Positions 1-64,000 of a stretch of 64,000 nucleotides of DNA are shown one piece after another. This DNA comes from a virus (lineage: Duplodnaviria > Heunggongvirae > Uroviricota > Caudoviricetes). The number at the start of each line of letters is the position of its first letter. The stretch's first letter is position 1. The stretch is taken from positions 219,305 through 283,304 of the IMG/VR virus record IMGVR_UViG_3300031949_000001, one strand, 5' to 3'. The position numbers were made by a program, and so were the translations under genes. The notes under the pieces were generated by a model that saw only the letters and a list, made by a program, of their open reading frames with translations, was not told where the DNA came from and did no database searches.

Positions 1-435
1 ATGTTCCTCCGCATCTTCTTCACCATTCGCTGGCTGTTCTTCGTTCTGAGGATGACTGGTAGTCGGCATCATACCTGATGGAGAGTTTGGTGGGTCCATA
101 ACACCCCCGTTGATCGGTGGATGAGATGGAGCGACATTAAACATATCCTTCGTCAAACTCAACGATTGAGGTACGGAAATTACGGCACTCGGGATAATAT
201 GAGAATGGTCATTTAAAGCCCAAGCAAAAACCACACAATGATCATGTGGAGTCTTTTCGGTAGGCTGATACATTACGACAGGCTTGTGACCTTTGTTGAA
301 AATGTCTCGACTGTCACCCATCTTATCACCCATGAAAGCAAACGTTATATCACCAATTGTGATACGATCCGGTAGATTACTAAGTTTACCAGCCAGGAAG
401 GCTCTTTCAACGTCTCTTAAGTTTTCAAATTTCAT
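1..435 (-). CDS. hypothetical protein, partial (C-terminus lies beyond the window start)
   Basis: Open minus-strand frame runs from the window edge to an ATG (reverse complement at 433-435) preceded by an AAGAGG ribosome-binding site. The protein begins MKFENLRDVERAFLAGK. This gene is missing from the ORF track. Confidence 0.45.
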   Translation of the reverse strand, partial: MKFENLRDVERAFLAGKLSNLPDRITIGDITFAFMGDKMGDSRDIFNKGHKPVVMYQPTEKTPHDHCVVFAWALNDHSHIIPSAVISVPQSLSLTKDMFNVAPSHPPINGGVMDPPNSPSGMMPTTSHPQNEEQPANGEEDAEEH

Positions 436-460
436 GGTCTGCCTCTTTTCTGTTATTTAT

Positions 461-1117
461 TCAAGCAGTAGCATAGAATTCGTCTATTCGCGCTTTTAAG
501 GGTAAGATGTATGGATAGATTGGTTTTTTAAAAACCAACGGAGCTATTCCTCTCTCCACTGACATGAGGGTTACGATTTGTTCAATTGGCTCGCCTGTTA
601 GTTCTGTAAATGCTAAAGCGTAGAAAGTTTCCTGAAGAAAGTAATCTTCAATCATCTCTTCTGTTTTATTCCCATTTGATGTTTTGAAGTCAACAATCGA
701 TAAAACATTATTATACTCTGCAATACAATCAACTCTTCCGGCTACGCCTAGAAACTCACTATAAACCGTTGCTTCTTGTGCGCGAATGTTGTTTATTTTA
801 TGTAGTACCAATCTTAGTTGATTAAACTGTTTGACATGTTCCTTTCCATGACCTTTGGTTGGATCATCGTCATTGTCTAAATACCTTTCCACCATCGCGT
901 GAATAGAATGACCTCGATCCTTTGTTCGTTCGTTTTCTTTTTTAGCTTTTTCCGGACCGAGAGATTTTTGCCATGCTACAAGATATGGCTTCTCTTTAAC
1001 AGACAAAACGCTGGTAATCGAAGGATAAAAATCTCCATTAGGGATTTCATACCAACGTTTATTTTTGAAGGTGGTTGACCGTAATTCTGGCAACTCTGTT
1101 TTTATATGAGTGAACAA
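461..1117 (-). CDS. PD-(D/E)XK nuclease, RecB/Cas4-like exonuclease
   Basis: N-terminal YPSITSVL motif; RVDCI and VDFKT (D...D/ExK) motifs; QETFY (QxxxY) motif typical of RecB-family nucleases. Confidence 0.55.
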   Translation of the reverse strand: MFTHIKTELPELRSTTFKNKRWYEIPNGDFYPSITSVLSVKEKPYLVAWQKSLGPEKAKKENERTKDRGHSIHAMVERYLDNDDDPTKGHGKEHVKQFNQLRLVLHKINNIRAQEATVYSEFLGVAGRVDCIAEYNNVLSIVDFKTSNGNKTEEMIEDYFLQETFYALAFTELTGEPIEQIVTLMSVERGIAPLVFKKPIYPYILPLKARIDEFYATA

Positions 1118-1119
1118 GT

Positions 1120-1707
1120 TTAACTAAATGATGCCCCAAATCCTACCCTTGCTGAAGGTGCTATTGTTTGAGTAGTTTTTGCACCGGAAGGGGTGGTTGT
1201 TTTTTCGGGATTACCAGAACGTCCCATTGTACCCATTCCGGAGACGGGTGGTGGGGTGGTTGGACCGCCAGGAACCGATTGTTTTTGCTGTTGGTTAGTA
1301 AGTGCGTCTATTTGTCCCTGCGTGCGCTTTAATTCGGAATCAATTTGTTTATCACCATCAGCTTTAAGCCTCATCGCTGCTTGCTGTTTTTGCTTCCATA
1401 TTTGCATTTGAGGATCGGCGGTTGAAAGATTCAGCGCCCCAGGATTCGATTGTTGAGGCTGAGTTACTGGATTCGGAGCTTGATCTTCTGAGACCGCATT
1501 AATAGCCGACTGTGATCGTTGCATGTCACTATCAAACTTTTGTTGTAGATCGGCTTTCCTCTTAAGCAGCGCTTGTTGCTTGAGTTGTAACGCTTTCAAT
1601 TGGGTATTAGTTACATTGGTTTGACTACCGGTACTCGAAGAGGGAGGGGTTGAACCCATCGCAGCTTGGTCATATTCAGCCAATAGAAACTCTTTAAACG
1701 TCAACAT
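1120..1707 (-). CDS. hypothetical Gln/Pro-rich coiled-coil protein
   Basis: 195-aa ORF with low-complexity Q-rich segments and a TAA stop. Confidence 0.45.
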   Translation of the reverse strand: MLTFKEFLLAEYDQAAMGSTPPSSSTGSQTNVTNTQLKALQLKQQALLKRKADLQQKFDSDMQRSQSAINAVSEDQAPNPVTQPQQSNPGALNLSTADPQMQIWKQKQQAAMRLKADGDKQIDSELKRTQGQIDALTNQQQKQSVPGGPTTPPPVSGMGTMGRSGNPEKTTTPSGAKTTQTIAPSARVGFGASFS

Positions 1708-3053
1708 TAGAAAGTTCCTTGAGCGCGAACGTCTTCGGCTTCCCGACCGGCTTCAGAACGATACTTAGCAAGCAACATTAGCTTCTTTGCTTCGTCTTGA
1801 TCCTTCTTCTTAGTATCGTAGTAACCTTTAGCATCCATGACTTCTTGTTCAGAACGGACCTTGTTATTGGCGATTTGAGCGGCATATTTGGCTTCGTCAG
1901 CATTTGCCTGAGCCTTACGAGCATCTGCTTCAGCTTTACGAGCGTCGATGTCTGCTTTTAACATATCGATAACTTTATCTAGCGCCGATCCTGCCTCACC
2001 TTCACCGCTTGGAGCATCCATCATACCCATATCCATATCACCCATACCCGGCATTGTTCCACCAGCGCCACCTTCGGCGCCTAGATTTGGTAATCCTGCC
2101 TCACCTTCAGCCCCCGGAGCAGCACCAGCTACACCAGCAGCTCCACCCGGAACGCCTCCTGCTGGCTCTTCTGCGTCTTCTGGAATATTTGGCCATTCTG
2201 CATGAAGGATATCAAATCGACCGCGCAAGTTGAAAAGCAATTCAGCTATTTCATTTGGGGTTGAATCAGTTCTATTGAGTTCGGCAGCAACAACATTCTC
2301 AAAATCATCTGCTTGATCTGGACGGACGTATACAACAACAATTTGTCCTGTTTCGTCTTTAAGACCGAAGGGAACTGAATTGCGCTGGAAGTCAAGACGT
2401 TTCTCGGCTGAGTCTAGCTTGGAATGAACATCAGCCGCATTGAATTTATTAGCACCAGGAGCAAACTCCGTTAAGAGTGTACGCATGAAGCTTTCTTTGA
2501 GGTTAAGCACCGAAGATGATTCGTTATGATAACGAATCACAGGAACGTTACCCACAGCTTTTCTGCGACGCAACATCTTTGGTCTTGAAAACAATTGGTT
2601 AGGATATGCAGCAACTGCGCCAGCGCCTACTGATCCACCGGCTGCATCTTCAGAAACTAGTTTACGTTTGGTCTTACTTTCCATAATATTAACCCTCTTT
2701 GGCGGCTTTTTGAATTTCATTGCGTCGAAAGAAAGAACCTTATCTAAAGCGATTTTAGAATCCATAGATGGAGATACAGCATACATCATGTCTCTAATAT
2801 CGGTAAAGGTCAAAGAGCCTAGACAGAAGTATCTAGCCTTTGGAACATTACCTTCGCTTAGCTTTTTCGCAACGTTTTCAAGTTCGGAAATGATACCAAA
2901 CATTCGAATCTTACGTTCTTCGTCTTCTTCGTATTCAGACTTTCTTCTTAATTTTCCGATTAGACGCTCAACGATGTCTAGAACGTGACTAATCTCCATA
3001 GGAGTAATAGTCTTGTCTCGGTCGAGATAGAATTTCAAAGGGCGCATATCCAA
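1707..3053 (-). CDS. hypothetical protein with Gly/Ala-rich linker and charged coiled-coil C-terminus
   Basis: 448-aa ORF. An ATAAATA-type late-promoter core lies about 35 nt upstream of the start. Confidence 0.5.
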   Translation of the reverse strand: MDMRPLKFYLDRDKTITPMEISHVLDIVERLIGKLRRKSEYEEDEERKIRMFGIISELENVAKKLSEGNVPKARYFCLGSLTFTDIRDMMYAVSPSMDSKIALDKVLSFDAMKFKKPPKRVNIMESKTKRKLVSEDAAGGSVGAGAVAAYPNQLFSRPKMLRRRKAVGNVPVIRYHNESSSVLNLKESFMRTLLTEFAPGANKFNAADVHSKLDSAEKRLDFQRNSVPFGLKDETGQIVVVYVRPDQADDFENVVAAELNRTDSTPNEIAELLFNLRGRFDILHAEWPNIPEDAEEPAGGVPGGAAGVAGAAPGAEGEAGLPNLGAEGGAGGTMPGMGDMDMGMMDAPSGEGEAGSALDKVIDMLKADIDARKAEADARKAQANADEAKYAAQIANNKVRSEQEVMDAKGYYDTKKKDQDEAKKLMLLAKYRSEAGREAEDVRAQGTF

Positions 3054-3119
3054 AACCTTAAAATATTTAGTAGTCTTGGATATTTATTGTCTTATGGAAG
3101 CTACTACTGAAAAAGTTCT

Positions 3120-3449
3120 TTAAGACTCAAGGTCTTCGACTAGTTCAGCCTTGGACTCTTCGAGAATACCATCAATCTTGAAAGTACGCCAATTTAGTTC
3201 TTCCCGTACGTCATTACCTGTATGTGTAAGCCAATCAGCAAAAGAGAAAATTCGCTTGTTTTGTTTATCTCTGTATTGACGATATTCAGCCACAAGTCCT
3301 TCTAAAGCTTCACATGATTCTGGATTCCAACCCGTAACGTCTAGAGCCTTCACTTGGTCTCGCGGAGCATCGATAAGTACGATGTTCCGCTCTGTTAATT
3401 CACCATTTATTTTAACGTAAACAATGGTAGTTGTTTCTGCTGCTTTCAT
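3120..3449 (-). CDS. hypothetical protein
   Basis: 109-aa ORF in a co-directional gene string. Confidence 0.4.
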   Translation of the reverse strand: MKAAETTTIVYVKINGELTERNIVLIDAPRDQVKALDVTGWNPESCEALEGLVAEYRQYRDKQNKRIFSFADWLTHTGNDVREELNWRTFKIDGILEESKAELVEDLES

Positions 3450-3470
3450 CTTCTCTCCTTGAGTGGTGTA

Positions 3471-3812
3471 TTACTGTACAGCGTCTGGCGCGTCGTTGGT
3501 AACAGCCTTAAGCTTGCGTGCTTTAGGTGCGCCCGCGCCCGCAGCAGGAACGACTGGAGCAGCATTTGCAGCGGCTTGAGCGGCTTGAAGCTCTTTGATA
3601 CGCTGTGCATTCCATTGACGGACTGCATTTACTACGTTGTCGCCTAGAGCGCGCCGGGCGGCTTCCATCATTGCTGCTGTTCTTTGTGCTTCAACCATCT
3701 TAACTTGTGCTTCCTGGTACAACGAAACCAAGCCCTTGATCTGGTCTGGAAGTTCGCTGGTGATGTATTCGATTTCATCTACGTTGATTTTTTCTACCAA
3801 AGGTTCGTTCAT
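3471..3812 (-). CDS. hypothetical coiled-coil protein
   Basis: 113-aa ORF with an Ala-rich helical sequence. Confidence 0.4.
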   Translation of the reverse strand: MNEPLVEKINVDEIEYITSELPDQIKGLVSLYQEAQVKMVEAQRTAAMMEAARRALGDNVVNAVRQWNAQRIKELQAAQAAANAAPVVPAAGAGAPKARKLKAVTNDAPDAVQ

Positions 3813-3822
3813 TTTTAATCTC

Positions 3823-5151
3823 CTATTGTGTGGGTATCATATCTATTAAATCATTTACATTGCTTTTTGGATCTGGTTTAGGGTTTTTGTTCTTTGGACC
3901 ATTTCCACCGAAAAGTGACGGTTTTCCTATATCTCTAATTCTCAGAGAATTTCTATCCCATGCCAAGTCGATTCTTGTTACATCAACCGTAACGTTCCTA
4001 TTTGCCAAAAACTGGAATGAAATCAAGCCTTCAGCCTTCATTCTCTCCGATTGATAAATCGCAACAAGATCATCAGTCGTATTTATCTTACTAACACCAC
4101 CTGCAATCATACCACCATTATATGATGTGACAGATTCGCCTAATGCGGTACGATTCAACTGGGAGGCGGAAGTTCCGTACATATCATAGTCCACTAAAAT
4201 CTGACGCAATTGCTCACTAACAAGTTTATCCTTTGTGAACGCATCCCCGATGGAAACATCTCTTTCATTTGGATAAAACAAATCTAAGTAATCGAATGCT
4301 ATAGCCTGAGGGATGTAACCACGCTTCAATTCAAACTCTTTTAGATAGCTCCTAATATGGACTGGACGTGTACCAGCAGGCATGTGTTCAACAACTAGGT
4401 CTACGGTATCCTGTAATCGTTCAATAGCGTGTATGACCTCTGTTTCTCTATCTAAAAGTTCTCTGGATGGTATTCCGGAAACCATTTGAGCGAAGCGTTT
4501 CCATATGACTGGTACCGAAAGTTCCAAGGAAATATAGAGAGCAGGTAAGTCTTGTTCGGCGAGGTTCAAGCACAAGTTTTGCATTGTGATTGATTTTCCG
4601 CCTTTTGGTGGAGCGGTCCAAAGTAACATTTCTTGTCGCGAAATGCCACCTTCCATGATATAATCAAATTCCTTCCAACCAGTTGACTGCTTTGGGTGAG
4701 TACGGAGACGTTCCATCATCCCGCGTGGGTCTTCTGTTAACCCCATACCAATTTGTTTATGTAATGATATGGTGCTGGCTTCGGTAACTAAATTTTTGAC
4801 CTTTGCGGCAACAACATCCGGATTCGTATCTTCCTGATTTATTAACGCAGCAGAAGACAATACTGCCGAGATCAATGCTTGTTCTTTACAAAATTTCTCT
4901 ACTTCGATTGCACAGTATTCGATTTGGTCTCTTGTTATCTGGACTAACTCTATTTCAATATCAGACTCCGCGAGAACTTGTGCTGGACTTGGAACTGCGT
5001 TGTACTTATCAGCATAGCCTTTGATAAATGATACTGCATTTTTCAAAGCTGGAGTAAAATATTCTGCCTTAATGATTGGGGCGCAGAGCGCAAAGAGTGG
5101 TGCCGATGAAATCAAATAGCTGACGATCAGCTTTTGTTTGGCGTCGTTCAT
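3823..5151 (-). CDS. replicative DNA helicase, DnaB/gp41 family
   Basis: C-terminal RecA-like domain with Walker A motif PPKGGKS and the segment LYISLELS. Length 442 aa. The stop codon is TAG. Confidence 0.8.
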   Translation of the reverse strand: MNDAKQKLIVSYLISSAPLFALCAPIIKAEYFTPALKNAVSFIKGYADKYNAVPSPAQVLAESDIEIELVQITRDQIEYCAIEVEKFCKEQALISAVLSSAALINQEDTNPDVVAAKVKNLVTEASTISLHKQIGMGLTEDPRGMMERLRTHPKQSTGWKEFDYIMEGGISRQEMLLWTAPPKGGKSITMQNLCLNLAEQDLPALYISLELSVPVIWKRFAQMVSGIPSRELLDRETEVIHAIERLQDTVDLVVEHMPAGTRPVHIRSYLKEFELKRGYIPQAIAFDYLDLFYPNERDVSIGDAFTKDKLVSEQLRQILVDYDMYGTSASQLNRTALGESVTSYNGGMIAGGVSKINTTDDLVAIYQSERMKAEGLISFQFLANRNVTVDVTRIDLAWDRNSLRIRDIGKPSLFGGNGPKNKNPKPDPKSNVNDLIDMIPTQ

Positions 5152-5205
5152 TTTTATTCCTTATTATGATTCTAGTGTAGCATTCTGACGGCGCGCCGTC
5201 AAGAA

Positions 5206-6165
5206 TTATAACTGGGTAAATTGTATTGGTGGGAACATTTGTGTTATTAAGCTACGTTGGACGAATAAATCACCTTGGAATGTATACGAAATTACTGCGC
5301 TTTGTAGTGTAGAAATAGATGATGCCAAGATGATTTGAAGCAAATCTTTGTCTGCAAGGGAGAATGGTGTCTTACCAAGAAGAATTACAACGTCATTGAG
5401 TGATATTGGTCCAGTTGTATTAACGCTAACGACATAAAATGGTGTGTTATCCGGAAGACTCAATGTGCTTAAGATTACAGCCATATCTACTGTCTGAACC
5501 TTATACACTAAACCATTAATCGAGATAGTGTCTGTATCACCCCATGGTGTAGAAATCGATGGAAGTAAAGAGAATGGCAAACCCACAGTAGTGAGTGGAG
5601 TAAATGTCGTACCCATTAAAAACTGTAGAACCATTGTAGCTGGATTTACGAGGTCAGGTGTGGCTATGGTTAAGAAGCCATTTGTAGAGATTTGTACAGG
5701 AGGAGCCACTGGTGTGGTAGTAGCAATGTTCCCACCTAATGGAGCCGTTGAACGGGCTATACATTGTGCGATACCGAGTTCTTCGTCATTGAATGTGATC
5801 GTTAAGTTATTTTGATCTACATAGACAATGCTTATAGGATCTTTAGGATGAGGATTTCCCTCGGTGTCAAAGACGTAAACTTTGACGCTAGGGTTGATGC
5901 CCATCCCATGATCGATATTCCAAATTGTGTTTTTTAGTCTTTGTTGAAAGGTGAATAAAGCCTTTCGTTGAACCCAATCTTCCAACCCAGGCTCAATGGG
6001 TGTTGGTTGTCCAGTCTTATAGGTTTGAAGAACTCTCTGGAATTGTAAATCTCCATGGCAAGATTCGGTTATGATACACTTCCCCATAACTTCCAAGCCT
6101 TGAGTATTTTGTGGTATTTGGATGGTGCGTTTGCACCTATCACATTCGTAAACTACAATCGCCAT
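5206..6165 (-). CDS. hypothetical protein with N-terminal zinc ribbon
   Basis: CDRCKR...C..C..H at the N-terminus; 319 aa. Confidence 0.45.
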   Translation of the reverse strand: MAIVVYECDRCKRTIQIPQNTQGLEVMGKCIITESCHGDLQFQRVLQTYKTGQPTPIEPGLEDWVQRKALFTFQQRLKNTIWNIDHGMGINPSVKVYVFDTEGNPHPKDPISIVYVDQNNLTITFNDEELGIAQCIARSTAPLGGNIATTTPVAPPVQISTNGFLTIATPDLVNPATMVLQFLMGTTFTPLTTVGLPFSLLPSISTPWGDTDTISINGLVYKVQTVDMAVILSTLSLPDNTPFYVVSVNTTGPISLNDVVILLGKTPFSLADKDLLQIILASSISTLQSAVISYTFQGDLFVQRSLITQMFPPIQFTQL

Positions 6166-6168
6166 CTA

Positions 6169-6495
6169 TTATCTTGCACCGAGAATCAAACTCTTTTCTT
6201 GAGTGGTTGGTTGTTGTATGGATGAAGTCTGTTGAATGAAACCATTTACGATTGGTTCTGGAGACTTGACAGGCTCCGCAGAGATAGCTGACCGATAAAC
6301 CTTGGCATCGCCTTCGGACATTGTGCTGACCATCCATGGGGCGAACATCAATATTGACTTACCACTCTCTGGATGCTGCTGAATAACCATAACATGCGGC
6401 TTTCCGAGAATGATATGATCTTCCATTTCTTTCTTTAAATAACCAATCAATTCTTCACCACTTAAAAGTCTGTAAATTTTTACCTCTATAGCCAT
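6169..6495 (-). CDS. hypothetical protein
   Basis: 108-aa ORF. Confidence 0.4.
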   Translation of the reverse strand: MAIEVKIYRLLSGEELIGYLKKEMEDHIILGKPHVMVIQQHPESGKSILMFAPWMVSTMSEGDAKVYRSAISAEPVKSPEPIVNGFIQQTSSIQQPTTQEKSLILGAR

Positions 6496-6504
6496 ATTGT
6501 TCTC

Positions 6505-7092
6505 CTAGATTAGCATATTGTATAGTTCTTCGTATTCTGGAAAGCTATTCTTATGGATGGCATAGTAATATGGAATACCAAAGAAAACGATTTCAGCACC
6601 TTTATCTATACCTTCGAATAGATTTTCAGAAACGTATGTGTAGCCTAATAATTCAGTTATCAATCCCTTAACAGTTCCTTCATCAAAATTCTCTTGAAGC
6701 TCTTCAAACGTGCTCTGATAGCGCTTGCTAGATGAAGTTATTTCCGGATTATAAATGAAATTGTAACGATTAGTGGGGAAGACGTAGTATGTCTGATACC
6801 CTTCTTGCAGTCTAAAGGATTTGACACCGTTTGTAAAGATGGCGCGCTGGTGAATTCTCTGAATACCAAATTTACTCTCAAAAGCCTCATTAAAAGATTC
6901 GATAAGTGGACTTTCTTTCTTGTGATGTCTTACTTTTACTTGTCTGAACCAATCATGGGTCTCGTTTTGAGATAAGTTTTTTAAAAGAGGTTCCCCTTTA
7001 GATTCTTGAAGAAATTCGGTACATTGTCTCAGCCGGAACAGTTCGGCAGACATTCGTTCTTCGATGGATGAAAAAAGTTCTTTGGCTCTCAC
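6505..7092 (-). CDS. hypothetical protein
   Basis: 195-aa ORF with a TAG stop. Confidence 0.45.
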   Translation of the reverse strand: MRAKELFSSIEERMSAELFRLRQCTEFLQESKGEPLLKNLSQNETHDWFRQVKVRHHKKESPLIESFNEAFESKFGIQRIHQRAIFTNGVKSFRLQEGYQTYYVFPTNRYNFIYNPEITSSSKRYQSTFEELQENFDEGTVKGLITELLGYTYVSENLFEGIDKGAEIVFFGIPYYYAIHKNSFPEYEELYNMLI

Positions 7093-7151
7093 GATTAACC
7101 CTTTAAAGAATTATTTATGACTTTTTAGGGTAAGTTTAAAGCACACAAAAA

Positions 7152-7178
7152 GGGACCGAGAACCGGTCCCTTTTTGTT
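7152..7178. terminator. bidirectional rho-independent terminator
   Basis: GGGACCG-agaac-CGGTCCC hairpin flanked by an A-run on the 5' side and TTTTTGTT on the 3' side. Confidence 0.6.
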
Positions 7179-7221
7179 GGTGGCTTAAGAGAGGAATGAC
7201 GAAACCACCTTGACGTAGCTT

Positions 7222-7518
7222 TTAAGCTGTAGCTTCGGTAGAGGCATGTGTTTTAAGCTCGCTAATCTTTGCAATTAGCTCATTACAATCAGTAACGATC
7301 TTAGGCACAATGTAGGTTGGACCGCGAACGATTTCATCAATCATGTAGCTAAACTCAGATTGCCACACATACATCTGTGATTTCGTTCCATCCTTAGAGC
7401 GGATTGCTTTCCCCATACCTTGTGTTGCTACCCGAAATGCGTGATTCAAAAAATCAACAATCTGTTTAATATCCAGAACTGTTTCCTTACCGTCTTTATT
7501 TTGTTCCCGTACGGACAT
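7222..7518 (-). CDS. hypothetical protein
   Basis: 98-aa ORF. A TATATAAT -10-like element lies upstream. Confidence 0.4.
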   Translation of the reverse strand: MSVREQNKDGKETVLDIKQIVDFLNHAFRVATQGMGKAIRSKDGTKSQMYVWQSEFSYMIDEIVRGPTYIVPKIVTDCNELIAKISELKTHASTEATA

Positions 7519-7629
7519 AAGAACCTCATAAAGTTTGGTTAATCAAAAGCCCATGTTTAAATGGACACTTAAGGTCAGGCTACGACCTATGAACCCATTA
7601 TATACGGTTCGATGGAGGAGCGCAAGTGT

Positions 7630-8031
7630 TTACTTTGGTTTGGCTGGTCTACCGGCTTTCTTGACTGGAGGAACGGGTACGAAATTGTCTTCAGTTGCGG
7701 CTGGACCAGTTTCGGTTTCATCAACAGTCGCAAGTGTTAATGGAGCGGGTACGAAACTTCGTGTCCGCGACTGCTTTGAAGATGCCACTGCATCAGAAAC
7801 CCGCTCTAACAGACGGGCAGGCAACGAATTCCATAAATTTTGTGCGAATCGGTGCCAATTTTCTTGGGTGGCATTAAATTGCTTTAGATGCACTTCGATA
7901 TATTCCCTTTGAATTTCAAGAACATCGATTACATCTTGATAACCAGAAGCAGAAAGCAGAGGAACCGTAGCATGTACGAATTCCTCTAATTTCGTTGGAC
8001 TTATAATTGTTGATAGAAATAAACCTTGCAT
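7630..8031 (-). CDS. hypothetical protein
   Basis: 133-aa ORF with a basic C-terminus. Confidence 0.4.
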   Translation of the reverse strand: MQGLFLSTIISPTKLEEFVHATVPLLSASGYQDVIDVLEIQREYIEVHLKQFNATQENWHRFAQNLWNSLPARLLERVSDAVASSKQSRTRSFVPAPLTLATVDETETGPAATEDNFVPVPPVKKAGRPAKPK

Positions 8032-8032
8032 T

Positions 8033-9016
8033 TTAGAACTCCTTGTTCATCATGGAAAAGTACCATTCGCGGCACTTGTTATTTACTTCCTTAACAACCT
8101 CTTTCCACTCGAAGCCATTTTCGGTGATAGTGTCCGACTCTTCCTTAAGAATGTCGCCAGCCACCCACTTCATAAAAACTCCGAAATTCTGAGCAGTTTG
8201 TTCTAACTTCTGCTGGTTTAGCAAAACGTCAAGACCTTGCTTAAGCCTACCTTCCGGCAAAATAAGCTCAACACAAGCCCGGATACTTTCAACTCGTTCA
8301 ACATCAACTGGAGCAACCGTCTTTACCTTAGACTTAGAATGTAAAGTCCCTTTCGTTTTGAACCAGAGATCGCTATCTGTAGGTCTTTCGAGACATGTCC
8401 AAACGATACCTTCACCTAAACCAGAGATACCAAATGACTTAGCCCAAGGGCACTCTTCTTCAACCTGAGCGGTGTATTTCACGAATTCCGCAACAGACTG
8501 CTCCGGAGTCTTGAAGTTAACCTCAACTACAAACGGGTTTATACGATGAATGGTATAAACACCATTAACCTCAAGCCTAGAAGTGTCAAGCTTATTCATC
8601 TGAGAAACGTATTCACCATTGCGCTTCGCAGCAAAAATTACCCACTGCCTTCTTGGAAGCTGACTGATAGCAACTGTATCCTGAATACCTGGACCACACC
8701 ATTCTCCATAGATGGTGATATCATCATCCTTTTCAGTACCGATTTGATCAAAAAGATGATTCAAGTCGTCTTGATTAAGCGTCGCAATGAACTTGGCGAA
8801 GTTGTAGTTATCAGCGGTTACGTCGAGAATTTGTTCACGCGACTGCGGCTGGAATTTGCCATGGAAACGGCGAACGCCAGCGTTGGTTCCGTGCAGCTTG
8901 ACGGTGCCGATGAATGTAAGAGTTGGAATCAAGTGCGGAGAGCTAATTCTGTTGAAATGCTCTCGGACGTTCTTGACAACGTGTCTGAATTGTTCGATAG
9001 ATGTAAACTTTTCCAT
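8033..9016 (-). CDS. RNA ligase 2 (Rnl2-like nucleotidyltransferase)
   Basis: Motif I KLHGTN (T4 Rnl2 has KIHGTN), motif IV EGIVW, motif V FKTKG; 327 aa. Confidence 0.7.
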   Translation of the reverse strand: MEKFTSIEQFRHVVKNVREHFNRISSPHLIPTLTFIGTVKLHGTNAGVRRFHGKFQPQSREQILDVTADNYNFAKFIATLNQDDLNHLFDQIGTEKDDDITIYGEWCGPGIQDTVAISQLPRRQWVIFAAKRNGEYVSQMNKLDTSRLEVNGVYTIHRINPFVVEVNFKTPEQSVAEFVKYTAQVEEECPWAKSFGISGLGEGIVWTCLERPTDSDLWFKTKGTLHSKSKVKTVAPVDVERVESIRACVELILPEGRLKQGLDVLLNQQKLEQTAQNFGVFMKWVAGDILKEESDTITENGFEWKEVVKEVNNKCREWYFSMMNKEF

Positions 9017-9030
9017 TTTAAACCAACCTA

Positions 9031-9390
9031 TTAGTCATCCAACATGATTATTGCTAAAATATTGATAAAATCTTCGGCAGTTTCTTCAGGCGTTGGATAC
9101 TCTGGTGAAACTTGAGCGGCACCGTTGCCTAGTTTGTCGCTCATAACCGCTTCCCAACGAACTGTTTGTCTTTCGTTATTAACGATAAAATTAACGTTTA
9201 TGTTCAAAAGCATTTCTTCTTTCGGTCTTGCTTCTGTCTCTGGTGCTGAATTCTGTTCATCCATGATCTTTCTCCTGTGTGAACCGTCTATTATATATGG
9301 CTTCAAAATTGAAGTCAATACCTTGACTTTCGCGGTTCCGTAAGGTACACTAGACCTTCTTAAAACTAAAACCCGCAAATCCCTTTTCAA
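9031..9390 (-). CDS. hypothetical protein
   Basis: 119-aa ORF. Confidence 0.4.
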   Translation of the reverse strand: MKRDLRVLVLRRSSVPYGTAKVKVLTSILKPYIIDGSHRRKIMDEQNSAPETEARPKEEMLLNINVNFIVNNERQTVRWEAVMSDKLGNGAAQVSPEYPTPEETAEDFINILAIIMLDD

Positions 9391-9641
9391 AGAGATGCTT
9401 ACGTAAAAAACGCAGTTTTCGGTTTTCCGATGGATAAATATAGAGAATAAACGAATCGGTTTATCACTAAGAATCTAAAGGAATGCTGAGGTCGCGTTTA
9501 CACAGAAAGGTTTGAAATATCTGAAAAGACGTGGCGTGTATACTGAAATGCTCAGCATACCGCAAGATATCAATGATGTTATTCATCCCTTCAGCAGTCC
9601 ATGAGAAGTACAGAATAAAAACAACAAAAGGAGCATGACAC

Positions 9642-11603
9642 ATGACGCCTGCTGAGAGCGCCACGGGATCTATTATTGAAGTAAACCCGCATACAGTCCA
9701 TGATTACATAGATGGATTAAACACACTAAATGATGAAGATAGTTGGAGAAATAAAAGTCTCATCGCCGCATCATCAACCCACAAAAAACTAAACGGTTAC
9801 CATCACAATGGTCACGACATTTTAAAAACTAGCAGAGTCAAGATCGACTATTCCCGTGACGATCTTTTTGATGAATTAGGTTTGCGTCGTCTCAAAGATT
9901 CATACATGATGGACACAGAATCGAGTCCTCAAGAGCGTTTCGCTTTCGTTGCTAATGAATTCGGATCAAATCCTGAGCATGCTCAACGATTGTATGACTA
10001 TGCGAGTAAGCATTGGTTGAGTTTTTCGACGCCAATCCTATCATACAAGAAGATGAAACGTGGACTTCCTATAAGTTGTTATTTAAATTTTATGGATGAT
10101 ACTAGCGAAGGATTAGTGGATACACTTTCCGAAACCAATTGGTTGTCAATGCTTGGTGGTGGTGTTGGAATCCATGTCCATATCCGTTCTTCAGATGAAA
10201 AGTCTGTTGGTGTAATGCCACACTTGAAGATTTATGATGCTTCTTGTTTAGCGTATCGTCAAGGCAAAACTCGTCGTGGTTCTTTTGCCGCATATCTAAA
10301 CATCTCCCATCCTGACGTTCTTCAATTCCTGGAAATGAGAAAGGCAACTGGTGATCAGAATATCCGAACATTGAATCTACACCATGGTCTCAACATCACG
10401 GACGACTTCATGGAAATCATCGAGCATTGTATGACCGATCCCGAAGCAGATGACACCTGGGAATTAAAAGATCCGCACGATGGTCGTGTTGTGCAAAAGA
10501 TTTCTGCTAAAGAACTTTGGCAGCGCATTCTAGAGATTCGTCTTCAAACGGGAGAGCCATATCTACATTTTATTGATACCGCGAATCATTTCTTGCCTAT
10601 ATGGTTGAAAGAGAGAGGTCTAAAGATTAACGGCTCGAATCTCTGCGTTGAAATCGAACTTCCAACTTCAAAAGAACGTACTGCTGTTTGTTGTCTCTCT
10701 TCTGTGAATCTGGAATACTACGACCAATGGAAAGACGATTATCAGTTCATCAAAGACGTTGCTGAGATGCTCGATAACGTTCTAACTCGATTCATTGAAA
10801 CTGCTCCTGATTCAATCGCGAAGGCGAAATTTTCAGCATCACGCGAGCGCTCTATTGGTGTTGGTGTCTTAGGATTACATAGTTACTTCCAACAAAAGAT
10901 GATGCCATTCGAATCGGCAATGGCAAAGTCATTGAACATGGGGATCTTCAAGAACATTCGTGGTAAGCTTGATCTTGCAAATCGCGAACTAGCAAAAGAA
11001 CGAGGCGAAGCACCAGATGCCAAGGGCTACGGTGTGAGATTCAGCCATTTAATGGCAATAGCGCCTACAGCTTCGACATCGATCATTCTTGGTAACACAA
11101 GTCCATCCATTGAACCATATCGTGCAAACGCCTATAGACAGGATACATTGTCCGGTGCCTTTCTAAATAAGAACCGCTACCTCGACAAAATTCTGAAGCA
11201 ACGATGCAAAGATGAAGACGAATACAAGGATGTTTGGAAGTCAATCATCAGTCATGATGGTAGTGTGCTACACTTGGAACAGTTGACGGATGATGAGAAA
11301 GAAGTCTTCAAGACAGCAATGGAAATTGACCAGCGCTGGATAATAGATTTAGCAGCGGATCGAGCACAATACATTGACCAAGGTCAATCGGTGAATGTCT
11401 TCTTTAGACCAGATACCAATGTGAAGTACATCCATTCAGTTCACTTCCTAGCATGGCGGAAGGGTTTAAAATCGTTGTACTATTGCCGCTCGGACAAACT
11501 TCGCAAGGCTGATAAGGTTTCACAACAAATCGAACGAAGAATCATAGAAGAGATTGATATAACAAAAGTTGCAGACGGTTCCGAGTGTATCGCCTGCATG
11601 TAA
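9642..11603 (+). CDS. nrdA: ribonucleotide reductase class Ia large subunit (no ATP-cone)
   Basis: Motifs NLCVEIELP and CCLSSVNL plus a glycyl/Cys active-site architecture; 653 aa. Confidence 0.9.
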   Translation: MTPAESATGSIIEVNPHTVHDYIDGLNTLNDEDSWRNKSLIAASSTHKKLNGYHHNGHDILKTSRVKIDYSRDDLFDELGLRRLKDSYMMDTESSPQERFAFVANEFGSNPEHAQRLYDYASKHWLSFSTPILSYKKMKRGLPISCYLNFMDDTSEGLVDTLSETNWLSMLGGGVGIHVHIRSSDEKSVGVMPHLKIYDASCLAYRQGKTRRGSFAAYLNISHPDVLQFLEMRKATGDQNIRTLNLHHGLNITDDFMEIIEHCMTDPEADDTWELKDPHDGRVVQKISAKELWQRILEIRLQTGEPYLHFIDTANHFLPIWLKERGLKINGSNLCVEIELPTSKERTAVCCLSSVNLEYYDQWKDDYQFIKDVAEMLDNVLTRFIETAPDSIAKAKFSASRERSIGVGVLGLHSYFQQKMMPFESAMAKSLNMGIFKNIRGKLDLANRELAKERGEAPDAKGYGVRFSHLMAIAPTASTSIILGNTSPSIEPYRANAYRQDTLSGAFLNKNRYLDKILKQRCKDEDEYKDVWKSIISHDGSVLHLEQLTDDEKEVFKTAMEIDQRWIIDLAADRAQYIDQGQSVNVFFRPDTNVKYIHSVHFLAWRKGLKSLYYCRSDKLRKADKVSQQIERRIIEEIDITKVADGSECIACM

Positions 11604-11612
11604 AAGGATAAT

Positions 11613-12596
11613 ATGAGCAAAGAATATAAGAAACTGACGCTGTCAGACGAGCGCCCATGGTTTAGACCGTTTTCATATGAATGGGCATACGAATATTGGT
11701 TGATGCACGAACAGATTCATTGGTTGTTTAACGAAGTGCCTTTACTGGAAGATTTGAAGGAATGGAACAACAAACTGACGGATAACGAGAAGAATTTTCT
11801 AACGCAGATTTTTCGCTTCTTTACACAAAGCGATATTGACGTTGCTGGTGGATATGTCAAGAACTTTCTACCACACTTTCCCCAACCTGAAGTCCGTATG
11901 ATGCTTTGTGGGTTTGCTGCGCGTGAAGCACTCCACATTGCCGCGTATTCACACCTGATAGAATCATTAGGAATGCCAGATACTGTGTATAATGATTTCT
12001 TCGAGTATGAAGCTATGCGAGAGAAACACGAATATTTTGAGAGTTTCCAAAGCCTGGATAAAGACAAAATCGCTATACAGATGGCAGCATTCTCAGCATT
12101 CACCGAGGGTTTACAACTTTTCAGTTCATTCATCATGCTCTTAAATTTTCCCCGCCATGGGAAGATGAAAGGTATGGGACAAATAATTACATGGTCTGTT
12201 GTTGATGAATCACTTCACGTTGAAGCTATGATTAAGCTTTTTAGGACATACATCGAAGAAAATCGTCATCTTTGGAAGGATGAATTGAAAGGAGAATTAT
12301 ATGTAATTGCAGCGAAAATGGTGGAATTGGAAGACAAGTTCATCGATCTTGCGTTCTCTCCAGGAGAAATGGAAGACCTAACAGCCGATGATGTTAAGAA
12401 GTACATCCGCTATATCGCAGATCGCCGTCTGATTAGTATGGGTTTGAAAGGAATTTACAAGGTCAAAAAGAATCCATTGCCTTGGGTGGATGAACTTATT
12501 AACGCACCGATCCATGGAAACTTCTTTGAAAATCGTGTGACGGATTACGCCAAGGGTGCAACGACCGGTAGTTGGGATGACGTTTGGGCTGCTTAA
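11613..12596 (+). CDS. nrdB: ribonucleotide reductase small subunit
   Basis: Ferritin-like diiron motifs (EREALHIAAYSHL, E..H) and immediate adjacency to nrdA. Confidence 0.9.
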   Translation: MSKEYKKLTLSDERPWFRPFSYEWAYEYWLMHEQIHWLFNEVPLLEDLKEWNNKLTDNEKNFLTQIFRFFTQSDIDVAGGYVKNFLPHFPQPEVRMMLCGFAAREALHIAAYSHLIESLGMPDTVYNDFFEYEAMREKHEYFESFQSLDKDKIAIQMAAFSAFTEGLQLFSSFIMLLNFPRHGKMKGMGQIITWSVVDESLHVEAMIKLFRTYIEENRHLWKDELKGELYVIAAKMVELEDKFIDLAFSPGEMEDLTADDVKKYIRYIADRRLISMGLKGIYKVKKNPLPWVDELINAPIHGNFFENRVTDYAKGATTGSWDDVWAA

Positions 12597-12601
12597 ACAG
12601 G

Positions 12602-12645
12602 AACAGATATACCAAAGAACTTGTATATCTGTTTCAACATTATTT
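12602..12645 (+). terminator. putative terminator hairpin after nrdAB
   Basis: Stem of 11 bp: AACAGATATAC ... GTATATCTGTT. The downstream T-stretch is weak. Confidence 0.4.
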
Positions 12646-12822
12646 CCTCCGTAAGTTCATGTCGTTGCCAAAAGAAAAAACCAGGAGGATGATAATCGTC
12701 ATTGATATAGAACGTCAGATGACCTTGTGCATCAATCTCGACTTCACTAGTCGAATATCCACATGCGCGTAAATACCAATAGTCGATTTCTAAACCTTTA
12801 AGGTCTTGGATTGGTTTACTCA

Positions 12823-13119
12823 TTAGTCGCGCCAATTCAACTTCTGATTAAGAATTGATATTTCTTCTGTCAGTTTTTTATTTTCAACTTTCAATACGCT
12901 CATAGGATGTTCTGGACATTCTTCGATGTGCGTTTTAAGTATGTCAGCCATAGAAACTGGAGTGTTGTTTACTGGTCCATAACGATGCCCACAATAAACA
13001 CAGTTGACATACATTCCGCTTTGTAAGTCATCAATCCATTCTTCATAACGCTTTATTATGTTAGTAAGGCGGCGATTTTCTGTCTCTAGTGATTCAATAC
13101 GTAATTCTATTTTTTCCAT
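12823..13119 (-). CDS. hypothetical zinc-finger protein
   Basis: CVYCGH...C..H motif with a coiled-coil N-terminus. Confidence 0.4.
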   Translation of the reverse strand: MEKIELRIESLETENRRLTNIIKRYEEWIDDLQSGMYVNCVYCGHRYGPVNNTPVSMADILKTHIEECPEHPMSVLKVENKKLTEEISILNQKLNWRD

Positions 13120-13817
13120 TATACTACCTCCTTGTAATTCAGCTTATTCTTTTCAATCAACTGAGCTAACGAAATCGGCGTGAAACCAACCTGTTCAACG
13201 CTTACGTTAACGTGGTGTGGATGACCGGTATTTGAGTCGTGTGTGTGCCCATGGATGCCATAGTAGCCATCAGGCACGTGTGCATTCAATGGATAGTGTG
13301 TGAATATAAGATTACCAAGCTGATAAGCTGAATGAATCTCATCGAAATACAGCGTTCTCAATTTACCACCCTTATCAAGATCGTGGTTACCAAAAACCAA
13401 AATCTTATATCCTGATAGGCTTGCCAACATAGAGTTTGTAACGTGTGTACCGCCACGTTCAAATGTAACATCACCTACCCAAATGCTTACATCATCTGGT
13501 CCAACCGTCTTACGATAGTTTTCCAATAAGGCATGATTCATATCATCTGTATTGGAGTATGGGCGACCGGTATAACGAATAATGTTGTTGTGGAAGAAAT
13601 GGAGGTCACTCCAAATCCAAATTCTATTTGGATCGAATCCGATGAGGTCTTTAAAAGAACCTTCTATCTTAGCCGATGGAATAAAGTCTCTCCATGGGCT
13701 TGGGTCACGGACTTGGGGACGCGATGCGCGCTCTTCGCCCATCCTATCCGCCCGCATCCTTTCGTCTGGTGCTCTTAGGTTTCGAACATATAGTTCAATT
13801 AGTTTTTCGTACTTCAT
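13119..13817 (-). CDS. calcineurin-like metallophosphoesterase
   Basis: Motifs WSDLHF, GD, GNHD and GHTHD. The start was moved to the MKYEKL methionine, which has an AAGGA ribosome-binding site. Confidence 0.65.
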   Translation of the reverse strand: MKYEKLIELYVRNLRAPDERMRADRMGEERASRPQVRDPSPWRDFIPSAKIEGSFKDLIGFDPNRIWIWSDLHFFHNNIIRYTGRPYSNTDDMNHALLENYRKTVGPDDVSIWVGDVTFERGGTHVTNSMLASLSGYKILVFGNHDLDKGGKLRTLYFDEIHSAYQLGNLIFTHYPLNAHVPDGYYGIHGHTHDSNTGHPHHVNVSVEQVGFTPISLAQLIEKNKLNYKEVV

Positions 13818-14838
13818 TTTTGTTACTTTTTCCTTTATGTGTTGATTTTTTACAAAGGACGAATATTTGTGCTTTAGCTTCATTCCCCGTAAAAGTTTTT
13901 TCAATTATAGAATTCAAGACGTATAGCTTACCATATTTTACTACAGCTTCGCAAATGTCCTTACATTCACCTATTTCGGGCATGCCTATTGCCCATCCTT
14001 GTTCTATTCCACATAACGCCAATAAATGACCATCACCCCTCCTATCAGGAAGGATTATCTTTTTGCGAGAAGTTCTATTTAGTATTTTTATTTGTTCTGT
14101 CGAGAGTTCATTTCCCAAGACAGCAACACCTCCCAGGTGAAACGCGTCGAAGAAACCTTCTACAATGTACAGCGGATCATCTGTTTTGCGATGTATTTCA
14201 TCCATTCCGTACATCACATTTCCCTTCGGGATAGCAAGACTGAGATATTTTAAACGAGTTGAATTGTCGAGCAAGTCTCGCCCTTGGTAGAATATTAGTT
14301 TTTCTTGATGATAAAAGGGGATGATTAAACGAGCAACCCATTGCTTACTTTCCTTAGTGCCATCGTTCTTACCCGTAAAGAATGGATAGTCTCCCAAAGA
14401 CATAGATCTTTGAGTCTGAAGATGCTCTTCCGCCATCACGGCAATGGAGTTATTGGGATCGACTTTGAGGCGTTCGAAATAGCTCGGAAACTTAACTTCT
14501 TTAGGATAAAAGACCGATTCTTTCTTGACTTCTGGACTCTTAAGACCCTTTCTAATCGCCAAATCTTTGAGAATGATTCCATTCAATTCTTCTTCGGGAA
14601 TACCAAAAGCTGCGAGAACATCTCGCATCGCATCAGACATTTTGAAATTAGGATCATAGGTTGCCTTGGCTGGACAGTTGAAGCAATGATAGCCGACAGT
14701 ATCGCCTTCAAATTTGAAGCCACCACGCTTTTTATTGGCATGATCGTTACAGGCAAGACATCGAACGGGATGCCAACCCGAGGGCGTAGCATCGCCTAGT
14801 GAAATGTAGGTTCTAATTATTTCTTGTAGATCGTTCAT
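13795..14838 (-). CDS. DNA primase (T4 gp61/DnaG-like: zinc ribbon + TOPRIM)
   Basis: N-terminal zinc ribbon CLACNDH...CFNC and a TOPRIM domain (IVEGFFD, PDRRGDG). Confidence 0.7.
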   Translation of the reverse strand: MNDLQEIIRTYISLGDATPSGWHPVRCLACNDHANKKRGGFKFEGDTVGYHCFNCPAKATYDPNFKMSDAMRDVLAAFGIPEEELNGIILKDLAIRKGLKSPEVKKESVFYPKEVKFPSYFERLKVDPNNSIAVMAEEHLQTQRSMSLGDYPFFTGKNDGTKESKQWVARLIIPFYHQEKLIFYQGRDLLDNSTRLKYLSLAIPKGNVMYGMDEIHRKTDDPLYIVEGFFDAFHLGGVAVLGNELSTEQIKILNRTSRKKIILPDRRGDGHLLALCGIEQGWAIGMPEIGECKDICEAVVKYGKLYVLNSIIEKTFTGNEAKAQIFVLCKKSTHKGKSNKNEVRKTN

Positions 14839-14873
14839 GATGTCTCGAATTATGAACGATTATTGGCTGCGTG

Positions 14874-15500
14874 TCAACGGGGTTTCTTTTTCTTCTTAGC
14901 TGGTTTACGTTCAATCTGTTCTTCTTGGGTCATTTTGTTCAGGCGTTTACGAATTTCATCGGAATCCATCCAAATATCCCGCCCGCCTTGAATTTCTATA
15001 ACCTCTTCTTCGCTAAGGAATGGAACACAAATCTTTTTCAAAATCTTGTTGAACCATTTGTTAATCATTTCCAATTCTGCGGTAATCTCATGACCTTTAC
15101 CATACATGAGGTTGGAGTAATGGTGGAACATCATCAAACAATTTTCATGGATCTGAAGTTCGTCGCCTGATAGAAAAATGAGGGTTCCTAAAGAGTAGGC
15201 TCGGCTTTCTAGACTGGTGATGACATGAGCGTCGGTGGCTCGAATTGCATTGATAATCTGCATCCCGGTTTCGAGATAACCACCAGGAGTGTTTAAGTGA
15301 ATTGTGATAATATCATTTTCGTTTGCTGACCTGATTTTATGAATCATGTCAATGAATTCGGGTCCATCTCCAATCCCATCTGAAAGATAAATCGAAATGT
15401 GCTTGGATATTACTTTGTTTACGAAGATTTTGTAACCGTAAAACGCTTCGTTCTTTCTTTTCTTTTTATCTGTTTTTTCAGCAGGAATTTGATCAACCAT
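14874..15500 (-). CDS. ClpP-family serine peptidase
   Basis: NTPGG motif, AYSLGT (catalytic Ser context) and a downstream FHH histidine; 208 aa. Confidence 0.6.
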   Translation of the reverse strand: MVDQIPAEKTDKKKRKNEAFYGYKIFVNKVISKHISIYLSDGIGDGPEFIDMIHKIRSANENDIITIHLNTPGGYLETGMQIINAIRATDAHVITSLESRAYSLGTLIFLSGDELQIHENCLMMFHHYSNLMYGKGHEITAELEMINKWFNKILKKICVPFLSEEEVIEIQGGRDIWMDSDEIRKRLNKMTQEEQIERKPAKKKKKPR

Positions 15501-15515
15501 GTTGTTTCCTTTGTT

Positions 15516-16151
15516 TTATATTGTGAAACCGTTTCTTTTTAAGAATCTATTTAAATAATCATGTTTTGGATACATCTCACGCCGTTCTCTGGCATTTTTC
15601 CCCTCATCTAAATTGATCAACAATCCACTCTTAGACAAAGTCTTTAATCCCAACAAATCAATAATTTTTGATTCTGTTTCGAACGCTTTAGCTTCGGATA
15701 GATTTTCAGCAATTTTAATAGAAATTATTTCTTTGTTAGCTTTTAGAATTTTTGTTCGAATCTTTCTATGACCTTCGTTTCGATTAAAATCTAGATATCT
15801 ATCGTCGTTTCCTTTACCTACGTAGAATGGTTGGAATTGGAGATTGAACTTCAGTGCCAGAAAAACGAAACGAATATCATTTTTAACACGGATGGGGTCG
15901 AGCGGGTTACAATGAAGGTAAACATAATAATTATTCGAAGGATTGTTCGCTGGATAAAGACTAGACAAATCCGTAGCGTAAACAGATTCCATCAATGGAT
16001 AAATGTTATCCATATTATGCTTACACCCATCGAAATAAACTTCGTTGTAACCCAAAGAGCGAAGGATTTCTTTTCTTCGTTTTTGGAGTTTCGAAATTAA
16101 CTTCTTGAGGTCCGTTGGATCATCAATATCAACTTCAAAATTTCTTTTCAT
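15516..16151 (-). CDS. GIY-YIG-like homing endonuclease
   Basis: YVYL and FYVGKG motifs plus the R/H/E catalytic residues. The start was trimmed to MKRNF so that it follows the tmRNA terminator. The spacing between the two motifs is atypically long. Confidence 0.45.
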   Translation of the reverse strand: MKRNFEVDIDDPTDLKKLISKLQKRRKEILRSLGYNEVYFDGCKHNMDNIYPLMESVYATDLSSLYPANNPSNNYYVYLHCNPLDPIRVKNDIRFVFLALKFNLQFQPFYVGKGNDDRYLDFNRNEGHRKIRTKILKANKEIISIKIAENLSEAKAFETESKIIDLLGLKTLSKSGLLINLDEGKNARERREMYPKHDYLNRFLKRNGFTI

Positions 16152-16159
16152 AGTTGCAA

Positions 16160-16457
16160 GAAACTCGGTGGAATTGGTTAACAAGGCTCCACCGAAAACC
16201 CCGGTCAAGATTAGGCTGCTACGCCGTAAACATCCTCGACATTGTAAAATGCGTCATTTGCATTTAGTTTTTGCTACTTCACGGTGTTCGCCTACCGAGT
16301 TGCTCTAATAGGTACATTATCATGCCCCCGTCGAATCCTGTCATCCCCATAATTTAAGAGATAACCACCATTGTACATCTTGGTGGAGATGCCGGTCTAC
16401 GATAACCGGGTCCGAAAACACTTTCCACAATTCGAGTTTACAACCATTAACTACACT
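16160..16457 (-). ncRNA. ssrA: two-piece (circularly permuted) tmRNA, ssrA-like
   Basis: The minus strand reads GGGGATGACAGGATTCGACGGGGG (compare E. coli GGGGCUGAUUCUGGAUUCGACGGG). A tag reading frame follows: GCA AAT GAC ... GTA GCA GCC TAA, giving ANDAFYNVEDVYGVAA. Upstream in the gene lies the acceptor piece, GGAAAGUGUUUUCGGAC-CCGGU-loop-ACCGG-CATCUCC-A-CCA, which includes a conserved G3-U70 wobble. Confidence 0.75.
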
Positions 16458-16464
16458 AGTATTT

Positions 16465-16493
16465 ATCGTACCATCAAATCCAAGTCTCGTCAA
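16465..16493 (-). promoter_or_regulatory. sigma70-like promoter for the tmRNA
   Basis: TTGACG, 17-nt spacer, TACGAT on the minus strand just 5' of the acceptor piece. Confidence 0.35.
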
Positions 16494-16504
16494 CTATGAT
16501 TTTA

Positions 16505-16699
16505 CTAGTAATTTCGAGACAATTTTGCTAATTCTCTATTGATCCAATTGATAGCTCCGTTCTTAGAAAAGAAGCCACGCTGAAAGAATGGCTTAGAGTC
16601 ACCCACCTGAAAGAAGTCTACATCCACGAACGCGTGATCGCGCCCATGAATAGCAAACGTTAACCCTCGAAAATTTCCAAATGTATAAACGTTTTTCAT
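16505..16699 (-). CDS. hypothetical small protein
   Basis: 64-aa ORF overlapping the DHFR stop by 4 nt. Confidence 0.35.
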   Translation of the reverse strand: MKNVYTFGNFRGLTFAIHGRDHAFVDVDFFQVGDSKPFFQRGFFSKNGAINWINRELAKLSRNY

Positions 16700-17238
16700 C
16701 GCATTACCCTCTCATAATGAACGAAATAGGTGTCTTTACTCTCGACCCCGTCTAATATCTTAAACTTTTTTGTTAGTTCTGTTATTGGAAAAAATTTATC
16801 ACAATCATAATATCCTTTTACAATTGTGCAATATATATCCTTTACATATGGCAAGAATTCAAGGTAAAGCTTCTCGCCACCAATTACAAACAATGTTTGA
16901 ACCTTATTTTCTACCATGGCTTCTTTTTGGTACATGATGCCTCGAAGCCAACCAATCCGTTTTGCACCATGAGGTTTGAATTCCTCGTTTCTGGAAAGTA
17001 CAAAACTTGTCCTCCCGCGCAATAGAGGTCCATCTTCGCGTAGTCCTCTATTTAGCTTATCTTCATGAATTTCCTCGTAAGTATTGCGCCCCATAACTAC
17101 AATATGACCGTTCGTCAATTCCTTGAATCGCTTCAAGTCTTTCTTATAGAATGGTTGATCCTTCCAAGGGGTCTTGAAATTCTTTGCAAACCCGCCGGCT
17201 TCATCCAAAGCGACCGCAATCGCTATGTTGTTGATCAT
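16696..17238 (-). CDS. frd: dihydrofolate reductase
   Basis: N-terminal IAVALDEAGGF, PW and VVMGRNTYE motifs; 180 aa. Confidence 0.85.
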   Translation of the reverse strand: MINNIAIAVALDEAGGFAKNFKTPWKDQPFYKKDLKRFKELTNGHIVVMGRNTYEEIHEDKLNRGLREDGPLLRGRTSFVLSRNEEFKPHGAKRIGWLRGIMYQKEAMVENKVQTLFVIGGEKLYLEFLPYVKDIYCTIVKGYYDCDKFFPITELTKKFKILDGVESKDTYFVHYERVMR

Positions 17239-17756
17239 TTGGTGCCTTTCGTCTTAGCCCAATTTAAATTAAGTTCTTCCAAATATTCCGTATCAAACTC
17301 TAAATCGAAATCAACTTCCGGCAACTTGCTCACATCCAGATCACCAATATCATATGACAAGGTTATGTGCGTCTCATACTTATCGTAATCAAACGTAGCA
17401 CCATGTTCTTTCATCAATTCTTCATGTCGCTTAACTAGAGCGGGGCACTTGAACTTTAAAACTAAACAGTTTGCTTTTTCCTCGTTTGGATCTTCCGGTG
17501 TTGTTTTCCACACCGTAAATCCTACCGTCTTGCCAACATAAGGGACATCTAGTTTACCAGCAGGTTTGTAATTTGGTAAGTGCTTTCTGCTGTAGAGAAT
17601 GGTCGTATGAAGTTTATCTGCCTTGACCGGGAGTGGAATCTTGTTATCTTCCATGTAGTCAGCCAGATTTTCTTTTGTTTCTTGGCTAGGTTTTACACCT
17701 GCGTAGATGCCTCGAACTGTTTTTCTTTTTTCTTCAAGGATTTCTTTTATTTTCAT
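17235..17756 (-). CDS. 2H phosphoesterase (LigT/Acb1-like)
   Basis: Two H-x-T/S-x motifs (LHTTIL and THITLS) about 70 residues apart; 173 aa. Confidence 0.6.
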   Translation of the reverse strand: MKIKEILEEKRKTVRGIYAGVKPSQETKENLADYMEDNKIPLPVKADKLHTTILYSRKHLPNYKPAGKLDVPYVGKTVGFTVWKTTPEDPNEEKANCLVLKFKCPALVKRHEELMKEHGATFDYDKYETHITLSYDIGDLDVSKLPEVDFDLEFDTEYLEELNLNWAKTKGTK

Positions 17757-17772
17757 TGTTACCCCATTAAGT

Positions 17773-17991
17773 TTATTTTTGACAAGGAATCACCTTGCTT
17801 TCTTTATCTAACATAATTGACATCATCGCGCTTTGTAAATTTCGATTTATAGCGATATAGGTTAAACCTTCAATACAAAGAATATCGTATTGTTTTGTCA
17901 CCACCGGAATTTTATGACCGCCTGGAATCGAATAAATGATTATCAGAACCAAACCGGCAAGAATAATTCCTAAAATTGACATTGTCTTATT
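17773..17991 (-). CDS. small membrane protein
   Basis: One hydrophobic helix, ILGIILAGLVLIIIY. The start was taken at MNKT. Confidence 0.4.
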   Translation of the reverse strand, partial: NKTMSILGIILAGLVLIIIYSIPGGHKIPVVTKQYDILCIEGLTYIAINRNLQSAMMSIMLDKESKVIPCQK

Positions 17992-18238
17992 CATTTCCAT
18001 TTCCCTTAACACCTGTACAAGTGTTGATAATCCTTCCATTAAGTAACGGACATTCAGCACATCCATAGATGCGTATCTCTCCGTCTTTCCCTTTCATTTC
18101 TGTTAAAACAATCTTACAAGCAAAAATAGTCTCCGGTGGTCCGAGATTACTTGGATACTGTTCGTCCGGTACGTCTTGTGCGAAACAGAAAGATGAACCT
18201 AACAACAATAAACTAATTAAATATTTAATCATAACCAA
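17987..18238 (-). CDS. small secreted cysteine-rich protein
   Basis: Signal peptide LISLLLLGSSFCFA followed by 6 Cys. Confidence 0.45.
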   Translation of the reverse strand: MVMIKYLISLLLLGSSFCFAQDVPDEQYPSNLGPPETIFACKIVLTEMKGKDGEIRIYGCAECPLLNGRIINTCTGVKGNGNE

Positions 18239-20184
18239 GATTCGAGTTCAGCTACACCAATGATGGATACACCTTTATCTCTAGCCTTTTTAATTTTACC
18301 AGAGTTAGAATTTGGATCATCAGCAACAACGTGTGTAACTTCCTTAGTCACGCTACTCGCCATTTTGCCACCATTTTCGATGATTTTATCTTCCAATTCA
18401 GGAGATCTAAATCCCGTAAACACAAAACATTTTCCAGTCAGATTGCCCTCAATGGAAGTGGTAAATTCCTTAAAGTTGATATAATCACTAAGATCGGCTA
18501 CGAAATCATTATACTGTTTATAACCAGAAATGATACGATTTGCTGTCTTCGCTTGAAATCCTTCCACTGAAACGATCCAAGAATAGTTAGTGAAAATGTC
18601 TTCACTACCATTCGAAGATTCCAACAGTTTCTTCATCCTCTTACGCCCTACCCCACGACCGAAATAGCCCGTTGCAGCCATGAGATTGTGCTTGTCTAGG
18701 TTTTGAAGTTTTTTGATCATATCATTGTAAATCTTAGAACCATTCTCACCAAGAACATGACGAAATTCGGCTTCTTCCATTTTCATGATCTTCGTCGGTG
18801 AATTGAAACCCGCTTCAAACAGCTTAATGAGGTTGCCTTCGCGAAGCATATTGATATCGATTGTAGTAAAGAAGAAGGTAGCCTTTTCAAGAGCTATAGC
18901 AGGATGATCGCTAACCAGAAAAGCGTCAACCATAGTATCTGTCCACGCCCATTCACCAATGACGTTTAATTGAGCATTAAACCACTCGTCATAATTTTCA
19001 ATAGATGCAAGTTCAACAACCTCAGTAATGAATGGGATAACATCCCCGCTTCGCGTAATACGAATCTTGGCGCCTGGACCAATTTGGTTGGAATAGATAA
19101 ACCAAGCATGAAAGCCCGTCGCAAATGTAACTGTGACGCCAACTAGATCAACAGGCTTGATTTCAACTCGTGGTTTAAGATATCCGTTCTTGGAGATGCC
19201 CCAATGGATGCCGACGACTTCCGCAACAGCCATGTTCGAAGCGTCAGCAACCTTAAATTTACGGGCATATTCCGGTTCAAGAGATTCAGTGGAAGGCTTG
19301 AGTGATTCACGAAGGTCTTTATCAAGAGCCTCAATAACCAAGCCATCGATTTCATACCATGAATCCTGACGAGCGACTTGTAGGTAATGAGTTAGGCGTT
19401 CTTCCGTAAAATCGCTACCATGCCATACAGCACGCTTCGGAACTTCGAAACCAAAACAAACCAGTTCAACGAATTGATTATCCTTGAAGTCATTCGCACG
19501 ATTCATGATTTCATACGCAATGACTGAAAGTTCAGCCAAAACATCTGGATTACTCACCGACGCATTCATCAAGCCTGCAACCATGTTGCGAGGATTTTTG
19601 TAGGTACGCTTTGCAATCTCTTGAATGCGCTCGAATTTATCCTTTTCGAGAATTATTTCTGCACGAACGGCGCGGATGCCACGTCCGACCGATTTCGGAA
19701 AGTTCATCTGTTTCAAATGGCGAGTAATGTCCGCACCTTCGAATCCATCGCCACGAGTGAAGGCTGCGGTAAAATTTCCATTTACGTCATAAATCAATTC
19801 GACGCTATTACCATCGAGCTTGTCTGAAATGACGATATAGCGATCATTCAGTCCACATTTTGTAATCCATTTCTGAATTTCACCTTCATATACCTGGGTA
19901 AGACCAGCCATTGGGAAAGGAAGAGGAACGGCATCACCACGAACATCACTTCCGATGATGGTGGTTACGTCATCGCCGGGCGCGGAGAGCGCAATAAAAC
20001 GCTCAACCATATCATATTGATCATCGGTCAATAGTGGTTGTTCAGTGTTGTAATAGGCGTCTTTAGCAGCCAGCGCTAGGTTAACGAGAGCCTTGGTGTC
20101 GCAATCTTCGAGAGTTACGGTTCCAAGGAGAAAAAGTTCGTTTCGCAATTGAATTGCGTCAATGCCATTAAGAACGTCAATCAT
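18229..20184 (-). CDS. ligA: NAD-dependent DNA ligase
   Basis: KLDG adenylation motif, N-terminal Ia domain (DDQYD), helix-hairpin-helix motifs and a C-terminal BRCT domain; 651 aa. Confidence 0.85.
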   Translation of the reverse strand: MIDVLNGIDAIQLRNELFLLGTVTLEDCDTKALVNLALAAKDAYYNTEQPLLTDDQYDMVERFIALSAPGDDVTTIIGSDVRGDAVPLPFPMAGLTQVYEGEIQKWITKCGLNDRYIVISDKLDGNSVELIYDVNGNFTAAFTRGDGFEGADITRHLKQMNFPKSVGRGIRAVRAEIILEKDKFERIQEIAKRTYKNPRNMVAGLMNASVSNPDVLAELSVIAYEIMNRANDFKDNQFVELVCFGFEVPKRAVWHGSDFTEERLTHYLQVARQDSWYEIDGLVIEALDKDLRESLKPSTESLEPEYARKFKVADASNMAVAEVVGIHWGISKNGYLKPRVEIKPVDLVGVTVTFATGFHAWFIYSNQIGPGAKIRITRSGDVIPFITEVVELASIENYDEWFNAQLNVIGEWAWTDTMVDAFLVSDHPAIALEKATFFFTTIDINMLREGNLIKLFEAGFNSPTKIMKMEEAEFRHVLGENGSKIYNDMIKKLQNLDKHNLMAATGYFGRGVGRKRMKKLLESSNGSEDIFTNYSWIVSVEGFQAKTANRIISGYKQYNDFVADLSDYINFKEFTTSIEGNLTGKCFVFTGFRSPELEDKIIENGGKMASSVTKEVTHVVADDPNSNSGKIKKARDKGVSIIGVAELESWL

Positions 20185-20275
20185 TTCTGTGCTCCAGAAT
20201 TATCGGAAGTTGTATTCTACTCTAGGTTGTGCCACGATGTCAAGATAAATAACTAATCATCAAAAGGGCTACGCA

Positions 20276-21193
20276 ATGAAACTTCATGAACTTCTTTCCG
20301 AAAACATAAAAACCATCTCACTTCAAGCAGTTCGAGACGAAAAGCTTTTCGGACCTGTGTATCATGGTTCAACCGAAGAAAATCGTAAAAAAATTGAGCA
20401 ACAAGGTTTCCGAGTTATTAAAGATGTCATTGGCGTCCGGTCGGAAGAACGAACACATGGTTTCCAAACGAGTGATTACGCTCTTGGTATACCAGCTCCA
20501 ATCCATTTTTTAGGCTGGGGTGTTTATTTCACAACTGTTAAAAGTATTGCTATGAAATTCAATTGGGCTGGTGGTCCTTCGGCTAAAGGGCTTACTGCTT
20601 ATTATATCAATGCTCCTAGAATGACAACGATAAATTTTGCTGCTCCTCGTATAATTATGAAATGGTGGATCGACAATGGATATGATTTTGATTGGAGAAA
20701 TATTCCTGGCGAAAAGAATTTCATGAACCCGGCTGTCGAAAGAGAACGCGTACGCGCAACCGATCACATGACTGAACAATTAAAATCTCAATACGATGCC
20801 ATTTGGTTCAAAGGAAAAACAATGTATAAAACCTTAGATGGTGATCAAGTCTGCATCTATGAACCTGCGGGTAAAATTTTCAAGATAGATCCAAAACTTA
20901 GTAAAGGAATGGAAGTCGGCGCAATAGTTAAAATCAAGGATGGTGCAACCGAAGCATATCTCAAATCATACGAAGAAAGATTCGCCAGAGAGATAACAAC
21001 CAAAAAAGAAGGCAATGTCGTTGTGTTTTATAATCAGAATGGTTCTCCATTCCATAAGCAACCAATCGGCGTAAAAGGTACGATCATGAATATCAGAGAA
21101 GCCCCAAATGGAAAAAAATATTACGATATTAAATGGACTAAAGGCGGTTCCCAGTTCAACTATGTTGAATCTGAATTAGAGGCTCTATCCTAG
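20276..21193 (+). CDS. hypothetical protein
   Basis: 305-aa plus-strand ORF. An ATAAATA core lies about 25 nt upstream. Confidence 0.5.
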   Translation: MKLHELLSENIKTISLQAVRDEKLFGPVYHGSTEENRKKIEQQGFRVIKDVIGVRSEERTHGFQTSDYALGIPAPIHFLGWGVYFTTVKSIAMKFNWAGGPSAKGLTAYYINAPRMTTINFAAPRIIMKWWIDNGYDFDWRNIPGEKNFMNPAVERERVRATDHMTEQLKSQYDAIWFKGKTMYKTLDGDQVCIYEPAGKIFKIDPKLSKGMEVGAIVKIKDGATEAYLKSYEERFAREITTKKEGNVVVFYNQNGSPFHKQPIGVKGTIMNIREAPNGKKYYDIKWTKGGSQFNYVESELEALS

Positions 21194-21410
21194 ATTGAAC
21201 TTCTTCAACTTCAATATCTATATGGTCTTTTTGGAAATCGATAACATAAGAAAACTCCAACCTATCTCCGATTTTGAAATTGCCAGCCTTTAGAACTTCT
21301 TCAATAGCATCGCCCATTCGTTGCTGACAAGTTTCAACCATATTTTTAATAAAATCAGAAGTTAGATTAAATGGTTTTCTTTCGTCCAATACTTCAATAA
21401 TTTTATTCAT
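21156..21410 (-). CDS. hypothetical protein
   Basis: 84-aa ORF. Confidence 0.35.
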   Translation of the reverse strand: MNKIIEVLDERKPFNLTSDFIKNMVETCQQRMGDAIEEVLKAGNFKIGDRLEFSYVIDFQKDHIDIEVEEVQSRIEPLIQIQHS

Positions 21411-21416
21411 ATCTTC

Positions 21417-22004
21417 CTAGTTTGCTTTTCGGTAAGCGGTCCAGATAGCCAAGTCGTACTCCGCTATAGTCGTACCTTCTGGAACCAATTTTAAAAACTG
21501 TTCTTCCCAATATTTGTATTGCTTTCCGGTCGGAGTGGACTTTGGTGCATCCAAGCCGACTGCGCGCATGAATTTTAACACATGGGTATCTAGACCGGCA
21601 TGTCGAGCATTCTCGCGTGTATGAATCAAGAAGCAACGAGCAGTTTTTGGACCGATGCCATGTATCTTTTCAAGATCGTCCACAGTACACATCTTGAGAT
21701 TTATTCCACTATAAGCTAGTTCGTGATAGCCGCGTGCTTTATTTTTGAAGCAACCAAAACGATGCTTCTTAACTAAGTCTGTGATCTGTTCAATAGAACC
21801 GGCTTCTCTAATCAATTGGAAGGGAGAGGCTAGATTTGGATCGAAGGTTGAAGCGACTTGCTTACTAAGGTCTAGGAAGAAGTTATCGACGTATTGAGAT
21901 ATGGTTGCTGCCGTCTTATTGGCTACAGCAACCCAAAAACAGATGTTTTCTTCCAGTTCATTTATCGTCAGATGGAAGTTGCTGATCTTCGTTGGATCTA
22001 TCAT
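21417..22004 (-). CDS. HhH-GPD family DNA glycosylase (EndoIII/Ogg-like)
   Basis: Helix-hairpin-helix IHGIGPKTARCF followed by a D..H segment; TAG stop. Confidence 0.55.
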   Translation of the reverse strand: MIDPTKISNFHLTINELEENICFWVAVANKTAATISQYVDNFFLDLSKQVASTFDPNLASPFQLIREAGSIEQITDLVKKHRFGCFKNKARGYHELAYSGINLKMCTVDDLEKIHGIGPKTARCFLIHTRENARHAGLDTHVLKFMRAVGLDAPKSTPTGKQYKYWEEQFLKLVPEGTTIAEYDLAIWTAYRKAN

Positions 22005-22509
22005 TTGTTTTTCTCTCCATTTCCAGGATTCTTTTTTCCCATTTTTTATATTTTGTACTCAACGCCAAGGCAAGAGCATGATGAACTTGATGAGGAGTTA
22101 ATTCTAAATGGAGGCGAGAAAGAACATCGAGCACACAAAGGATAACATCTGCTCCTTCTCCAAAGCTGTCTTCATTAGGCTTGGCTTTATGTTGATTGAA
22201 ACCGTTTTCATAAAGCGCAACTTCGGCTAATTCACCCATTTCTTCTTGTAATTTCATAAATTTAGCGCCGATATCCCAACTTGCCATGCTACGACTCAGA
22301 CGAATGCTCTTTGTGATAACATCAAGAATGCCAATAATATCCGATACGGATTTCAAGCGCTCAACGGAACTAGTGCTTCGATATGCCTGTTCCAACGCTT
22401 CCCAATCTTCATCAGAAACCGTAAAGATATCATCCGGGATAATATTGCCATATTTCCCTGCGATAAAATTCTCCACATCTTGTTCGGTTACTTTCTCAAA
22501 TTCAATCAT
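21958..22509 (-). CDS. mazG: MazG-like nucleotide pyrophosphohydrolase
   Basis: EEMGELAE (ExxGEL) motif and GEGADV. Confidence 0.65.
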   Translation of the reverse strand: MIEFEKVTEQDVENFIAGKYGNIIPDDIFTVSDEDWEALEQAYRSTSSVERLKSVSDIIGILDVITKSIRLSRSMASWDIGAKFMKLQEEMGELAEVALYENGFNQHKAKPNEDSFGEGADVILCVLDVLSRLHLELTPHQVHHALALALSTKYKKWEKRILEMERKTNDRSNEDQQLPSDDK

Positions 22510-23318
22510 ACTTTCTTTCCCTCAAACTTGACCGAAAATAGTTCCGGATCGTTTTCATCATTATACATTATTTGAGCATCGCCATAAAGTCCTGGATAGC
22601 GGTCTTTAACCAGATTGAACATTTGGTTAAAGACCAATCGGATTTCTTCTTCGGCTCCCGCATCTGTTCTGAGTTCAATCATGTGGCGCAAAGAGCGATG
22701 GTTACAAGTTAAAACGATATGATTTGCCTGACCATTCCCAATAATGCGGCGGAAGGCAGATGTGAGAATTTTCTTGATTTTGAAACCAATACCACCTTTA
22801 AGTTCATCGATCTTGAAATGTTCTTCTAGTTGACGAATCCACATTTCCATTGTCGCAAAGCACATGATAAAGAATTCCTTTGCCCACGGATCATTACGAA
22901 TTACAGCCGGCAACCAGAAATTGATCTTATCGGTTCGAACATAACGTCCTGAGACTTGTGAGAATGCGTTACCAACCCGATGACGGACAAGTTCATGTGT
23001 TAAGACTCTTGATACATTAACTAAGAAGAATGTCATTGTACCATGTTCAAGAACGGAACCGTGTCCAGTTTTGATAATTTGATCTTGGATATATTCTTGA
23101 TTGTTTCTTGTACCAACCCGAGTTAGATTTTTGTTAAGCGTGGTATCAAAACTCATATAGCAAGATTTACCGGAGAATTCAATCAAGTGCTCGGCATCGC
23201 TCGCTGCGTCCGTCGTCCAACCAGGGACTCCTAGCTCGGTCAATGATTGTTGTAAACCATCATGTAATAGTTTAGTTTCGGCAATGAGAAATGCCTTTGG
23301 TTCAACGAAGTTCGGCAT
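22506..23318 (-). CDS. thyX: flavin-dependent thymidylate synthase
   Basis: ThyX signature RHRVGNAFSQVSGRY (RHRxxxxxxxSxR). Confidence 0.85.
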   Translation of the reverse strand: MPNFVEPKAFLIAETKLLHDGLQQSLTELGVPGWTTDAASDAEHLIEFSGKSCYMSFDTTLNKNLTRVGTRNNQEYIQDQIIKTGHGSVLEHGTMTFFLVNVSRVLTHELVRHRVGNAFSQVSGRYVRTDKINFWLPAVIRNDPWAKEFFIMCFATMEMWIRQLEEHFKIDELKGGIGFKIKKILTSAFRRIIGNGQANHIVLTCNHRSLRHMIELRTDAGAEEEIRLVFNQMFNLVKDRYPGLYGDAQIMYNDENDPELFSVKFEGKKV

Positions 23319-23327
23319 GAAATCCTC

Positions 23328-24023
23328 TTAGAATATTTTGGAAAGGATGGTGCCGTAGATGTAGAAGCAAGGAATTACTGCGAATACGGTTAACCAGAAT
23401 AATTTTGTTTTGAGTTTTTTGTTTTCGGATGCTAAAGCAATAATTGTTGCATCCAATTCTTTAGTTTTTTTAGCGAAATCACCGACATGCTCTGTAATGA
23501 GGCACGCCGCTTGTTCAAAATCATCCGCTTGGGCTTGAATTGTTTCTATTTTTCTATCAGTTCGTTTGCGACTTTCTTTGGCGTACTCGAAAAGCTCCCG
23601 CATGTTTTTAACTAGATAAATATTATCCAGTTCTATGTCTTCGACATCTTTTTCAAACACCGTCATGCGTTCTTCATTCTTAGAGAATCGCTTGATAAGC
23701 GCTGACCAGTAACCCATGAAATCATAGAATTTGTAGTTGCTAGCACGGAATGATAAACCTTTTGACGGATTATGTGTGCCTTGATCTTCGATACCAAGCA
23801 TTTGAGCGAGTTCTAGAGCACCATCAACAAAGTCTTTCATGAAGACATCATTTTCACGTGGACGAGAACCAAGCATGTCCTTAGCGGGGCGCGGTTCGAG
23901 TGATTTACCAGCAGCCTTAAGCGTGTCTTTGACTGGATTGAGCGATGATAGCTTTTCTAGTTCTGCTACGAGTGCTGGAACATCTTCTTCGGTGAGATTG
24001 GGATTTACTTTAACTTGAACCAT
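23328..24023 (-). CDS. hypothetical protein with C-terminal transmembrane helix
   Basis: 231-aa ORF; C-terminal LFWLTVFAVIPCFYIYG. Confidence 0.45.
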   Translation of the reverse strand: MVQVKVNPNLTEEDVPALVAELEKLSSLNPVKDTLKAAGKSLEPRPAKDMLGSRPRENDVFMKDFVDGALELAQMLGIEDQGTHNPSKGLSFRASNYKFYDFMGYWSALIKRFSKNEERMTVFEKDVEDIELDNIYLVKNMRELFEYAKESRKRTDRKIETIQAQADDFEQAACLITEHVGDFAKKTKELDATIIALASENKKLKTKLFWLTVFAVIPCFYIYGTILSKIF

Positions 24024-24061
24024 TATTTTTCTTATAGTTATAGGTTGTGAGGTTTAGACTA

Positions 24062-24325
24062 TCACTTGTTGGCTGACTTGTCAATAGATTCGACCTTAGC
24101 CGGGGCTATTTCGAATAGGTCTTTATGTTTGATCCATTTGTTCCAAACCGGTACTCCGGGTTTTTTAACTGGTGTGACCTCAACAAGTTCATTCGTTATG
24201 AGTTTACCGGAAGACATTTTCTTTTTGTTAATCGCAATGCGACCAGTAAGCGTGACTTCTACTCCATCGAAAACATAGGTTTTCTTTACTTCTTCTACTT
24301 TAGGCTCATCCATATCAGTATCCAT
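24062..24325 (-). CDS. hypothetical protein
   Basis: 87-aa ORF. Confidence 0.4.
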   Translation of the reverse strand: MDTDMDEPKVEEVKKTYVFDGVEVTLTGRIAINKKKMSSGKLITNELVEVTPVKKPGVPVWNKWIKHKDLFEIAPAKVESIDKSANK

Positions 24326-24349
24326 TAAACCGATATTTATTCAGAAAAA

Positions 24350-24376
24350 ATGGGGTGTAAAACACCCCATTTTTTA
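24350..24376. terminator. bidirectional rho-independent terminator
   Basis: ATGGGGTGT-aaa-ACACCCCAT hairpin flanked by A6 on the 5' side and T6 on the 3' side. Confidence 0.6.
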
Positions 24377-25237
24377 CTCTGCGGTCTTTTCGGTTGCAAT
24401 AATCCATGACTTGACGAACTCACTTCGAACAATATCATCTGTCGTGAATTTAACTGAAGCAAATTCGGGCATTGTTTCTATTGTTCTAAGAAATCGTTTC
24501 ATACCAGACTTGTCGTTGGACTTTTTATCTAAGTCTGTTTGAACGATATCACCGGTAAAGATGACCTTTGAATTGGTTCCGACTCTTGTCATGACGGAAT
24601 TAATTTCATGCCATGTCATGTTTTGACCTTCATCGATAACGATGATAGTGTTATCCCAAGTCAAACCACGAATGTAGGAAGTTGTCGTAAATCGGACCAA
24701 GCCGGTCTCCTTCATGTCATCATATGTCGATGCACGACCAAATAATTCTGACATGATATCGATGTATGGAAGTTCATAGAAGCGTGTTTTGTCTTCAAGA
24801 GATCCTGGCATGAAACCCAATTCGCGGGTTGCTACAGCGGAACGAACGATTCTTAAATGATAATACGATGTATTGCCATCTAGAATGTCACACATTGCAA
24901 GGTATAGGGCTAGAAATGTTTTACCGGTTCCGGCAGAACCTGAAGCACAAATTTGGTATCCCAAATTATGCAGTTTGAACATTTCTTTTTGATTATCTGT
25001 TAAGGGTTGTATTGCTCTGATATCATGTTTGGTCCATTTCTTTCTTTGTGGACCATCTAACATTGCTGCCTGATTATTGGATATGAGATGTAAATCTGCC
25101 TGTTTTTGCTTAGTTTTGTGACCTGCGTTCTTAGACATATCTTTGTCCTTTTTAATAGGTTGGTGTGTTACAAACTCGCTTACTGCCGAACTTATTTTAC
25201 ATAGCCACCCCCTTTCATTCAGTTTAAAGTTGATCAA
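24374..25237 (-). CDS. phoH: PhoH-like ATPase
   Basis: Walker A motif GSAGTGKTF and Walker B motif IVIDEGQN. Confidence 0.85.
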   Translation of the reverse strand: MINFKLNERGWLCKISSAVSEFVTHQPIKKDKDMSKNAGHKTKQKQADLHLISNNQAAMLDGPQRKKWTKHDIRAIQPLTDNQKEMFKLHNLGYQICASGSAGTGKTFLALYLAMCDILDGNTSYYHLRIVRSAVATRELGFMPGSLEDKTRFYELPYIDIMSELFGRASTYDDMKETGLVRFTTTSYIRGLTWDNTIIVIDEGQNMTWHEINSVMTRVGTNSKVIFTGDIVQTDLDKKSNDKSGMKRFLRTIETMPEFASVKFTTDDIVRSEFVKSWIIATEKTAE

Positions 25238-25823
25238 TAACCTCCCTTCTCTTCTTTATATTATCGTTGCTTTGCATTATGAGTGATGTCATTTTCATGA
25301 TTTTTAATTTAAGAGCAGCGTCACTTGACTCTATGCGCTGGACGATTCTTTCGAACGTGGTTTTCATCATTTCAATTCGTTCTTTATTGCCTTCTAGTTT
25401 ATCCAGGACGAATCGAATCGCATCCACAAGTTTTGGATGGGGTGTATCGTCTTTGGTGGATAATTCACTGGCTATCTGAAAAATTTTTTCCATCTTTTTT
25501 TTAAGAACTGGTTCCTTGAACTTGGTGGTCTTTCCAAGCTCTTTTTCAAGTTCGTCGGAGATGACAAAAATTTGTGCGAGTGTGATCGCAAGGCGCATTG
25601 ATACGCGTTGATTGTTTATGAGATGGCGTCTAACATCGGAACGAAGATTAAGTATGCTCTCTTCGAGAACCTGAGTTCCATTCGTAATTTGTTCAAAAAG
25701 CTCAACCGTCTTTTCAATTAGTGCCGATTCTTGGACTATTTCGTGGTTGAGTTCTCTAATAAATTTAATCACATTACATTCCAGGTGCGGCAGCGCCTTG
25801 TTGTGTTCCAGAGCCACCCGCAA
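25224..25823 (-). CDS. hypothetical protein
   Basis: 199-aa helical ORF. Confidence 0.4.
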   Translation of the reverse strand: MRVALEHNKALPHLECNVIKFIRELNHEIVQESALIEKTVELFEQITNGTQVLEESILNLRSDVRRHLINNQRVSMRLAITLAQIFVISDELEKELGKTTKFKEPVLKKKMEKIFQIASELSTKDDTPHPKLVDAIRFVLDKLEGNKERIEMMKTTFERIVQRIESSDAALKLKIMKMTSLIMQSNDNIKKRREVIDQL

Positions 25824-26445
25824 GATTCATCGGACGAACTGGAGATGCTGCATTACCAGTTGATGTTGCCATAGTCTTTGGGGCTGGCGTAGCCGGTCCT
25901 TGAGACGTTTTCTGTTGTCCTTGGGAATTTGCCTGCATGGCGGCGGCTGCGTTCCTAAAAGCTCCCTGAGCACGCTGTAGACGTTGTGTGAGAGCCTGTC
26001 GCTGGTTTTGATCCAGAACGTTACCATGGAGCATCATTGTTTGAAGTTGGTACGGAGTACCGTTGCCACTTGCCTGGACATATGACTTACCAGCTTGCCT
26101 CAGAATGTTTGTTATCTGAGCATCATCACCAGCTAGTTGTAGCGCGACGAGAAGCGGAAGCCCGCCCTTACGGAGAGCCATGACTTGTTGTAAAGTCTTA
26201 TCTTTTGAACCTGGATCGCCTAAAGAGAAAAGACCCATTATGAGGTCAGCCTCTTCGCCGGAAATATTTTTTCCAGCACTAAGCTGAGCAAACGCCTTAC
26301 CGACTGCGGCTTCAGCGGTTTCGACTAAAACTTGGGGGAGAGTTGCTAAGAATGTTTCCTCTGGAGTAATAGCATCGACAGATTCAAAGAACGTCTTTTG
26401 ATTGAGTGCAAGTTCATTTATTTGTTTTAGTAAGGTAAGATTCAT
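25774..26445 (-). CDS. hypothetical protein
   Basis: 223-aa ORF with an Ala/Gln-rich tail. Confidence 0.4.
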   Translation of the reverse strand: MNLTLLKQINELALNQKTFFESVDAITPEETFLATLPQVLVETAEAAVGKAFAQLSAGKNISGEEADLIMGLFSLGDPGSKDKTLQQVMALRKGGLPLLVALQLAGDDAQITNILRQAGKSYVQASGNGTPYQLQTMMLHGNVLDQNQRQALTQRLQRAQGAFRNAAAAMQANSQGQQKTSQGPATPAPKTMATSTGNAASPVRPMNLAGGSGTQQGAAAPGM

Positions 26446-26483
26446 TTGAACGCTCCGTCTATTGGGATATTATTAGCTATTTA

Positions 26484-26774
26484 TTAACTATTTGCCTTTT
26501 CCTCCCCAAGAATTGGCAATCCTTCCATATAAAAAACTTTAGCAAATCCCATACCAAAAGCGTAATTTGCCGCAATGGCAGCATCAGCGCCAAAAAAGAT
26601 GACCGTATCTGTCTTCTGGTAGAGTGTAACAATCTTTGAAATGTTTCTCAAAACTAGATTAATAGCGCCAGCCAGCGTGCCCTTGTTGAATTCAACCGGT
26701 CCGCGAGTGTCAATTAGTTTAGCCTTACCGTTTCCAGCAAGTTTCATGGCTTTATCATAGTTAATCTTCATCAT
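26484..26774 (-). CDS. rhodanese-like domain protein (no catalytic Cys)
   Basis: LIDTRGPVEFNKGTLAGAINL; the active-site loop reads FFGAD. Confidence 0.5.
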   Translation of the reverse strand: MMKINYDKAMKLAGNGKAKLIDTRGPVEFNKGTLAGAINLVLRNISKIVTLYQKTDTVIFFGADAAIAANYAFGMGFAKVFYMEGLPILGEEKANS

Positions 26775-26779
26775 TTTGT

Positions 26780-27151
26780 TTACTCCTTATCAAGCGGGTC
26801 GTCTTTGTTTACTTCGATCCATACACCATCCATCTTAACCTCAACTTTCACCTTACGCAACTCCTTTCTAACATTTTCATCTATTACAGAAAGTAGCCCG
26901 GTTCTACGTGCAGCTTCGTGCTTAACCCATGCTTGAAACTCCTTTGTGTTAAACATCTTTTCAAAAGCATCGATTTTGTTATCATGCTGTGATCTGGACG
27001 CCTCACTATAGCCGTGAGCACCAGATGGGCGGTGTATACAGTGAACCGCACTGGAGGTCTTATTTTTTTTCTGCCCACCCGAGCCGGTGCCCTTGGTATA
27101 CGACCATTCACAGTCTTTCGCCGTTACCCTAAAAAGTAACTCTTTTCCCAT
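26780..27151 (-). CDS. ArfB/ICT1-like peptidyl-tRNA hydrolase (class I release factor GGQ domain)
   Basis: GSGGQKKNKTSSAVHCIH versus E. coli ArfB GAGGQHVNKTSTAIHLRF; basic C-terminal tail; 123 aa. Confidence 0.75.
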   Translation of the reverse strand: MGKELLFRVTAKDCEWSYTKGTGSGGQKKNKTSSAVHCIHRPSGAHGYSEASRSQHDNKIDAFEKMFNTKEFQAWVKHEAARRTGLLSVIDENVRKELRKVKVEVKMDGVWIEVNKDDPLDKE

Positions 27152-27166
27152 ATATTCTCCAAAGAA

Positions 27167-27190
27167 AAAAGCGCCAACAAGCGCTTTTAT
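27167..27190. terminator. bidirectional terminator hairpin
   Basis: AAAAGCGC-caacaa-GCGCTTTT. Confidence 0.5.
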
Positions 27191-27436
27191 CGTTTGTTGT
27201 CTTATTTATCTTAAATATGAATCATCGAACACCGGTCAATTTAATTATATAATAACTTTTACCATCAGCCGTTGTCTTAAGATCGTATCCGCCGACTGGT
27301 TCGTAACTATTACCTATTTTTACAACCAACGGAATATCTTTTGTGCGAAGTATGTCTGTGTGGTGTCGCAACCATTTTAAATCTTGTTCGATTTCTTCGA
27401 TTGCTAAACAATTATTAGGTTCTATGTCTCTTAATC

Positions 27437-27802
27437 TTATAGTGTTTCCAAAGTCTTTCGTTCCGCTACCAAGTCTCGGTTGAGTGCTTTTTCAGTACTA
27501 AACTTTTCTGGATATCTTGTTTGTAATTTTTTGATGTTTGTAGCCATAATACTTTCGTAATCTCCATCAACTGCCTTAATAATCAGTGATATGTACCATA
27601 ACAAGTCACCGCATTCTTCTTTTATGTTTACTAAGTCGATTGATTTACCATAAAATAATGCTTTCTTGAGAGCATCGAGTAATTCACCAGCCTCGGTCGA
27701 TACTCCGATAATACCATGTAGCAATCTACGATCAACTTTTTCCATGAAAAAGTTTGAACTTTCTGTCTTTAAAACATTTTCGATATATTCTTTATTATTC
27801 AT
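27437..27802 (-). CDS. MazG-like NTP pyrophosphatase (second copy)
   Basis: EAGELLD and EECGDLLWY motifs; 121 aa. Confidence 0.6.
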   Translation of the reverse strand: MNNKEYIENVLKTESSNFFMEKVDRRLLHGIIGVSTEAGELLDALKKALFYGKSIDLVNIKEECGDLLWYISLIIKAVDGDYESIMATNIKKLQTRYPEKFSTEKALNRDLVAERKTLETL

Positions 27803-27832
27803 TATTATTCTCCTTTTTATTATTTTTATAGA

Positions 27833-28147
27833 TTAGGTCGGAACGAATTCAATCAACGTCAAAAGGCTCATTGGTCCGATGTCTGGATAGAAGCGCTTGA
27901 GTGCTTGTACCATTTCGCCTGCGGTTTCTGCGCCATCTAGTTGAGCATCAAAATCAGTCATATCTTGTGCGACTAGATAACTAACTCGATGAACATAAAC
28001 CGTTCGTTTTAAATCTGGAATGGTAGCACCTTCAAAAACCAGCAATTCACCGGGAGTGATATCGCGCTTACCAGTTCGAATTGTTGCCTGCTTCCAACCT
28101 TCTTCAATACCTTGAAACAAATCATCTGCTAATTTCAGAGTTTGCAT
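27833..28147 (-). CDS. ASCH (PUA-like) domain protein
   Basis: WKQATIRTGKRD segment typical of ASCH; 104 aa. Confidence 0.4.
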   Translation of the reverse strand: MQTLKLADDLFQGIEEGWKQATIRTGKRDITPGELLVFEGATIPDLKRTVYVHRVSYLVAQDMTDFDAQLDGAETAGEMVQALKRFYPDIGPMSLLTLIEFVPT

Positions 28148-28186
28148 GTTGTTCTCCTTTTTATTATTGTTTTATGGAACTGCTTA

Positions 28187-28579
28187 TTAGACTTCTTTTA
28201 ATAACTCCCTCAATATGAGTAGCTCAGATTCTGTTATGGTGCGCTTATATTGCAGCCAGTTTGTCAACAGATGTTCAATGTTTGCAGCGCCAATTTGATT
28301 GGCTGAGTGAACCTGAAACCTGAAGTTTGGTTGTAAGAAATCACGATGTTTTTCAACAGCATCTAAATCTTTTTCGACTAACCATTTGGCGAAAGCATAG
28401 CCATCATTACCTTCTTCGTGTCCAAGGTCATGATCAAAACTAACAACGGTTGGTGCTCCCCGACCAGTAACTAATTCTTTAGCTTGAGATACTGAACGGG
28501 CGATTACCCATTTCGTGATACCTAGCGGATTTGCGGCTTCGGAAGGGGAGCGTAGATCGTCTAGAAAAAGATTCCACAT
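28187..28579 (-). CDS. hypothetical protein with CheY-like receiver-type motifs
   Basis: LFLDDLR ... VSFDHDLG ... YAFAKW resemble the DD/D/K positions of REC domains. Confidence 0.35.
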   Translation of the reverse strand: MWNLFLDDLRSPSEAANPLGITKWVIARSVSQAKELVTGRGAPTVVSFDHDLGHEEGNDGYAFAKWLVEKDLDAVEKHRDFLQPNFRFQVHSANQIGAANIEHLLTNWLQYKRTITESELLILRELLKEV

Positions 28580-28667
28580 AAACTACTCCTATGATTAGAT
28601 CGTAGCCGTATTTACCGGAAATGTCAATAGAAAAGCCACCCGAAAGCGGCTTTTCTAAGTTAGATTT

Positions 28668-30140
28668 TTAGAAGTCGTACTGAAGACGCATCATAATTAC
28701 CTTCTCACCATTTGTCTTAGCAACAGATGGTGTTGAAGCAGCTTGAGAGACAATCACTGGACTGTTGAATTTAGTATCAACATAGTTCAACATTAGACGA
28801 GTTCTTGGATTAAGAATCCAATTCACACCATATGTGATAGATGTTGCGCTAGTTGTAAATGCTGCACTCGCTGTTGAAGTAGGAATGACACCTGTACCAG
28901 CCTTACCGGTTGCGAAATCATCAGCATTAAACTGACTGAAACGAATACCAACTTCCCACCCACCACCACTAAGAGTCTTATAGTCAAAATCTTTCTTTGG
29001 TTTCATACGGTCGAACTTGCCATCCTTATACCGATCAGCGTAATGTTCACCCGTGATCATCCACATTATATCCACATAATTACTGGTGATTTTTTTGTCG
29101 TAGCCGACATTGGCTACCGAAACTCCACTGTAGTTGACTGACATCATTTCAGTTTGTATCTTAAAATTCTTATAAGCTAATACACCTTCAAGACCGGTAC
29201 GAGTCCGGGACAAATCAGCTCCAGTAAATGTACTCGGTGTAAAAAATATGATACCACGAGATTCAGTTCTACCGCTTACTGCCGCTCCGATTGGCTCGGT
29301 GCCTGTTGTGTAGCCAATTCCAAGATGAACAACAGTGTCTTTCCAAGAAAACAATTCAGCAAAGTTGATTGTGCCGCGTGCGATAATATCATTGCTATCG
29401 ACCGTATTTACTGTTTCGTTTGCGTTCTTACCTTGACCAGTAGACAATGCCAATGCATATGTGGTACCAGCCAATGGTGTACCATGAACCATGATACCGC
29501 GTTCCTTATTAGGAACCATCGAATTACCCATCGAACGTTCCATGAAATCGGTGAACAAGTCGCTTGTCATCTCTTCCAAACTGAAAGGCATCTTGAATTG
29601 ACCAACGCGGAACTGTGCTTCTTTCCAATAGTTGACGTTTAAATATGCTTCGTCAAGTACGCTTGCTCCACTACCACCACCGAAATCACCAATTATAAGC
29701 CATTCATACGAACCGTAGAATTTACCCTTCAAACCCAAAAAGCCTCTACGAATGTCGAATGTATTTGCTGTTGCGCCTGCCGCATCACCACCAAACTTAC
29801 GATAATCAAGTTGTAGACGAACTGTTGGGGCGAATGAGAAATTTTTGTCAGTACTTTCAAAAACCAAAGAACCGTCTTTAAGTTTACCTTTTACATCTGT
29901 TTTTGCGTTTTCCTTTGCTTTCTCTTTAGCTTCTATGTCCTGGGCTACCCTTAGAGCGGTTGCTCTACGATCAGCCCGTTGTGTTAATGTTTCCTCTTCA
30001 TGCTGGTTCGAAAGCGTCTTATACTCATCATCAGTTAATTTACCACTGTCATGAAGTGTATCGAGAAGATTAGTCGTTGTATCTGCATACACGAATCCTA
30101 TGCACATACTCAATGCGATTGTCATAATTAATTGTTTCAT
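28668..30140 (-). CDS. phosphate-selective porin O/P-like outer-membrane beta-barrel
   Basis: Signal peptide, alternating amphipathic strands and a C-terminal ...LQYDF with terminal Phe. Shares an operon with pstS. Confidence 0.6.
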   Translation of the reverse strand: MKQLIMTIALSMCIGFVYADTTTNLLDTLHDSGKLTDDEYKTLSNQHEEETLTQRADRRATALRVAQDIEAKEKAKENAKTDVKGKLKDGSLVFESTDKNFSFAPTVRLQLDYRKFGGDAAGATANTFDIRRGFLGLKGKFYGSYEWLIIGDFGGGSGASVLDEAYLNVNYWKEAQFRVGQFKMPFSLEEMTSDLFTDFMERSMGNSMVPNKERGIMVHGTPLAGTTYALALSTGQGKNANETVNTVDSNDIIARGTINFAELFSWKDTVVHLGIGYTTGTEPIGAAVSGRTESRGIIFFTPSTFTGADLSRTRTGLEGVLAYKNFKIQTEMMSVNYSGVSVANVGYDKKITSNYVDIMWMITGEHYADRYKDGKFDRMKPKKDFDYKTLSGGGWEVGIRFSQFNADDFATGKAGTGVIPTSTASAAFTTSATSITYGVNWILNPRTRLMLNYVDTKFNSPVIVSQAASTPSVAKTNGEKVIMMRLQYDF

Positions 30141-30142
30141 GG

Positions 30143-31117
30143 TTATTCCTTAGTTTCCATTTTAATTAGTTGCTCGATGGTTAGTCCTACTTTATTCTCT
30201 CCACCGAATTTTGTTCCGAATTTTTTACTTCTAGCGTGTGTTAGATTGTATTCATAAGCATGAACAGGCAAAGGCACATACTTGACTTCTTTAACTAATT
30301 TCGGCGCGTTCTTCATGTAGTACTCTATGAATCGTTGAACTTCCGATCTTTCGAAAGACCTTGCATTAACATAGATAAAGAGAGGTCTGGATAATGGTTG
30401 ATAAGTACCGTTCATAACTGTTTCTACGGAAGGACCGACCGGCTTTGCCCCAGTCTTGGAAATGATTAGAACTGCCCTTAGTTTGTTACGATTTTCATCA
30501 AAATAAGCAAACCCAAAATATCCAAGCGAATTCACATCTTGAGAAACGCCTTGAACTAGAACATTGTCATCTTCGCTCGCAGTAAAGTCACCACGAGAAG
30601 ATTTGGTTTTTCCAACAATAGCTTCGGTAAAATAATCAAATGTTCCAGAATCAGCACCGGGACCATAAAGCTTCAATTGAGTATTTGTCCATGCTGGATT
30701 TATTTGATTCCATTTTGTAATTTTACCCTGCGCCATCGGCTCCCATATTTTCTTTAGTTCTTCGACAGTAATGCTATTAAGCCAAGTATTTTTAGAGCTA
30801 ACAACAACAGTCAGAGCATCAAACGCAACTGGTAGTTCATAATACTGAATGCCGGCTACTTTACAAGCTTCCATTTCGGATTTGAGGATAGGACGAGACG
30901 CGTTAGCAATATCAATTTCGCCTCGACAAAACTTCTTAAACCCGCCGCCTGTACCAGAAATACCAACAGTAACTTTGGTGTGTGTCGATGATTGAAAGTC
31001 TTCTGCTACTGCCTCTGATATAGGAAACACTGTGCTCGATCCGTCTAGTTTAACTAACTGAGCATGTGCGGTTACAGAACAAAACAAAAAAGTAAGGATT
31101 GTTAGAACTGTCTTCAT
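30143..31117 (-). CDS. pstS: phosphate ABC transporter substrate-binding protein
   Basis: Signal peptide plus [17 protein letters not shown] and GISGTGGG motifs; 324 aa. Confidence 0.85.
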
Positions 31118-31198
31118 ATTATTCCTTTGGTTAAGTTATACCAGAATTATTACAGTGGTCTGGTGTATTTACTAACTATCTGAGTATAAAGGAATTTT

Positions 31199-31216
31199 GT
31201 GACAGTAGTATGACAG
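31199..31216 (-). promoter_or_regulatory. Pho box (PhoB binding site) upstream of pstS
   Basis: The minus strand reads CTGTCAT-ACTA-CTGTCAC, two 7-nt direct repeats with a 4-nt spacer, matching the CTGTCAT A(A/T)A(T/A) CTGTCAY consensus. It lies about 85 nt upstream of the start. Confidence 0.6.
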
Positions 31217-31240
31217 TTTTGTTAAATTAATGTTACAACC

Positions 31241-31279
31241 CGAAATAAAAGGGGGTTCATCGGACCAGGATGAACCCCC
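31241..31279 (-). terminator. rho-independent terminator downstream of the SPFH gene
   Basis: 11-bp stem GGGGGTTCATC...GATGAACCCCC followed by TTTTATTTC on the minus strand. Confidence 0.6.
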
Positions 31280-31324
31280 TTTCGAGGAGCAGTCTCACAT
31301 GAAGGAAGAGACTGTTTATTTTGC

Positions 31325-32557
31325 TTACTTCTTTACCTTAGCGGTCGCTTCCTTACCAGCAGTCTGCAAGTCTATGCTAAGCTGCTTAGCTGCATTAGCA
31401 GTCATGATTTCCATAAATGTCTGTGCATTGATTACAGCGGAGCCACCACCATTAGCGCCACCGCCGATCACGACGCCTGGAACCATGTTGCCAGGGAATC
31501 CTTGGAAAGCAGTAGCCCATGCCTTATTAATTTCGATAAGGGCATCAAGTTTAGGTTGCAAAGCACCGTCAGCATTCATTACAAGTTTCTTTCTTTCGGC
31601 ATCACCCTCGCCGCGCAGAATCTGTGCTTTCTTATACTGTTCAGCTTGTTTAGCATCGAGTGTTGCAACTTCAAGTTGCTGTTGAGCCTCTGTAACAACC
31701 TTAGCCTTGATTGTTTCTTGTTCCCACTTAGCCTTGGCAGCGTTTGCCTCACCTTGCTTAACCGCAGTAATAGCTTCCTGTTCAGCACGCAGGGCAGCAG
31801 CCCTCGAAATCTGAACCTGAGTTGTGGCGCCTTGTCTTTCAGCGATCTGTTTTTCAACTATAGCATCGTAATCGATGGCGCGAATTGAAACCGGTTGAAG
31901 CTTGATACCGTATTCATCAAGAATGGAACCTTGCTGCCGTTTTGGCATACCTTTTTCATCGTGTGCGATCTTAACAAGAGTGATTTGTTTCTTTTCTCCA
32001 GTAAGCGGATCGGGCGCGAAAGTAGTTTCGGTTGTGGTAACATAGATACCATTTTGTGCTTGATCATTAATATACTGAACCAATTCAGCGCGACGTTCTG
32101 CTGAGGATTCCGTCGAAGACATTAGTGGACCAGACATATAGATAGCGTTGTCAACCATCTTGGAGATACCCTTAGCAATAATTCCCTCGGAACTACTAAA
32201 ATTCTGTTGAATTGCGATGATACTCTTGCAATCTGAAGGCATTAGCCAGTTGACGGAACCGGACAAGTCTGCGTGTCCACCATCATTAAAACGTATCTTT
32301 TTGGAATTGTCAATGATTTCCTTACCCTTTTCCTTCAAGAAGTCATAAGACTCTTGACGTGGATACTTGGTAACATGTCCCAACCATTGTGGTTGCCAGC
32401 CGGGCTGTGTGAAGCAATTAAGCTTTCCACCAAGACTCTGAATAACCATGACCTTGTCGGATTCCAAATTAACTGCCATATTTGGAAGAATGATAACCGC
32501 AACTATAGCCAATACAACAGCAGCAGCCATACCTAGAATTTTATTTAAAGTCCACAT
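31325..32557 (-). CDS. SPFH/band-7 (stomatin/prohibitin-like) membrane protein
   Basis: N-terminal transmembrane helix, SPFH domain, long Ala/Glu/Lys/Gln coiled coil; 410 aa. Confidence 0.7.
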   Translation of the reverse strand: MWTLNKILGMAAAVVLAIVAVIILPNMAVNLESDKVMVIQSLGGKLNCFTQPGWQPQWLGHVTKYPRQESYDFLKEKGKEIIDNSKKIRFNDGGHADLSGSVNWLMPSDCKSIIAIQQNFSSSEGIIAKGISKMVDNAIYMSGPLMSSTESSAERRAELVQYINDQAQNGIYVTTTETTFAPDPLTGEKKQITLVKIAHDEKGMPKRQQGSILDEYGIKLQPVSIRAIDYDAIVEKQIAERQGATTQVQISRAAALRAEQEAITAVKQGEANAAKAKWEQETIKAKVVTEAQQQLEVATLDAKQAEQYKKAQILRGEGDAERKKLVMNADGALQPKLDALIEINKAWATAFQGFPGNMVPGVVIGGGANGGGSAVINAQTFMEIMTANAAKQLSIDLQTAGKEATAKVKK

Positions 32558-32573
32558 ATTAGTTTCCTTTCTC

Positions 32574-32855
32574 TTAAGATTGAATTGTGTCAGTAGGCTT
32601 TTGCTCGGTCTGAGCAGTACTTTCTGACGGGGTTGTAGGATTAAGTCTTTTATTAAGTTCTTCGACTTTATCCTTTAGATCCAGTTCATGAAGTTGTTGG
32701 TTGAGTTCAGTGTATTGCGCACTCAACTCTTTCTCGGTTTTCCTGAATAATGGAAAAAGCTTGCGATTCAGAATAGCTGGCATGATAATCTGCGTTACAA
32801 AAAACGCGATGACCCAAATTACTCCAGCAAATTGTAACAGACGTAACCAGAACAT
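32574..32855 (-). CDS. small membrane protein
   Basis: N-terminal transmembrane helix LLQFAGVIWVIAFFV. Confidence 0.4.
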   Translation of the reverse strand: MFWLRLLQFAGVIWVIAFFVTQIIMPAILNRKLFPLFRKTEKELSAQYTELNQQLHELDLKDKVEELNKRLNPTTPSESTAQTEQKPTDTIQS

Positions 32856-33105
32856 ATAAGTCTCCTTTTTCTCAACTTATCACGAAAAGCGTAGCACCTT
32901 TTAATACTGAAGTCAAGTACTAACGTTTGGATTAGAGAATGAAGAAGAGCCTAAGCCGGTTGGACAACCAGCACGAGGACATACATAGCCCATAACAGGA
33001 TATAGAATTAAACCACAGACAAGACATTTACCGAGCGAAAGAGGTTGTGGAAAGAGTTCGTGTGGTTCAATAGGTGGTGCAGGGATATATGGTGGGGATG
33101 TTCGT

Positions 33106-33843
33106 TTGATTTCCATTTTTGTGCCTAATAAATACATCAACTATTTGTGGGGTATTTCAATGTATTACATCATATACAAAATCACAAATGTTGTCAATAA
33201 TAAAATATATATCGGAAAACACAAAACCTTAGATTTAAATGATAATTATATGGGTTCTGGTAAGTATCTAAAACGCGCCATTAAGAAATATGGAATAGAA
33301 AACTTCAAAAAAGAAGTATTACATTATTGTAACTCTGATGAAGACATGATAGCAAAAGAACGAGAAATAGTTAACGAAGAATTCTTGAGTAGGACGGATA
33401 TTTATAATCTAAAAATTGGTGGAGAGGGTGGGTTTGATTATATAAACAAGTCTGAAAAGAAATTAGAATATGTTAGAAAAGGCAGAACAGAGGCAAATAA
33501 AAAAGATGCCCATATAAAAGCAGCCCAAAAACGTAAAGAACAGATGGCATTATATGGGTGTCCGTTGGGTAACTATTTAGGAAGTTTTAAAACTGATAAA
33601 GAATTACAGAAACTTGGACATAAATTTGCTAATACACCATCAGCAAAAGATAAAAGGAAGGAAACTTACAAAGAAATTAAGCATCAACAAGGCGAAACTA
33701 ATTCTCAATATGGCACTTGTTGGATTTATAATTTAAAATTAAAACAAACCATGCTAGTTAAAAAAGAAAGTTTGAAAGAATATGAAAATCTCGGATGGAA
33801 TCTTGGACATAAAATGAGATTTCATAAACCAAAAATAACATAA
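33106..33843 (+). CDS. GIY-YIG homing endonuclease
   Basis: YIIYKITN...KIYIGK with canonical spacing, Arg and Glu catalytic residues, and a basic C-terminal DNA-binding region. Confidence 0.75.
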   Translation: MISIFVPNKYINYLWGISMYYIIYKITNVVNNKIYIGKHKTLDLNDNYMGSGKYLKRAIKKYGIENFKKEVLHYCNSDEDMIAKEREIVNEEFLSRTDIYNLKIGGEGGFDYINKSEKKLEYVRKGRTEANKKDAHIKAAQKRKEQMALYGCPLGNYLGSFKTDKELQKLGHKFANTPSAKDKRKETYKEIKHQQGETNSQYGTCWIYNLKLKQTMLVKKESLKEYENLGWNLGHKMRFHKPKIT

Positions 33844-33936
33844 AAACTGGAGCGTCCTGCGAAATTCGAATTCGCTCATTCACGTTGGAAGCGTGACATG
33901 CTACCGTTGAACACCAAGGACGCATTTAAATATTTT

Positions 33937-34039
33937 TGGAGCTTCTGGTGAGAATCGAACTCACACACTAACATTGTTATGAACACTCGTTAAAAATATT
34001 CATAGGCAATGTCAGAGGCTACCACTACATCACAGAAGC
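33937..34039 (-). other. tRNA-like element (T-arm + 7-bp acceptor stem + encoded CCA) of atypical length
   Basis: GCTTCTG pairs with CAGAAGC (7/7). T-arm GTGAG-TTCGATT-CTCAC, discriminator T, CCA. A D-loop-like AGTGGTAG is present. There are 68 nt between the acceptor and the T-arm where 41 are expected, so no canonical cloverleaf can be drawn. Confidence 0.35.
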
Positions 34040-34098
34040 ATTTTGATGCACAAGTATTTACTACTGTACATCAAAAAATTGAAACTGTCAATAGGTTT

Positions 34099-34224
34099 TT
34101 AGTACTTTTTGACTTCGGCTTGAGCCTTGGCAACTAGCTCAGCAGCCTTTGCCTTATGGTTACGATACCACCAGTAACCCAATCCAACAACCACCACGAC
34201 GGCAACTACCCAAAATAGATCCAT
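34099..34224 (-). CDS. small membrane protein (41 aa), absent from the ORF track
   Basis: ATG preceded by an AGGAGAT ribosome-binding site. Sequence MDLFWVVAVVVVVGLGYWWY..., one transmembrane helix. Confidence 0.4.
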   Translation of the reverse strand: MDLFWVVAVVVVVGLGYWWYRNHKAKAAELVAKAQAEVKKY

Positions 34225-34275
34225 GCTAATCTCCTGTTAAATAAATGTGAAAGGTGATACATTCACAGGTATTTA

Positions 34276-34617
34276 TCAACCCGGAAAGAGATGATAAATG
34301 TTAGGATAAACGTCTTCTTTTTCAATATCTTCCGGTGGAATTATTATTTCAATAATCTGCATTTCACCATTGTTTCTAGCTATCCGTTCGATTCTTTTGC
34401 GGGGCGTATTGAAATACTTTCGATACCACTCACACCGATTGTAAAGCATTCGCTTGATGTAGGTGTCAACTTTGTTATGATTTGCATCTAAAAAATTTAA
34501 TGCGAACGCCCAATCAGAAAAGGTTGGTTCGTCGGTGTTTTCAAGAATTGCTTTGGCTTGAAGCCTAATTTCGCGCATCAGATCGCCTTTCTGAATATCT
34601 TTGCATCGGTTGCCCAA
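34276..34617 (-). CDS. hypothetical protein
   Basis: 113-aa ORF. Confidence 0.4.
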   Translation of the reverse strand: MGNRCKDIQKGDLMREIRLQAKAILENTDEPTFSDWAFALNFLDANHNKVDTYIKRMLYNRCEWYRKYFNTPRKRIERIARNNGEMQIIEIIIPPEDIEKEDVYPNIYHLFPG

Positions 34618-35036
34618 ACATGGAGTTCACCAAAGTATTTGAATCCGTTTTTACGGTAGAAGTTCTGGACTGCTCGACTACCTTCAGTCCAAAGGTAAAA
34701 ATAGTTTACATTTGGATGGCTTGCTTTTAATTCGTTGATTGTTGCGTCTAGTATCTTTGATCCTAAACCTTGATTCTGATACTTAGATAAAACCCCAAAC
34801 CATCCCAACCAATATTCTCCGGTCTTTTCTTTGTAAAAGCCGGATAAACCAACTGGTTTGTTGCGATGATAGGCTACGAAATAAGGTTGTCCTGGTTTCT
34901 GGCGACGATTACGAGGATCGTAGAGTTTATTGATGACATACTTCTTGATCCAATATGGTTCATCAGGAAATATTCTAAACCACAAATCGGTGGCAACTTC
35001 TCGCTGTTCAATGTTGGTAATACGAACTAGTTTCAT
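34578..35036 (-). CDS. GNAT family N-acetyltransferase
   Basis: Motif A QNQGLGSKIL. The start was moved to MKLVRITN to reduce overlap. Confidence 0.6.
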   Translation of the reverse strand: MKLVRITNIEQREVATDLWFRIFPDEPYWIKKYVINKLYDPRNRRQKPGQPYFVAYHRNKPVGLSGFYKEKTGEYWLGWFGVLSKYQNQGLGSKILDATINELKASHPNVNYFYLWTEGSRAVQNFYRKNGFKYFGELHVWATDAKIFRKAI

Positions 35037-35463
35037 AGTGTGGTAAGCTCCTAAGCCCCGCATGAACTTCGCGATGGCATATACAACAGACCATCATACA
35101 CTTTTCAATTTCTGCGCGCAAATTTTTCTCCGAGTAATTTTTCATACCTGAAACAAGATGGTCTTTTGTGCTAGGATCAACGTGGTGAAAGTCTATGGCG
35201 GCTGCGCACTTGTCATATCCACAAATTGTACATCTCAACTTGTCTATACCACCAACGATTCGAATGATTCGTTCTTGAAATTTATTGCGTTCCCAACTCT
35301 GTAAGCAACTTAGACATTTGGCTTTTCTGCGAATGACACCGTCTTTATTCTTACCGTTCTTACCAAAGAGTTCTATTGGGAGATCGTTCTTGCAAATCTT
35401 ACAACATTTTGTTTGCATCGAGCCTCCTTCTTTGGTGTATTTACTAGAGAAGAAGGAAAGCAA
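35008..35463 (-). CDS. HNH endonuclease
   Basis: Cys clusters plus FHHVDP...N...CH..H. Confidence 0.6.
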   Translation of the reverse strand: MLSFFSSKYTKEGGSMQTKCCKICKNDLPIELFGKNGKNKDGVIRRKAKCLSCLQSWERNKFQERIIRIVGGIDKLRCTICGYDKCAAAIDFHHVDPSTKDHLVSGMKNYSEKNLRAEIEKCMMVCCICHREVHAGLRSLPHYETSSYYQH

Positions 35464-35476
35464 TCACTAACTTAAG

Positions 35477-36052
35477 TCACTTTTCCCATATGAATTCTTT
35501 TATCATTTGAATGACAGGATCAGCAAGTAGCAATTCGAAATGATTAAAACCAACTTCAATGTGCTTGGCTCCAGGAAGTTTCTTTTGACTGTCGATAGTT
35601 ATGACACCATCATTACGAGCCGCTGAGAATGGATTGTATCCTACTGTTGCAATGACATTCAAAGTCGGAACAGTTGCACCACGGTGGCGAATTTCTCGAA
35701 CTAGTGGATTGGAAGTAGCTACATTTTTAAAAAGACCATATGATGGGAAAAAGAAACGCAAATAGTTCGCACCTTCACTTCCACCGAACGGTGAAGCAAG
35801 TGACACAATTTTCTTTACGGATTTATTGTAATATCCAAGAGCCACTGCAATCAAACCACCATAACTATGAGAAATGAATTCGAACTCTTGGTTTTTTGGA
35901 AGTTTGTTGAGAATGCTGATGACTGTGGGTATAATCGGCGCTTGGCAATCGTAATCTATATCGATTGCTTCGTGTTCTGGTAGAACTGCCTTTATGTAAT
36001 TGAAACAGGTGGCGGTCTCGTTCGCGCCGTGTATATAGAATAACCGTTTCAT
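35477..36052 (-). CDS. alpha/beta hydrolase (esterase/lipase-like)
   Basis: Nucleophile elbow ISHSYGG (GxSxG); 191 aa. Confidence 0.55.
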   Translation of the reverse strand: MKRLFYIHGANETATCFNYIKAVLPEHEAIDIDYDCQAPIIPTVISILNKLPKNQEFEFISHSYGGLIAVALGYYNKSVKKIVSLASPFGGSEGANYLRFFFPSYGLFKNVATSNPLVREIRHRGATVPTLNVIATVGYNPFSAARNDGVITIDSQKKLPGAKHIEVGFNHFELLLADPVIQMIKEFIWEK

Positions 36053-36197
36053 GTCACCATCCTGCTTACTGTTGAGTAAGCTATCTTACTATCTATTTAG
36101 AGCATGTTCAAGAGCAAAATGAAAAATTCACGTAAACGTCACAAACCTGTGCTATACTGACTATTCGGATAAATATTAGCTATGAAAAAGGGCTTGC

Positions 36198-36962
36198 ATG
36201 GAACCAATTAGATACCGGACGATTTGGATATCAGACGTACATTTAGGAACGAAAGGATGTCAAGCAGAGAAACTTCATGAATTCCTTAAGCGCACCGAGA
36301 GCGATACTCTCTTTCTCGTTGGTGACATCATTGATTTTTGGGCATTAAAACGTGGCTCTAAGTGGACTAAAGAGCACAATGGCATCCTTCAAAAAATCCT
36401 CAAAAAGTCACGACACGGAACGAAGGTCATTTACATTCCAGGTAATCATGACGAAGCACTCCGCGAATATTGCGGTAGTAAATTTGGCGACATTGAAATA
36501 CATCACGATTATACGCACACAACAGCAGACGGAAAGACGATCTTTTGTCTTCATGGTGATTACTTTGATATGGTTACACGTTATCACAAATGGCTCGCTA
36601 ATTTGGGAGATGTAGGATACAACCTTCTAATACGATTGAACAACTCTCTCAACTGGCTACGTAAGATTATTGGAAAGGACCATTGGTCGCTTTCGGCTTA
36701 CATCAAGAACAAAGTCAAACAAGCGATAAGCTACGTCAGTGACTTTGAAGAAAGTGTTGCTAAGCACGCTAAAAAATTAAATGTCGATATGGTCTTGTGT
36801 GGACACATCCATTTTGCTACAATGACTGAATATCACGGTGTAAAATATCTCAACACTGGAGATTGGGTTGAAAGTCTAACCGCCATTGTCGAACATAGAG
36901 ACGGGAAACTTGAACTGATAAAATGGAATGAATATGAAAAAAGGATTGCTCGTAATAACTGA
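36198..36962 (+). CDS. LpxH-like metallophosphoesterase (UDP-2,3-diacylglucosamine hydrolase family)
   Basis: Motifs ISDVHLG, GDIIDFW, GNHDE, GHIHF; length and motif order match LpxH. Confidence 0.65.
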   Translation: MEPIRYRTIWISDVHLGTKGCQAEKLHEFLKRTESDTLFLVGDIIDFWALKRGSKWTKEHNGILQKILKKSRHGTKVIYIPGNHDEALREYCGSKFGDIEIHHDYTHTTADGKTIFCLHGDYFDMVTRYHKWLANLGDVGYNLLIRLNNSLNWLRKIIGKDHWSLSAYIKNKVKQAISYVSDFEESVAKHAKKLNVDMVLCGHIHFATMTEYHGVKYLNTGDWVESLTAIVEHRDGKLELIKWNEYEKRIARNN

Positions 36963-37983
36963 TACCTGGGAACCATACTTTAACGGCGTAATCACTACTC
37001 TAAGAGAAACGGTTGAAAACCTTCGAAAGTATTCTGACATTCCTGTTTGGATAGTTCATGCTCGTACACCTAGTTATTTCAGTGATACCTGGGATAGCAA
37101 TCTTTTCAAGTATATCTCTTTGAAAGAACTCGACCTCGTCTATTCCGGATTTAAGAAACTGGAAAGACTAATACTCGATTACAACCCCGAGTTTATCCAT
37201 ATTGAAACGGAAGGATCACTCGGCATTACCGCGAGACATTTCTGTCTCAAACATGGTTGGAAATTCACCACCGCTTATCATACAAAACACCCCGAATACT
37301 TAAAGCTGCGTTACGGTATTCCTATCGATGTTGGTTATGCTTTTGTTCGTTGGTTTCATAAGCCAGCCACTAGGGTGATGGCTGCGACAACTGTCCTTAT
37401 CGATGAACTCAAAGATCATGATTTCAAGAATGAGTTTGGTATTTGGTCCAGAGGTGTTGATGTTGAGTTTTTTAATCCTAAGCATCGTTCCAACGATTTC
37501 CTGTCGGAATTAAAACCATATGCTCTTAGTGTGGGTCGAGTTGCCAGAGAAAAGAATATTGAAGCATTCCTTCAAGCTGATACCAGTCTTCGAAAAGTGA
37601 TCGTCGGTGATGGACCCTCTCGTGCTGAACTCGAAAAGAAATATCCAGATGCTGTTTTCTTGGGCAAGAAATTCGGTCTAGAATTGGCGAAGATATACGC
37701 CAATGCCGAACTCTTTGTATTTCCGAGTATTGAGGATACCTTCGGTGTAGTCTTGCTTGAGGCTATGGCAAGCGGATTACGCATTGCTACAACTCCTGTC
37801 TCAAAACATGTCGTTTGGAGGAGCGGAGAAAAGCCTGTTGCGGCTCTATACAGCAACATGTCTATCGCTATCACTACGGCTTTGAATTTCGTGGGAAAAG
37901 ACGAGCCTCGCAAATTTGTTTTGAAGCATTACACTCAAGAACAAGCGACAAAGCAATTCTTGAGTAATTTAGTAAGCAATTGA
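36928..37983 (+). CDS. glycosyltransferase family 4 (GT-B fold)
   Basis: Motif EDTFGVVLLEAMASG (E..G....EAMA.G) and an N-terminal GT4 domain. Overlaps the LpxH-like gene. Confidence 0.65.
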   Translation: MNMKKGLLVITDTWEPYFNGVITTLRETVENLRKYSDIPVWIVHARTPSYFSDTWDSNLFKYISLKELDLVYSGFKKLERLILDYNPEFIHIETEGSLGITARHFCLKHGWKFTTAYHTKHPEYLKLRYGIPIDVGYAFVRWFHKPATRVMAATTVLIDELKDHDFKNEFGIWSRGVDVEFFNPKHRSNDFLSELKPYALSVGRVAREKNIEAFLQADTSLRKVIVGDGPSRAELEKKYPDAVFLGKKFGLELAKIYANAELFVFPSIEDTFGVVLLEAMASGLRIATTPVSKHVVWRSGEKPVAALYSNMSIAITTALNFVGKDEPRKFVLKHYTQEQATKQFLSNLVSN

Positions 37984-38014
37984 TTTTTATTGGTATTTGG
38001 TTGTAGTGTTTCCC

Positions 38015-38022
38015 TATAAATA
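38015..38022 (+). promoter_or_regulatory. T4-type late promoter TATAAATA
   Basis: Exact TATAAATA 21 nt upstream of ATG 38043, with a GGGAG ribosome-binding site in between. Confidence 0.4.
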
Positions 38023-38042
38023 AAACAAAGGGAGATACATAT

Positions 38043-38603
38043 ATGGCAATGATCAATGAAAGTCCGATCTTAAGTAATATTCTAAACGGCAGTGGAGGGA
38101 TTCTTCAACCTCATTTATCAAATCGTTTCGCGGTAAGATTCAACGCGTATTCGTATTCTTATCGTTCAACATTTTCTCAAGATTGTTTTGATTTTTTATC
38201 AATGCAAGTTCTTGGACTTAAACTCGATTTAAAGAACAATACCGTCTCCTTTGAGCTAGAACAACCACTTAACAACTATGAATTTTTTCTTGTCATGTTG
38301 AAAGAACTTGCTGATATGCCTTTTGTTGAAATTAAAGTTCTAGACACCCCTAAAAATTCAGGAGAAGAGCCGGTTCAACTTTTGGTGTTGGAAAGATGTA
38401 AGTTAAAGGATCATGAATTTGCTCTACACTATGCCGAGACTGGCACCGCTAAACATACGTTGACTTTCAAATTTGATTTCAAACTGATTCGAGACAAAAT
38501 CATTTGTCAGATTCATGACCTTGAAACAGCAAGAAATGCTGTGGCTCTTTCAAGTGATAATTCATCCCAAGAGGTCATCCAGCCCGAGATGCCACCAGTC
38601 TAA
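38043..38603 (+). CDS. hypothetical protein (putative late gene)
   Basis: 186-aa ORF directly downstream of the late-promoter motif. Confidence 0.5.
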   Translation: MAMINESPILSNILNGSGGILQPHLSNRFAVRFNAYSYSYRSTFSQDCFDFLSMQVLGLKLDLKNNTVSFELEQPLNNYEFFLVMLKELADMPFVEIKVLDTPKNSGEEPVQLLVLERCKLKDHEFALHYAETGTAKHTLTFKFDFKLIRDKIICQIHDLETARNAVALSSDNSSQEVIQPEMPPV

Positions 38604-39219
38604 TTTGATTTTCCTTACGAGAGTAGACCTTCTTGGATGTATTCCCGGATAAGATATCTATGTAGTCTGCTTGAAGATTTATAGGCAATGGTTTGTCTGG
38701 ATGATTCATATCGACAGCATAAACAGTGTATCTCCTGTCTTTAATCATAGATTGCCAGACACGAGAAGCAGCGTAGGTGTGTGATTCATTCGATATCAAA
38801 ATCACATCATCATGGAGCACTGCGGTTTCATACATTCCCTTGCCGATCCCCTTACCACGATATTCGTGTTGCATCCACACCAATCCTTCTTCGAAGCCTT
38901 TCCAACCGGTTTTGGTTGATGTCATATCCAAGAAACCGATAATGGACTTGTAAAGATCCTTTTCCATCCAAAAATCCGAATTTGGTTCTTGTTGCTCCGC
39001 TGACTTCATCAATTCCGGATCATATGCAACGTATATTCTATGCCAAGTCGCTCCTTGAATGAGACCATATGCTACATTACCGACTTTGCGCTTAAGCTGG
39101 ATATTGTTTCTATTCTTGATGATGCTGCGCAAGTTGGCACCGGTCCCACCATAGAAAATGGTGTTGCTTAGATTTCTGGTGCCTACTTTTCCGGTTGCGA
39201 TAATCTCATTGATAATCAA
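38575..39219 (-). CDS. GNAT-like acetyltransferase
   Basis: HEYRGKGIGKGMYE motif A. Confidence 0.5.
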   Translation of the reverse strand: MIINEIIATGKVGTRNLSNTIFYGGTGANLRSIIKNRNNIQLKRKVGNVAYGLIQGATWHRIYVAYDPELMKSAEQQEPNSDFWMEKDLYKSIIGFLDMTSTKTGWKGFEEGLVWMQHEYRGKGIGKGMYETAVLHDDVILISNESHTYAASRVWQSMIKDRRYTVYAVDMNHPDKPLPINLQADYIDILSGNTSKKVYSRKENQIRLVASRAG

Positions 39220-39222
39220 GTC

Positions 39223-39729
39223 TTATAGTCCTAATTTCTGTAGTTCTCTGATTACTTGGAAAGCGTTTTCAAATTTAATACCGATACCACCAGCAGCAAT
39301 CCAAGGATCGATTGCGCGCTTCGCGTCATCGATCAAGATATGATTCGGAGCCGCGTGATGCGCCTTGTCTTTCGATGCACGAACGACAATGATTTTTACA
39401 TCCGATCCAAGATGCTTTGCTGTCCATTCTTTCTTTTCACGAGGGGCATCGCCCGTATCTCCAGATGCTGTGAGAACGGTTGGATTGTACTTCTTGATGT
39501 ATCCCCATAGGTCAAGACCATCAGGCATGAATTCCATTTCACCCCAAAACTCACCACCATTCTTTTCGTAACGCACTATAGAACTCCAAAAGTGTCTTTT
39601 CTCTTTTGGTGTCAGTGTATCAGCGGGTTTGTTCAATCCAGTGACCTCTAGTCCCTTCTTACCGAAGTCTACGAGAGTTCCATCTAAATCGACAAATAAT
39701 TCATATTTTCTTACATCTTCAAGTTTCAT
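39223..39729 (-). CDS. 5'(3')-deoxyribonucleotidase, HAD superfamily (NT5C-like)
   Basis: Motif I LFVDLDGTLVDF (DxDGT.xDF). Confidence 0.6.
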   Translation of the reverse strand: MKLEDVRKYELFVDLDGTLVDFGKKGLEVTGLNKPADTLTPKEKRHFWSSIVRYEKNGGEFWGEMEFMPDGLDLWGYIKKYNPTVLTASGDTGDAPREKKEWTAKHLGSDVKIIVVRASKDKAHHAAPNHILIDDAKRAIDPWIAAGGIGIKFENAFQVIRELQKLGL

Positions 39730-40124
39730 TTTACCATCTCCGGTACAACCATTATTTCAATAGGATCTACCGGTTCATATCCTTGAGAAATCAAGGTATT
39801 CGAATCTACCGGCTTAAAACCCTTCTTTCTATCCAATGACCATGTGATATGGTAAATTTTGCCATCAGGACGATGAATTTCACCATCTATCTCTACCACA
39901 AGGGCTTCCAATCCTTCTCCATTATCTGCATATCCAACTATTATAGCAGTTTTCGGAACTTCTGGCAATGAAGAATTTGATTTAACGAATTGAACAGTTA
40001 TATGGTTACCGATGAATTCTGGATATTTTGGAGGGAAAAGCTCGGCAAGACGCTGCCTAGTTTGATCGTTGAAATGATAGGCTATATACGATTCTTTAAG
40101 AAGGTAAAATTCATTTAGTTTCAT
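39726..40124 (-). CDS. hypothetical protein
   Basis: 132-aa ORF, translationally coupled to its neighbours. Confidence 0.4.
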   Translation of the reverse strand: MKLNEFYLLKESYIAYHFNDQTRQRLAELFPPKYPEFIGNHITVQFVKSNSSLPEVPKTAIIVGYADNGEGLEALVVEIDGEIHRPDGKIYHITWSLDRKKGFKPVDSNTLISQGYEPVDPIEIMVVPEMVK

Positions 40125-40473
40125 TATATTGACGTTGCCACGTTGCCAGAGATTTCGGATCGTCTAATTCTGACCCACCATCGGATATTTTAGCGGCTCG
40201 GGCAAGTCTTCCTAATATACCGTCCATCAAATCAATCTCTTGTTCGACTTGTAGAATCAACCTTTCGTCTGAGCGTTCCCTCTGCATTGCTGTTAAATGT
40301 GAACGCATATCTTGTTGAATCATTTTCAAATCCCGCATGGATCTTGTAATTAAATCGCGTGATGTCTCTGGTTGCATGTTAGAAGGACGATCTTCACCGT
40401 GCTCGGTAAGACGAGTGATCTTGATTTTCGATTTTTGGGTATAGCTTTCGATGACTTTATCAAGGTATGACAT
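40111..40473 (-). CDS. hypothetical protein
   Basis: 120-aa ORF. Confidence 0.4.
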   Translation of the reverse strand: MSYLDKVIESYTQKSKIKITRLTEHGEDRPSNMQPETSRDLITRSMRDLKMIQQDMRSHLTAMQRERSDERLILQVEQEIDLMDGILGRLARAAKISDGGSELDDPKSLATWQRQYNETK

Positions 40474-40481
40474 TTTTGTCC

Positions 40482-40706
40482 TTAGTATGTCTGCAACGCT
40501 GCTCGCGCTTCTTCATCGGATAAAATAGTGTCGGTACCCAGGTCCAGATAAGCATGTTTTTTCTGTTTAGGATTCCAACAGTAAAGTAAACGTTTTCCGC
40601 TTCGAGAAGTAAATGGAGTTTCAGAGCCACCACTAGCAGGAATCCATTGATCTACGTTCATATCATCCGGATAAGCTCTTGGTTGGGTGATTTCTTTAAG
40701 TAGCAT
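40482..40706 (-). CDS. hypothetical protein
   Basis: 74-aa ORF. Confidence 0.35.
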   Translation of the reverse strand: MLLKEITQPRAYPDDMNVDQWIPASGGSETPFTSRSGKRLLYCWNPKQKKHAYLDLGTDTILSDEEARAALQTY

Positions 40707-40716
40707 AGAAACCCTC

Positions 40717-42654
40717 TTATTTCAAAGGAATAAGGTTAGCTTTGACTTCTTTGAATCTGTCAGCCAACTTTGGATACTTGTATCCGTAGCCGTAGTGAGC
40801 CATATACTTGATAAGTTCAGAAGGCCAACTCCACCATCTTGCGTTTTCCCAAGATTGCATCTTAACAACTGCACGCTTAAGATTTGCCTCGTCTCCACTT
40901 TCGAGCCAATCCAAGACTTCCTGAAGCATGTCCGCAGTGTTCTTCCACCAAGACTTGTCACTATGACCACGAGTGTTGATAACGTCTTCCTCAGTCTTCG
41001 CTGCCACGTCACGGCAGTGTTTGATTGAATCACGAACAGCCTTCAATACTTCGGCTGGGACTTCGATTGAACCGTATTGTTGAGGAACGTCACCACCCGC
41101 CTCTTCTTCTTTACCGAATAGAGTATGTTCATCGGAAATCTCAGTATGGTCATAGTCGGGGCGCTTGTATTGTGGCTTATCGTATGCTGGCGCACCAACA
41201 TTGCTGGAATTTTGACCCTTGCTACCAGAAGATTTAGTTGAAAAATTACCAACCTTTTCTTTCTGTAGAAGGAATTTTTCTGTTTCAATAACAATATTTT
41301 CATTCACGTCGTAATGAATCTTACCCTTACGGATAACAGCCTTCTTTTTGCTTTCTGGATGTGAATAGAATACTCCACCAGCGTCCTTGTCATCTGCCAT
41401 TGCGCTATGGGTCTTTTCGTATCCTTTGGTCTTAAGCTCTTTATGAGCATTAGCAAACGCGTCTTTATCCATAGATGCTGCTTCAGCAAGCGCTTTGCGT
41501 GCTTCTGCCTTAGCCTTTTGACGGTTGTAATCTTTATCGGTGCGATGACCACCACCCTTCTTTGTCATTAGAACAGTATTCAAGGTCTTTGCACCGGCTG
41601 CTTTGGAAGGACGATCCTTACGGGTCTTACCTTCTTCTAAGTCCACACTTTCGGTAACACCCTTACCATTTGGATAGTTGCTCATACCCAACACATCTTC
41701 ATACTTTTTGATGGAGAAGGCAGGATCAGTTACACCATCGGTGTGACGACGTAGATATTCTTCGGCTTCTTCCTTGGTGTCATATGGACCGCTCTTGATA
41801 GCGTTGGTTTTTGTATTCTGAATGACATAACCTTGCATTCCAAGACCGACACTTTCCTTGGTCAATTCTATTGGATCGACCTTGTAGTTGCGACGCTCTT
41901 CAGGAGACATCTTTTGGTTCATGAAGTCTTCTGCACCTTTTGGTGTCATGAAGCGAGGACCATGAGTACTTCCGTCCTCTTTGTGTTTTAGAACGTAACC
42001 TTCGACGCTAGTACCAAAAGCGACACATTCCATAGCCCAATCAATGACTGACCAATCGGAACGTTCATCTTTTGAAACTGCTTGTTTTAGGTAATCTTTG
42101 GCTTCTTTACGAGACTCAAAAGCCATACCATATGGAACGTCCAGCATATCACCGGTAGTTTTATTCTTTAGACCAAAACCAGCAACGCGGCTGACTTGAC
42201 TCCAATAACCATGAGAGGCTTGTGAAGCACCAGAGACACGATATGTAAGAGAAACGTCGGAATCAACACTTTCCGTTCTAGGAGTAAATGTGCGCCATTT
42301 GTTTCTATTTTTGTCAAGGTATGTCTCGGCACCGCTATAAACCGATGACAATAATGAGCGAACATCTTCGGCTTTCTTAGCAGTAGGCAATGGACCTACG
42401 GCGCCACGTTCCTTATCAGGATTCATCGACTGCGAAATTTCATAATTATCCAAATAGAGGTACCAATTGCCGTGAGCACCACCTTCATCCAATTGTATTG
42501 ATTTTTCGATAGCTATTTGGAAGGCGTCTGCGAGCATCTCCAAAGTTTGTTCTTTGGATACATTATTTTGTTCCGTTTTAGCTTGCATCTGAGAAGAAGG
42601 ACGAACATCGTAATTCATTCCAGATAGTTTAAGGAATTCGTTTTTCAAATCCAT
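40717..42654 (-). CDS. large hypothetical protein with three internal ~45-aa repeats (putative late/virion protein)
   Basis: 645 aa. Repeats GYW..(31 aa)..EAKDYL, GYV..(22 aa)..GAEDFM, GYV..(26 aa)..EAEEYL. An exact late-promoter motif lies upstream. Confidence 0.55.
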   Translation of the reverse strand: MDLKNEFLKLSGMNYDVRPSSQMQAKTEQNNVSKEQTLEMLADAFQIAIEKSIQLDEGGAHGNWYLYLDNYEISQSMNPDKERGAVGPLPTAKKAEDVRSLLSSVYSGAETYLDKNRNKWRTFTPRTESVDSDVSLTYRVSGASQASHGYWSQVSRVAGFGLKNKTTGDMLDVPYGMAFESRKEAKDYLKQAVSKDERSDWSVIDWAMECVAFGTSVEGYVLKHKEDGSTHGPRFMTPKGAEDFMNQKMSPEERRNYKVDPIELTKESVGLGMQGYVIQNTKTNAIKSGPYDTKEEAEEYLRRHTDGVTDPAFSIKKYEDVLGMSNYPNGKGVTESVDLEEGKTRKDRPSKAAGAKTLNTVLMTKKGGGHRTDKDYNRQKAKAEARKALAEAASMDKDAFANAHKELKTKGYEKTHSAMADDKDAGGVFYSHPESKKKAVIRKGKIHYDVNENIVIETEKFLLQKEKVGNFSTKSSGSKGQNSSNVGAPAYDKPQYKRPDYDHTEISDEHTLFGKEEEAGGDVPQQYGSIEVPAEVLKAVRDSIKHCRDVAAKTEEDVINTRGHSDKSWWKNTADMLQEVLDWLESGDEANLKRAVVKMQSWENARWWSWPSELIKYMAHYGYGYKYPKLADRFKEVKANLIPLK

Positions 42655-42683
42655 GATGAAATATCTCCAGATCTAGTAGAGAT

Positions 42684-42691
42684 ATTTATAA
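42684..42691 (-). promoter_or_regulatory. T4-type late promoter (TATAAATA on minus strand)
   Basis: TATTTATA on the plus strand, 30 nt upstream of the start codon at 42654. Confidence 0.4.
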
Positions 42692-42713
42692 GATTCAACG
42701 GCTTTAAGGATAA

Positions 42714-43013
42714 TTATTTTAGGGTTGGATGATTTACCATCCAGGCGACTGGATCGAAATCATATTTACGGTCTCCACCTTCATCTTCAACAACGGCGGC
42801 TTCTTCCATCTCCGGTGTCAGAGTTCTGATTGGAGTAGAATATGAAATTGAAGTCTTAGGTTTGAAATTCCCATCCCCATCGACATAAAAACCTACGAAT
42901 CGGCTACTTCCGATACTAGCGAGCCTATCCCAATACTTGAACATTGCTTGCAACGCCAATGCTTGTGGTTCAGTTACTTCCATTTCCACTGTCATCTTGA
43001 TTCTGTCGTTCAT
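42714..43013 (-). CDS. hypothetical protein
   Basis: 99-aa ORF. Confidence 0.4.
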   Translation of the reverse strand: MNDRIKMTVEMEVTEPQALALQAMFKYWDRLASIGSSRFVGFYVDGDGNFKPKTSISYSTPIRTLTPEMEEAAVVEDEGGDRKYDFDPVAWMVNHPTLK

Positions 43014-43033
43014 TTGTTTTCTCTATGTAGTAT

Positions 43034-43402
43034 TTATTTCTTGACGTGTCGAAATACCGTTACTGGAACAACTTCGATGTATCGAGGCTGTGTTTCTGGT
43101 ATAATAACCCGACATTTATAACAAATTCTCCAGCCGTGATAAGCGATACTAAGGTCGAAACTCTCTCGTAACTTACTGAAAAAGCTATATTTTAAAAGGG
43201 TGTACTTAAACGCAGCGGCAAGAACTTCTTCTCTGATAGACATAGCACCTTCACCAGTAATTCGTTCAATCATACGTTCAAAGAAGTGATCCGGGCAAAT
43301 GCCGAACATTACCCGGATCTCTCCATCATGCGTTTCGCGAACCTCTCTATCAAACCTTTGACAAAGAGACTGATACAAACTTTGAAGGTATACTACGCTC
43401 AT
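43034..43402 (-). CDS. hypothetical protein
   Basis: 122-aa ORF. Confidence 0.4.
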   Translation of the reverse strand: MSVVYLQSLYQSLCQRFDREVRETHDGEIRVMFGICPDHFFERMIERITGEGAMSIREEVLAAAFKYTLLKYSFFSKLRESFDLSIAYHGWRICYKCRVIIPETQPRYIEVVPVTVFRHVKK

Positions 43403-44493
43403 TACTTTAATCCCAAGATCACCATCAATCCATCAAGGCTCATCTCTCGCAAATACTTCTTAACAGAATCAACCTTACCAGCCCGCATGCTGTACAGGGC
43501 ACCGGGAGTACGACACTTAGCCGCCTGAACTGCCAAAGCAAAGTCCTTCTGAGTCGAGATATCCTTGATAGTATCATACAAAGCTTCCAATTCGGACACA
43601 AGAACATCATAACGCGTCTGAACCTCAGTGAATTGAGGTTCATATTCCGGAAAATAGGTCAAGAACTCCGAACCTTCCGACGTACGAACGATTTCCGTAA
43701 TTCGTTTGTAACCAAAACCATCCTTCAAGTGATGGATCGCGACATAAGCCGGATTCTTCATCTTGACACGATTGAAGAGACCATTCTCACGGTTGCTTAC
43801 AACGATGTAGCCTTCCTGGGAAAGCGGATCGATTGCAGCAAAAGTGTCAACAATTGCCTCGAATGATGTGAGGTCATAACGCTTAACACCAGTGAATGTA
43901 TCCTCGAAAAATACAGTCGAAGATTCAGATTCTGTTTCACGGTTGTGAACACCAATCAAAGTCAATGACGGTTCTGTGTAGCGAACAACAACACGGTTGA
44001 ACTGGCTTGTCAATTCGAAAGAAAAACACCAATCCTGACCAATGTCATCTAAAGTGTAACCCATTTCCTTAAAAGTCTTCCAAAAAAGCTCTTCAAAGGT
44101 GAATGGAAAGTCACCAACCTGACCACCAGCGTGCGGCGAACCAGAAGTCGCAACGTGCCACTTACCATCATAGTGGTACATAGTCATCAAGCTACCATCG
44201 ACCTTTTCTTCGACAACTGCGTCGTTCCAATCGATGGGCTCGGCGTGTCCTTCTCCATAGTTGAAGAATTTCTTAAAGCGATAGCAAATCAACTTCCAGT
44301 TGTTGAATTCATCCAAGATGATACCACGGCACTCCTGCACGATTTCTTCGGCAAAAGGAGACTCTAACTGATCATACTTCAGTAGGACCAAGTTCATGAA
44401 GTGTGGATGACGCATAGCGTTAATAGCGTACTTCGCTTTGAGGTCATCAAGGGAATTGCCATCACGAAGATACTTCTGTACCAAGAGTGTCAT
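43402..44493 (-). CDS. RNA ligase 1 (RnlA-like)
   Basis: Motif I EEKVDGSL (T4 Rnl1 has KEDG), motif IV EGYIVV, motif V RVKMK; 363 aa versus 374 aa in T4. Confidence 0.65.
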   Translation of the reverse strand: MTLLVQKYLRDGNSLDDLKAKYAINAMRHPHFMNLVLLKYDQLESPFAEEIVQECRGIILDEFNNWKLICYRFKKFFNYGEGHAEPIDWNDAVVEEKVDGSLMTMYHYDGKWHVATSGSPHAGGQVGDFPFTFEELFWKTFKEMGYTLDDIGQDWCFSFELTSQFNRVVVRYTEPSLTLIGVHNRETESESSTVFFEDTFTGVKRYDLTSFEAIVDTFAAIDPLSQEGYIVVSNRENGLFNRVKMKNPAYVAIHHLKDGFGYKRITEIVRTSEGSEFLTYFPEYEPQFTEVQTRYDVLVSELEALYDTIKDISTQKDFALAVQAAKCRTPGALYSMRAGKVDSVKKYLREMSLDGLMVILGLK

Positions 44494-44503
44494 TTTTAAA
44501 TCT

Positions 44504-44875
44504 CTACTTGAGTTTTTCGACTTGTTTCTTTAACGCATCGATTTGTTTCATAATATCGTCAATTTGCGCTTGACGATTCTCGGTTTCTATTTGTTTCATA
44601 ATATCGTCAATTTGCGCTTGACGATTCTCGGTTTCTATTGGATCACTCACAACCACAGTATGTTGAATTGTTTTTCCAACTGGATATGCAGTGGAAACCG
44701 TATCCATGGCAGGACAACGAACCACCAATACCCACCCCTGTATAGCCTTACAACCAGCAAGACTTGGGTCGAGAGTACCCATGTCACTCACTACTGTTTG
44801 TGCTCCCGACGAACAAGAAGCGACGGCGAAAGCAATAACAACGATTGCGGTGATTGAGTAAAATTTCTTTAACAT
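44504..44875 (-). CDS. lipoprotein with duplicated coiled-coil repeat
   Basis: Lipobox FAVASC, Cys-rich middle, tandem ETENRQAQIDDIMKQI x2; TAG stop. Confidence 0.5.
   Translation of the reverse strand: MLKKFYSITAIVVIAFAVASCSSGAQTVVSDMGTLDPSLAGCKAIQGWVLVVRCPAMDTVSTAYPVGKTIQHTVVVSDPIETENRQAQIDDIMKQIETENRQAQIDDIMKQIDALKKQVEKLK
44541..44636. repeat. perfect 2 x 48-bp tandem direct repeat inside the CDS
   Basis: tttgtttcataatatcgtcaatttgcgcttgacgattctcggtttcta occurs twice consecutively. Confidence 0.9.
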
Positions 44876-44882
44876 ATAATCT

Positions 44883-44918
44883 CCAAAATAAAAATGGCAT
44901 TCTTAAGTGAACGCCATT
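44883..44918 (-). terminator. rho-independent terminator
   Basis: AATGGC...GCCATT hairpin followed by TTTATTTT on the minus strand, downstream of the 44946 gene. Confidence 0.5.
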
Positions 44919-44945
44919 CTACGTGAATTAGCTCTGTAAGTCAAA

Positions 44946-45308
44946 TCATTTGAGTTTATCAACACATTCGTCGTATATCTTGTCTGCGAATAAAGAAATT
45001 TGAGACGTACTGTGTCCCCAAACATAGGTTTCTATCTTTTGAACTTCGGCGCGTATTGCCTCTGTCCAATCAGAATGGGGTGGATTTTGGTTTATGTATT
45101 CTTCGTAACTCACACCTTCGTCTCGTTTTTTTGCCATACTGATAACAATCATTTTACGGGTGAAACAAGCGTTGGTTATGGGACATGGCATCTCGACTGA
45201 AGATCGAGACATACCTTGACAATGTATTCTCGATTCTTCGGCATATACATTTTGAGATAAACCGAATCCGGCGAGCAACAATAGAACGGTGAACAGAAGG
45301 GTTTTCAT
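44946..45308 (-). CDS. secreted protein
   Basis: Signal peptide MKTLLFTVLLLLAGFGLSQNVYA. Confidence 0.45.
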   Translation of the reverse strand: MKTLLFTVLLLLAGFGLSQNVYAEESRIHCQGMSRSSVEMPCPITNACFTRKMIVISMAKKRDEGVSYEEYINQNPPHSDWTEAIRAEVQKIETYVWGHSTSQISLFADKIYDECVDKLK

Positions 45309-45361
45309 ATGTTCTCCTTAGAAAAGGTTTAGGCTACACCAAGATAGACATTTAGTCAAGT

Positions 45362-45742
45362 CTAAATTCCGAACTTTTGTCTAAATCCACCCGATTTTCC
45401 AGAGGCTTGATCTTCAAGCTTTGTGCTTAAAAGCTTCCACCCATCGTCTCGAACACCCTTTAGGGTAGCTTTAGATAGTATTTGCACAGCAAATAACAAT
45501 GCATCTTCGTATTGAGACCAAGCCTCCTTCATAGACGGTAGAGGCTTTTGTACGTTCTCTGATTCATAAGCAATATCAACCAATTCCATGGCACTAGTCC
45601 ATTGATGATCCTGGTCCATGGCACCTTTTTTGATTAATTTTTTGATTTTTTCCATACTTTTGTATGGAACCTCAGAAGTGTCGCCTGAAGAGGCTTTGTT
45701 CGCTTCTGCCAGAATTTGTCGCAAGTATTCCATTATTCCCAT
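45362..45742 (-). CDS. hypothetical protein
   Basis: 126-aa ORF with a TAG stop. Confidence 0.4.
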   Translation of the reverse strand: MGIMEYLRQILAEANKASSGDTSEVPYKSMEKIKKLIKKGAMDQDHQWTSAMELVDIAYESENVQKPLPSMKEAWSQYEDALLFAVQILSKATLKGVRDDGWKLLSTKLEDQASGKSGGFRQKFGI

Positions 45743-46260
45743 GTACCTGTAGTTACTTTTGACACTTTTTTCTGGACTTTCTTAGCAGATTTACCAGCTC
45801 TCAGTTGGTTTCTAAGTTTCTTAATTTTTTTCTTGGCAAACTTTGAAGTTTGAAGTGCCCTATCATAAGGATGCCCTTTGTGTTCACCACCAGACATCTT
45901 AAGCTTTTCAACTTGCTTCTTTAAACTTTTAACTTGTTGCTTAAGTCCTTTGTGTTCGATGCTCAATTGCTTTTCGAGAGCCTTGCGTTCTTCGGCTTCT
46001 TTAATTAGTCCAATAGCACCATCTAAAAATGTTGTGTTCATTCCCATCTCCCCGAGATTTCTTTCCGGTATCGCTTTGGAACCGTAAGACTTTCCTGTTT
46101 TTGTGCTTCGTATGTTTACTTTATGTAAAACCATATCAGCATCTTTTCCATAATCACGCTTAGCGTACATACTAGGCAAATGAACTATAGTCGTTGCTTT
46201 CCTTGAAAGCTCATTTTGTGGTGCTTTCCACTCACCCAACTTAATTTCAAGAAGTTTCAT
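45733..46260 (-). CDS. hypothetical protein with Lys-rich coiled coil
   Basis: 175-aa ORF. Confidence 0.4.
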   Translation of the reverse strand: MKLLEIKLGEWKAPQNELSRKATTIVHLPSMYAKRDYGKDADMVLHKVNIRSTKTGKSYGSKAIPERNLGEMGMNTTFLDGAIGLIKEAEERKALEKQLSIEHKGLKQQVKSLKKQVEKLKMSGGEHKGHPYDRALQTSKFAKKKIKKLRNQLRAGKSAKKVQKKVSKVTTGTWE

Positions 46261-46541
46261 GCCGTTCCTTTAATAAACTTATGAAACCTACTAATTGCGC
46301 CTCGAAGAGTTGGGGCAGAATTAAAAGCCCTGTGGGTATTTGTTACATAAGTCTTCTTACCTTTAGAATTCTCAGATTTCCAAACAGCAGGCGATGCTAC
46401 GCCATTATCCGATCCCATATGCCAAACCGCACCAGATTTCATGACCTCTTCTCGTTCTTCAGGCGTTAAAGGCTTTTTATTTGCCTTCAGAATCTCGAAA
46501 GAATTCTTCCTTTCGTATATGAATAATTCAGTCAAGAGCAT
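46257..46541 (-). CDS. hypothetical protein
   Basis: 94-aa ORF. Confidence 0.35.
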   Translation of the reverse strand: MLLTELFIYERKNSFEILKANKKPLTPEEREEVMKSGAVWHMGSDNGVASPAVWKSENSKGKKTYVTNTHRAFNSAPTLRGAISRFHKFIKGTA

Positions 46542-46551
46542 ATTTTATTTA

Positions 46552-47052
46552 TTACTGTGGAGGTGGCGGTGGAGCAAAAGTCCTACCGGATGGTGTCAGA
46601 GGCGACACTCGTGGTTTTACCTTGGGCGTCTCTGGCTTGTTTATAACAGGAGGAGTTGGAGCAGGTTCTGGCTTGGCTATAACAGGCGAAACCGGGGTTG
46701 CTGGTTTAAAAGGTGGTACGGTAATTGTTGGAACCGGGGTTGCTGGAGGAGGGAGTTTACCATCACGACAAGCATCCAATAACACTTTCTGACGCAATAT
46801 AACACCTTTCAGTTGTGTTACATCTACGGTGTAATATTGCACGACCTTACCTGGATCTTTGATATCTTCATCGGTAAGCTTACCCATGAATAGTTCAGGT
46901 AGCGGAACATCGTCCGTCACACAAGGTTGAACAATTGGAATTTCAACTCTAATTGGATCGAGTTGCTTAATTATAGTCGTAGGCGCGCGAGGAAGTGTAT
47001 TACAACCACCTAATAAAAGAGCGATTAGAATAATAAATTTATGGTTGTTCAT
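46552..47052 (-). CDS. o-spanin-like outer-membrane lipoprotein
   Basis: Starts MNNHKFIILIALLLGGC (lipobox LGGC) with a Pro-rich periplasmic region. The start overlaps the 3' end of the upstream i-spanin-like gene. Confidence 0.5.
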   Translation of the reverse strand: MNNHKFIILIALLLGGCNTLPRAPTTIIKQLDPIRVEIPIVQPCVTDDVPLPELFMGKLTDEDIKDPGKVVQYYTVDVTQLKGVILRQKVLLDACRDGKLPPPATPVPTITVPPFKPATPVSPVIAKPEPAPTPPVINKPETPKVKPRVSPLTPSGRTFAPPPPPQ

Positions 47053-47527
47053 CTTTAGGTTCCTCCCACTTACCGGCGTTTTTAGCAAAATCAATCAAAT
47101 ATTGAATACTTTCGTGATCGTTTTGCGGCTTTGCCTGATTCAAAATTTGTTGTATTTTCGATTCGTACTCTTTTTTTATGGAAGTATTAGCCTTTGATGC
47201 AGCAGCAGCCGCTATCTTATACTTCTCTGCCTGACTAGCGAGTATCTCAACGTGTTTATTTTGATCAGCGATAGTATCTTTACAAACTTGTGCCGCCTCA
47301 TCTGCCAACTTCTTTAAATTGTTGAATTTGTCAGACCAATCTTGGATTATTACCACATCTTCCTTGATTTGAGCTTGATCTTTAACATGTTGATTACGCA
47401 AATGATTAACATACAGAAGTGCAACAGCTACGAGTATAACAGGCAGCACAATTTTCCAATTCTTAATCAGAAAACTGAAGATACCACCAAAAAAAGATTT
47501 GGCTAAAAGAAAGAAACCCATTATCAA
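47039..47527 (-). CDS. i-spanin-like protein (N-terminal transmembrane segment + coiled coil)
   Basis: Hydrophobic N-terminus followed by a charged helical periplasmic domain. Overlaps the lipoprotein gene. Confidence 0.5.
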   Translation of the reverse strand: MIMGFFLLAKSFFGGIFSFLIKNWKIVLPVILVAVALLYVNHLRNQHVKDQAQIKEDVVIIQDWSDKFNNLKKLADEAAQVCKDTIADQNKHVEILASQAEKYKIAAAAASKANTSIKKEYESKIQQILNQAKPQNDHESIQYLIDFAKNAGKWEEPKDEQP

Positions 47528-47748
47528 ACTCCCATACTAATTTGTTTTAATTTTATTCTTGTCGCTTCGGCTTCTGCAAATTCTTGCGATCCTTTCAAAG
47601 CGGATGCCTTACGCGCACTTGCCTTTAGGGCAAATTGCATATGCACAAGCATGACCTTAAGTTTGCGATTCTCTGTTGTTAATTTAAAATTTTCAAAGCG
47701 AAGACGCTTTTCTTCCTTAGATATAACAGCCATAATTCTCCTAGACAT
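47524..47748 (-). CDS. hypothetical basic protein
   Basis: 74-aa ORF. Confidence 0.35.
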   Translation of the reverse strand: MSRRIMAVISKEEKRLRFENFKLTTENRKLKVMLVHMQFALKASARKASALKGSQEFAEAEATRIKLKQISMGV

Positions 47749-47795
47749 AATTGTCTAGTTATTTATGCTTCAGCTATTGTACCGCCAAGGTATTA

Positions 47796-48137
47796 CTATG
47801 CTTTAGGATGGATCTTACTCATTGAATGAGCAAGGATTAGTTTTTTCCAAAGACGTGGGCTGATAAGATCACTGTGCCGCAAAATATCAGGATGAATAAC
47901 CAGGACACCACGATCCAAGGCAGATGTCAAGCTCTCAGTTGAAAGCTTAACGGGAATGGTTCCTTCAGGTAGGAACGTTTCTTCTGCTCGAATAATGGAT
48001 AAATTAAAAGAAAATTGATATAGTTTCTCAACGATACCGTAATCGTAATAGTTTCGTGTCAAAGTACTCGGAAGTACGACGATAGCTCCAACAAAAATCT
48101 CTTGATTTAGAACGTCAAAGAAAGGTGCCTTTTGCAT
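47796..48137 (-). CDS. hypothetical protein
   Basis: 113-aa ORF. Confidence 0.4.
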   Translation of the reverse strand: MQKAPFFDVLNQEIFVGAIVVLPSTLTRNYYDYGIVEKLYQFSFNLSIIRAEETFLPEGTIPVKLSTESLTSALDRGVLVIHPDILRHSDLISPRLWKKLILAHSMSKIHPKA

Positions 48138-48138
48138 C

Positions 48139-48567
48139 TCATTTACTCAGTGGTTGTTTCTTATTTTCCGCGAGAAACCATTTGATATCTCTGAAACTAT
48201 TCTTTACCTTATCAGAAGCAATGGATAGATTGTATTCAGCTTCTGCGGCGATATCAACCAATTCTTCCAAAGTTTTAGCATGATGGCTATAACGAAGAGG
48301 ATAATAATGCATGGGTTCATACTTGGTTCTGTCGATCAAACGAAAATTGATCGGAACGTCACCATCGGGGTCCATTTCATACTTGTTGTGAATTATATCA
48401 TTAAAGATGTCGGCAAGTGTTGCAACTTCGTCGTCTTCGACAGGCGACCAGCCTCCGGTTGATTCCTTCTTAACTTCAAGGAATTTACGGAGACGCTCAA
48501 AGATTTCTTCTGGCGTTGGAATGATATAGCATTCTTTCTCGTGATCGTAGTCTATCATTGACAGCAT
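48139..48567 (-). CDS. hypothetical protein
   Basis: 142-aa ORF. Confidence 0.4.
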   Translation of the reverse strand: MLSMIDYDHEKECYIIPTPEEIFERLRKFLEVKKESTGGWSPVEDDEVATLADIFNDIIHNKYEMDPDGDVPINFRLIDRTKYEPMHYYPLRYSHHAKTLEELVDIAAEAEYNLSIASDKVKNSFRDIKWFLAENKKQPLSK

Positions 48568-48621
48568 CCTCAGTTAAGATGCCACCAATGATAGCTCATA
48601 ACAAATTCAGAGTCAAGTGCT

Positions 48622-49038
48622 TTATTTTTGAAGCACAGAAAAGATGTATTCCCAAATTTCCGGAGTAAGAACCTTTTTGTACGCATCGTAATTCGAAATA
48701 CATTCCAAATAGTACTCCGATTTCTTGGGATACCAATTACGGAGGCGATTCCAAAGATCCCAACGAGCATGAACGAATTTGCTCTGATGACCATTGTCTA
48801 TCTTGCTTTTCTTGGTGAGTGGAGTGAATCCGAAATCATCCGGACGACCACGCAAGATGTTATGAATAATCATATCCGATGCGGTGAGGCAACGATTATG
48901 AGCCAATGTCTTATGGGTTGCTCGGTACTGTAGATACTGCTCTTTACTGACGAACGGTTTTGTGTCTTGAATGATTGTTTCCATTTTGAATCTCCTAATA
49001 AAAAGTTGTGTTTGTAAAACCGGATAAACTAAAAACAA
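48622..49038 (-). CDS. hypothetical protein
   Basis: 138-aa ORF. Confidence 0.4.
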   Translation of the reverse strand: MFLVYPVLQTQLFIRRFKMETIIQDTKPFVSKEQYLQYRATHKTLAHNRCLTASDMIIHNILRGRPDDFGFTPLTKKSKIDNGHQSKFVHARWDLWNRLRNWYPKKSEYYLECISNYDAYKKVLTPEIWEYIFSVLQK

Positions 49039-49099
49039 CTTTATTAGGGTGGGCTTAAATTATGAACCTACATACATCCTCCTGTCTATGTTGTAAATT

Positions 49100-49175
49100 T
49101 GGCGCGCAGTGTGGGAATCGGACCCACGACAATCGGTTTTAGAGACCGCTCCTCTGACCACTAAGGTAACTGCGC
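49100..49175 (-). tRNA. tRNA with CUA anticodon (amber suppressor; Trp-like anticodon arm)
   Basis: The minus strand reads GCGCAGT-TA-CCTT-AGTGGTCA-GAGG-A-GCGGT-CTCTAAA-ACCGA-TTGTC-GTGGG-TCCGATT-CCCAC-ACTGCGC-G-CCA. It is 76 nt with 7/7 acceptor pairs, U33, A37, anticodon positions 34-36 = CUA, and discriminator G73. The anticodon arm is nearly identical to E. coli tRNA-Trp (CCGGUCUCCAAAACCGG). Confidence 0.75.
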
Positions 49176-49593
49176 ATGTTGGATTGAATAATACAGGGAT
49201 TTGTTTAGGATGTCAATACGAGGTTGGCTAGTCGCCACCACCGTCTCCACCATCGCCTCCAGAATCGGAGTCTGAGCCGGTATTAGAGCCGAAGCCCCCG
49301 ACACCAAGCCAGAAGCCACCAAATCGACGGTGATAGGATTTCTTAGAAGATTTGCGTTTTCGCTTCTTCTTTCTCTTTTTTTCAATAAGAAGGATTTCTC
49401 GAAGAAGCATTTTGTCTAGTCTTGATTTTTACGGTAAGGCTTGTCTTTCGTCCTCAAATAATCGCGACGATATACTTTAGCGGCTGTCGGCTTACCAACA
49501 TTCTTGGCTGCTCTCGCTTCGTCTGATGCTAGCCTTTCAGCAATCATAGTATCAGCAATTTCATTGAGTTGCTTAACTAGTTCGAATTTCATA

Positions 49594-51087
49594 TTAAGCT
49601 CCTACATCATTAGCAGCATGCGCCAATAAGCGACGTGCAGTAACGACTTCTGGTGGTGTTAGATGGAATAAATCTGCGTACTGGAGCTTTTGAACAGCCG
49701 ACGCTAGATTTCTATCTTCTGGTGGGTAGTCGGAATATTTAGCAATGATTTCTGCTACCTTACCGATATCAGCCGGTTCTAGTTTAAAACCTGATCTGGA
49801 GACACTAGTGGATGGCTCTCCGATTTGCTGATCATCCGAATCAATACCTTGAGAAAATGCTTCTGGATCATCCCCACCCACATCTGGTACTCTACCGCCC
49901 GGTGCTCCTGGATCTTCATCACCAAATGCTTCAGCCAAATCGTACTTCATGCAAGTTTCGCGGATCAAATCCATTTTTTCATCTTTTGTCATGACATCAA
50001 ATCCGTCAACCTTCTCAGCACCATGTTCCATAGCGATCTTGATAATTGTTGTCTTGTCATCATAATCTGCCGGATCAAGATAATTTTCGAAAACTTTGTT
50101 TAGTTTGCGCATCATCTTTTGAAATTCAAAAGCGCTTTCAACAATGTAATCTACTTCCGGAGCAGCAAAATCAACACCTTCATGATGGGCTGCTTTTTTA
50201 GCTTTCTTTTTCCACATAACAGATGCTGCTACAGCTTTTGGATCGCGAGCGCCTCCAGCTTTTGCTTTTCGTTCAACTTTACCAAAACCACCACCGAAAA
50301 CATTCTTACCGGAATGTGCTTTCTTGACTGTAGTTGTCTTTTGTTTTTTCGTGAGACCAGCGGATGGTTTTTTCTTTTCTTCAAGAACGACACCATTGGT
50401 AGTAACACTTTCATCCTTCTTACTACCGGCTTCATGCGCCGCTTTCATTTTCTTGTAGCGAGCGCTAAGTGTATTGAAATTGCCAGTAATTCTGGACTTG
50501 TGCTTCTTTCTAGCTGCGGGGTCTTTTAGTTTGTCGGCTAGAGCACGACCACGCAAAGCAGCCTTGTACATCTTTTCGACTTCAGCGAAACTGGCGCCTG
50601 CTGGAATCTCCACAGCTTCAGCCATAATGATTGTATCGGCTTCTTCTTGAGTTAGACCTTCACTCATCGCTTTATATGCTTCTTGTGCTCGAAGAGCACT
50701 CATTAGACGACCTTGTATATTACTGTCTTTAAGAGCCTGTTGAACTCGTTGGAAAAATGTCAAGCCGCCAGGAGTCTTGGATTGAGCAGCTTGAGTAGCC
50801 TCGTTCTCAATTTGGGAAATTAGTGTCAAAGCATCTGGCGCGCCGCTCCTACCAGAATTTTCGACCAAGAAGTTTGTGAAGGACATATTACGGACATCTT
50901 CAATCATTTTTAGTGTCTCCAAGTATTCAACTGCTTCCTTAACCTTACGCTTAGCTCTCTTGTGCTTTGCTGCATCAGCACGATTAAAATCACACGCGAC
51001 ATCTTTTGGAATGCCGGAAGTGGATTTCTCAGGATCGTGGCAAGCTATCGCCATTGCGACTTTCTGCTTATCGGATACGGAAGGCAT
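49594..51087 (-). CDS. large hypothetical protein (putative late/virion protein)
   Basis: 497 aa with Lys/Ala-rich low-complexity stretches. An ATAAATA core lies about 25 nt upstream. Confidence 0.5.
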   Translation of the reverse strand: MPSVSDKQKVAMAIACHDPEKSTSGIPKDVACDFNRADAAKHKRAKRKVKEAVEYLETLKMIEDVRNMSFTNFLVENSGRSGAPDALTLISQIENEATQAAQSKTPGGLTFFQRVQQALKDSNIQGRLMSALRAQEAYKAMSEGLTQEEADTIIMAEAVEIPAGASFAEVEKMYKAALRGRALADKLKDPAARKKHKSRITGNFNTLSARYKKMKAAHEAGSKKDESVTTNGVVLEEKKKPSAGLTKKQKTTTVKKAHSGKNVFGGGFGKVERKAKAGGARDPKAVAASVMWKKKAKKAAHHEGVDFAAPEVDYIVESAFEFQKMMRKLNKVFENYLDPADYDDKTTIIKIAMEHGAEKVDGFDVMTKDEKMDLIRETCMKYDLAEAFGDEDPGAPGGRVPDVGGDDPEAFSQGIDSDDQQIGEPSTSVSRSGFKLEPADIGKVAEIIAKYSDYPPEDRNLASAVQKLQYADLFHLTPPEVVTARRLLAHAANDVGA

Positions 51088-51150
51088 TGTTGTTTCTCCT
51101 TGATTGTTTTGCCATATTATTTATGGGATTATTGGAAAATGGATCTAATT

Positions 51151-51600
51151 TTAGACCCACATAACGCTATCTTGTGGAAAGTCTGCGTTCATATAATGGT
51201 CTTTAACCATAAAAGTAAGTGCTTTTATTTTATACTCGAATGGAGGAGTATTTTTAAGAATTACACACGGAACATTAGCAACTCCCGGTCGCTTCTCTGG
51301 TGTGGTGAATTTACGTTTGAATAGAATGTATACTTCTGGATTCTTGTTAAGACCATCTAGGAACTTGGTTAGTTTGCCTATTTTCCATGCTTTCAAGATA
51401 CCACCGAAAGTCTCAGTAAAAGCTTTAGGCGAAACCAGAGTGGCTCGCCTTGGATCTTGATTGAAAGCGACTTGTAATTTAACGTGAGTTGTGAAAATGA
51501 GTTCTATCTTCGCTGCCGCAAACTGATCAACAGATTGGCGTGCGTAGACGACAAACTCCTCTTCAGACATTTCCGATAGAACAAATTCAATAAGACGCAT
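51151..51600 (-). CDS. hypothetical protein
   Basis: 149-aa ORF. Confidence 0.4.
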   Translation of the reverse strand: MRLIEFVLSEMSEEEFVVYARQSVDQFAAAKIELIFTTHVKLQVAFNQDPRRATLVSPKAFTETFGGILKAWKIGKLTKFLDGLNKNPEVYILFKRKFTTPEKRPGVANVPCVILKNTPPFEYKIKALTFMVKDHYMNADFPQDSVMWV

Positions 51601-51803
51601 AAATTAACCTCGTTGGTTTATTTATGGAGTTATTTTATCCGAGCAGTAATTGTTTACCTTCGTCGGTACGTTCTAGAATTTGTGGAACTTCGTTGAGTGC
51701 GCGCGGCACCGAAAGAGAAGCACTTTCGGCAAGATTTTTACTGCCATAAGGTCCGAACATTCCTTGGGAAGTTTGGACCCAATATTTCAACATATTCATT
51801 TGA

Positions 51804-52304
51804 TCATTCAACATTTTCACCACTGATGGCTTCGATAGCATTGTTCCTAATAACATTCGTAGTTTCCTCCATGAATAATTGTATATATTGCTTTAAATTG
51901 CCTGGGATATTATTGAATTCGAGTGGTATATCGTAAGTTACGGTACGAAATCGCCGCCCCTTTACAAAAGTGTGGACATCATGACAACCCATAAAACAAA
52001 CAGTTTGATTTCGAGGAGTTCGGATAATATGAGGATTTGATTTAGAGCGTCCAAACTCAACACCAGCTTCATTGAGCATGAAGCAAAAATATTCACAGAG
52101 ACATAGAGCGTAACTATAAGAGGGAGCAACCACCAAATGAAAAGTATCAGTATCACCGACCTCTAATTCACCAATCAGCAAAACAAATTGAGCAGTTGTT
52201 TTCCCTGCTCTGCGCGGGAGATGTTCAGTTGTTTTTAATTTTTCAATAGTCGAATGAAGCCGATCAATATCGAATTGGGTATTTCCCACGGCAATAGATT
52301 TCAT
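51804..52304 (-). CDS. hypothetical protein
   Basis: 166-aa ORF containing PRRAGKTT (not a canonical Walker A). Confidence 0.4.
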   Translation of the reverse strand: MKSIAVGNTQFDIDRLHSTIEKLKTTEHLPRRAGKTTAQFVLLIGELEVGDTDTFHLVVAPSYSYALCLCEYFCFMLNEAGVEFGRSKSNPHIIRTPRNQTVCFMGCHDVHTFVKGRRFRTVTYDIPLEFNNIPGNLKQYIQLFMEETTNVIRNNAIEAISGENVE

Positions 52305-52463
52305 CGAGGATATCCCTGTCTAATTTTTCTTGTATTTCTTTAATGACGGCTGTTACTAAGACTTCATCTAAACCATGAGGAGGCTCAATGAATGATATCG
52401 TTGGTTCTGGAGGAAGAGGAGCGGCATAACCAAAGAATGCGGCTATTCTTCTAAATAATTTCC

Positions 52464-52661
52464 TTAATCCCACTTCAAACCAGTCTTTGGGTTTATAGCT
52501 GTTTCCAGCTTGTAGTTTTTTTCTTCGATAACGATGTAAGGTTCATAGGTGTCTGGATCGACTTGAGTATGTCCAGCACCCATCATATTCTTGCGTATAT
52601 ATTCCTTGAGACGATCAAATTCTTCTTTAGTTTTGATTTCTTCGTAAACAATATAACTCAT
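52464..52661 (-). CDS. small protein, paralogue A
   Basis: 65 aa. Shares IVY.EI...EE......E........D...PY..I.EKNY with the adjacent ORF. Confidence 0.4.
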   Translation of the reverse strand: MSYIVYEEIKTKEEFDRLKEYIRKNMMGAGHTQVDPDTYEPYIVIEEKNYKLETAINPKTGLKWD

Positions 52662-52663
52662 TT

Positions 52664-52852
52664 TTAATCCTTAAGTGGTAAAAGTAAATAGTTCTTTTCG
52701 TCTATTTTTACGTAAGGTTGAAATGTATCGGGATCAATTAAAATAAATGAAGATCGTCCAAATTCATCAACGTTGGCTTTGTGTTCCTTGCACCAATCTC
52801 TAACTTTTTGCTCTTCTTCTGCTGAAGAAATCTCACTATAAACAATATTCAT
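52664..52852 (-). CDS. small protein, paralogue B
   Basis: 62 aa, tandem paralogue of 52464..52661. Confidence 0.4.
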   Translation of the reverse strand: MNIVYSEISSAEEEQKVRDWCKEHKANVDEFGRSSFILIDPDTFQPYVKIDEKNYLLLPLKD

Positions 52853-52860
52853 ATGTCACC

Positions 52861-53274
52861 TTATAATTTGCGTGTGGGCACATAGTCTGGTGGTTCGCCG
52901 TTGTTCTTGCGGCAATCCGTTAGTTCATCATTAAAGGCTGTATCCGCCTCCTCTTTTGCGTAGGTTCTCTTGAACCAATCTTGTATTTCTTCTGAACCCC
53001 AATCGTTATACCAACCTATAACCAGATTACTCGGTCCTGGCGCTAGTTCTGGTAGGCGATCTACTGTCAACCATGTGTAGAAATCGTCTTTAACTGTCTT
53101 GAGTGACATATCTGTCTTTTTCTTCTCAATCACAGTAAAAGCGATCCAGGCACGTAATTCACATTCATCTTTTGTATCAATAGGAATCCACTTTTCCGCC
53201 GCTAAGGCAGAATTTAATCCTAAAAAACATAGAACAATAAAAACAAACTTTTTCATGGTATTCTCCTTAAGCAT
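52861..53274 (-). CDS. secreted protein
   Basis: Signal peptide MKKFVFIVLCFLGLNSALA. Confidence 0.45.
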   Translation of the reverse strand: MLKENTMKKFVFIVLCFLGLNSALAAEKWIPIDTKDECELRAWIAFTVIEKKKTDMSLKTVKDDFYTWLTVDRLPELAPGPSNLVIGWYNDWGSEEIQDWFKRTYAKEEADTAFNDELTDCRKNNGEPPDYVPTRKL

Positions 53275-53647
53275 CGGATTTCATTTTAGGTTCGGTTACT
53301 TCTGGTATTGCGTTGTCTGTAATAGTACAAGCCTTAATTTCTGATTCTTGTGCTCGTTTCGGATCATCGTAGCTTCCATATGTTACGTTGAACCATGTTT
53401 CCATAGCCGTTGGACCCCAAGCTTTATACCATTCTCTCATAATGGCAAGTCTACGTCGGTTACCAACACCACGACCTTGGAGTTGAAAAACAAATCGTTC
53501 AAATTGTTGCTCAACCGGAAACATCCTTTTGGTAGTAATAATGTGTGAAGCGACAATTCCTCTGACATCACAAACAGTAACTTGTGGTTCTTCATCAGCA
53601 ATTGCTAACGTTGCAGTTAACAACAGTAAGGGGATCAGTCTTAACAT
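53267..53647 (-). CDS. secreted protein
   Basis: Signal peptide MLRLIPLLLLTATLAIA. Trp/Tyr spacing similar to the neighbouring secreted protein. Confidence 0.45.
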   Translation of the reverse strand: MLRLIPLLLLTATLAIADEEPQVTVCDVRGIVASHIITTKRMFPVEQQFERFVFQLQGRGVGNRRRLAIMREWYKAWGPTAMETWFNVTYGSYDDPKRAQESEIKACTITDNAIPEVTEPKMKSDA

Positions 53648-53649
53648 TT

Positions 53650-54141
53650 CTATCCTTTATAATCGCAAACAAAAAATTCTACATCCGGAAAATTAGCTGC
53701 GACCTTCTCAACTACCGGTTTAACTTCTTCTTCCCAATTCAATCCACCGAGATTACAACCGATCTTGGGCATGTAAATCGGAAGTTTTCGCTGTCTTGCA
53801 AAAGAGGCTACTGTTGACAACCCTTGTTCGATGGCTTCTGGATTAGCGTATTTAGCACCGTCTCGACCGTAGTATAATTGAGTGAAAATGTTGGCGACGA
53901 AGAGTTCCAAACCGATGGCTTTAACGCCTTCTTGTGTGTCTACATAGAGGACAAACCCAAGCAAACCTGCTTTGTTTTTTTGGTTTTTCTCCCAATATGA
54001 ACGATATGCCTTGTAGACAATTGGGAATCTTTGACGTAGCGCAAATGCAACACCAGATCCCATTTTCCCTTGACAATTACATCCATGAGCGATGATTCCC
54101 ATCTTAATGGTGGTGAGGTCTAATGTTTCATAATGTATCAT
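53650..54141 (-). CDS. macro domain protein (ADP-ribose binding/hydrolysing)
   Basis: GIIAHGCNCQGKMGSGVAFAL and PKIGCNLGGL align with macro-domain motifs (compare Af1521 AIVNAANKRLEHGGGVAYAI ... SAGIYG). Confidence 0.7.
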   Translation of the reverse strand: MIHYETLDLTTIKMGIIAHGCNCQGKMGSGVAFALRQRFPIVYKAYRSYWEKNQKNKAGLLGFVLYVDTQEGVKAIGLELFVANIFTQLYYGRDGAKYANPEAIEQGLSTVASFARQRKLPIYMPKIGCNLGGLNWEEEVKPVVEKVAANFPDVEFFVCDYKG

Positions 54142-54178
54142 ATATGTTATTAAAATGGTCTTAAATGTAATTTATATG

Positions 54179-55066
54179 TTACATTACGAGGATACCTTTA
54201 CTTGCCTCGCTCATGAGTTGGTCGAAATAATAATTCATAGTATTTGCGAAAGTTTCTACAGAATCCGCATAGTCTTCACGAGTATCAGCATCCGAATACA
54301 ATGGATACTTACCCCAACCTGTTCCACCAATAGTCTTTGGTAACTTGTTAAATCTTACCTTACCTTCAATGACATACTGCGCGAATAGTTCATTGTAAAT
54401 TTCGAAATAATCTCGAATATTCTTTTCTCTAGCTGATTTAAAGGTACACAATTCCTGGAACAGATGAATCATCCTTAATTGGCTGTTTCGAATCTGTGCC
54501 CTTCTTTGTTCATCATACGCTGACGCAGAAGACTGAACACTTGTATATCCTCTCATATTATAGACGTTCTGAAGGATATCTTCAAGAAAATGGTTAGTTT
54601 CCTTCACTAATTCAGCATAAAATCGAAATTGCCGTGTACTCCTTCCACCATTAAAATCAAATCTAGCCAGTGCGTGAGCCATTCTATGCGCCATGATCCA
54701 AGGCGTCATTGGCACCTTTTGAGCAGCAGCATTTCCAACATAAATGATATTGACGTTTTCCTCTTGCCCAACATAAGGCTCTACCGCCTTAGCAACATCA
54801 GCACCTAAATTCTTCTCAACCCAAGGCAAATCAACCTTTCCTTTTTCCGTAAACTGACGAGCACCCGGCTTATTATCAAAGAACATATTGATAATGTATG
54901 GCGTCTTGCCGAACTTCTTCCTGACGTTCTCAATAGCCTTTGGGCTTGAAACTAGAGCGGGATCTGTTTTGCCTTGGAAAGAATGGGGCTTGCTAAAATC
55001 GCCGATAGTTTGATAGGCGCCGAGGGGTACTTCCGCCAGAAATGTCTTGAAAGTTGTTTTTTCCAT
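54179..55066 (-). CDS. hypothetical protein
   Basis: 295-aa ORF between macro-domain and NDT-like genes; no motif recognised. Confidence 0.45.
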   Translation of the reverse strand: MEKTTFKTFLAEVPLGAYQTIGDFSKPHSFQGKTDPALVSSPKAIENVRKKFGKTPYIINMFFDNKPGARQFTEKGKVDLPWVEKNLGADVAKAVEPYVGQEENVNIIYVGNAAAQKVPMTPWIMAHRMAHALARFDFNGGRSTRQFRFYAELVKETNHFLEDILQNVYNMRGYTSVQSSASAYDEQRRAQIRNSQLRMIHLFQELCTFKSAREKNIRDYFEIYNELFAQYVIEGKVRFNKLPKTIGGTGWGKYPLYSDADTREDYADSVETFANTMNYYFDQLMSEASKGILVM

Positions 55067-55107
55067 AATAAATCCTTGAGTTCACTATGGAATATTTATT
55101 TCAAACT

Positions 55108-55452
55108 TTACTGAACATCACCATTTTCCATTTTTTTCTGATCTTCATAAGGAGCTACTACCTTCCGTTCGAATTCGGTCTTTGCACATTCTAATACTCC
55201 AACTGCTCGATTTACTCTGTAATAATTGGTAATTGGTATACCACCAGCATCAACTCCATCTGTATAAAATCCTTTCATCAATCTGGTTATGACATAATTC
55301 ATCACACCATCCAATTTTGATTGATCAAGTTCTAAATTTTCAGTGGCAAGTGTATGATACCCATCCAACAATATAGCATCACAAATAGATGCCATTAATT
55401 GACTGATTTCTGGATCGATTTCATCTCTAAGTATTTGTTTAATATAAGGCAT
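55108..55452 (-). CDS. hypothetical protein
   Basis: 114-aa ORF. Confidence 0.4.
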   Translation of the reverse strand: MPYIKQILRDEIDPEISQLMASICDAILLDGYHTLATENLELDQSKLDGVMNYVITRLMKGFYTDGVDAGGIPITNYYRVNRAVGVLECAKTEFERKVVAPYEDQKKMENGDVQ

Positions 55453-55461
55453 TCTTTTCTC

Positions 55462-55959
55462 CTAAGGTAGTAATACAATTCTTGCTATGTCCATACCCTC
55501 TTCAAGTGTTTCCACAATGTAAGGGGTAGATGCGTTAATCATCGGATGGTCATGCAAATTGCCTGACTTTTCTCTGACTATAATGATAGGTTTTCTTTGT
55601 TGCCAAACCCAGGCAATTTCCATGACAGTACCAATGGTAACACGAGTCGCACCGAGTAAATTAACAAACGTGCCATCACGATTGAAACAATCAAAAGCAT
55701 CTCTGAATAGAATTCCTTGTTCAGAAGACAAAACGGAAGACAGTCCACCAAGACCTAATTGTCCCGGAGCCCCATCAATAACTTTCAGTTTCTTCAGGTA
55801 AGACTTGCCGCGCAAAGGCGACCAGCATTCAAATTCTGTTAGTGTATTGGCGACATAAAAGCGCCAATCCGTACTTTGTTCGTAATTTAGACCACCAATT
55901 GGTCCCGAGAGGTATAGGCTAGGTTTTTTCATTATTATTCTGTATCTTCCATTAACCAT
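55462..55959 (-). CDS. nucleoside 2-deoxyribosyltransferase-like protein
   Basis: SLYLSGPIGG and ...RVTIGTVMEIAWVWQQRKPIII (GTxxE.G/A..K.P) match NDT/Rcl-fold motifs. Confidence 0.55.
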   Translation of the reverse strand: MVNGRYRIIMKKPSLYLSGPIGGLNYEQSTDWRFYVANTLTEFECWSPLRGKSYLKKLKVIDGAPGQLGLGGLSSVLSSEQGILFRDAFDCFNRDGTFVNLLGATRVTIGTVMEIAWVWQQRKPIIIVREKSGNLHDHPMINASTPYIVETLEEGMDIARIVLLP

Positions 55960-56513
55960 TGATGAAAGTCGTATGCTCCATGAAGTGTTGTATGTGTATC
56001 TTTCGTTAATCCATGAACTAAAGCAACGCCAACTTGTTTAGCACAAATTGCTGATGGTACGTTTCCAACACCAGTTCCCAATCCCGGAATAGCGATACTT
56101 TTAAAACCGTATGTAATAACCGCTCTAACAATAGCCTTCATCGCTAGATACACGTTTACAGTATTACCAATCCTCATAGGAATTCTCATTGTTGGCGCTG
56201 CCAGGAGAGATTTGAATTGTGGATGATCTGTAAAGACTGCTACTGCTTGACCCACCAAAAGTTCACCATTGTAAGCGCTGTTGATAACCTCTTGCAACCT
56301 CTCTTGAACGTGCCAGCCAAGGTATCGGCTATAGGCTAGATCAATGCCACCGTCCATGAAACCAAAGCTGTTGGCGGGACTAACGATGGCGTCATATTCG
56401 CCCGGCAAATTGGTGAAATCACCTTGGAAAAATTTTACATCCGATGCTTTTTGAAATCGCTTTCGATAGGCATCAACCATTTCAGCGCTTCGATCAAAAA
56501 AAGTTATTATCAT
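55935..56513 (-). CDS. macro domain protein (MacroD/YmdB-like)
   Basis: GDFTNLPGEYDAIVSPANSFGFMDGGIDLAY and IAIPGLGTGVGNVP align with the MacroD1 GDIT..VDAIVNAAN..LLGGGGVD and FPCISTGIYGFP motifs. Confidence 0.7.
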   Translation of the reverse strand: MIITFFDRSAEMVDAYRKRFQKASDVKFFQGDFTNLPGEYDAIVSPANSFGFMDGGIDLAYSRYLGWHVQERLQEVINSAYNGELLVGQAVAVFTDHPQFKSLLAAPTMRIPMRIGNTVNVYLAMKAIVRAVITYGFKSIAIPGLGTGVGNVPSAICAKQVGVALVHGLTKDTHTTLHGAYDFHQWLMEDTE

Positions 56514-56779
56514 TCTCTTCCTGCTTCGTATATTGCCAATGCAGCTTCTTCAAGAGCATCGCGTATTTTCTTTAGACGTTCTGTTTCAGATTCTTTTTCG
56601 AGGACGCCCCATGACATACCTACCGGATGAGTTGGAAAACCACATTCTTGTAATTGTGTTGCGACCCATTCAGCCACTTCTTCTATAGACGCATCTTTCC
56701 ATCCGGCTTGGTGCATGTGTAAAGTAATGGCGATGGAGAAACAGATGTCAATTAATTTTTGTTCTCGGGATATATTCAT
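56510..56779 (-). CDS. hypothetical protein
   Basis: 89-aa ORF. Confidence 0.35.
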   Translation of the reverse strand: MNISREQKLIDICFSIAITLHMHQAGWKDASIEEVAEWVATQLQECGFPTHPVGMSWGVLEKESETERLKKIRDALEEAALAIYEAGRE

Positions 56780-57486
56780 TTTGCAACTTCTTTTCCTAAA
56801 TGCTCCATAAAGAACTCATACCTGTCTTTATGAACCTCGTATGTGGTAGTCACTAAATCAACGCAGGACTTGCAATACAATGGGGAAACTTTTGACACGA
56901 AATGATGCTTCGATTTCGCGAAAACATTGCCACAAAGGCTGCAAAGGTATTCTTGTTTTGAACTATGATTGCCGTAAATATCCCTCTTTAGAATTCCGTA
57001 TGGCAAATCGTTAAGATACGCAAACAGATCATCAAACTCCACAAACATCTTGGTTGTAAGGCTCTGGAGCCAGCCTGGAACCTCTTTCCACCATTCCTTG
57101 TAGTCGGAGACCAAGAATAGTGGTACACCCGCCTCATAAGCCACCTGACACTCACTGATGGTGCCAGCGCCTCGTCGGGCGCTCTCGTCGTAAAACACAA
57201 TCACAGCATCGCTATCTTGTTTCACCAGTGCGATGTCTGTCCATACGAAATGTCGTCTGAAGTTAGATTTGTACTGTAAGTGGTTACTTTTGTCAAGCAT
57301 GTTGTAAAGTTCACCATATTTCGTAGCATATGCTCTGTCCATATCGGTGATATCGATAGGGAAATAGTTCATTTTTTTCAATTTATCGGCGCAGAGTTTT
57401 CTCCAACCAGCACCTAAATCTTTTGCAAACTGCATGCCTCCCGAGAGATACACCGCTCCACGAGTTAGAGTTGGATGATTTATCAT
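56776..57486 (-). CDS. nucleoside 2-deoxyribosyltransferase-like protein with C-terminal zinc ribbon
   Basis: AVYLSGGMQF ... DAVIVFYDESARRGAGTISECQVAYEAGVPLFLV, plus CSLCG...CKSC. Confidence 0.6.
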   Translation of the reverse strand: MINHPTLTRGAVYLSGGMQFAKDLGAGWRKLCADKLKKMNYFPIDITDMDRAYATKYGELYNMLDKSNHLQYKSNFRRHFVWTDIALVKQDSDAVIVFYDESARRGAGTISECQVAYEAGVPLFLVSDYKEWWKEVPGWLQSLTTKMFVEFDDLFAYLNDLPYGILKRDIYGNHSSKQEYLCSLCGNVFAKSKHHFVSKVSPLYCKSCVDLVTTTYEVHKDRYEFFMEHLGKEVAK

Positions 57487-57561
57487 TATTTTCTCCTTCT
57501 TATTATATACTTATATCACACCAATGATAAATAGTCAATCTATTTCAGAGGCGGCATGTAA

Positions 57562-58179
57562 ATGAAAACTTGTATCAAATGTAATGAATCTAAACTATTA
57601 TCTGAATTTTATAAAAATAGTCATTGCGCGGATGGACATTTAACTATTTGTAAAGCATGTTCTAAAATCTATAAACAACAAAATCAAAAACATGCAGCAG
57701 CAGTAGAAAAACAACGACGTAGACGTTTAGGTGTAAAACAAAAACGTATTTTCTCTTCGGAAGAAGAGAGGCGGCTGGCTCATATAGAAGTCTGTAAGCG
57801 CCATCAACTTCGAAACAAAGAAAAGTACGATCAATATAGTGTTTGGTATCGCAAAACTTTTAAAAAAGAATGCAACCAAAGAGTTAAAGAATGGTCTCAG
57901 AAAAATCCTATAAAGCGCAAAACCCAATCTAAAAAACGACACGATCAAGAACGCAAAGCTGTTCCACCTTGGACTGACTTCAATAAAATATTAGACATCT
58001 ATAAACAATGTGAACAAACTACAAAAGAAAGTGGTATTCTTCACACTGTAGACCATTACTATCCTATTCTCGGAAAGACTGTCTGTGGTCTTCATGTAGC
58101 TGATAATCTCAAGATAATTACTGCGCTTGAGAATTCGAAGAAAGGGAACAAGCATCCAGAGGATTTTTATCTTCTTTGA
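57562..58179 (+). CDS. HNH endonuclease
   Basis: N-terminal Cys4 and C-terminal HTVDHYYP...N...N.KKGNK. Confidence 0.6.
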   Translation: MKTCIKCNESKLLSEFYKNSHCADGHLTICKACSKIYKQQNQKHAAAVEKQRRRRLGVKQKRIFSSEEERRLAHIEVCKRHQLRNKEKYDQYSVWYRKTFKKECNQRVKEWSQKNPIKRKTQSKKRHDQERKAVPPWTDFNKILDIYKQCEQTTKESGILHTVDHYYPILGKTVCGLHVADNLKIITALENSKKGNKHPEDFYLL

Positions 58180-58305
58180 TTATCGGTCTTTCTCTCATTG
58201 GTATCATACCACCACAATTGATCGGGTCGGAGCAATGAGACATACCGACCAATCTACAATCAGGACAATACATTCCTGACGGATTGTCACTGAATGGAAT
58301 TTCGG

Positions 58306-58836
58306 TCATTTTTCGTCCAATCCCCATACTGCTCTTATTATGTCTTCTTCTGTACAATGCGTTGGTTCAAGATGACTTGGGAAAATTATTCGCTGTCCTT
58401 TCAACTCTTTTCGTATCTTCATCAAAATTTTACCTAGCTCGTTTCGACCATTACCAGAGCCAACAGGAGATACACCCCAAAATTTGTCAGACCAACGGTT
58501 TCCTTCCTCTAAAACAGCATCACCAGTCTCTAATAGCATATGAGCAAGATCGCCATTCTGTTGGAATTTTGCGCGCACAATTTCTTCCATGAGACCAACC
58601 TTGACTGCTTCCCAATCTGGACGAACGACCATCTTACGACCAAACCGTTTTACGTCTCCGGGCTTCTCTATTGTAGAAATCTCAAGGCGTAGCTCTCGGT
58701 CGGTAGTCTTCGCGGCGACGTAGGCATTCTCACTTGCCCGCCAAAGAATATTGTCCCATACAAATCGGCATTTCCAAAAATTTGAAAGGAACCTATGCTT
58801 GCCTTGGAACTCTAGAATTTTCTTTACGGTTTCCAT
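58306..58836 (-). CDS. NADAR (YbiA-like) domain protein
   Basis: FLSNFW..., SENAYVAAK, KF.Q...L...LL.TG.A.L.E, D.FWG motifs colinear with E. coli YbiA; 176 aa. Confidence 0.75.
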   Translation of the reverse strand: METVKKILEFQGKHRFLSNFWKCRFVWDNILWRASENAYVAAKTTDRELRLEISTIEKPGDVKRFGRKMVVRPDWEAVKVGLMEEIVRAKFQQNGDLAHMLLETGDAVLEEGNRWSDKFWGVSPVGSGNGRNELGKILMKIRKELKGQRIIFPSHLEPTHCTEEDIIRAVWGLDEK

Positions 58837-58915
58837 TTCATAATCCGTTTTTGTAAGTAATTAAATCTGCGAGATATACAACGTTTAATATCCTTCAATG
58901 CTACCACATAACGAC

Positions 58916-59179
58916 TTAAGTTTCATTATTATTCTCTTCATACGGCGTTCTCGCCGTAAGTAAATATGTTTGTCCAGTTTGACGATTAACACCAAACTGT
59001 AACAAAGTTTCTAGTTTCATCGCTTGAACGAACTTTGGTATATTCTTAATACCAACTTCTCGTGCCCAATCTTCAAATGGCTGTGTAATGTGTTTATTCA
59101 CTACCGGTAGTATATCGTATGGAGCAACATATACATCTAAAATTGAAAAACCTTTTTCATATGCCTCATCTATGGTCAT
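58916..59179 (-). CDS. hypothetical protein
   Basis: 87-aa ORF. Confidence 0.35.
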   Translation of the reverse strand: MTIDEAYEKGFSILDVYVAPYDILPVVNKHITQPFEDWAREVGIKNIPKFVQAMKLETLLQFGVNRQTGQTYLLTARTPYEENNNET

Positions 59180-59864
59180 TATTATTCTCCTTGTTACTTG
59201 GTTTCCATTTCATAATCCGTTCTTTGTAGATAATTAAATCTGCGAGATATACACAACGCTTGATATCCTTCAGATCTGTTTTGGCTGGTAATTGCAATAG
59301 TGGGTATTTCTTGATTACTCCCCACGGAACAATAGCATGAACGAAACCAATATTCGATTCCCATTGATCCATGAAGACAAAAGCAACCAGATCGGTTTCT
59401 AAGCCATGTTCTAAAATTGGATCAGTTCCACCCCAACCAGTAGCATTCTTGAATTGAAATGTCCAACTTTTACCAGCATAGTGGAGCGTAACATTGTCGC
59501 ACGTTTTCACATGGACATTAGGTATACCAGGAATACTATCATACTCCTGAGGATAAGGCAAGTCGGGACGCCATCCTTTGGCTCTTCCTTCTCGTATTTC
59601 CAAGTCGATTGAAATATTAGGAAACCCGAGTTGCATCATAGCCTGTTTAGCAAAAAATTCGCCTTTTTTACCAAGAACATTATTCTCGTATGCTCGGCTT
59701 GCTCGGCGATTTGCTTCGTAGTTATCTAGCGATTGCCCTTTACCTTTTTGGCGTTCAACAAATTCTCTAATCAACTGATTGTAACCTTTGTTTTCTTCTG
59801 GTGTAAACTCAATACGAATATCTTCTACGCTACTAATGAGGTAGCCGTTTTCAAACACTTCCAT
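59166..59864 (-). CDS. hypothetical protein
   Basis: 232-aa ORF. Confidence 0.45.
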   Translation of the reverse strand: MEVFENGYLISSVEDIRIEFTPEENKGYNQLIREFVERQKGKGQSLDNYEANRRASRAYENNVLGKKGEFFAKQAMMQLGFPNISIDLEIREGRAKGWRPDLPYPQEYDSIPGIPNVHVKTCDNVTLHYAGKSWTFQFKNATGWGGTDPILEHGLETDLVAFVFMDQWESNIGFVHAIVPWGVIKKYPLLQLPAKTDLKDIKRCVYLADLIIYKERIMKWKPSNKENNNDHR

Positions 59865-59887
59865 TATAATCTCCCTTATTTTTATTT

Positions 59888-60724
59888 TTATTCGGGGCAG
59901 ATGATTAACTCCGATTTAACTCGTGCGTTTCTTATTGTATAATTGGCGTTTATTTTTTCTATCGACGCCCAACTATAAAGTTTACGAATTTCTGGACAGT
60001 CATCATAGGAGAGCACCCAATCATGTGATGACCTCTCTAGAAGGTGTGCTAGGTATTCATGCTCTTCGATGGTGAAGCTATATTGATACAACTCGCTTCC
60101 TTTGTTAAAATATGGCGGATCGAGGTATAAAATGGCTTTCCTCGTATCGTCTTGAACTAACACCGAAAAATCTAACGCTGTACAATAACCATATTGCACA
60201 TTCAAATCGGAAAACATATCACTAAACCGTCTTATTTTCTTTATCAGATAATTTGGAGACCACCTACAATCGATTTTATATTTGGACTCTTGGCTTTTAC
60301 CACCTAACGGACCACCCGCCTTGGTCCCAAGACCAGAAAAAGACAGTTGATGCACAACTAGTTTCTTAAAGCCTATGTTAACGATATCAACTGGATCAGA
60401 TGGCATCATATACAGAGCTAACAATTCTTCTTTGAATGAATAGAATTTGTCTGGATGCGGTTCAAACGTCCCAATTTCATTTATCAAGAGTTGTGGATAT
60501 GCTAGAACTGAAGACCAAAGGCATGCAATGCCCACGTCTCGGTCATTGATCCATACATCTTTAACATGTGTCCAAATTTCGAGAAACTTAAGACCAACAC
60601 CACCCCCACCGAAAAACGGTTCACGATACTGCAAACCAGTTTCCAAAGAACGAATTAAGAGCGCGTCTATAATCTTGGATTGGAATTTTGATTTCCCGCC
60701 TGGATAGCGGAAGAATGAAGACAT
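59888..60724 (-). CDS. dam: DNA N6-adenine methyltransferase (Dam/D12 class)
   Basis: N-terminal FRYPGGKSK and catalytic DPPY. Confidence 0.8.
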   Translation of the reverse strand: MSSFFRYPGGKSKFQSKIIDALLIRSLETGLQYREPFFGGGGVGLKFLEIWTHVKDVWINDRDVGIACLWSSVLAYPQLLINEIGTFEPHPDKFYSFKEELLALYMMPSDPVDIVNIGFKKLVVHQLSFSGLGTKAGGPLGGKSQESKYKIDCRWSPNYLIKKIRRFSDMFSDLNVQYGYCTALDFSVLVQDDTRKAILYLDPPYFNKGSELYQYSFTIEEHEYLAHLLERSSHDWVLSYDDCPEIRKLYSWASIEKINANYTIRNARVKSELIICPE

Positions 60725-61017
60725 TACAGAATTCCGAAAATATCTTCTTCTTTAATGAAGTAGTAATCCTGATTTTCCAGCTTGATAAGCTGAGCCGATC
60801 CAATACCGAAGATAACTTGATCACCTTCTTTAACTTCTGGTACGATACGTTCACCATCTTCTAGCACTCTACCCGGTCCTACTGCTATGACGGTTCCTAT
60901 CGTTTTCTTATCCTTATCGTCACCCTTGTCGATAATCAAAATGCCGTTCTTGGAAAATTCCTGGTCTTTCTTCTCGATGGTTACGATAACCTTATCGAAT
61001 AGTGGTCTTATTTTCAT
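60724..61017 (-). CDS. groES: co-chaperonin GroES
   Basis: MKIRPLFDKVIV...GIL.I........GTVIAVGPGR...G........GD.VIF is colinear with E. coli GroES; 97 aa. Confidence 0.8.
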   Translation of the reverse strand: MKIRPLFDKVIVTIEKKDQEFSKNGILIIDKGDDKDKKTIGTVIAVGPGRVLEDGERIVPEVKEGDQVIFGIGSAQLIKLENQDYYFIKEEDIFGIL

Positions 61018-61523
61018 TTTTGTTCTTCCTTTATTTTATTACAGGTTAATGGTAAATTTTCGATTTTGGAGCCGCCGATAGTAGTATTTGTCCAGGTATC
61101 ATCACGAAAAAGATTTCCATTCGCGTCTAGAGATAAGAACTCTGAAAGAGTCAATGCTCTAGATGGTATATCATCTGTTTGAAGGGTTTCTGGTGTTTGA
61201 TCATGATACCATTTTTGAGATTCGATCAGATGTAACTTATTGTCTTCACAAGTTAATAATAACGAATGGAATATAACACCGCCCGGAATCGCCGCGATAT
61301 AGCTTTTTTGTTCCCCATTTGCAACCCATTTTAGTTTAGGTATATCTGTTGCATTTAAAATAGACATTTCATATTCATTACCCGTAGTTTCAATACGAAG
61401 ATCAAAACTAGAAGTATTTCCAGTGTCAAGTTTTTTAACATCACAATGATAGTTACCTGTTAAAATAGGACATGAAAACGCAATCGATGGTAATAATAGA
61501 AGTAAATAAATAAGTTTTTTCAT
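61014..61523 (-). CDS. lipoprotein
   Basis: Signal peptide with lipobox IAFSC. Confidence 0.45.
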   Translation of the reverse strand: MKKLIYLLLLLPSIAFSCPILTGNYHCDVKKLDTGNTSSFDLRIETTGNEYEMSILNATDIPKLKWVANGEQKSYIAAIPGGVIFHSLLLTCEDNKLHLIESQKWYHDQTPETLQTDDIPSRALTLSEFLSLDANGNLFRDDTWTNTTIGGSKIENLPLTCNKIKEEQK

Positions 61524-62065
61524 GATAACTGTTCTCCAAAAATGGTTGAAAGATCGTACCGCATTTTTTCTAGTCTACCAGGATTTCCGAGGTTGTAAAC
61601 TGGTATTCCGTTTTCGTCTGCAATGGCAATAGCTGTTCCGGTGCCACCGGTTTTGATTGTTCTATCTTGCTTTCGTTCGCAACCGTCAAGCGTCCAACAT
61701 ACAAGCAATGTCGATGGTGTTTTTAAATCTTCACCCAACACTTGAAAGACGTTTCGAGCATGTAGATTTTTTGCCGCAGGAGATAATTTACTCCAGACGG
61801 AATGAATTCTTGACGCATAGTCTAAAGCTGGTATAGTAACTTCATACTTATCAGATGTATGATTATTAAAGCCTTTCCATGGAAGGTAAATTTCCTTTTT
61901 TCCTAATACAACATCACACCCATCCTCGAAAGCGCTATCGGCGCCGGCAGCGCCCCCACTACGTAGACACCATCCGAGAGATGCAAATGTTTCTCCCATG
62001 CCCATCATTTGAGCTATAACCAACGGTGGTGTTTGTCTACTTCCTACTCCCGAATAATATATCAT
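61520..62065 (-). CDS. SLOG-superfamily (DprA/Smf-like Rossmann) protein
   Basis: YSGVGSRQTP ... LRSGGAAGADSA matches the DprA/SLOG nucleotide-binding signature GSR...SGGA.G.D. Confidence 0.5.
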   Translation of the reverse strand: MIYYSGVGSRQTPPLVIAQMMGMGETFASLGWCLRSGGAAGADSAFEDGCDVVLGKKEIYLPWKGFNNHTSDKYEVTIPALDYASRIHSVWSKLSPAAKNLHARNVFQVLGEDLKTPSTLLVCWTLDGCERKQDRTIKTGGTGTAIAIADENGIPVYNLGNPGRLEKMRYDLSTIFGEQLS

Positions 62066-62613
62066 GTGTAATGTGCTCCTCCGATTTCCAACAATCGAAT
62101 TTCTTCAAGCATATTGTTTCTAGCAGTAGCCTCCGAAAAAGTAAATGGTTCGGTATAGAAAATTTGGTCTCTGTCTAGCATCTTGCATAAGAACTTTCTG
62201 CGTCCTTCTTTCCATTCTTCATCTGAAAATGCTGCAAATTCTTTTCGAATTAACTCAGCATTATACCAATATTTTCGAAAAATATCACAAAGACCCATCA
62301 GATCAAGATCGATAACGCGTTTAGATTCATGAACAGTAGAGATATGCTCTTTTGTATCAAGAATTATCCTCTGAACAAGATCTAATGCTATAGTCGTGGA
62401 ATGTCCATAGTGTTCAAAGAATTTACCGGAGCTTTCTAGTTCGTTAGTTTTTGAACCAGCTACATATACATAATCATGATACCAAATAGCTAAAATTTGC
62501 TCATCTGTTAATGTAGATAATTCCAAGCCAATTTTAACCATCTCAGCAGGATGTGTCAAAACATGGTACACTCGATGTGGTTCTGAATAGGCTTTAGTTA
62601 GTTTGAGAAGCAT
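62062..62613 (-). CDS. HD-domain phosphohydrolase
   Basis: H..H (YHVLTH) then HD (WYHDYVY) about 25 aa later. Its stop overlaps the start of the SLOG gene by 4 nt. Confidence 0.5.
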   Translation of the reverse strand: MLLKLTKAYSEPHRVYHVLTHPAEMVKIGLELSTLTDEQILAIWYHDYVYVAGSKTNELESSGKFFEHYGHSTTIALDLVQRIILDTKEHISTVHESKRVIDLDLMGLCDIFRKYWYNAELIRKEFAAFSDEEWKEGRRKFLCKMLDRDQIFYTEPFTFSEATARNNMLEEIRLLEIGGAHYT

Positions 62614-62672
62614 AGTTTATCCTTTAGTGATATTGTATCTCAAGTGGATAAATAAATCAAGAGGAAAATACA

Positions 62673-63098
62673 ATGAATTTATTCGAAATTTTAGATAGCC
62701 CCTATGCAGCAGCCCGTTGGAAGTGGCTACACCAAAATTCTGAGGAATGGACTGGTGTGTTCATGCTCGGTGATAGAGAATACACTGTTAGTATTAAAAA
62801 GGCAGTAGAACCAGAAAACGCATATGTCGTTAATCTGTCTTATGTCTTCTTTGATAAGGCAGGTAAGCCTTTAGTCAACAAAAATGCGGGCGACACAACC
62901 TTTGCATTGACAACTCTAACCCACATGGTTAATGAGTTTGCTCATCATATGCGTCCGAAAGTGATTATTGTTCATCCTGGCGACTGGCGACTCAAAGTAG
63001 CCTATAAGAACCGCTTCTCGAAGATGTTTGCTGGTTGGAAGGTAGTCGGAACTAAAACCTCAGGTGCAGGCACGATCACAATAACAAGCAAGCCGTAA
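62673..63098 (+). CDS. hypothetical protein
   Basis: 141-aa plus-strand ORF. Confidence 0.4.
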   Translation: MNLFEILDSPYAAARWKWLHQNSEEWTGVFMLGDREYTVSIKKAVEPENAYVVNLSYVFFDKAGKPLVNKNAGDTTFALTTLTHMVNEFAHHMRPKVIIVHPGDWRLKVAYKNRFSKMFAGWKVVGTKTSGAGTITITSKP

Positions 63099-63101
63099 TT
63101 A

Positions 63102-63350
63102 CTAGTACTCTCTGGCTCGTGGATACTTTTTATTAACATAGGCAACAGCTTCCAGATAAGCATCGAACCTTTTCGGTACATGCAACGGTCCATACAAATC
63201 CGGCGAGACGAGAGAATGAATATCATCTACTAATTCATATTCAGTAGTCCAGAACCATAGGAATTTAGTTTGTATAATCCATTTGGTTCCATCACCGATG
63301 ATGCGCCACTTTTTCATATTATGCTCCAGGTTGCACTGTTTCCTTACCAA
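63102..63350 (-). CDS. hypothetical protein
   Basis: 82-aa ORF. Confidence 0.35.
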   Translation of the reverse strand: MVRKQCNLEHNMKKWRIIGDGTKWIIQTKFLWFWTTEYELVDDIHSLVSPDLYGPLHVPKRFDAYLEAVAYVNKKYPRAREY

Positions 63351-63603
63351 CTAGAATGTACACGGTGTTCAACGTTTCCGCGATACCGAGTTCTCGGTTG
63401 AGATCAAGAACACGCGAAGTGTAAATATGCTCCCCATCTTTAAAACGAGGGTGATCGTACACATTACCCGCTAATTGAGGATATCCCCAAGTGAGGACAG
63501 TCCAGTTTTCCAGCTTAGCGGCTTGCTTTCCAGGAAGATTTTCTTCCGTATTTTCTACGGGAATTACTGGTGCTACAAGTTCTTTAACAATCTCAGTTTC
63601 CAT
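63319..63603 (-). CDS. hypothetical protein
   Basis: 94-aa ORF. Confidence 0.35.
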   Translation of the reverse strand: METEIVKELVAPVIPVENTEENLPGKQAAKLENWTVLTWGYPQLAGNVYDHPRFKDGEHIYTSRVLDLNRELGIAETLNTVYILVGKETVQPGA

Positions 63604-64000
63604 GACAGACCTCTTCTTTAACTTTTAACCATTGTTTGGTCACACGACCACTTTTAACAAAATTCTCTTGTCCTTTAACAATTCCAGCCACGGGATCATG
63701 ACCTTTAGTCACGGGGTAAGTCGTACTTATGACCCCATTGGCATATAAATTTATGCTTTCAACTTCAACATAATGAACATCCCAATACGTAACTTCAACT
63801 CCGTGGTAGTCATAAAATGGCATACCAAGGTGAATTCCTTTCAACGACAACTTACCAGCGCAGGGGTCGCCTATATGCGGTTGCCCGTATGGTTCTCGCA
63901 AATTTACTACCTTTATTCCCGCGTCTTTACATACAGCCAGAGTGTTAAAAATATCATCACTTGAAACAGTCTCAGGACATAAAACAACATTTGTCTTAAG
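63593..64000 (-). CDS. hypothetical protein, partial (N-terminus beyond the window end)
   Basis: The minus-strand frame stays open from 63901 to the window edge. The ORF-track start at 63901 is a TTG. Confidence 0.4.
   Translation of the reverse strand, partial: LKTNVVLCPETVSSDDIFNTLAVCKDAGIKVVNLREPYGQPHIGDPCAGKLSLKGIHLGMPFYDYHGVEVTYWDVHYVEVESINLYANGVISTTYPVTKGHDPVAGIVKGQENFVKSGRVTKQWLKVKEEVCHGN

Follow-up and report, generated by a model that had tools for sequence, protein, structure and literature searches.

Two-piece tmRNAs are encoded by Methylophilales phage Melnitz and by pelagimyophages (Buchholz et al. 2022, PMC9004378). The locus described here lies in a 64,000-nucleotide window, by which we mean the whole stretch of viral DNA that was analysed, and resembles those systems in carrying a permuted ssrA gene in an aquatic myophage-like genome behind an early promoter; in both cases the tRNA-like domain is of the alpha/beta-proteobacterial type and the tag has the form AND...AA. 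Unlike Melnitz, which has a glutamine riboswitch, the window gave no Rfam detection of such an element in the 3' region of its tmRNA. The window tmRNA also belongs to another phage clade, whose contigs reach about 350 kb, and it is located directly upstream of a ClpP-like gene and beside a homing endonuclease gene. Neither neighbour is reported for Melnitz ('Clp' is absent from the text of PMC9004378).

Mobile endonuclease genes have been described in comparable settings. The tRNA gene cluster of T4 harbours the gene for SegB, a free-standing GIY-YIG homing endonuclease (Brok-Volchanskaya et al. 2008, PMC2330249). Like the window gene, it is lodged in a large virulent phage next to genes for small stable RNAs and is found in some relatives but not in others; as proposed for the window gene, it is inherited together with flanking RNA genes. 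Outside the GIY-YIG motif, the two show no detectable sequence similarity, and the domain order is reversed, the window protein having its catalytic domain at the C-terminus. The window gene adjoins a two-piece tmRNA gene whereas SegB adjoins tRNA genes, the window family has 5'- and 3'-flank subfamilies, and cleavage by the window protein is putative. LAGLIDADG homing endonuclease genes occur in group I introns of bacterial tmRNA genes (tmRNA database paper 2025, PMC11915505) and, like the window gene, use the conserved tmRNA gene as a landing site. However, these are intron-borne and sit in the T-loop of standard one-piece bacterial genes, whereas the GIY-YIG genes considered here are free-standing, lie at the 5' or 3' border outside the mature RNA of permuted genes, and are found in viral or virus-like contigs.

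The protease gene has relatives in phrog_1827, including T5 clP and genes of jumbo phages such as RAS14, with tblastn identities of 30-36% and an early or replication-associated location as in the window. RAS14 has the same ligase-clp-primase order as the window clade, which differs from T5 clP and RAS14 in the placement of a tmRNA gene directly upstream of the protease. No function of any phrog_1827 member is described in the literature found. With bacterial ClpP (MEROPS S14), the window protease shares the fold, the handle helix and the Ser-His-Asp triad, and the end of the window tag, a hydrophobic residue followed by Ala-Ala, resembles tags recognised by ClpX. In contrast to bacterial ClpP, the window protein has a disordered, Lys-rich stretch in place of the N-terminal axial-loop region and carries an extra Lys-rich tail at its C-terminus.

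We place the locus at the 5' end of a block of early and replication genes carried by a large, uncultured phage of aquatic origin. The tmRNA, the GIY-YIG open reading frame (ORF) and the ClpP-like ORF listed in a preliminary description of this DNA were all recovered at the coordinates given there. Blastn of positions 14500-17300 against 50,697 cultured phage records returned zero matches, as did tblastn of the endonuclease against the same records; therefore, the phage has no close cultured relative. Considered as a whole, the locus is best explained as a stack of an active two-piece tmRNA, a ClpP-fold protease expressed by read-through and a homing GIY-YIG gene, a reading to which we assign a probability of roughly 0.7. 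A CTA-anticodon tRNA had raised the suspicion of TAG recoding, which we rejected: TAG terminates 9 of 76 long ORFs, and the studied genes are intact in the standard code.

The two-piece tmRNA gene and its tag

The tmRNA gene and its parts, all on the minus strand, are as follows.

16167-16487, minus strand: two-piece (circularly permuted) tmRNA gene, full extent of the RF01849 alpha_tmRNA match (Rfam)
16465-16493, minus strand: sigma-70-type promoter of the tmRNA, TTGACG, 17 nt, TACGAT, with TG upstream of the -10 (sequence)
16381-16445, minus strand: acceptor piece, comprising the 5' strand of helix 2, the T-arm, the 3' acceptor strand CAUCUCC and an encoded ACCA (read from sequence)
16349-16380, minus strand: intervening segment of 32 nt, putatively excised in processing (read from sequence)
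16194-16348, minus strand: coding piece, comprising the 5' acceptor strand GGGGAUG (G3:U70), the pseudoknot-1 region and the tag frame (read from sequence)
16211-16261, minus strand: tag frame GCA...GCC TAA, encoding ANDAFYNVEDVYGVAA* (read from sequence)
16167-16193, minus strand: 3'-terminal hairpin GGUGGAGCC..AAUUCCACC, without a proper U tract (sequence)

Two Rfam families exceeded their gathering scores in cmscan: RF04321 (tmRNA_permuted) with 97.1 bits and E 1e-17 at 16211-16445(-) (gathering 47), and RF01849 (alpha_tmRNA) with 52.3 bits at 16167-16487(-) (gathering 50). RF01850 (beta_tmRNA) reached 71.7 bits, under its gathering score of 84. ARAGORN called no tmRNA in the window or in the related contigs L044-L048, a result that we regard as a false negative because Rfam gives 97-125 bits for those regions. 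The tmRNA announced in the preliminary description is thus real, and its hairpin coordinates (16167-16193) match ours exactly, although the permuted order of the gene had been missed. In this order, the acceptor piece comes first (16445-16381), followed by the 32-nt spacer and by the coding piece from 16348; among relatives, the intervening segment ranges from 13 to 195 nt.

The two pieces pair through a 7-bp acceptor stem (GGGGAUG/CAUCUCC) followed by ACCA. Across 33 related loci we found eight different 7-bp acceptor stems, all of them complementary, with G3:U70 and the encoded CCA kept in every case. The GGAGCC..AAUUCC motif of the terminal hairpin is common to many phage two-piece tmRNAs. 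A T-stem is present, and the T-loop, UUAUCGUAGA, is non-canonical; together with the rejection by ARAGORN, this makes full activity of the window tmRNA uncertain. We noticed many viral contigs with ANDAF.. tags that could have been host ssrA genes at prophage ends, and these turned out to be permuted tmRNAs inside contigs up to 133 kb.

The resume codon GCA lies at 16261 and the stop codon at 16213-16211, delimiting a tag of 16 codons that starts with the Ala resume codon and ends with a hydrophobic residue, Ala-Ala and the stop. Tag frames are conserved, starting with AND.. and ending with xAA, and homologous tags were present in most related loci checked. Within the clade, the tags end in ALAA, RLAA, GLAA, GVAA, GIAA, AMAA or AIAA. 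Given this variation, the earlier suggestion that the GVAA ending could change recognition by ClpX or SspB appears weak. In Caulobacter, the tag has a VAA ending and serves as a substrate of ClpXP.

The phage tmRNA would be transcribed from its own sigma-70-type promoter, whose TTGACG...GATA(C/G)GAT arrangement recurs in the related loci L046 and L048. Host tRNA-processing enzymes may then cut the precursor into the acceptor and coding pieces, and host AlaRS would charge the product through G3:U70. Acting with SmpB, which we assume to be supplied by the host, the charged tmRNA could free ribosomes stalled on broken mRNAs during infection, leaving the released chains tagged with ANDAFYNVEDVYGVAA. 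No SmpB was found in the window, by a single approximate E. coli SmpB query that constitutes a weak test.

The ClpP-fold protease gene and its neighbours

14874-15500, minus strand: ClpP-superfamily serine protease gene, 208 aa, phrog_1827, triad S103/H126/D175 (Pfam, PHROG, fold)
13795-14838, minus strand: DNA primase gene, the invariant partner downstream of clpP (PHROG, synteny)

The 208-aa protein is a ClpP-fold member of the non-structural phage family phrog_1827, and is neither a capsid-module protease nor an equivalog of cellular ClpP. It matches PF00574 (CLP_protease) with 57 bits (cut-off 20.2) and the 'ATP-dependent protease' family phrog_1827 over its full length with 186.6 bits. 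Among 20 homologues, S103, H126 and D175 never vary, and they fall on the triad positions when aligned with solved ClpPs; the motifs by which the preliminary description had recognised a ClpP-family gene correspond to the catalytic Ser and His. The best 50 PDB matches of the AlphaFold model (Foldseek) are all ClpP, with TM of 0.6-0.7 and rmsd of 2.6-3.4 A, and the predicted fold includes the handle helix. At the same time, the protein scores 25-39 bits on the NCBIfam models of cellular ClpP, whose cut-offs of 228-361 it fails in every case. The N-terminal axial loops and helix A, which form the pore gate and the contact with ClpX/ClpA, are absent, the Pfam match beginning at model position 33. 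Residues 1-17 have pLDDT <50, the N-terminus is Lys-rich and variable within the family, and both termini are Lys-rich and predicted to be disordered. No AAA+ unfoldase was found among 37 scanned ORFs of the window.

A permuted tmRNA gene precedes clpP on the same strand in L001-3, L044, L046 and L048-L052, and this order is kept in 28 of 35 further related IMG/VR loci. Over about 45 loci, the neighbours are the tmRNA, DHFR and Acb1 (early) on one side and primase, topoisomerase II and RNR on the other. The clpP-primase adjacency survives without a tmRNA gene in L078, L084, L092 and Stenotrophomonas phage RAS14, and clpP-less relatives exist as well as tmRNA-less ones. The linkage of clpP to the primase gene is tighter than that to the tmRNA gene and, with relatives lacking one or the other, functional coupling between tag and protease is therefore not established. 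In other phage lineages, two-piece tmRNA genes lack a clpP gene in their vicinity. The ClpP-fold gene would hold an ancestral position directly before the primase gene, which has a promoter-like site of its own at 14849-14877. ORFs located between the tmRNA and clpP genes in L052, L066, L072, L075 and L083 were considered as further homing endonucleases; Pfam shows no nuclease domain in them and only a weak PRTase-like signal.

In many of the related loci, the spacer from tmRNA to clpP is 17-31 nt, and in relatives without the endonuclease gene the distance from the hairpin to the clpP start is 17-30 nt. A gap of this length after the hairpin is too short for a promoter, so clpP is most likely read through from the tmRNA promoter. 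No terminator-like sites were found in 14700-16800. The two genes are probably co-transcribed, as far as can be judged from the arrangement of these signals, and in the window clpP may likewise be expressed by read-through.

A GIY-YIG endonuclease family beside tmRNA genes

15516-16151, minus strand: free-standing GIY-YIG endonuclease gene, intact, 211 aa (Pfam, alignment, fold)
15528-16188, minus strand: segment present in the window, with 30 nt in its place in L044 (alignment)
16190-16530, minus strand: upstream arm of the divergent tract, 243/333 identical to L044, 98-100% further out
15441-15490, minus strand: downstream arm of the divergent tract, covering the first clpP codons, 40/50 identical to L044, then 100%

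The ATG at 16151, proposed earlier as the start of this gene, is the true start because the homologues begin with MKRNFEVD and are 211 aa long. The protein consists of an N-terminal domain without family match followed by a C-terminal GIY-YIG domain (residues about 75-185). Y76, Y78, Y110, G112, R118, R124, E160 and N180 are invariant in 12 sequences (YVY...YVGKG...R...E...N). The Pfam match to PF22945 is marginal (28.2 bits, cut-off 27), and by fold the protein comes closest to two GIY-YIG nucleases, PD-T4-3 and UvrC, with a modest Foldseek E of 2.9e-3. The N-terminal 70 residues gave no Pfam or PDB family match and no known DNA-binding module; the family profile gave only chance-level matches against PDB sequences, and NCBIfam and PADLOC gave none. 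In I-TevI and the Seg proteins, the catalytic domain is N-terminal and the DNA-binding domain (NUMOD, HTH or zinc finger) is C-terminal. The domain order of the window protein is therefore reversed relative to characterised GIY-YIG homing enzymes.

The gene is rare, with only 10 homologues among 5.8 billion proteins. A permuted tmRNA gene adjoins it in 20 of 21 loci (the window, L048, L053-L056, L095-L107 and L109), always in the same orientation and no more than about 120 nt away; the remaining neighbours differ, and the contexts are otherwise unrelated. In 12 of these 20 loci the endonuclease gene lies 3' of the tmRNA gene and in eight it lies 5', and the family consists of two subfamilies, one just 3' and the other just 5' of two-piece tmRNA genes. 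Relatives that share the GIY-YIG domain only have no tmRNA. Conversely, the endonuclease gene occurs in only 2 of about 37 tmRNA loci of the clpP clade and in 0 of 30 other viral tmRNA loci, so that relatives with and without it both exist.

The contig L044 is 97% identical to the window and has a tmRNA gene without the endonuclease gene. Here, 661 nt of the window correspond to 30 nt, between flanks that are 98-100% identical. Around the insertion, identity to L044 drops from 98-100% to about 73% over the whole tmRNA gene, and the window allele is more similar to those of the more distant phages L046 (88%) and L049 (86%) than to that of L044 (80%). Smaller divergent patches between the window and L044 are present elsewhere, at 17231-17380 and 14091-14190, which indicates that mosaicism is not confined to the insertion site. 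The divergent tract looks like a co-conversion tract, and co-conversion with a donor allele would explain a foreign tmRNA gene in an otherwise 98-100% identical genome. Overall, the pattern supports homing of the endonuclease gene that would be directed to tmRNA genes. The earlier proposal that the gene may have homed beside the tmRNA is strongly supported by the gene-free contig, by the divergent tract centred on the gene and by the recurrence beside two-piece tmRNAs. In this scenario, the GIY-YIG gene has inserted exactly between the tmRNA 3' hairpin and clpP; the endonuclease would cut gene-less tmRNA loci of co-infecting relatives, and donor-templated repair would copy the endonuclease gene, the donor tmRNA allele and the first clpP codons.

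Alternative readings and significance

Each of the three components can be read differently. The window tmRNA might be a decaying or inhibitory variant, for example a decoy titrating SmpB or AlaRS. Such a role has a precedent in the tag-less tmRNA-like RNA of mycobacteriophage DS6A (cited in PMC11915505), and it would be in line with the non-canonical T-loop, the failure of ARAGORN on the window allele and its closest relatives, and the beta_tmRNA score below threshold. We consider a decoy very improbable, given that the acceptor stem, G3:U70, CCA, resume codon and 16-codon tag ending in AA and a stop are all intact, that tmRNA features are kept with compensatory changes over the 33 loci, and that the permuted model scores 97 bits. 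The 208-aa protein could be a ClpP-related prohead maturation protease, in which case its adjacency to the tmRNA would be irrelevant. Its best NCBIfam match is indeed NF045542 ('head maturation protease, ClpP-related') with 72.7 bits, far under the cut-off of 120 however, and several head-maturation PHROGs score 59-92 bits, the best of them 91.8 against 186.6 for phrog_1827. Portal, scaffold and capsid genes were not found nearby in any of the roughly 45 loci, and the T5-like homologue sits between dnk and holin. T5 possesses a separate prohead protease. The distinction between ClpP and prohead proteases called for in the preliminary description therefore falls on the ClpP side, also by the early/replication gene neighbourhood, and a capsid role is extremely unlikely. 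For the GIY-YIG protein, the near-exclusive, same-strand association within about 120 nt in 20 of 21 loci would also be expected of a working partner of the two-piece tmRNA, either a nuclease that matures the precursor or a marker-exclusion weapon against competitor loci. In L048, the tmRNA promoter is followed first by the endonuclease gene and then by the tmRNA, so that the endonuclease gene belongs to the precursor transcript, and T4 SegB, the closest analogue, has recently been reported to be of advantage to its phage because it amplifies anti-defence loci (PMC13096335). Nevertheless, the gene is missing from the 97%-identical contig and from about 95% of the phage tmRNA loci examined, which makes it dispensable for tmRNA maturation. 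Bacterial two-piece tmRNAs, reportedly described by Keiler, Shapiro and Williams in 2000, mature without such a gene, and GIY-YIG domains are, to our knowledge, DNA nucleases in every characterised case. A working partnership is thus quite improbable, and we retain the reading of a selfish homing gene.

The remaining alternative is the model of the preliminary description, in which the tmRNA and the ClpP-like protease form one module and a phage-encoded chamber, with or without host ClpX/ClpA, degrades tagged chains for amino-acid recycling or host-protein removal. In its favour, the same-strand order is found not only in the 28 of 35 IMG/VR loci but also in every metagenomic relative examined, including those with as little as 40% ClpP identity; the gene content ahead of the tmRNA varies while the tmRNA-clpP order stays; short spacers and the lack of a detected terminator suggest co-transcription; and the catalytic triad is intact. 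Against it, every locus shares the clp-primase-topoisomerase block, so the adjacency may represent one evolutionary event within a single synteny-sharing phage clade. The protease gene keeps its place beside primase without a tmRNA in three of the related loci and in the cultured phage RAS14, and T5-like phages, which are not known to have a tmRNA, also carry the protease; two-piece tmRNAs of other phage lineages, in turn, do without a nearby clpP. The protein itself has no counterpart of the N-terminal axial loops by which ClpP contacts ClpX/ClpA, falls short of all NCBIfam ClpP cut-offs, and is accompanied by no AAA+ unfoldase among the 37 window ORFs. We therefore regard a shared tag-and-protease module as unlikely, and favour the reading in which an active tmRNA, a read-through protease and a homing endonuclease are stacked at the locus.

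The analysis defines a large uncultured phage clade in which the clpP-primase-topoisomerase block has a tmRNA gene fixed in first position, probably sharing a transcript with the ClpP-fold protease gene. This clade gives a testable hypothesis for the role of phage tmRNAs, which have so far been catalogued, and of the orphan T5-type 'Clp protease' family. A bolder and distinctly doubtful extension is that, in this freshwater and sediment clade, tmRNA and protease would form an early transcription unit for virus-run tagging and destruction without host ClpP, with the GIY-YIG family shuffling tmRNA alleles and their tags. If so, the Lys-rich termini of the phage protease would stand in for the ClpX-docking loops, and the tagged chains would come from ribosomes stalled on degraded host mRNAs.

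As far as the literature searched shows, no family of free-standing homing endonucleases had been linked to tmRNA genes before the GIY-YIG family, only intron-borne LAGLIDADG genes having been found there in earlier work. The GIY-YIG family would represent a natural case of horizontal exchange of tmRNA alleles between phages, and it may serve as a marker to find phage tmRNAs that ARAGORN misses. The family is also a possible source of new sequence-specific nucleases, in which the N-terminal domain may recognise DNA.

The tmRNA gene and its tag

We show that the window carries a circularly permuted tmRNA gene on the minus strand, accompanied on the same strand by the endonuclease and ClpP-like ORFs that a preliminary description had reported with it. 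The permuted model RF04321 matched 16211-16445 (-) with 97.1 bits (cmscan; gathering score 47, E = 1e-17). The alpha-type model spans 16167-16487 (52.3 bits against a gathering score of 50), and the beta-type model, with 71.7 bits, is under its gathering score of 84. The tmRNA call thus stands, although the two-piece nature of the gene had been overlooked. On re-reading the sequence, the hairpin, the endonuclease start and the tag ending were all placed correctly.

Features of the locus (tmRNA pieces, resume codon, tag and hairpin as read from the sequence)
16493-16465, minus strand: sigma-70-type promoter, TTGACG-17-TACGAT, ahead of the tmRNA
16445-16381, minus strand: acceptor piece, its 3' end formed by the T-arm and CAUCUCC-ACCA
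32 nt, minus strand: intervening segment between the two tmRNA pieces
from 16348, minus strand: coding piece, first bases GGGGAUG
16261, minus strand: resume codon GCA
16213-16211, minus strand: stop codon of the tag ANDAFYNVEDVYGVAA
16193-16167, minus strand: 3' hairpin without a proper U tract
15516-16151, minus strand: GIY-YIG endonuclease gene
14874-15500, minus strand: ClpP-like gene
13795-14838, minus strand: DNA primase gene

Because the coding piece opens with GGGGAUG, the acceptor stem carries the G3:U70 alanine identity pair. Among the 33 related loci whose acceptor stem could be located automatically, we found eight sequence variants, each perfectly complementary, and all loci have G3:U70 and an encoded CCA. 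Tag frames share one form across related loci: an initial AND, an aromatic amino acid at position 5-6 and a final xAA before the stop. ARAGORN did not call the gene at 16167-16487, probably because of the non-canonical T-loop of this allele, UUAUCGUAGA. One E. coli SmpB probe recovered no SmpB gene from the window, and we assume that host SmpB would serve the phage tmRNA.

Segment length between the pieces varies among L046, L056, L089 and other relatives, with extremes of 13 nt and about 195 nt; the window has 32 nt and the metagenomic contig L046 (4513-4971) has 155 nt. A hairpin motif at the 3' end of the coding piece, GGAGCC...AAUUCC or GAGC...AUUC, is kept across very different phage two-piece tmRNAs (window 16167-16193, L003, L043, L046, L054, L056 and L095-L102), and an unrelated hairpin, GGUGGGUUUUC...GAAAAACCCACC, takes that place in L044, L048 and L049. 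The conserved hairpin may serve as a functional RNA element; alternatively, the endonuclease target may include it, in which case the other hairpin would be a resistant allele.

It had been suggested that the GVAA ending of the tag could alter recognition by ClpX or SspB. However, this ending is one of several in the clade of related phages sharing the clp-primase-topoisomerase block (also ALAA, RLAA, GLAA, GIAA, AMAA, AIAA and RKAA), and the Caulobacter tag, which ends in VAA, is reportedly degraded by ClpXP. Therefore, the ending alone is not evidence of altered recognition.

An endonuclease family at two-piece tmRNA genes

By sequence comparison, the endonuclease gene is an insertion between tmRNA and clpP. 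The near-twin JGI contig L044, 96.7-97.2% identical to the window across 8.3 kb, has clpP 29 nt after the tmRNA and no endonuclease ORF between them, such that 661 nt of the window (15528-16188) correspond to 30 nt in L044. The ORF is also missing in relatives at 83%, 64%, 59% and 57% ClpP identity. It encodes 211 aa from a start at 16151 that homologues back, with all GIY-YIG catalytic residues present and invariant across 12 sequences. The Pfam match is marginal (PF22945, 28.2 against a cut-off of 27), and the best PDB folds for the structural model (pLDDT 80) are GIY-YIG nucleases, namely PD-T4-3 (E = 2.9e-3, probability 1.0), followed by UvrC. The catalytic domain sits at the C-terminus, in contrast to I-TevI and the Seg proteins; the N-terminal ~70 residues matched nothing in Pfam or, with a family profile, among PDB sequences.

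A search of 5.8 billion clustered proteins returned only 10 homologues. In each of the four homologue contigs retrieved, the gene lies directly beside a same-strand permuted tmRNA. The other neighbours there (tRNA arrays, NAMPT, gp32/gp59) are unrelated to those of the window, and no clpP lies close by. Scanning metagenomes with the aligned family added 14 full-length relatives, 13 of which abut a permuted tmRNA, as does the partial relative L109. Overall, the association holds at 20 of 21 loci, window and L048 included. Rfam searches found no tmRNA at five relatives sharing only the GIY-YIG domain, nor did ARAGORN, which misses the window's own tmRNA, at the other ~60. At 12 loci, 13-121 nt separate the tag stop from the start of the ORF, which lies right after the 3' hairpin; at eight, the ORF ends 0-100 nt ahead of the tmRNA 5' end or overlaps it. 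The two positions match two sequence subfamilies wherever context is known. The neighbouring tmRNAs encode very diverse tags (e.g., AKQNLPVFAFAA, ADAPKAFAAAA, ANENSVNDQDFALAA); hence, the family has moved between many lineages of tmRNA.

Homing has to be weighed against a role in maturing the tmRNA. In L048 (3930-5010), the tmRNA promoter is followed first by the ORF and then by the tmRNA, with the stop codon of the ORF overlapping the mature 5' end, so the endonuclease mRNA would be a leader of the tmRNA precursor. The gene is nevertheless rare, and related phages mostly carry the tmRNA without it (it occurs at 2 of ~37 tmRNA loci of the clpP clade and at none of 30 viral tmRNA loci outside that clade), which fits a selfish element and speaks against maturation. 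The sequence around the insertion bears on homing as well. Window-L044 identity, computed per 50-nt bin, is 98-100% on both sides of a divergent tract, drops to 243/333 (73%) exactly over the tmRNA gene (16530-16190), stands at 40/50 over the opening 50 nt of clpP and then returns to 100%. The window tmRNA allele is nearer those of the more distant phages L049 (86%) and L046 (88%) than that of L044 (80%), as homing with flank co-conversion predicts. Because smaller divergent patches occur elsewhere (17231-17380, 14091-14190), the tract is consistent with co-conversion rather than conclusive. Together with the empty site in L044 and the 20 of 21 loci, it strongly supports the earlier proposal of homing beside the tmRNA gene.

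Other mobile-looking nuclease genes lie at different intergenic sites of the same block in relatives, and the region appears to be a hotspot of such insertions: a classical GIY-YIG + NUMOD3 ORF separates Acb1 from DHFR (contig of P0004), and the primase gene is followed by a DUF723 ORF in L046 (6661-7401).

The ClpP-like protease and its linkage to the tmRNA

The protease had been described as a ClpP-like subunit, and the fold assignment holds. The ORF matches Pfam CLP_protease (57 bits, cut-off 20.2), the Ser103/His126/Asp175 triad is invariant in an alignment with solved ClpPs and 19 homologues, and the 50 best PDB matches of its AlphaFold model (pLDDT 75) are bona fide ClpPs (TM 0.6-0.7). 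Docking to host ClpX is not established: the axial-loop N-terminal region has no counterpart, its place being taken by a Lys-rich stretch that varies and is modelled with low confidence, and NCBIfam ClpP models score 25-39 bits against cut-offs of 228-361. Judged from these profiles, the protein is not an equivalog of cellular ClpP. The top NCBIfam match is "head maturation protease, ClpP-related" (72.7, cut-off 120). A capsid protease is nonetheless disfavoured, as the best full-length PHROG match is phrog_1827, "ATP-dependent protease" (186.6 bits), versus only 91.8 bits for the top head-maturation family. Gene context also argues against a capsid role, with tmRNA, DHFR and Acb1 on one side and primase, RNR and DnaB on the other; the homologue of T5-like phages lies between dnk and holin, and Stenotrophomonas jumbo phage RAS14 has the order ligase-clp-primase. 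On the distant viral contig L093 (IMGVR_UViG_3300035698_007087), which has no tmRNA, ~2 kb separates two ClpP-like ORFs of 225 and 243 aa.

In every metagenomic relative retrieved, the ClpP-like gene is preceded by a permuted tmRNA of the same orientation, and a ClpP-alignment search of IMG/VR found this arrangement at 28 of 35 further loci, down to 40% identity. The seven exceptions comprise two loci without upstream DNA, two distant homologues and three with DHFR, Acb1 or another ORF directly ahead of clpP (gaps 50-198 nt). Spacers of 17-31 nt between hairpin and clpP start are common. No terminator-like site was found at 14700-16800, making read-through from the tmRNA promoter into clpP likely. 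The adjacency is real and old, and probably transcriptional, yet it is a property of one clade. Gene-order analysis shows variable content upstream of the tmRNA and a conserved order of tmRNA-clp-primase-(two small ORFs)-topoisomerase II. Clp-primase is retained where the tmRNA is missing, also in the cultured phage RAS14; the protease is bound more tightly to replication genes than to the tmRNA. Independent co-occurrence does not support functional cooperation between tmRNA and protease, which we consider unlikely, and the proposed redirection of tagged proteins stays unproven.

Other genes of the window and relation to known elements

Two RNA ligase genes of different families (8033-9016 (-), PF09414; 43402-44493 (-), T4 Rnl1-type PF09511), with the tRNAs and tmRNA, suggest a capacity for RNA repair that would counter host defences cleaving tRNA or tmRNA. 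At 49100-49175 (-) lies a tRNA of amber-suppressor type, anticodon CTA (ARAGORN "tRNA-Pyl"; Rfam tRNA 61.4 bits); nothing in this portion of the genome points to TAG being recoded generally, since it ends 9 of 76 long window ORFs. Adjoining tRNA-Gly(TCC) (33848-33923), a 100-nt tRNA-like sequence at 33940-34039 (-) (Rfam tRNA 39.2 bits, ARAGORN silent) has normal acceptor stem, D-arm and T-arm and ~27 extra nt in the anticodon region, and may be an interrupted or intron-containing tRNA. The Acb1 anti-CBASS phosphodiesterase gene (17235-17756 (-); PF23474, 130 bits) adjoins DHFR throughout the clade, in varying order. Auxiliary genes for phosphate acquisition encode PhoH (24374-25237 (-)), a phosphate-selective porin O/P homologue (28668-30140 (-), 118 bits) and a PstS-like periplasmic binding protein (30143-31117 (-)); porin genes are uncommon on phages.

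Two-piece tmRNAs are known from 53 of 402 tmRNA-bearing phage genomes in a study that also discusses tagging of host proteins (Buchholz et al. 2022, PMC9004378), and huge phages carry tmRNA with SmpB (PMC7162821). Homing endonuclease genes in tmRNA genes are reported only as LAGLIDADG types carried by group I introns of the T-loop (PMC11915505). The nearest analogue of the present element is T4 SegB, in a tRNA gene cluster (PMC2330249). Our literature searches returned no tmRNA-clpP arrangement and no free-standing endonuclease family tied to tmRNA genes. Here, the locus combines known kinds of element, 1) a phage two-piece tmRNA, 2) a T5-type Clp-like protease and 3) a free-standing GIY-YIG endonuclease. 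The tmRNA-specific endonuclease family and the conserved tmRNA-clpP-primase block are new.

Follow-up and report, generated by a model that had tools for sequence, protein, structure and literature searches.

A phage-encoded, circularly permuted tmRNA gene with an 8-nt T-loop, next to genes for a GIY-YIG endonuclease and a ClpP-like protease

A permuted tmRNA gene in a phage genome

The 64,000-nt stretch analysed here (the window; positions 219,305 to 283,304 of the Caudoviricetes record IMGVR_UViG_3300031949_000001) contains phage genes for a helicase, ribonucleotide reductase, RNA ligases, Acb1 and DHFR, and its nearest isolates are jumbo myophages of Proteobacteria, at about 34% identity. 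A circularly permuted tmRNA gene lies on the minus strand, followed 15 nt further on by a gene for a GIY-YIG endonuclease and then by one for a ClpP-like serine protease (Table 1). An earlier note on this DNA had proposed a phage-encoded, permuted two-piece tmRNA, and the covariance model for that family bears the proposal out: Rfam tmRNA_permuted (RF04321) matched over model positions 1-213 of 213 with 97.1 bits (E = 1.3e-17), compared with a gathering score of 47 bits. The alpha_tmRNA model (RF01849) also matched, at a marginal 52.3 bits (gathering score 50 bits). Covariation, synteny with a related phage locus (L006) and a call by ARAGORN after a change to one loop, all described below, support the same identification. 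An independent gene caller left the interval empty. Two short open reading frames there (50 aa, 16341-16493; 42 aa, plus strand) had suggested a protein-coding reading, which was rejected because the RNA gene explains them.

Table 1. Features of the tmRNA locus (window coordinates; all on the minus strand).
Feature	Position	Sequence or description	Basis
Candidate sigma-70-like promoter	16465..16493	TTGACG-17 nt-TACGAT, upstream TG	Weak call, 9/12 match
Circularly permuted tmRNA gene	16445-16166		RF04321 covariance model
Acceptor piece	16381..16445		RF04321 alignment, 7/7 pairing, covariation in 62 sequences
P2 5' strands	16445-16441; 16419-16413	GGUUG; GUUUUCG	
Conserved segment	16417-16410	UUUCGGAC	
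Non-canonical T-arm	16392..16409	5-bp stem CCGGU/ACCGG, U-A closing pair	
T-loop	16404-16397	UAUCGUAG, 8 nt, in place of 7-nt UUCGANU	
Acceptor 3' strand; encoded ACCA	16391-16385; 16384-16381	CAUCUCC; ACCA	
Intervening segment	16349..16380	32 nt, between CCA and the 5' G of the coding piece	
Coding piece	16166..16348		RF04321 alignment, coordinates, covariation, ARAGORN after loop swap
Start of coding piece	16348-16325	GGGGAUGACAGGAUUCGACGGGGG	
Acceptor 5' strand	16348-16342	GGGGAUG, then 3-nt linker ACA	
D-loop analogue	16338-16330	GGAUUCGAC	
P2 3' strands	16330-16324; 16302-16298	CGGGGGC; CAACU	
Hairpin	16297-16282	CGGU…ACCG	Corresponds to RF04321 model hairpin
Tag reading frame	16211..16261	Encodes ANDAFYNVEDVYGVAA	Translation, model alignment, ARAGORN after T-loop swap
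Resume codon; stop codon	16261-16259; 16213-16211	GCA; UAA	
Post-tag element	16166..16202	GGGG 16202-16199; stem CGGUGGA 16194-16188 / UCCACCG 16172-16166	
Post-tag loop	16187-16173	GCCUUGUUAACCAAU	
GIY-YIG endonuclease gene	15516..16151	211 aa, 636 bp	Pfam PF22945, independent gene call
ClpP-like serine protease gene	14874..15500	208 aa	Pfam CLP_protease PF00574, PHROG 1827

The anatomy of the gene is as the earlier note had described it. The acceptor piece precedes the coding piece, with CCA ending at 16381 and GGGG beginning at 16348; the acceptor strands pair 7/7, the G3·U wobble included; and the start of the coding piece, the conserved segment of the acceptor piece and the T-arm (5-bp stem, 8-nt loop) were all found where claimed. 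The tmRNA D-loop feature GGNUUCGAC is present as GGAUUCGAC. In the RF04321 alignment the distal P2 helix (GGUUG/CAACU) pairs, and the middle P2 helix contains three non-canonical pairs and is not formed as in the Rfam model; an alternative register for it, AUUGU/AUAAU, was spotted by eye only. Inspection by eye identified no second pairing that would complete a pseudoknot ahead of the resume codon. When the two pieces were cofolded without constraints, the acceptor and T stems formed, but the rest of the acceptor piece was paired to the tag region; this fold was considered unreliable, and comparative evidence was used in its place. Among 62 distinct phage permuted tmRNAs, changes at all five T-stem pairs (5/5) and at the two variable acceptor-stem pairs were compensatory, with no pair broken in either stem. 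The proximal 7-bp P2 helix co-varies in the same set, and the G3·U pair is invariant (62/62).

The resume codon GCA, placed by the earlier note about 87 nt downstream, is at nt 88 of the coding piece and aligns to the corresponding model position. The encoded tag had been called unusual, which does not hold: ANDAFYNVEDVYGVAA fits the AND…(L/V)AA family, and relatives carry tags of the AND…LAA type such as ANDAFFGDYRLAA and ANDAYFGEERLAA. Both the resume context UAAAUGCA and the hydrophobic tag end in AA are kept in relatives across deep divergence. A hairpin with a U-rich tract after the tag had been taken for a terminator. No terminator around the tmRNA met the criteria of a terminator scan, and the hairpin is instead a conserved element of the tmRNA, probably of pseudoknot form: its loop is common to 18 distinct phage permuted tmRNAs whose stems all differ, and GGGG upstream of the stem is able to pair with CCUU of the loop, which would form a pseudoknot. 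Since MAFFT alignment disrupted the stem register, the element was assessed by comparing matched with mismatched flanks from these 18 sequences, which gave averages of 6.3 bp and 3.3 bp, respectively. Upstream of the gene, the sigma-70-like hexamers noted earlier are indeed present at the proposed spacing; however, three such sites occur in 900 nt against 2.3 expected from shuffles, so this candidate promoter is not distinguishable from chance.

A variant T-arm and its distribution among phages

The near-universal 7-nt T-loop, UUCRANY, forms the elbow of tRNA-like molecules and helps RNase P, TrmA/TruB and SmpB to recognise them. The T-arm in the window departs from the canonical form (5-bp stem, G-C closing pair, 7-nt UUCRANY loop), although RF04321 still matches, and given the part that this loop plays in recognition, function could be altered or impaired. 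The 8-nt T-loop is the truly unusual feature of this tmRNA, and the earlier note had mentioned it only in passing.

The same variant T-arm turned up in 51 viral contigs, where one-piece as well as two-piece tmRNAs have it; among 185,579 bacterial and archaeal species (one genome each) there were only about two real cases. Two further matches in species genomes (L086 and L087) were rejected as chance, having T-stems with only 1/5 and 4/5 pairs formed and no Rfam tmRNA call, and a T-arm-like sequence in crAss-like phages, retrieved with a concatenated T-arm query, was not counted because it had no CCA and no Rfam tmRNA call. The 8-nt loop is common to 22 distinct T-arm/acceptor sequences in which the stems co-vary. 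It is also specific to tmRNA: 54 hairpins with this loop were in tmRNA context and none elsewhere, and the tRNAs of the same phages do not have it (114 of 130 have a canonical T-loop). A scan for the canonical T-loop gave at least 120 matches, a count from which no true frequency was derived.

The loop is accompanied by other changes in the elbow. In loci of both classes ascertained by sequence patterns, the T-stem closing pair was C-G or U-A in 26/26 members of the variant class compared with G-C in 69/71 of the canonical class, and the linker from the acceptor stem to the GG of the D-loop was 3 nt long in 25/26 versus 10/71 (p = 4e-14, a statistic that ignores phylogeny). The gene in the window is thus one of a phage-borne subgroup whose remodelled elbow has the 8-nt T-loop, the non-G-C closing pair and the 3-nt linker. 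One-piece, alpha-like permuted and beta-like permuted genes all include examples of the loop. Two genes of the class (L062 and L072) matched beta_tmRNA best, at about 105-107 bits, which makes the assignment of these phage genes to a lineage unreliable.

ARAGORN, which the earlier note had offered as a means of checking the gene, called no tmRNA in the window, even with a relaxed threshold, and found 0/54 of the variant-loop genes. When the loop alone was made canonical, it called a permuted tmRNA with the tag ANDAFYNVEDVYGVAA, so the 8-nt loop is the reason for the miss. A published survey found ssrA in 2.3% of phage genomes using ARAGORN (PMC9004378); because ARAGORN misses the variant class, published counts of phage ssrA carriage are underestimates, and Rfam models should be added to annotation pipelines.

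The missing ARAGORN call and the non-canonical T-loop, together with the weak promoter support and the lack of a terminator in our scan, might also be read as signs of decay, and prophages can carry ssrA fragments (PMC9004378); the gene would then be a functionless remnant of a host-derived ssrA acquired by the phage. This is strongly disfavoured, and we consider it very improbable. Every part of the gene is present and correctly paired, and compensatory changes separate it from its syntenic counterpart in L006 and from 60 other genes. The apparent defect is itself the loop conserved across sequences with co-varying stems, and recent capture from a host is impossible because cellular genomes are essentially free of the variant. 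In L006, synteny with the window is conserved although the flanking proteins are only 40-51% identical, and the tmRNA is intact: its acceptor, T and post-tag stems differ from those of the window yet are complementary, and its tag, ANDSFYGETRLAA, is related.

The neighbouring endonuclease and protease genes

The GIY-YIG domain of the downstream gene scored a marginal 28.2 bits with PF22945 (cut-off 27), and its motifs YYVY…PFYVGKG…R…N…E are conserved in four homologues. Full-length relatives of the protein directly adjoin a permuted tmRNA gene, on either side of it, in 12/17 cases, compared with 0/20 for distant relatives that share the domain only (p = 3.3e-6, again ignoring phylogeny). The locus of L006 runs from the tmRNA through a terminator and a promoter to the ClpP-like gene and has no GIY-YIG gene, so the endonuclease is polymorphic in its presence at a fixed intergenic site. 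This absence makes the gene in the window look like a homing endonuclease, and from its sequence and context it is probably a free-standing one, inserted beside the tmRNA gene.

The ClpP-like gene scored 57 bits with PF00574 (cut-off 20.2) and matched PHROG 1827, 'ATP-dependent protease', at 6e-55; its serine motif aligns with that of E. coli ClpP. As in the window, a ClpP-like gene was found downstream of a permuted phage tmRNA in eight fetched loci.

The association of endonuclease and tmRNA bears on why the T-loop differs. Odd T-loops might be alleles that resist a putative cleavage by the endonuclease, or sequences co-converted in homing, rather than adaptations of the tmRNA; such an origin would be compatible with a functional gene and rivals our explanation only as to the loop. 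It would fit the adjacency just described and the fact that the window has the endonuclease gene and L006 does not. GIY-YIG genes lie beside 8-nt-class genes at 5/53 fetched loci (6/54 with the window) and at 0/150 canonical-class loci, and non-canonical T-loops of several unrelated sequences occur in 9/12 endonuclease-adjacent tmRNAs and also in that of the window, although the sample of phage tmRNAs behind these comparisons is biased by T-loop. The recurrence of one loop across one-piece and both kinds of permuted genes points the same way. However, most genes of the 8-nt class have no endonuclease in their fetched flanks, and L006 has the variant loop without one. In addition, the D-loop linker and the closing pair have changed together in a way that resembles structural compensation, and this implies that the RNA is under selection. 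We therefore think it unlikely that the endonuclease accounts for the loop.

Proposed function and relation to known systems

We favour the explanation that window positions 16445-16166 (minus strand) hold a functional, phage-encoded permuted ssrA gene with a remodelled elbow, downstream of which a GIY-YIG gene has been inserted, and put its probability at roughly 0.87. One precursor transcript would be made, probably continuing into the downstream genes. Enzymes of tRNA end processing would cleave it just downstream of the encoded CCA and, together with RNase P, on the 5' side of GGGG, and the 32-nt spacer would be lost, going by the two-piece tmRNA pathway in PMC11915505. The resulting acceptor piece of about 65 nt and coding piece of about 183 nt would be held together by the 7-bp acceptor stem and the P2 helices, and charged with alanine by host AlaRS through G3·U. 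A search for SmpB found none in the window or at the variant-class loci (its positive control worked), so the tmRNA must depend on the SmpB of the host, which together with host EF-Tu would bring it to ribosomes that have stalled on broken mRNAs. Translation would restart at GCA and add ANDAFYNVEDVYGVAA, whose C-terminal VAA would mark the product for Clp-type proteolysis. The phage may thereby benefit, because ribosomes would stay available during the destruction of host mRNA. The GIY-YIG gene, as a tmRNA-gene-associated homing endonuclease, would have been inserted directly after the tmRNA and ahead of the ClpP-like gene.

The elbow is the SmpB-binding region in SmpB-tmRNA structures, and it is here, in the T-loop and the D-loop linker, that the changes are centred. 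A remodelled tRNA-like domain might therefore bind host SmpB or the ribosome as a decoy or competitor, shutting down or redirecting trans-translation by the host, as proposed for DS6A. The confinement of the variant loop to tmRNAs, with the phage tRNAs lacking it, would be in keeping with this, and there is a precedent in PMC4131195 (citing Mao et al. 2009) and PMC11915505, which describe an element consisting of the tRNA-like domain only that is a strong inhibitor of tmRNA and may act by titrating SmpB. A pure decoy, however, needs neither a tag nor a resume context nor the structures that flank the tag, and all of these are retained: the tag is complete and in frame with the canonical AA end, the resume context is conserved, also in deeply diverged relatives, and so are the structural elements around the tag. 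Decoy action thus appears quite improbable to us, compared with the tagging function outlined above.

Phage two-piece tmRNAs are a published, established class (PMC9004378), and since the tag is of the usual AND…AA family, the gene as first described adds one more member to a kind already known. Marine and aquatic phages with two-piece tmRNAs include Melnitz (a phage of OM43), the pelagimyophages HTVC008M and Mosig, and cyanophages (Buchholz et al. 2022, PMC9004378). Their permuted ssrA, large lytic myophage-type genome, alpha-like architecture and AND-type tag are shared by the window. Unlike them, the window has an 8-nt T-loop that ARAGORN does not see, its tmRNA is flanked by GIY-YIG and ClpP-like genes, and its closest relatives are the jumbo myophages of Proteobacteria. 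There was also no BLAST match among deposited phages for the tmRNA region, its 14-kb surroundings or two full-length variant tmRNAs of relatives, and no glutamine riboswitch above the Rfam threshold in the window. Recoding of TAG in the window, suggested by an amber-suppressor tRNA, found no support: reading TAG as sense raised ORF coverage less than did the TGA or TAA controls.

The alphaproteobacterial prototype is the two-piece tmRNA of Caulobacter crescentus (Keiler, Shapiro & Williams 2000, as cited in PMC9004378). The window gene resembles that type in the order of acceptor piece, spacer and coding piece, in G3·U and in a tag ending in VAA, and its post-tag GGGG and stem-loop resemble the RF01849 consensus. 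It differs in being carried by a phage and in its 8-nt T-loop, U-A closing pair and 3-nt D-loop linker, and its RF01849 score, being only marginal, does not establish that it descends from the alpha lineage. The one-piece tmRNAs of mycobacteriophages and phage G and the DS6A element, a tRNA-like domain alone (PMC4131195), are likewise phage-borne ssrA to which the idea of manipulated trans-translation applies; those genes are standard-order or truncated, whereas the gene described here is permuted and has a full tag. Intron-containing tmRNA genes, in which a group I intron interrupts the TψC loop, often with a homing endonuclease (PMC11915505), also tie a selfish endonuclease to a tmRNA gene and centre variation on the T-loop region. 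In the window, by contrast, the endonuclease is free-standing beside the gene, there is no intron, and the T-loop is altered rather than interrupted.

T4 SegB is a free-standing GIY-YIG homing endonuclease in the tRNA gene cluster of T4. Like SegB, the window endonuclease is free-standing beside a small structured-RNA gene in a T4-like genome and polymorphic between relatives, a likeness by gene context; its partner gene, in contrast, is a tmRNA.

A phage two-piece tmRNA taken alone is a further example of something already described. More tentatively, and as a possible rather than a probable joint reading, the genes studied here may represent an unrecognised, essentially phage-restricted class of tmRNA (UAUCGUAK T-loop, flipped 53:61 pair, D-loop linker 1 nt shorter; one- or two-piece; invisible to ARAGORN) that belongs to a mobile 'tag-and-degrade' module. 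Such a module would travel between phages with a tmRNA-targeting GIY-YIG homing endonuclease, often coupled to a phage ClpP-like protease, and the diversity of odd T-loops near endonucleases would record a contest between endonuclease and target inside a functional RNA.

Few features of tRNA-like molecules are as conserved as the T-loop, and a natural, co-varying alternative elbow, in an RNA that needs charging, SmpB binding and entry into the ribosome, provides a test case for the role of the elbow. A family of homing endonucleases tied to tmRNA genes would explain how an ssrA module spreads among unrelated phages and would be a new case of selfish-element pressure shaping a structured RNA. 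The recurrent linkage of tmRNA and ClpP-like genes, in turn, suggests that some phages may supply both a degradation tag and a putative protease.

The permuted tmRNA gene and the phage that carries it

Sequence checks located every element that the earlier note had listed for a two-piece tmRNA on the minus strand of 16160-16457 (see table), including the acceptor stem, in which GGGGAUG and CAUCUCC form 7/7 pairs with G3·U among them. The Rfam permuted-tmRNA model aligned with the gene over its full length (97.1 bits against a threshold of 47; E = 1.3e-17), and the alphaproteobacterial tmRNA model scored 52.3 bits at the same gene (threshold 50). The observation is genuine, chance being far exceeded, and the identification as a phage permuted tmRNA is correct. 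The class itself is already known and cannot be presented as novel: of the 133 unique tmRNA structures that Buchholz et al. obtained from the genomes of isolate phages, 53 were two-piece, and 50 of these came from marine or aquatic phages (PMC9004378), and a tmRNA database of 2025 includes 79 sequences from phages (PMC11915505).

Other parts of the initial description were revised. The tag, which had been called unusual, is an ordinary member of the AND…(L/V)AA family (relatives carry, e.g., ANDAFFGDYRLAA and ANDAYFGEERLAA), and VAA endings are known from Caulobacter. The proposed promoter is present as a 9/12 match, but sites of this kind number three in the region, where chance alone would give 2.3. 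The hairpin and U-rich tract are not a terminator; the same element recurs after the tag stop in 18 distinct phage permuted tmRNAs, in the order G(G/A)GG run, stem, near-invariant loop (N)CCUUGUUA(A/C)CCAAU and complementary stem. The stem sequences differ in 18/18 cases, with a mean of 6.3 bp for matched flanks versus 3.3 bp for mismatched ones. GGGG can pair with the loop CCUU, so the element probably forms the final pseudoknot in the coding piece. A separate textbook terminator lies beyond it in many relatives, and none was found after it in the window.

The window comes from a large uncultured phage of lytic type. Among its gene products are a DnaB-type helicase, both ribonucleotide reductase subunits, two RNA ligase-type proteins, an NAD-dependent ligase, DHFR, the anti-CBASS protein Acb1, a DNA primase and a ClpP-like protease. 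No nucleotide match to it was found among 50,697 deposited phages; the nearest isolates by helicase (~34% identity) are the Proteobacteria jumbo myophages RsoM2USA, Atu_ph07, Phosso, XacN1 and PA5oct. The contig is also present in a public run assembly (123 kb), with further copies on contigs of 0.2-1 Mb, and the gene caller of the public assembly left the tmRNA interval empty, its next gene starting from the ATG at 16151. The Acb1 gene, two genes upstream of the tmRNA, is retained in L006, a syntenic viral contig (51% identity).

Two further RNA genes were observed in the window. One is a tRNA with a CUA anticodon (amber suppressor). TAG is the rarest stop among the long ORFs (8/58), and there was no sign of genome-wide TAG recoding, as reading TAG as sense lengthened ORFs no more than the TGA and TAA controls did. 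It might be speculated that suppressor read-through raises the demand for ribosome rescue, which would link it functionally to the tmRNA. The other, adjoining tRNA-Gly(UCC), may be an intron-containing tRNA or another tRNA-like RNA, given the great length of its extended anticodon arm.

Features of the window and of compared loci (window coordinates unless a locus is named)
Feature	Position	Strand	Evidence or remark
Acceptor piece (3' tRNA-like half), upstream of coding piece, UUUCGGAC-CCGGU-UAUCGUAG-ACCGG-CAUCUCC-ACCA	16417-16381	minus	
5' start of coding piece, GGGGAUGACAGGAUUCGACGGGGG	16348-16325	minus	Sequence check
Tag frame, ANDAFYNVEDVYGVAA-UAA	16261-16211	minus	Resume GCA at nt 88 of coding piece
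GIY-YIG gene, 211 aa	15516-16151		Begins 15 nt past tmRNA
ClpP-like protease gene	14874-15500	minus	PHROG 1827 'ATP-dependent protease', 6e-55
Acb1 anti-CBASS phosphodiesterase homologue	17235-17756	minus	Pfam PF23474, 5.5e-38
tRNA, CUA anticodon	49100-49175	minus	ARAGORN label Pyl; Rfam tRNA 61 bits
tRNA-like gene, 100 nt	33940-34039	minus	Rfam tRNA 39 bits; ARAGORN only with introns allowed, tRNA-Ile(AAU) with 33-nt insert
Group I intron	L018 5544-5735	minus	Phage tRNA array
ROOL RNA	L088 1253-1846	minus	325 bits
T-arm-like sequence, GGAC-GGGGC-UAUCGUAU-GCCCC-UAGCUCC	L210 (NC_055890.1, crAss-like phage cr56_1) 2501-2532		Followed by ACU, not ACCA
Group I intron	L255 835-1108		Beside a distant GIY-YIG relative

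Selection on the RNA and its proposed function

In an alignment of 62 distinct permuted tmRNA cores drawn from viral contigs, the T-stem (5/5 pairs) and both variable acceptor pairs of the consensus fold showed compensatory changes with zero broken, the 7-bp P2 helix adjoining the T-arm co-varied, and G3·U was unchanged in 62/62. This covariation strongly disfavours the alternative of a pseudogene. The 85-kb contig L006 encodes homologues of Acb1, DHFR, the ClpP-like protease and the primase with merely 40-51% protein identity to those of the window, and its tmRNA is intact, with acceptor, T-stem and post-tag stems that differ from the window's yet remain complementary and a related tag, ANDSFYGETRLAA. 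Retention of complementary stems despite such protein divergence is the hallmark of purifying selection on the RNA gene rather than of a decaying fragment.

We consider it highly probable (roughly 0.87) that the gene is, and in its basic function acts as, a two-piece tmRNA. In the proposed mechanism, tRNA-processing enzymes would cut a single precursor on both sides of the 32-nt spacer, and the acceptor and P2 helices would hold the two pieces together. Host AlaRS would charge the molecule via G3·U, host SmpB and EF-Tu would deliver it to stalled ribosomes, and the added tag would lead to proteolysis. A search of the window, whose positive control worked, found no smpB. A decoy that titrates SmpB is disfavoured by the conservation of the tag frame.

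A variant T-loop class

The T-loop of the gene has 8 nt, UAUCGUAG, in place of the usual 7-nt UUCRANY. Relatives were sought with the pattern GGAC-N5-TATCGTA-N6-C-NN-CTCCACCA, which matched 51 viral contigs and only four contigs in a collection of 185,579 bacterial and archaeal species, each represented by a single genome. Two of the four were put down to chance, their stems being unpaired and Rfam calling no tmRNA; another (L089) lies on a contig with phage genes. The fourth (L088), a short one-piece tmRNA beside a tRNA and a ROOL RNA, is ambiguous between phage and chromosome, its source being a 116-kb contig of a MAG labelled uncultured Bacilli. The viral 8-nt-class genes are genuine tmRNAs according to Rfam (one-piece, RF00023, 59-104 bits; permuted, RF04321, 53-115 bits, some with alpha-like or beta-like scores too), and many are set in tRNA arrays, one of which (L018) also holds a group I intron.

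The 22 distinct T-arm/acceptor sequences of the class all have a fully paired stem. The closing T-stem pair is C-G in 25/26 8-nt-class genes (U-A in the window) versus G-C in 69/71 canonical ones. The linker from the acceptor stem to the GG of the D-loop analogue has 3 nt in 25/26 versus 10/71 (p = 4e-14, kinship ignored), and GGA replaces GGU in 23/26 versus 11/71 (p = 4e-11, kinship likewise ignored). In the examined loci the variant hairpin occurred 54 times in a tmRNA context and never elsewhere, and 114 of 130 co-resident phage tRNAs had ordinary 7-nt UUCG/UUCA loops. Possibly the outermost bases of the loop (U·U, U·G or U-A) add a sixth pair to the stem and leave an AUCGUA hexaloop; combined with the shorter D-linker, this would displace the elbow by a single base pair.

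ARAGORN made no call at the window gene, even with a relaxed threshold, and detected 0/54 genes of the 8-nt class versus 106/151 canonical ones. When only the loop was swapped to UUCGAAU, it did call a permuted tmRNA, reading the tag as ANDAFYNVEDVYGVAA*, and the swap was also effective for the relative L051. We found no member of the class in deposited phages and no mention of it in an incomplete search of the literature.

Several 8-nt-class tags are distinctive. Nine one-piece genes from low-GC loci (29-39%; L040, L044, L048, L052, L058, L059, L068, L071 and L085) have conserved, unusually long acidic tags of ~33 aa, e.g., AEDNTSDLLAEAEYIFNNADEFLAGVEDYALAA. Permuted genes in L043, L057/L083 and L064 have tag frames of ~30 aa that share a conserved …KFSAR… core and end in FAV (L057, L064) or ALV (L043) versus the usual LAA/VAA; these ends depart from the standard ClpX recognition end. 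The crAss-like T-arm-like sequence, at which Rfam called no tmRNA, also occurs in cr109_1, cr113_1 and MT835588. It is overlapped by an opposite-strand CDS annotated as 'endonuclease', has RAGATH-20 and RAGATH-9 RNAs directly upstream, and may represent a tmRNA-like gene that is disrupted or has diverged strongly.

Neighbouring endonuclease and protease genes

Downstream of a permuted tmRNA, at a distance of 0.4-3 kb and on the same strand, a ClpP-like gene is present in the window and eight fetched loci (L006, L054/L074, L090, L141, L165, L171 and L193), across both loop classes. The window protein matches PHROG 1827, with every head-maturation protease family scoring far worse, and keeps the serine motif. 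This recurrence suggests a possible phage tag-plus-protease module.

In L006 the GIY-YIG gene is absent, the order being tmRNA, terminator, TTGACT-17-TATAAT promoter and ClpP-like gene, so the window copy looks like an insertion. Three other phages of the 8-nt class have a homologue immediately upstream of their tmRNA, and none was found in 150 canonical-class loci. In a second set of loci, fetched by homology to the window GIY-YIG protein alone, a permuted tmRNA was immediately adjacent in 12/17 full-length relatives, usually downstream of the endonuclease (two with the window's arrangement, one on the opposite strand), versus a tmRNA nearby in 0/20 catalytic-domain-only relatives (p = 3.3e-6). 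From this genomic association, the gene behaves as expected of a free-standing homing endonuclease targeting the tmRNA gene.

The T-loops of these adjacent tmRNAs are strikingly varied, and only three look canonical. Besides UAUCGUAU, they include GGCGGUA, GGCAGUA, GGCAGUG, GUGACUG and UGAGAUU (L213, L220, L224, L225 and L229, all 64-117 bits with RF04321), the three GGC loops accompanied by a matching change of the D-loop analogue to AGUAUCGAU or AGGAUCGAC. The remodelled elbow therefore exists in several independent versions. For the loop only, an endonuclease-driven rather than functional origin is a possibility. We hypothesize that T-arm variation may be tied to cleavage resistance or co-conversion, although the fetched flanks of most 8-nt-class genes hold no endonuclease.

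The gene is a member of a tmRNA subgroup that is carried by phages, escapes ARAGORN and has a remodelled elbow; it adjoins the gene of a tmRNA-associated, probable homing endonuclease. The finding would matter more if this form of the elbow proves to be confined to phages and to have functional meaning.

Follow-up and report, generated by a model that had tools for sequence, protein, structure and literature searches.

A candidate phosphate-responsive cassette pairing pstS with an OprO/OprP-family porin in a jumbo phage

A 64,000-nucleotide stretch of a contig from an uncultured freshwater jumbo phage (hereafter the window) carries, side by side on its minus strand, a gene for the periplasmic phosphate-binding protein PstS and a gene for an outer-membrane porin of the OprO/OprP family. 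I interpret this two-gene unit, with a probability of roughly 0.6, as an insulated, bicistronic phosphate-acquisition cassette, through which the virus probably increases phosphate import by its host, and does so solely under phosphate scarcity. Phage pstS is a classic case of virus-boosted host nutrient uptake, and addresses periplasmic capture only. In the window, the outer-membrane diffusion step is virus-encoded too; its gene is physically joined to pstS, and the starvation sensor of the host appears to gate it.

Results

The pstS gene (31117..30143, minus strand, 324 amino acids) is separated from the porin gene (30140..28668, minus strand, 490 amino acids) by 2 nucleotides (TAA-cc-ATG), and not by 3 as first counted; the porin ribosome-binding site, AAGGA, sits within the 3' end of pstS. 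Phage genes are found on both flanks, reproducibly across assemblies and lineages. The cassette is borne by an IMG/VR contig, its flanking neighbours match PHROGs, and at least five independent assemblies (JGI, ENA and Logan) show the genes in the same order with the same junctions, on contigs reaching 378,912 bp. Samples containing this phage include SRR9005073 and JGI 3300021090. G+C content is uniform across the region, at 0.40–0.42. The window also encodes, near the pair, replication and nucleotide genes (DnaB, primase, ribonucleotide reductase, NAD-dependent ligase, RnlA, PhoH and Thy1), and no virion structural genes were found within its 64 kb. Neither blastn of the module nor megablast of 25 kb found DNA resembling that of any cultured or deposited phage. 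Population variants comprise five synonymous and five non-synonymous changes in the porin, and one and none in pstS; these are too few for an informative dN/dS, and provide only weak evidence of purifying selection on the porin.

The first gene had been described as a phage copy of pstS, and all searches agree with this assignment. Residues 20–283 match the NCBIfam family TIGR02136 at 301.6 bits (cutoff 206.6), the protein matches Pfam PBP_like_2 (1.7e-35), the PDB entry 4jwo, a 'phosphate binding protein' (1.9e-81), and phrog_5385, 'phosphate transporter subunit', and it begins with a signal peptide cleaved between ...VTAHA and Q. It is 63–74% identical to betaproteobacterial PstS. No pstC, pstA or pstB adjoins the pair, and none is annotated in the 21-kb neighbourhood; the phage PstS presumably feeds the PstCAB transporter of the host.

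The preliminary description took the second gene product for a 490-residue outer-membrane barrel of the OprO/OprP type, and suggested comparing it to the Porin_O_P profile (PF07396). In this comparison, residues 106–490 match positions 4–370 of the 370-position profile, at 118.4 bits (gathering threshold 20.9) and 5.9e-34; no NCBIfam model matched. Sequence matches to solved structures are to OprP (2o4v, 5.7e-15) and OprO (4rjw), and the predicted fold agrees: for the AF2 model (pLDDT 89.8, pTM 0.80), Foldseek returned 2o4v at 1.9e-26 (TM-score of 0.72 on the target) and 4rjw at 1.0e-25, with OmpM1, Omp38, PorB and OmpF ranking next, at ∼1e-11. A Sec-type signal peptide (MKQLIMTIALSMCIGFVYA, cleaved before DTT) and a C-terminus ending in ...RLQYDF were identified by eye, so that both termini are as originally described. 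Between them are an N-terminal helical extension (approximately residues 21–81) and the predicted beta-barrel.

I then compared the pore of the phage porin to that of OprP. Residues R108, R131, R132, D163 and R202, equivalent to R34, R59, R60, D94 and R133 of OprP, are invariant in an alignment of 71 sequences, and the position of R295 (R242 in OprP) is basic in 99% of them. Of 21 basic positions conserved across the clade, 19 are retained by the phage porins, and all three phage copies keep the Asp and the basic residues that line the pore. Elsewhere the pore departs from that of OprP. Residue K121, which in P. aeruginosa OprP is important to phosphate binding, corresponds to E190 in the phage porin, with Glu also found in 50 of 69 bacterial homologues. 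The arginine ladder (R218, R220, R222 and R226) can be aligned only in part, the R218–R226 loop being shorter in the phage porin, and the phage residue equivalent to position 114 is a Lys, unlike both OprP and OprO. At the Y62 equivalent, both phage copies have the Phe of OprO, and 87% of bacterial homologues a Tyr. The conserved core would suit an OprP/OprO-like anion channel, which may be selective for phosphate; since the Y62 equivalent is the Phe of the pyrophosphate-preferring OprO, the substrate could however be pyrophosphate or polyphosphate.

Bacterial homologues are 40–49% identical to the phage porin, with none above 49%. By tblastn, the porin matched none of 50,697 phage records, and PHROGs contains no family for it. 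This is in line with the original remark that a co-transcribed phage porin is less commonly reported, with the proviso that a 2026 preprint, discussed below, mentions phage oprP.

Upstream of pstS lies a Pho box, CTGTCATACTACTGTCAC (31216..31199, minus strand), consisting of two CTGTCA(T/C) heptamers and the 4-nucleotide spacer ACTA. Such boxes are direct 7-bp CTGTCAT repeats with an A/T-rich 4-bp linker, and overlap the -35 position (PMC3511308). The sequence CTGTCAT-ACTA-CTGTCAC matches CTGTCATNNNNCTGTCAY, the enterobacterial consensus (PMC3511308), at 14 of 14 specified positions. An exact match is expected by chance 0.01 times per window, and the box is identical in five independent assemblies. 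The box itself thus stands as first described, but its distance from pstS had been overestimated, at about 85 nucleotides: it ends 81 nucleotides before the ATG. No further Pho box was found in the 64-kb window, even with up to two mismatches allowed, so that nothing in this stretch indicates a broader Pho regulon of the phage.

Exactly 10 nucleotides downstream of the box is the -10 hexamer TATACT (31188..31183, minus strand), and the Shine-Dalgarno sequence of pstS, AAGGA, was read from the sequence at 31123..31127 (minus strand). The -35 position reads ATACTA, matching at 2 of 6 positions, and therefore does not constitute a sigma-70 -35 element; a scan of the minus strand between 31117 and 31330 likewise yielded no complete sigma-70 promoter. 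Other promoters of this phage are near-consensus sigma-70 promoters with a good -35 (eight matching at 11 or more of 12 positions, against 2.6 expected). The box occupies the place characteristic of PhoB-dependent promoters, where it replaces the -35 region, some 10 bp from the -10. From this arrangement I infer that it is a PhoB-dimer site standing in for the -35 element, and that transcription of the pair would be PhoB-controlled and phosphate-responsive.

The unit is delimited by two predicted intrinsic terminators, both found by RNA folding; a rule-based terminator scan missed them, its rule not covering their stems or tails. The upstream one (31240..31283, minus strand), which ends the SPFH/Band7 gene, possesses a 15-bp G+C-rich stem followed by UUUUAUUU; the fold (31325..31240, minus strand) has an energy of -34.8 kcal/mol (z = -5.4), with none of 200 shuffled sequences as good. 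This predicted terminator shields the module from read-through. The downstream one (28625..28657, minus strand), after the porin, consists of a 13-bp stem with a GCCGC/GGUGGC core and a U-rich tail (-18.2 kcal/mol, z = -3.95, again with 0 of 200 shuffles as good). The promoter scan places the promoter of the next gene, cREC_REC, at 28627..28599 (minus strand), as TTGACA-17-TACGAT.

Four related phage lineages, here labeled L002, L011, L015 and L103, allow the cassette to be compared. The order Band7 - pstS - X - cREC_REC is kept across diverged lineages, whose flanking genes show 73–88% amino-acid identity. L002 retains both pstS and the porin, the latter 63% identical to that of the window. 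In L011, the OprP-type porin is replaced, from a junction just past the signal peptide, by an unrelated porin-like protein (with a signal peptide, a coiled coil and a C-terminal Phe), the homologues of which are occasionally tagged DcaP or DUF3138. In L015 the porin has been deleted, with a remnant left, and is therefore dispensable. The Pho box is recognisable in these two sister lineages, L011 and L015, with some drift: it has two to three mismatches, or lies one 11-bp register further from the -10, and one L011 half-site reads CGGTAAC. All compared lineages keep the TATA(C/A)T hexamer and the 5' leader, and L015 has a different hairpin at the place of the upstream terminator.

In L103, a distant lineage, a PstS of the E. 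coli type (TIGR00975), only 24% identical to that of the window, is directly upstream of a Porin_O_P protein 39% identical to the window porin. Its promoter is a constitutive-looking sigma-70 promoter, TTGACT-17-TATAAT, with no Pho box. A plain sigma-70 promoter drives the same kind of pair there, so that the Pho wiring belongs to particular lineages rather than to the module as such. With cREC_REC used as an anchor, 308 metagenome matches were obtained, and outside the known lineages no pstS/porin was found within 5 kb. The four lineages show a pairing that appears ancestral and modular. I tentatively propose, at somewhat less than even odds, that the cassette is a modular 'outer membrane plus periplasm' uptake unit, in which PstS subfamilies, porins (OprP-type or DcaP/DUF3138-like) and control (PhoB or sigma-70) are interchangeable.

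The host is probably a freshwater betaproteobacterium, judging by sequence homologues. A cyanophage origin was considered and rejected, as homologue taxonomy and Pho-box type (PMC10976474) disagree with it. In Methylophilaceae, oprP homologues have Pho boxes (CTGTCATCAAATTGTCAT and TTGTCATCAAACTGTCAT) 65–70 nucleotides upstream of the ATG, and sit among Pho-regulon-type genes (phytase-like and PhoX-like), with a neighbouring phytase-like gene having a Pho box too. The term 'host-type', initially applied to the phage box, is reasonable in view of these boxes, which are of the same type. A Pho box (up to two mismatches, within 350 nucleotides) precedes pstS in 8 of 80 betaproteobacterial loci, at 65–94 nucleotides (82 for the phage box on this scale), rather than in all bacterial homologues, and is thus a weak host marker. 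Porin_O_P genes within 4 kb were found in 2 of these 80 loci, both from Nitrosospira, and only 26% identical. Capture of a ready-made bacterial pstS-oprP operon was likewise rejected, as the Methylophilaceae oprP homologues examined do not adjoin pstS.

Discussion

A mechanism can be proposed from these observations. In a phosphate-starved infected cell, PhoB would be phosphorylated by the host PhoR, and a PhoB dimer bound to the Pho box, replacing the absent -35, would recruit sigma-70 RNA polymerase to the TATACT hexamer. A single mRNA encompassing pstS and the porin would be produced, stopping at the terminator at ∼28.63 kb, and both proteins would be exported by Sec. The periplasmic PstS would hand phosphate to the host PstCAB transporter, and the host BAM would insert the porin, via its C-terminal ...YDF signal, as an OprP/OprO-like anion channel with the conserved arginine/aspartate core. 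The pair would thereby let more phosphate through the outer membrane and bind more of it in the periplasm, covering the heavy demand of ∼380-kb genome replication. Cooperation with the host PstCAB, and a fitness benefit of the pair, would be expected in this mechanism.

The Pho box could instead be a passenger, brought in with pstS from a bacterial donor and not yet decayed, with the pair transcribed by the phage programme, or by read-through, regardless of phosphate. Similar boxes do exist at similar distances in some bacterial pstS homologues, L103 expresses such a pair from a sigma-70 consensus promoter with no box, and the box is degraded in L011 and shifted in L015. Moreover, some predicted Pho boxes of one cyanophage failed to bind PhoB, and Pho-box prediction in phage genomes can mislead (PMC10976474), although this warning concerns a far more degenerate cyanobacterial motif. 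I nevertheless regard a passenger box as unlikely: two good adjacent half-sites, the -10 and the leader persist despite the divergence of the flanks (73–88% identity), while the terminator just upstream was wholly replaced, and the match is perfect in the window lineage. In addition, that strong terminator stops read-through, and no other -35 or promoter is present between it and pstS. The entire pair being bacterial DNA mis-joined to a phage contig, by assembly artefact or host contamination, is hardly credible. Both genes have bacterial homologues, and chimeric contigs are known to arise from AMG-like host genes, a concern raised for oprP (bioRxiv 10.64898/2026.06.18.733297), but the junctions recur in independent assemblies, the synteny extends across diverged lineages, G+C is uniform, and no bacterial homologue exceeds 49% identity to the porin.

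The role of the porin can also be read differently. It may remodel the cell surface, replacing or diluting a host OprP-type porin that is abundant when phosphate is limiting and may itself be the phage receptor, and thus exclude superinfecting phages, or keep progeny phages from binding to debris and to cells already infected; under Pho control, the porin would then simply be made when the receptor is. Lambdoid phage porins, Lc and NmpC, alter the lysogen surface, the slot after pstS varies (OprP-type in the window and L002, unrelated in L011, empty in L015) in a manner typical of arms-race genes, and the porin is just 40–49% identical to bacterial homologues, against ∼72% for PstS. Against this, the tight, coupled pairing recurs with a non-orthologous pstS in L103, which is hard to explain unless the two proteins serve one pathway, and exclusion alone would not need pore residues to be conserved in all three phage copies; I find this role rather improbable.

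A further reading, to which I give little weight, is that the channel carries pyrophosphate or polyphosphate, as OprO does, or some other organic anion or oxyanion, in which case PstS would handle only orthophosphate released in the periplasm. The Phe at the Y62 equivalent is OprO-like, and lies at one of the specificity positions targeted in an OprO double mutant (F62Y/D114Y, PDB 4rjx); the Glu at the K121 equivalent, the non-Pst ABC transporters adjoining bacterial relatives, and the occasional DcaP or DUF3138 tags of the L011 homologues are also consistent with it. On the other hand, the partner gene encodes a bona fide PstS, the equivalents of R34, R59, R60, D94 and R133 are invariant, and the Methylophilaceae homologues are found among phytase-like and PhoX-like genes behind Pho boxes. 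I therefore favor the phosphate-acquisition cassette described above.

If the modular reading of this cassette is true, phages would re-engineer the outer-membrane permeability of their host, beyond the inner-membrane and periplasmic steps of cyanophage pstS, and would tune the regulatory wiring to the phosphate regime lineage by lineage. The comparative series, in which the porin is retained, swapped or deleted, or is joined to another PstS and promoter, offers a natural test of which cassette parts are selected. The cassette also extends phosphate AMGs to jumbo phages of Betaproteobacteria in fresh water, a habitat that phosphorus typically limits; a ∼380-kb genome has an unusually high phosphorus cost per virion. 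The workings of the enterobacterial-type Pho box are well known, and E. coli or Pseudomonas genetics would therefore allow a direct test of the regulation with no need for a host culture.

The cassette is an extension of known phage phosphate-acquisition genes. Cyanophages with pstS/phoA (P-SSM2; S-PM2d, PMC10976474) likewise possess a gene for a periplasmic phosphate-binding protein, for which control by the host PhoR/PhoB via a phage Pho box has been proposed or shown (PMC10976474); the work on P-SSM2, as cited there, is the precedent for host PhoBR control of a phage pstS. The cyanophage box is however made of PyTTAAPyPy(T/A) repeats, whereas that of the window phage is of the 18-bp CTGTCAT-N4-CTGTCAT type, and the hosts are cyanobacteria in one case and probably Betaproteobacteria in the other. 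The window PstS belongs to the TIGR02136 subfamily, in contrast to that of cyanophages, and its partner gene encodes an outer-membrane porin, not reported for those cyanophages (the word 'porin' is absent from PMC10976474).

Phage oprP itself has already been noted, in a June 2026 preprint on freshwater amoC jumbo phages (155–338 kb) of Betaproteobacteria (Nitrosomonadaceae), where it is >60% identical to host homologues and serves for host assignment (bioRxiv 10.64898/2026.06.18.733297). The text of this preprint makes no mention of pstS, PhoB or a Pho box. The window porin, at most 49% identical to any bacterial protein, is ancestral to its phage family, as opposed to the host-like oprP of the amoC phages. 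No AmoC-family match was found among the window ORFs scanned, and the porin is far less host-like; as far as these ORFs show, identity with the amoC phages is therefore unlikely.

The phage porin shares with OprP and OprO of P. aeruginosa (2o4v, 4rjw), which are Pho-regulated phosphate- and pyrophosphate-selective porins, the PF07396 family, the equivalents of R34, R59, R60, D94, R133 and R242, the C-terminal Phe and an upstream Pho box. It is nonetheless only ∼24% identical to them, possesses an additional N-terminal helical domain of ∼60 residues, also found in betaproteobacterial homologues, has Glu for K121 and Phe for Y62, and is phage-encoded and translationally coupled to pstS. In bacteria, operons of Porin_O_P and ABC binding-protein genes (e.g. 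L101) likewise co-transcribe an anion channel and a periplasmic binding protein; those seen here are ordered porin - SBP - permease - ATPase, with binding proteins other than PstS, while the phage pair has no adjoining permease or ATPase. Finally, phage-encoded outer-membrane porins are themselves known from lambdoid prophages, namely Lc of PA-2 and NmpC. These are OmpC/OmpF-type general porins of temperate phages, tied to lysogenic conversion and exclusion, unlike the window porin, which is of the phosphate-channel type and whose gene follows a Pho box and is coupled to that of a transporter component.

Identification of the gene pair

The module consists of two adjacent minus-strand genes. 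The first (31117..30143, 324 aa) is assigned as PstS, an identification already made in the preliminary description and on which all searches agree: Pfam PBP_like_2 (1.7e-35), NCBIfam TIGR02136 'PstS family' (301.6 bits, cutoff 206.6), the solved phosphate-binding protein 4jwo (1.9e-81), and phrog_5385, 'phosphate transporter subunit'. The second (30140..28668, 490 aa) is an OprO/OprP-family porin. The search against Pfam PF07396, set beforehand as a refutation test for this assignment, returned a near-complete match (5.9e-34, profile positions 4–370 of 370), and the only sequence matches among solved structures are P. aeruginosa OprP (2o4v, 5.7e-15) and OprO (4rjw). An AlphaFold2 model built from 71 homologues is confident (pLDDT 89.8, pTM 0.80); its top fold matches are OprP (1.9e-26) and OprO (1.0e-25), with general porins trailing by fifteen orders of magnitude. 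The expected signal peptide and C-terminal Phe of the barrel are both present, as a Sec signal peptide and a terminal ...YDF. The two genes do adjoin as first described, but the gap is 2 nt (TAA-cc-ATG), not 3, and the ribosome-binding site of the porin, AAGGA, sits within the 3' end of pstS. Between assemblies, the porin shows five synonymous and five non-synonymous codon changes (S157N, L223W, I275V, A308T, V342A), and pstS a single synonymous one.

OprP residues were transferred by HMMER alignment onto the 71-sequence alignment. R108, R131, R132, D163 and R202 (OprP R34, R59, R60, D94 and R133) are invariant there, R295 (OprP R242) is basic in 99%, and of the clade's 21 conserved basic positions the window porin retains 19. 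Key pore residues are also present in two other phage copies, 63% and 39% identical to it. The equivalent of OprP K121 is Glu, as in most bacterial members of the betaproteobacterial clade, and the OprP R218–R226 loop has no alignable counterpart. At OprP Y62, Tyr in 87% of bacterial homologues, both close phage copies have Phe, which is the OprO state. With the Arg/Asp core invariant and most of the clade's basic positions retained, the protein is predicted to be an OprP/OprO-type anion pore, which may prefer either orthophosphate or pyrophosphate.

The phage and its likely host group

The window codes for DnaB, primase, ribonucleotide reductase, NAD-dependent ligase, RnlA, PhoH, Thy1, MazG, a GIY-YIG endonuclease and two tRNAs. 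It is represented in IMG/VR; DNA searches against 50,697 deposited phages gave no match, and a 100% identical PstS occurs on contigs of up to 378,912 bp. The source genome is a jumbo phage. PstS is 63–74% identical to that of many Betaproteobacteria/Burkholderiales, and the closest bacterial relatives of the porin (40–49%) are found in Methylophilaceae and other Burkholderiales. A cyanophage was rejected, since both sets of homologues are betaproteobacterial.

One of the tRNAs (49100..49175, minus strand; labeled tRNA-Pyl by ARAGORN) has the amber-suppressor anticodon CUA. TAG is the rarest stop among the 71 long ORFs (8, against 26 TGA and 37 TAA), and a small ArfB-like RF-1/GGQ-domain protein (123 aa) is encoded at 26780..27151 (minus strand), a combination that hints at manipulated translation termination. 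The SegE-like GIY-YIG homing-endonuclease ORF (33106..33843, plus strand) abuts tRNA-Gly(UCC) (33848..33923, minus strand). In a sister assembly another ORF fills this position and a further SegE-like gene occurs at a second site; the elements are therefore mobile from strain to strain.

A predicted Pho promoter

The Pho-box consensus consists of two CTGTCAT repeats with an A/T-rich 4-bp linker, overlapping the -35 region (PMC3511308). Upstream of pstS, the predicted PhoB site CTGTCATACTACTGTCAC (31216..31199, minus strand), called near-perfect in the preliminary description, matches 14 of 14 specified positions of this enterobacterial-type consensus. Chance would give 0.01 exact boxes per window, and no second one occurs in the 64 kb, even allowing two mismatches. 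None is found at that threshold for the other phosphate-related genes of the window, phoH (phrog_170, 5.7e-79; 24374..25237, minus strand), the MazG pyrophosphohydrolase (27437..27802, minus strand) and the two calcineurin-like metallophosphoesterases (13119..13904, minus strand; 36198..36962, plus strand).

A -10 hexamer, TATACT (31188..31183, minus strand), lies exactly 10 nt 3' of the box, the -35 position reads ATACTA, and a promoter scan found no complete sigma-70 promoter at this site. The window as a whole has 8 near-consensus sigma-70 promoters (≥11/12; expectation 2.6), most of them on the gene strand, and cREC_REC, the next gene after the porin, has TTGACA-17-TACGAT. With no -35 here, in a phage otherwise using good -35 elements, the promoter looks activator-dependent. 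Hairpins lie 3' of the upstream SPFH/Band7 gene (31283..31240, minus strand; 15 bp, G+C-rich, with a U tract; z = -5.4) and 3' of the porin (28657..28625, minus strand; z = -3.95). Each folds much more stably than shuffled controls, and the pair is therefore a predicted insulated unit of terminator, Pho promoter, pstS, porin and terminator.

The box had also been described as host-type. In two Methylophilaceae genomes an oprP homologue stands alone, away from pstS, with CTGTCATCAAATTGTCAT or TTGTCATCAAACTGTCAT 65–70 nt upstream, and an adjoining phytase-like gene has a similar box. The phage box would thus be of the type, and at the usual distance, of the likely host group; support is moderate, because no more than 8 of the 80 bacterial pstS loci showed a clear box.

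Just 3' of the module, cREC_REC (28187..28579, minus strand; PF20274, 'cyclic-phosphate processing receiver') has homologues that are common on large phage contigs from metagenomes: 308 hits were confirmed, on contigs reaching 385 kb. Together with two RNA ligases, PF09414 and the RnlA-like phrog_562 (8033..9016 and 43402..44493, both minus strand), it suggests an RNA-repair set.

Evolution of the locus

All close relatives share the gene order Band7, pstS, a variable gene, cREC_REC. In L002, a related locus whose cREC is 73% identical, the variable gene is a retained porin (63% identical). In L011–L014 (Band7 88%, PstS 78–80%) the porin's place is taken by a 500-aa protein unrelated to it, in which a signal peptide and an N-terminal coiled coil are combined with a C-terminal Phe. 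In the closest sister, L011 (GCA_041495885.1, contig JBGQDN010000008.1), this gene occupies 10978–12480, and nucleotide alignment places the swap junction directly 3' of the signal-peptide coding region. The replacement has no sequence match in Pfam, NCBIfam, PHROG or PDB; among its thousands of bacterial homologues some are called 'porin' with no further name, and a few are tagged DUF3138 (PF11336) or DcaP (PF19577). In L015–L018 (PstS 73%), a short MKSIL... start is followed by the last ~62 porin codons, out of frame, and a terminator (L015:10984-11188). These codons share 63% identity with the C-terminal end of the window porin, and the remnant is a deletion scar that left pstS alone; the porin is dispensable.

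The more distant L103, a 115.9-kb contig (IMGVR_UViG_3300042892_004016), has a metallophosphatase-glycosyltransferase pair 45% and 34% identical to that of the window. It encodes an E. coli-type PstS (TIGR00975, 404 bits; only 24% identical) overlapping by 4 nt a Porin_O_P gene (39% identical). This pair has no Pho box and a consensus sigma-70 promoter, TTGACT-17-TATAAT (promoter and pair at L103:3817-3846 and 3874-6290). Directly 3' of its porin, a 24-aa peptide ORF (L103:6420-6494) resembles PqqA, precursor of the cofactor PQQ, and would point to a methylotrophic or otherwise PQQ-using host; the window has no such ORF.

The box is still recognisable in L011 (CTGTCATAATACGGTAAC) and in L015 (CTGTCACAAAACTGTAAT, one 11-bp register shift), and the sister lineages conserve the -10 hexamer and leader, with the upstream terminator replaced. 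Given its absence from L103, the predicted Pho wiring is conserved within the sub-family and not universal. From this lineage series, the porin is ancestral to the phage family, and the pairing of binding protein and outer-membrane channel has survived non-orthologous replacement of either partner, which argues that the two work together.

Proposed function

Under phosphate starvation, phosphorylated host PhoB would activate the phage promoter. The bicistronic mRNA would supply PstS to the periplasm, feeding host PstCAB, and a porin inserted by BAM into the outer membrane, raising both diffusion-limited steps of phosphate entry to supply replication of a ~380-kb genome. I give this model a probability of about 0.6. 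It has a precedent in cyanophage pstS under host PhoBR control, with the Pho boxes of S-PM2d verified by EMSA (PMC10976474).

The same study cautions that Pho boxes predicted in phage can fail, and the box could be a relic, with expression programmed by the phage; I consider this improbable, the 14/14 match and the lack of a -35 element (ATACTA at that position) speaking against it. An equally improbable reading, compatible with PhoB-controlled uptake, is that the channel carries a substrate other than orthophosphate, position 62 being in the OprO state. Slightly less probable still, a divergent porin may serve receptor remodelling or superinfection exclusion; the conserved pore residues and the repeated pairing with pstS speak against it. 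That the pair is an assembly artefact is barely credible: its junctions are identical in the JGI, ENA and Logan assemblies, which rules out a chimeric contig.

Comparison with known systems

Phage pstS and its control by host PhoB are already known. No porin figures in a published catalogue of the phosphorus-acquisition genes of phages (PMC10987575), and the window porin matches neither deposited phage records nor PHROG families, in keeping with the initial remark that a co-transcribed phage phosphate porin is less commonly reported. Yet a few viral proteins in BFVD bear the name phosphate-selective porin, and a June 2026 preprint describes host-like oprP in freshwater amoC jumbo phages (bioRxiv 10.64898/2026.06.18.733297), so the find is not unprecedented. 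The text of that preprint contains no pstS, PhoB or Pho box, whereas here the porin is coupled to pstS behind a predicted Pho box. What appears to be new is the coupled pstS-porin operon, its predicted promoter with a Pho box of enterobacterial type, in a jumbo phage that is not a cyanophage, and the modular evolutionary series.
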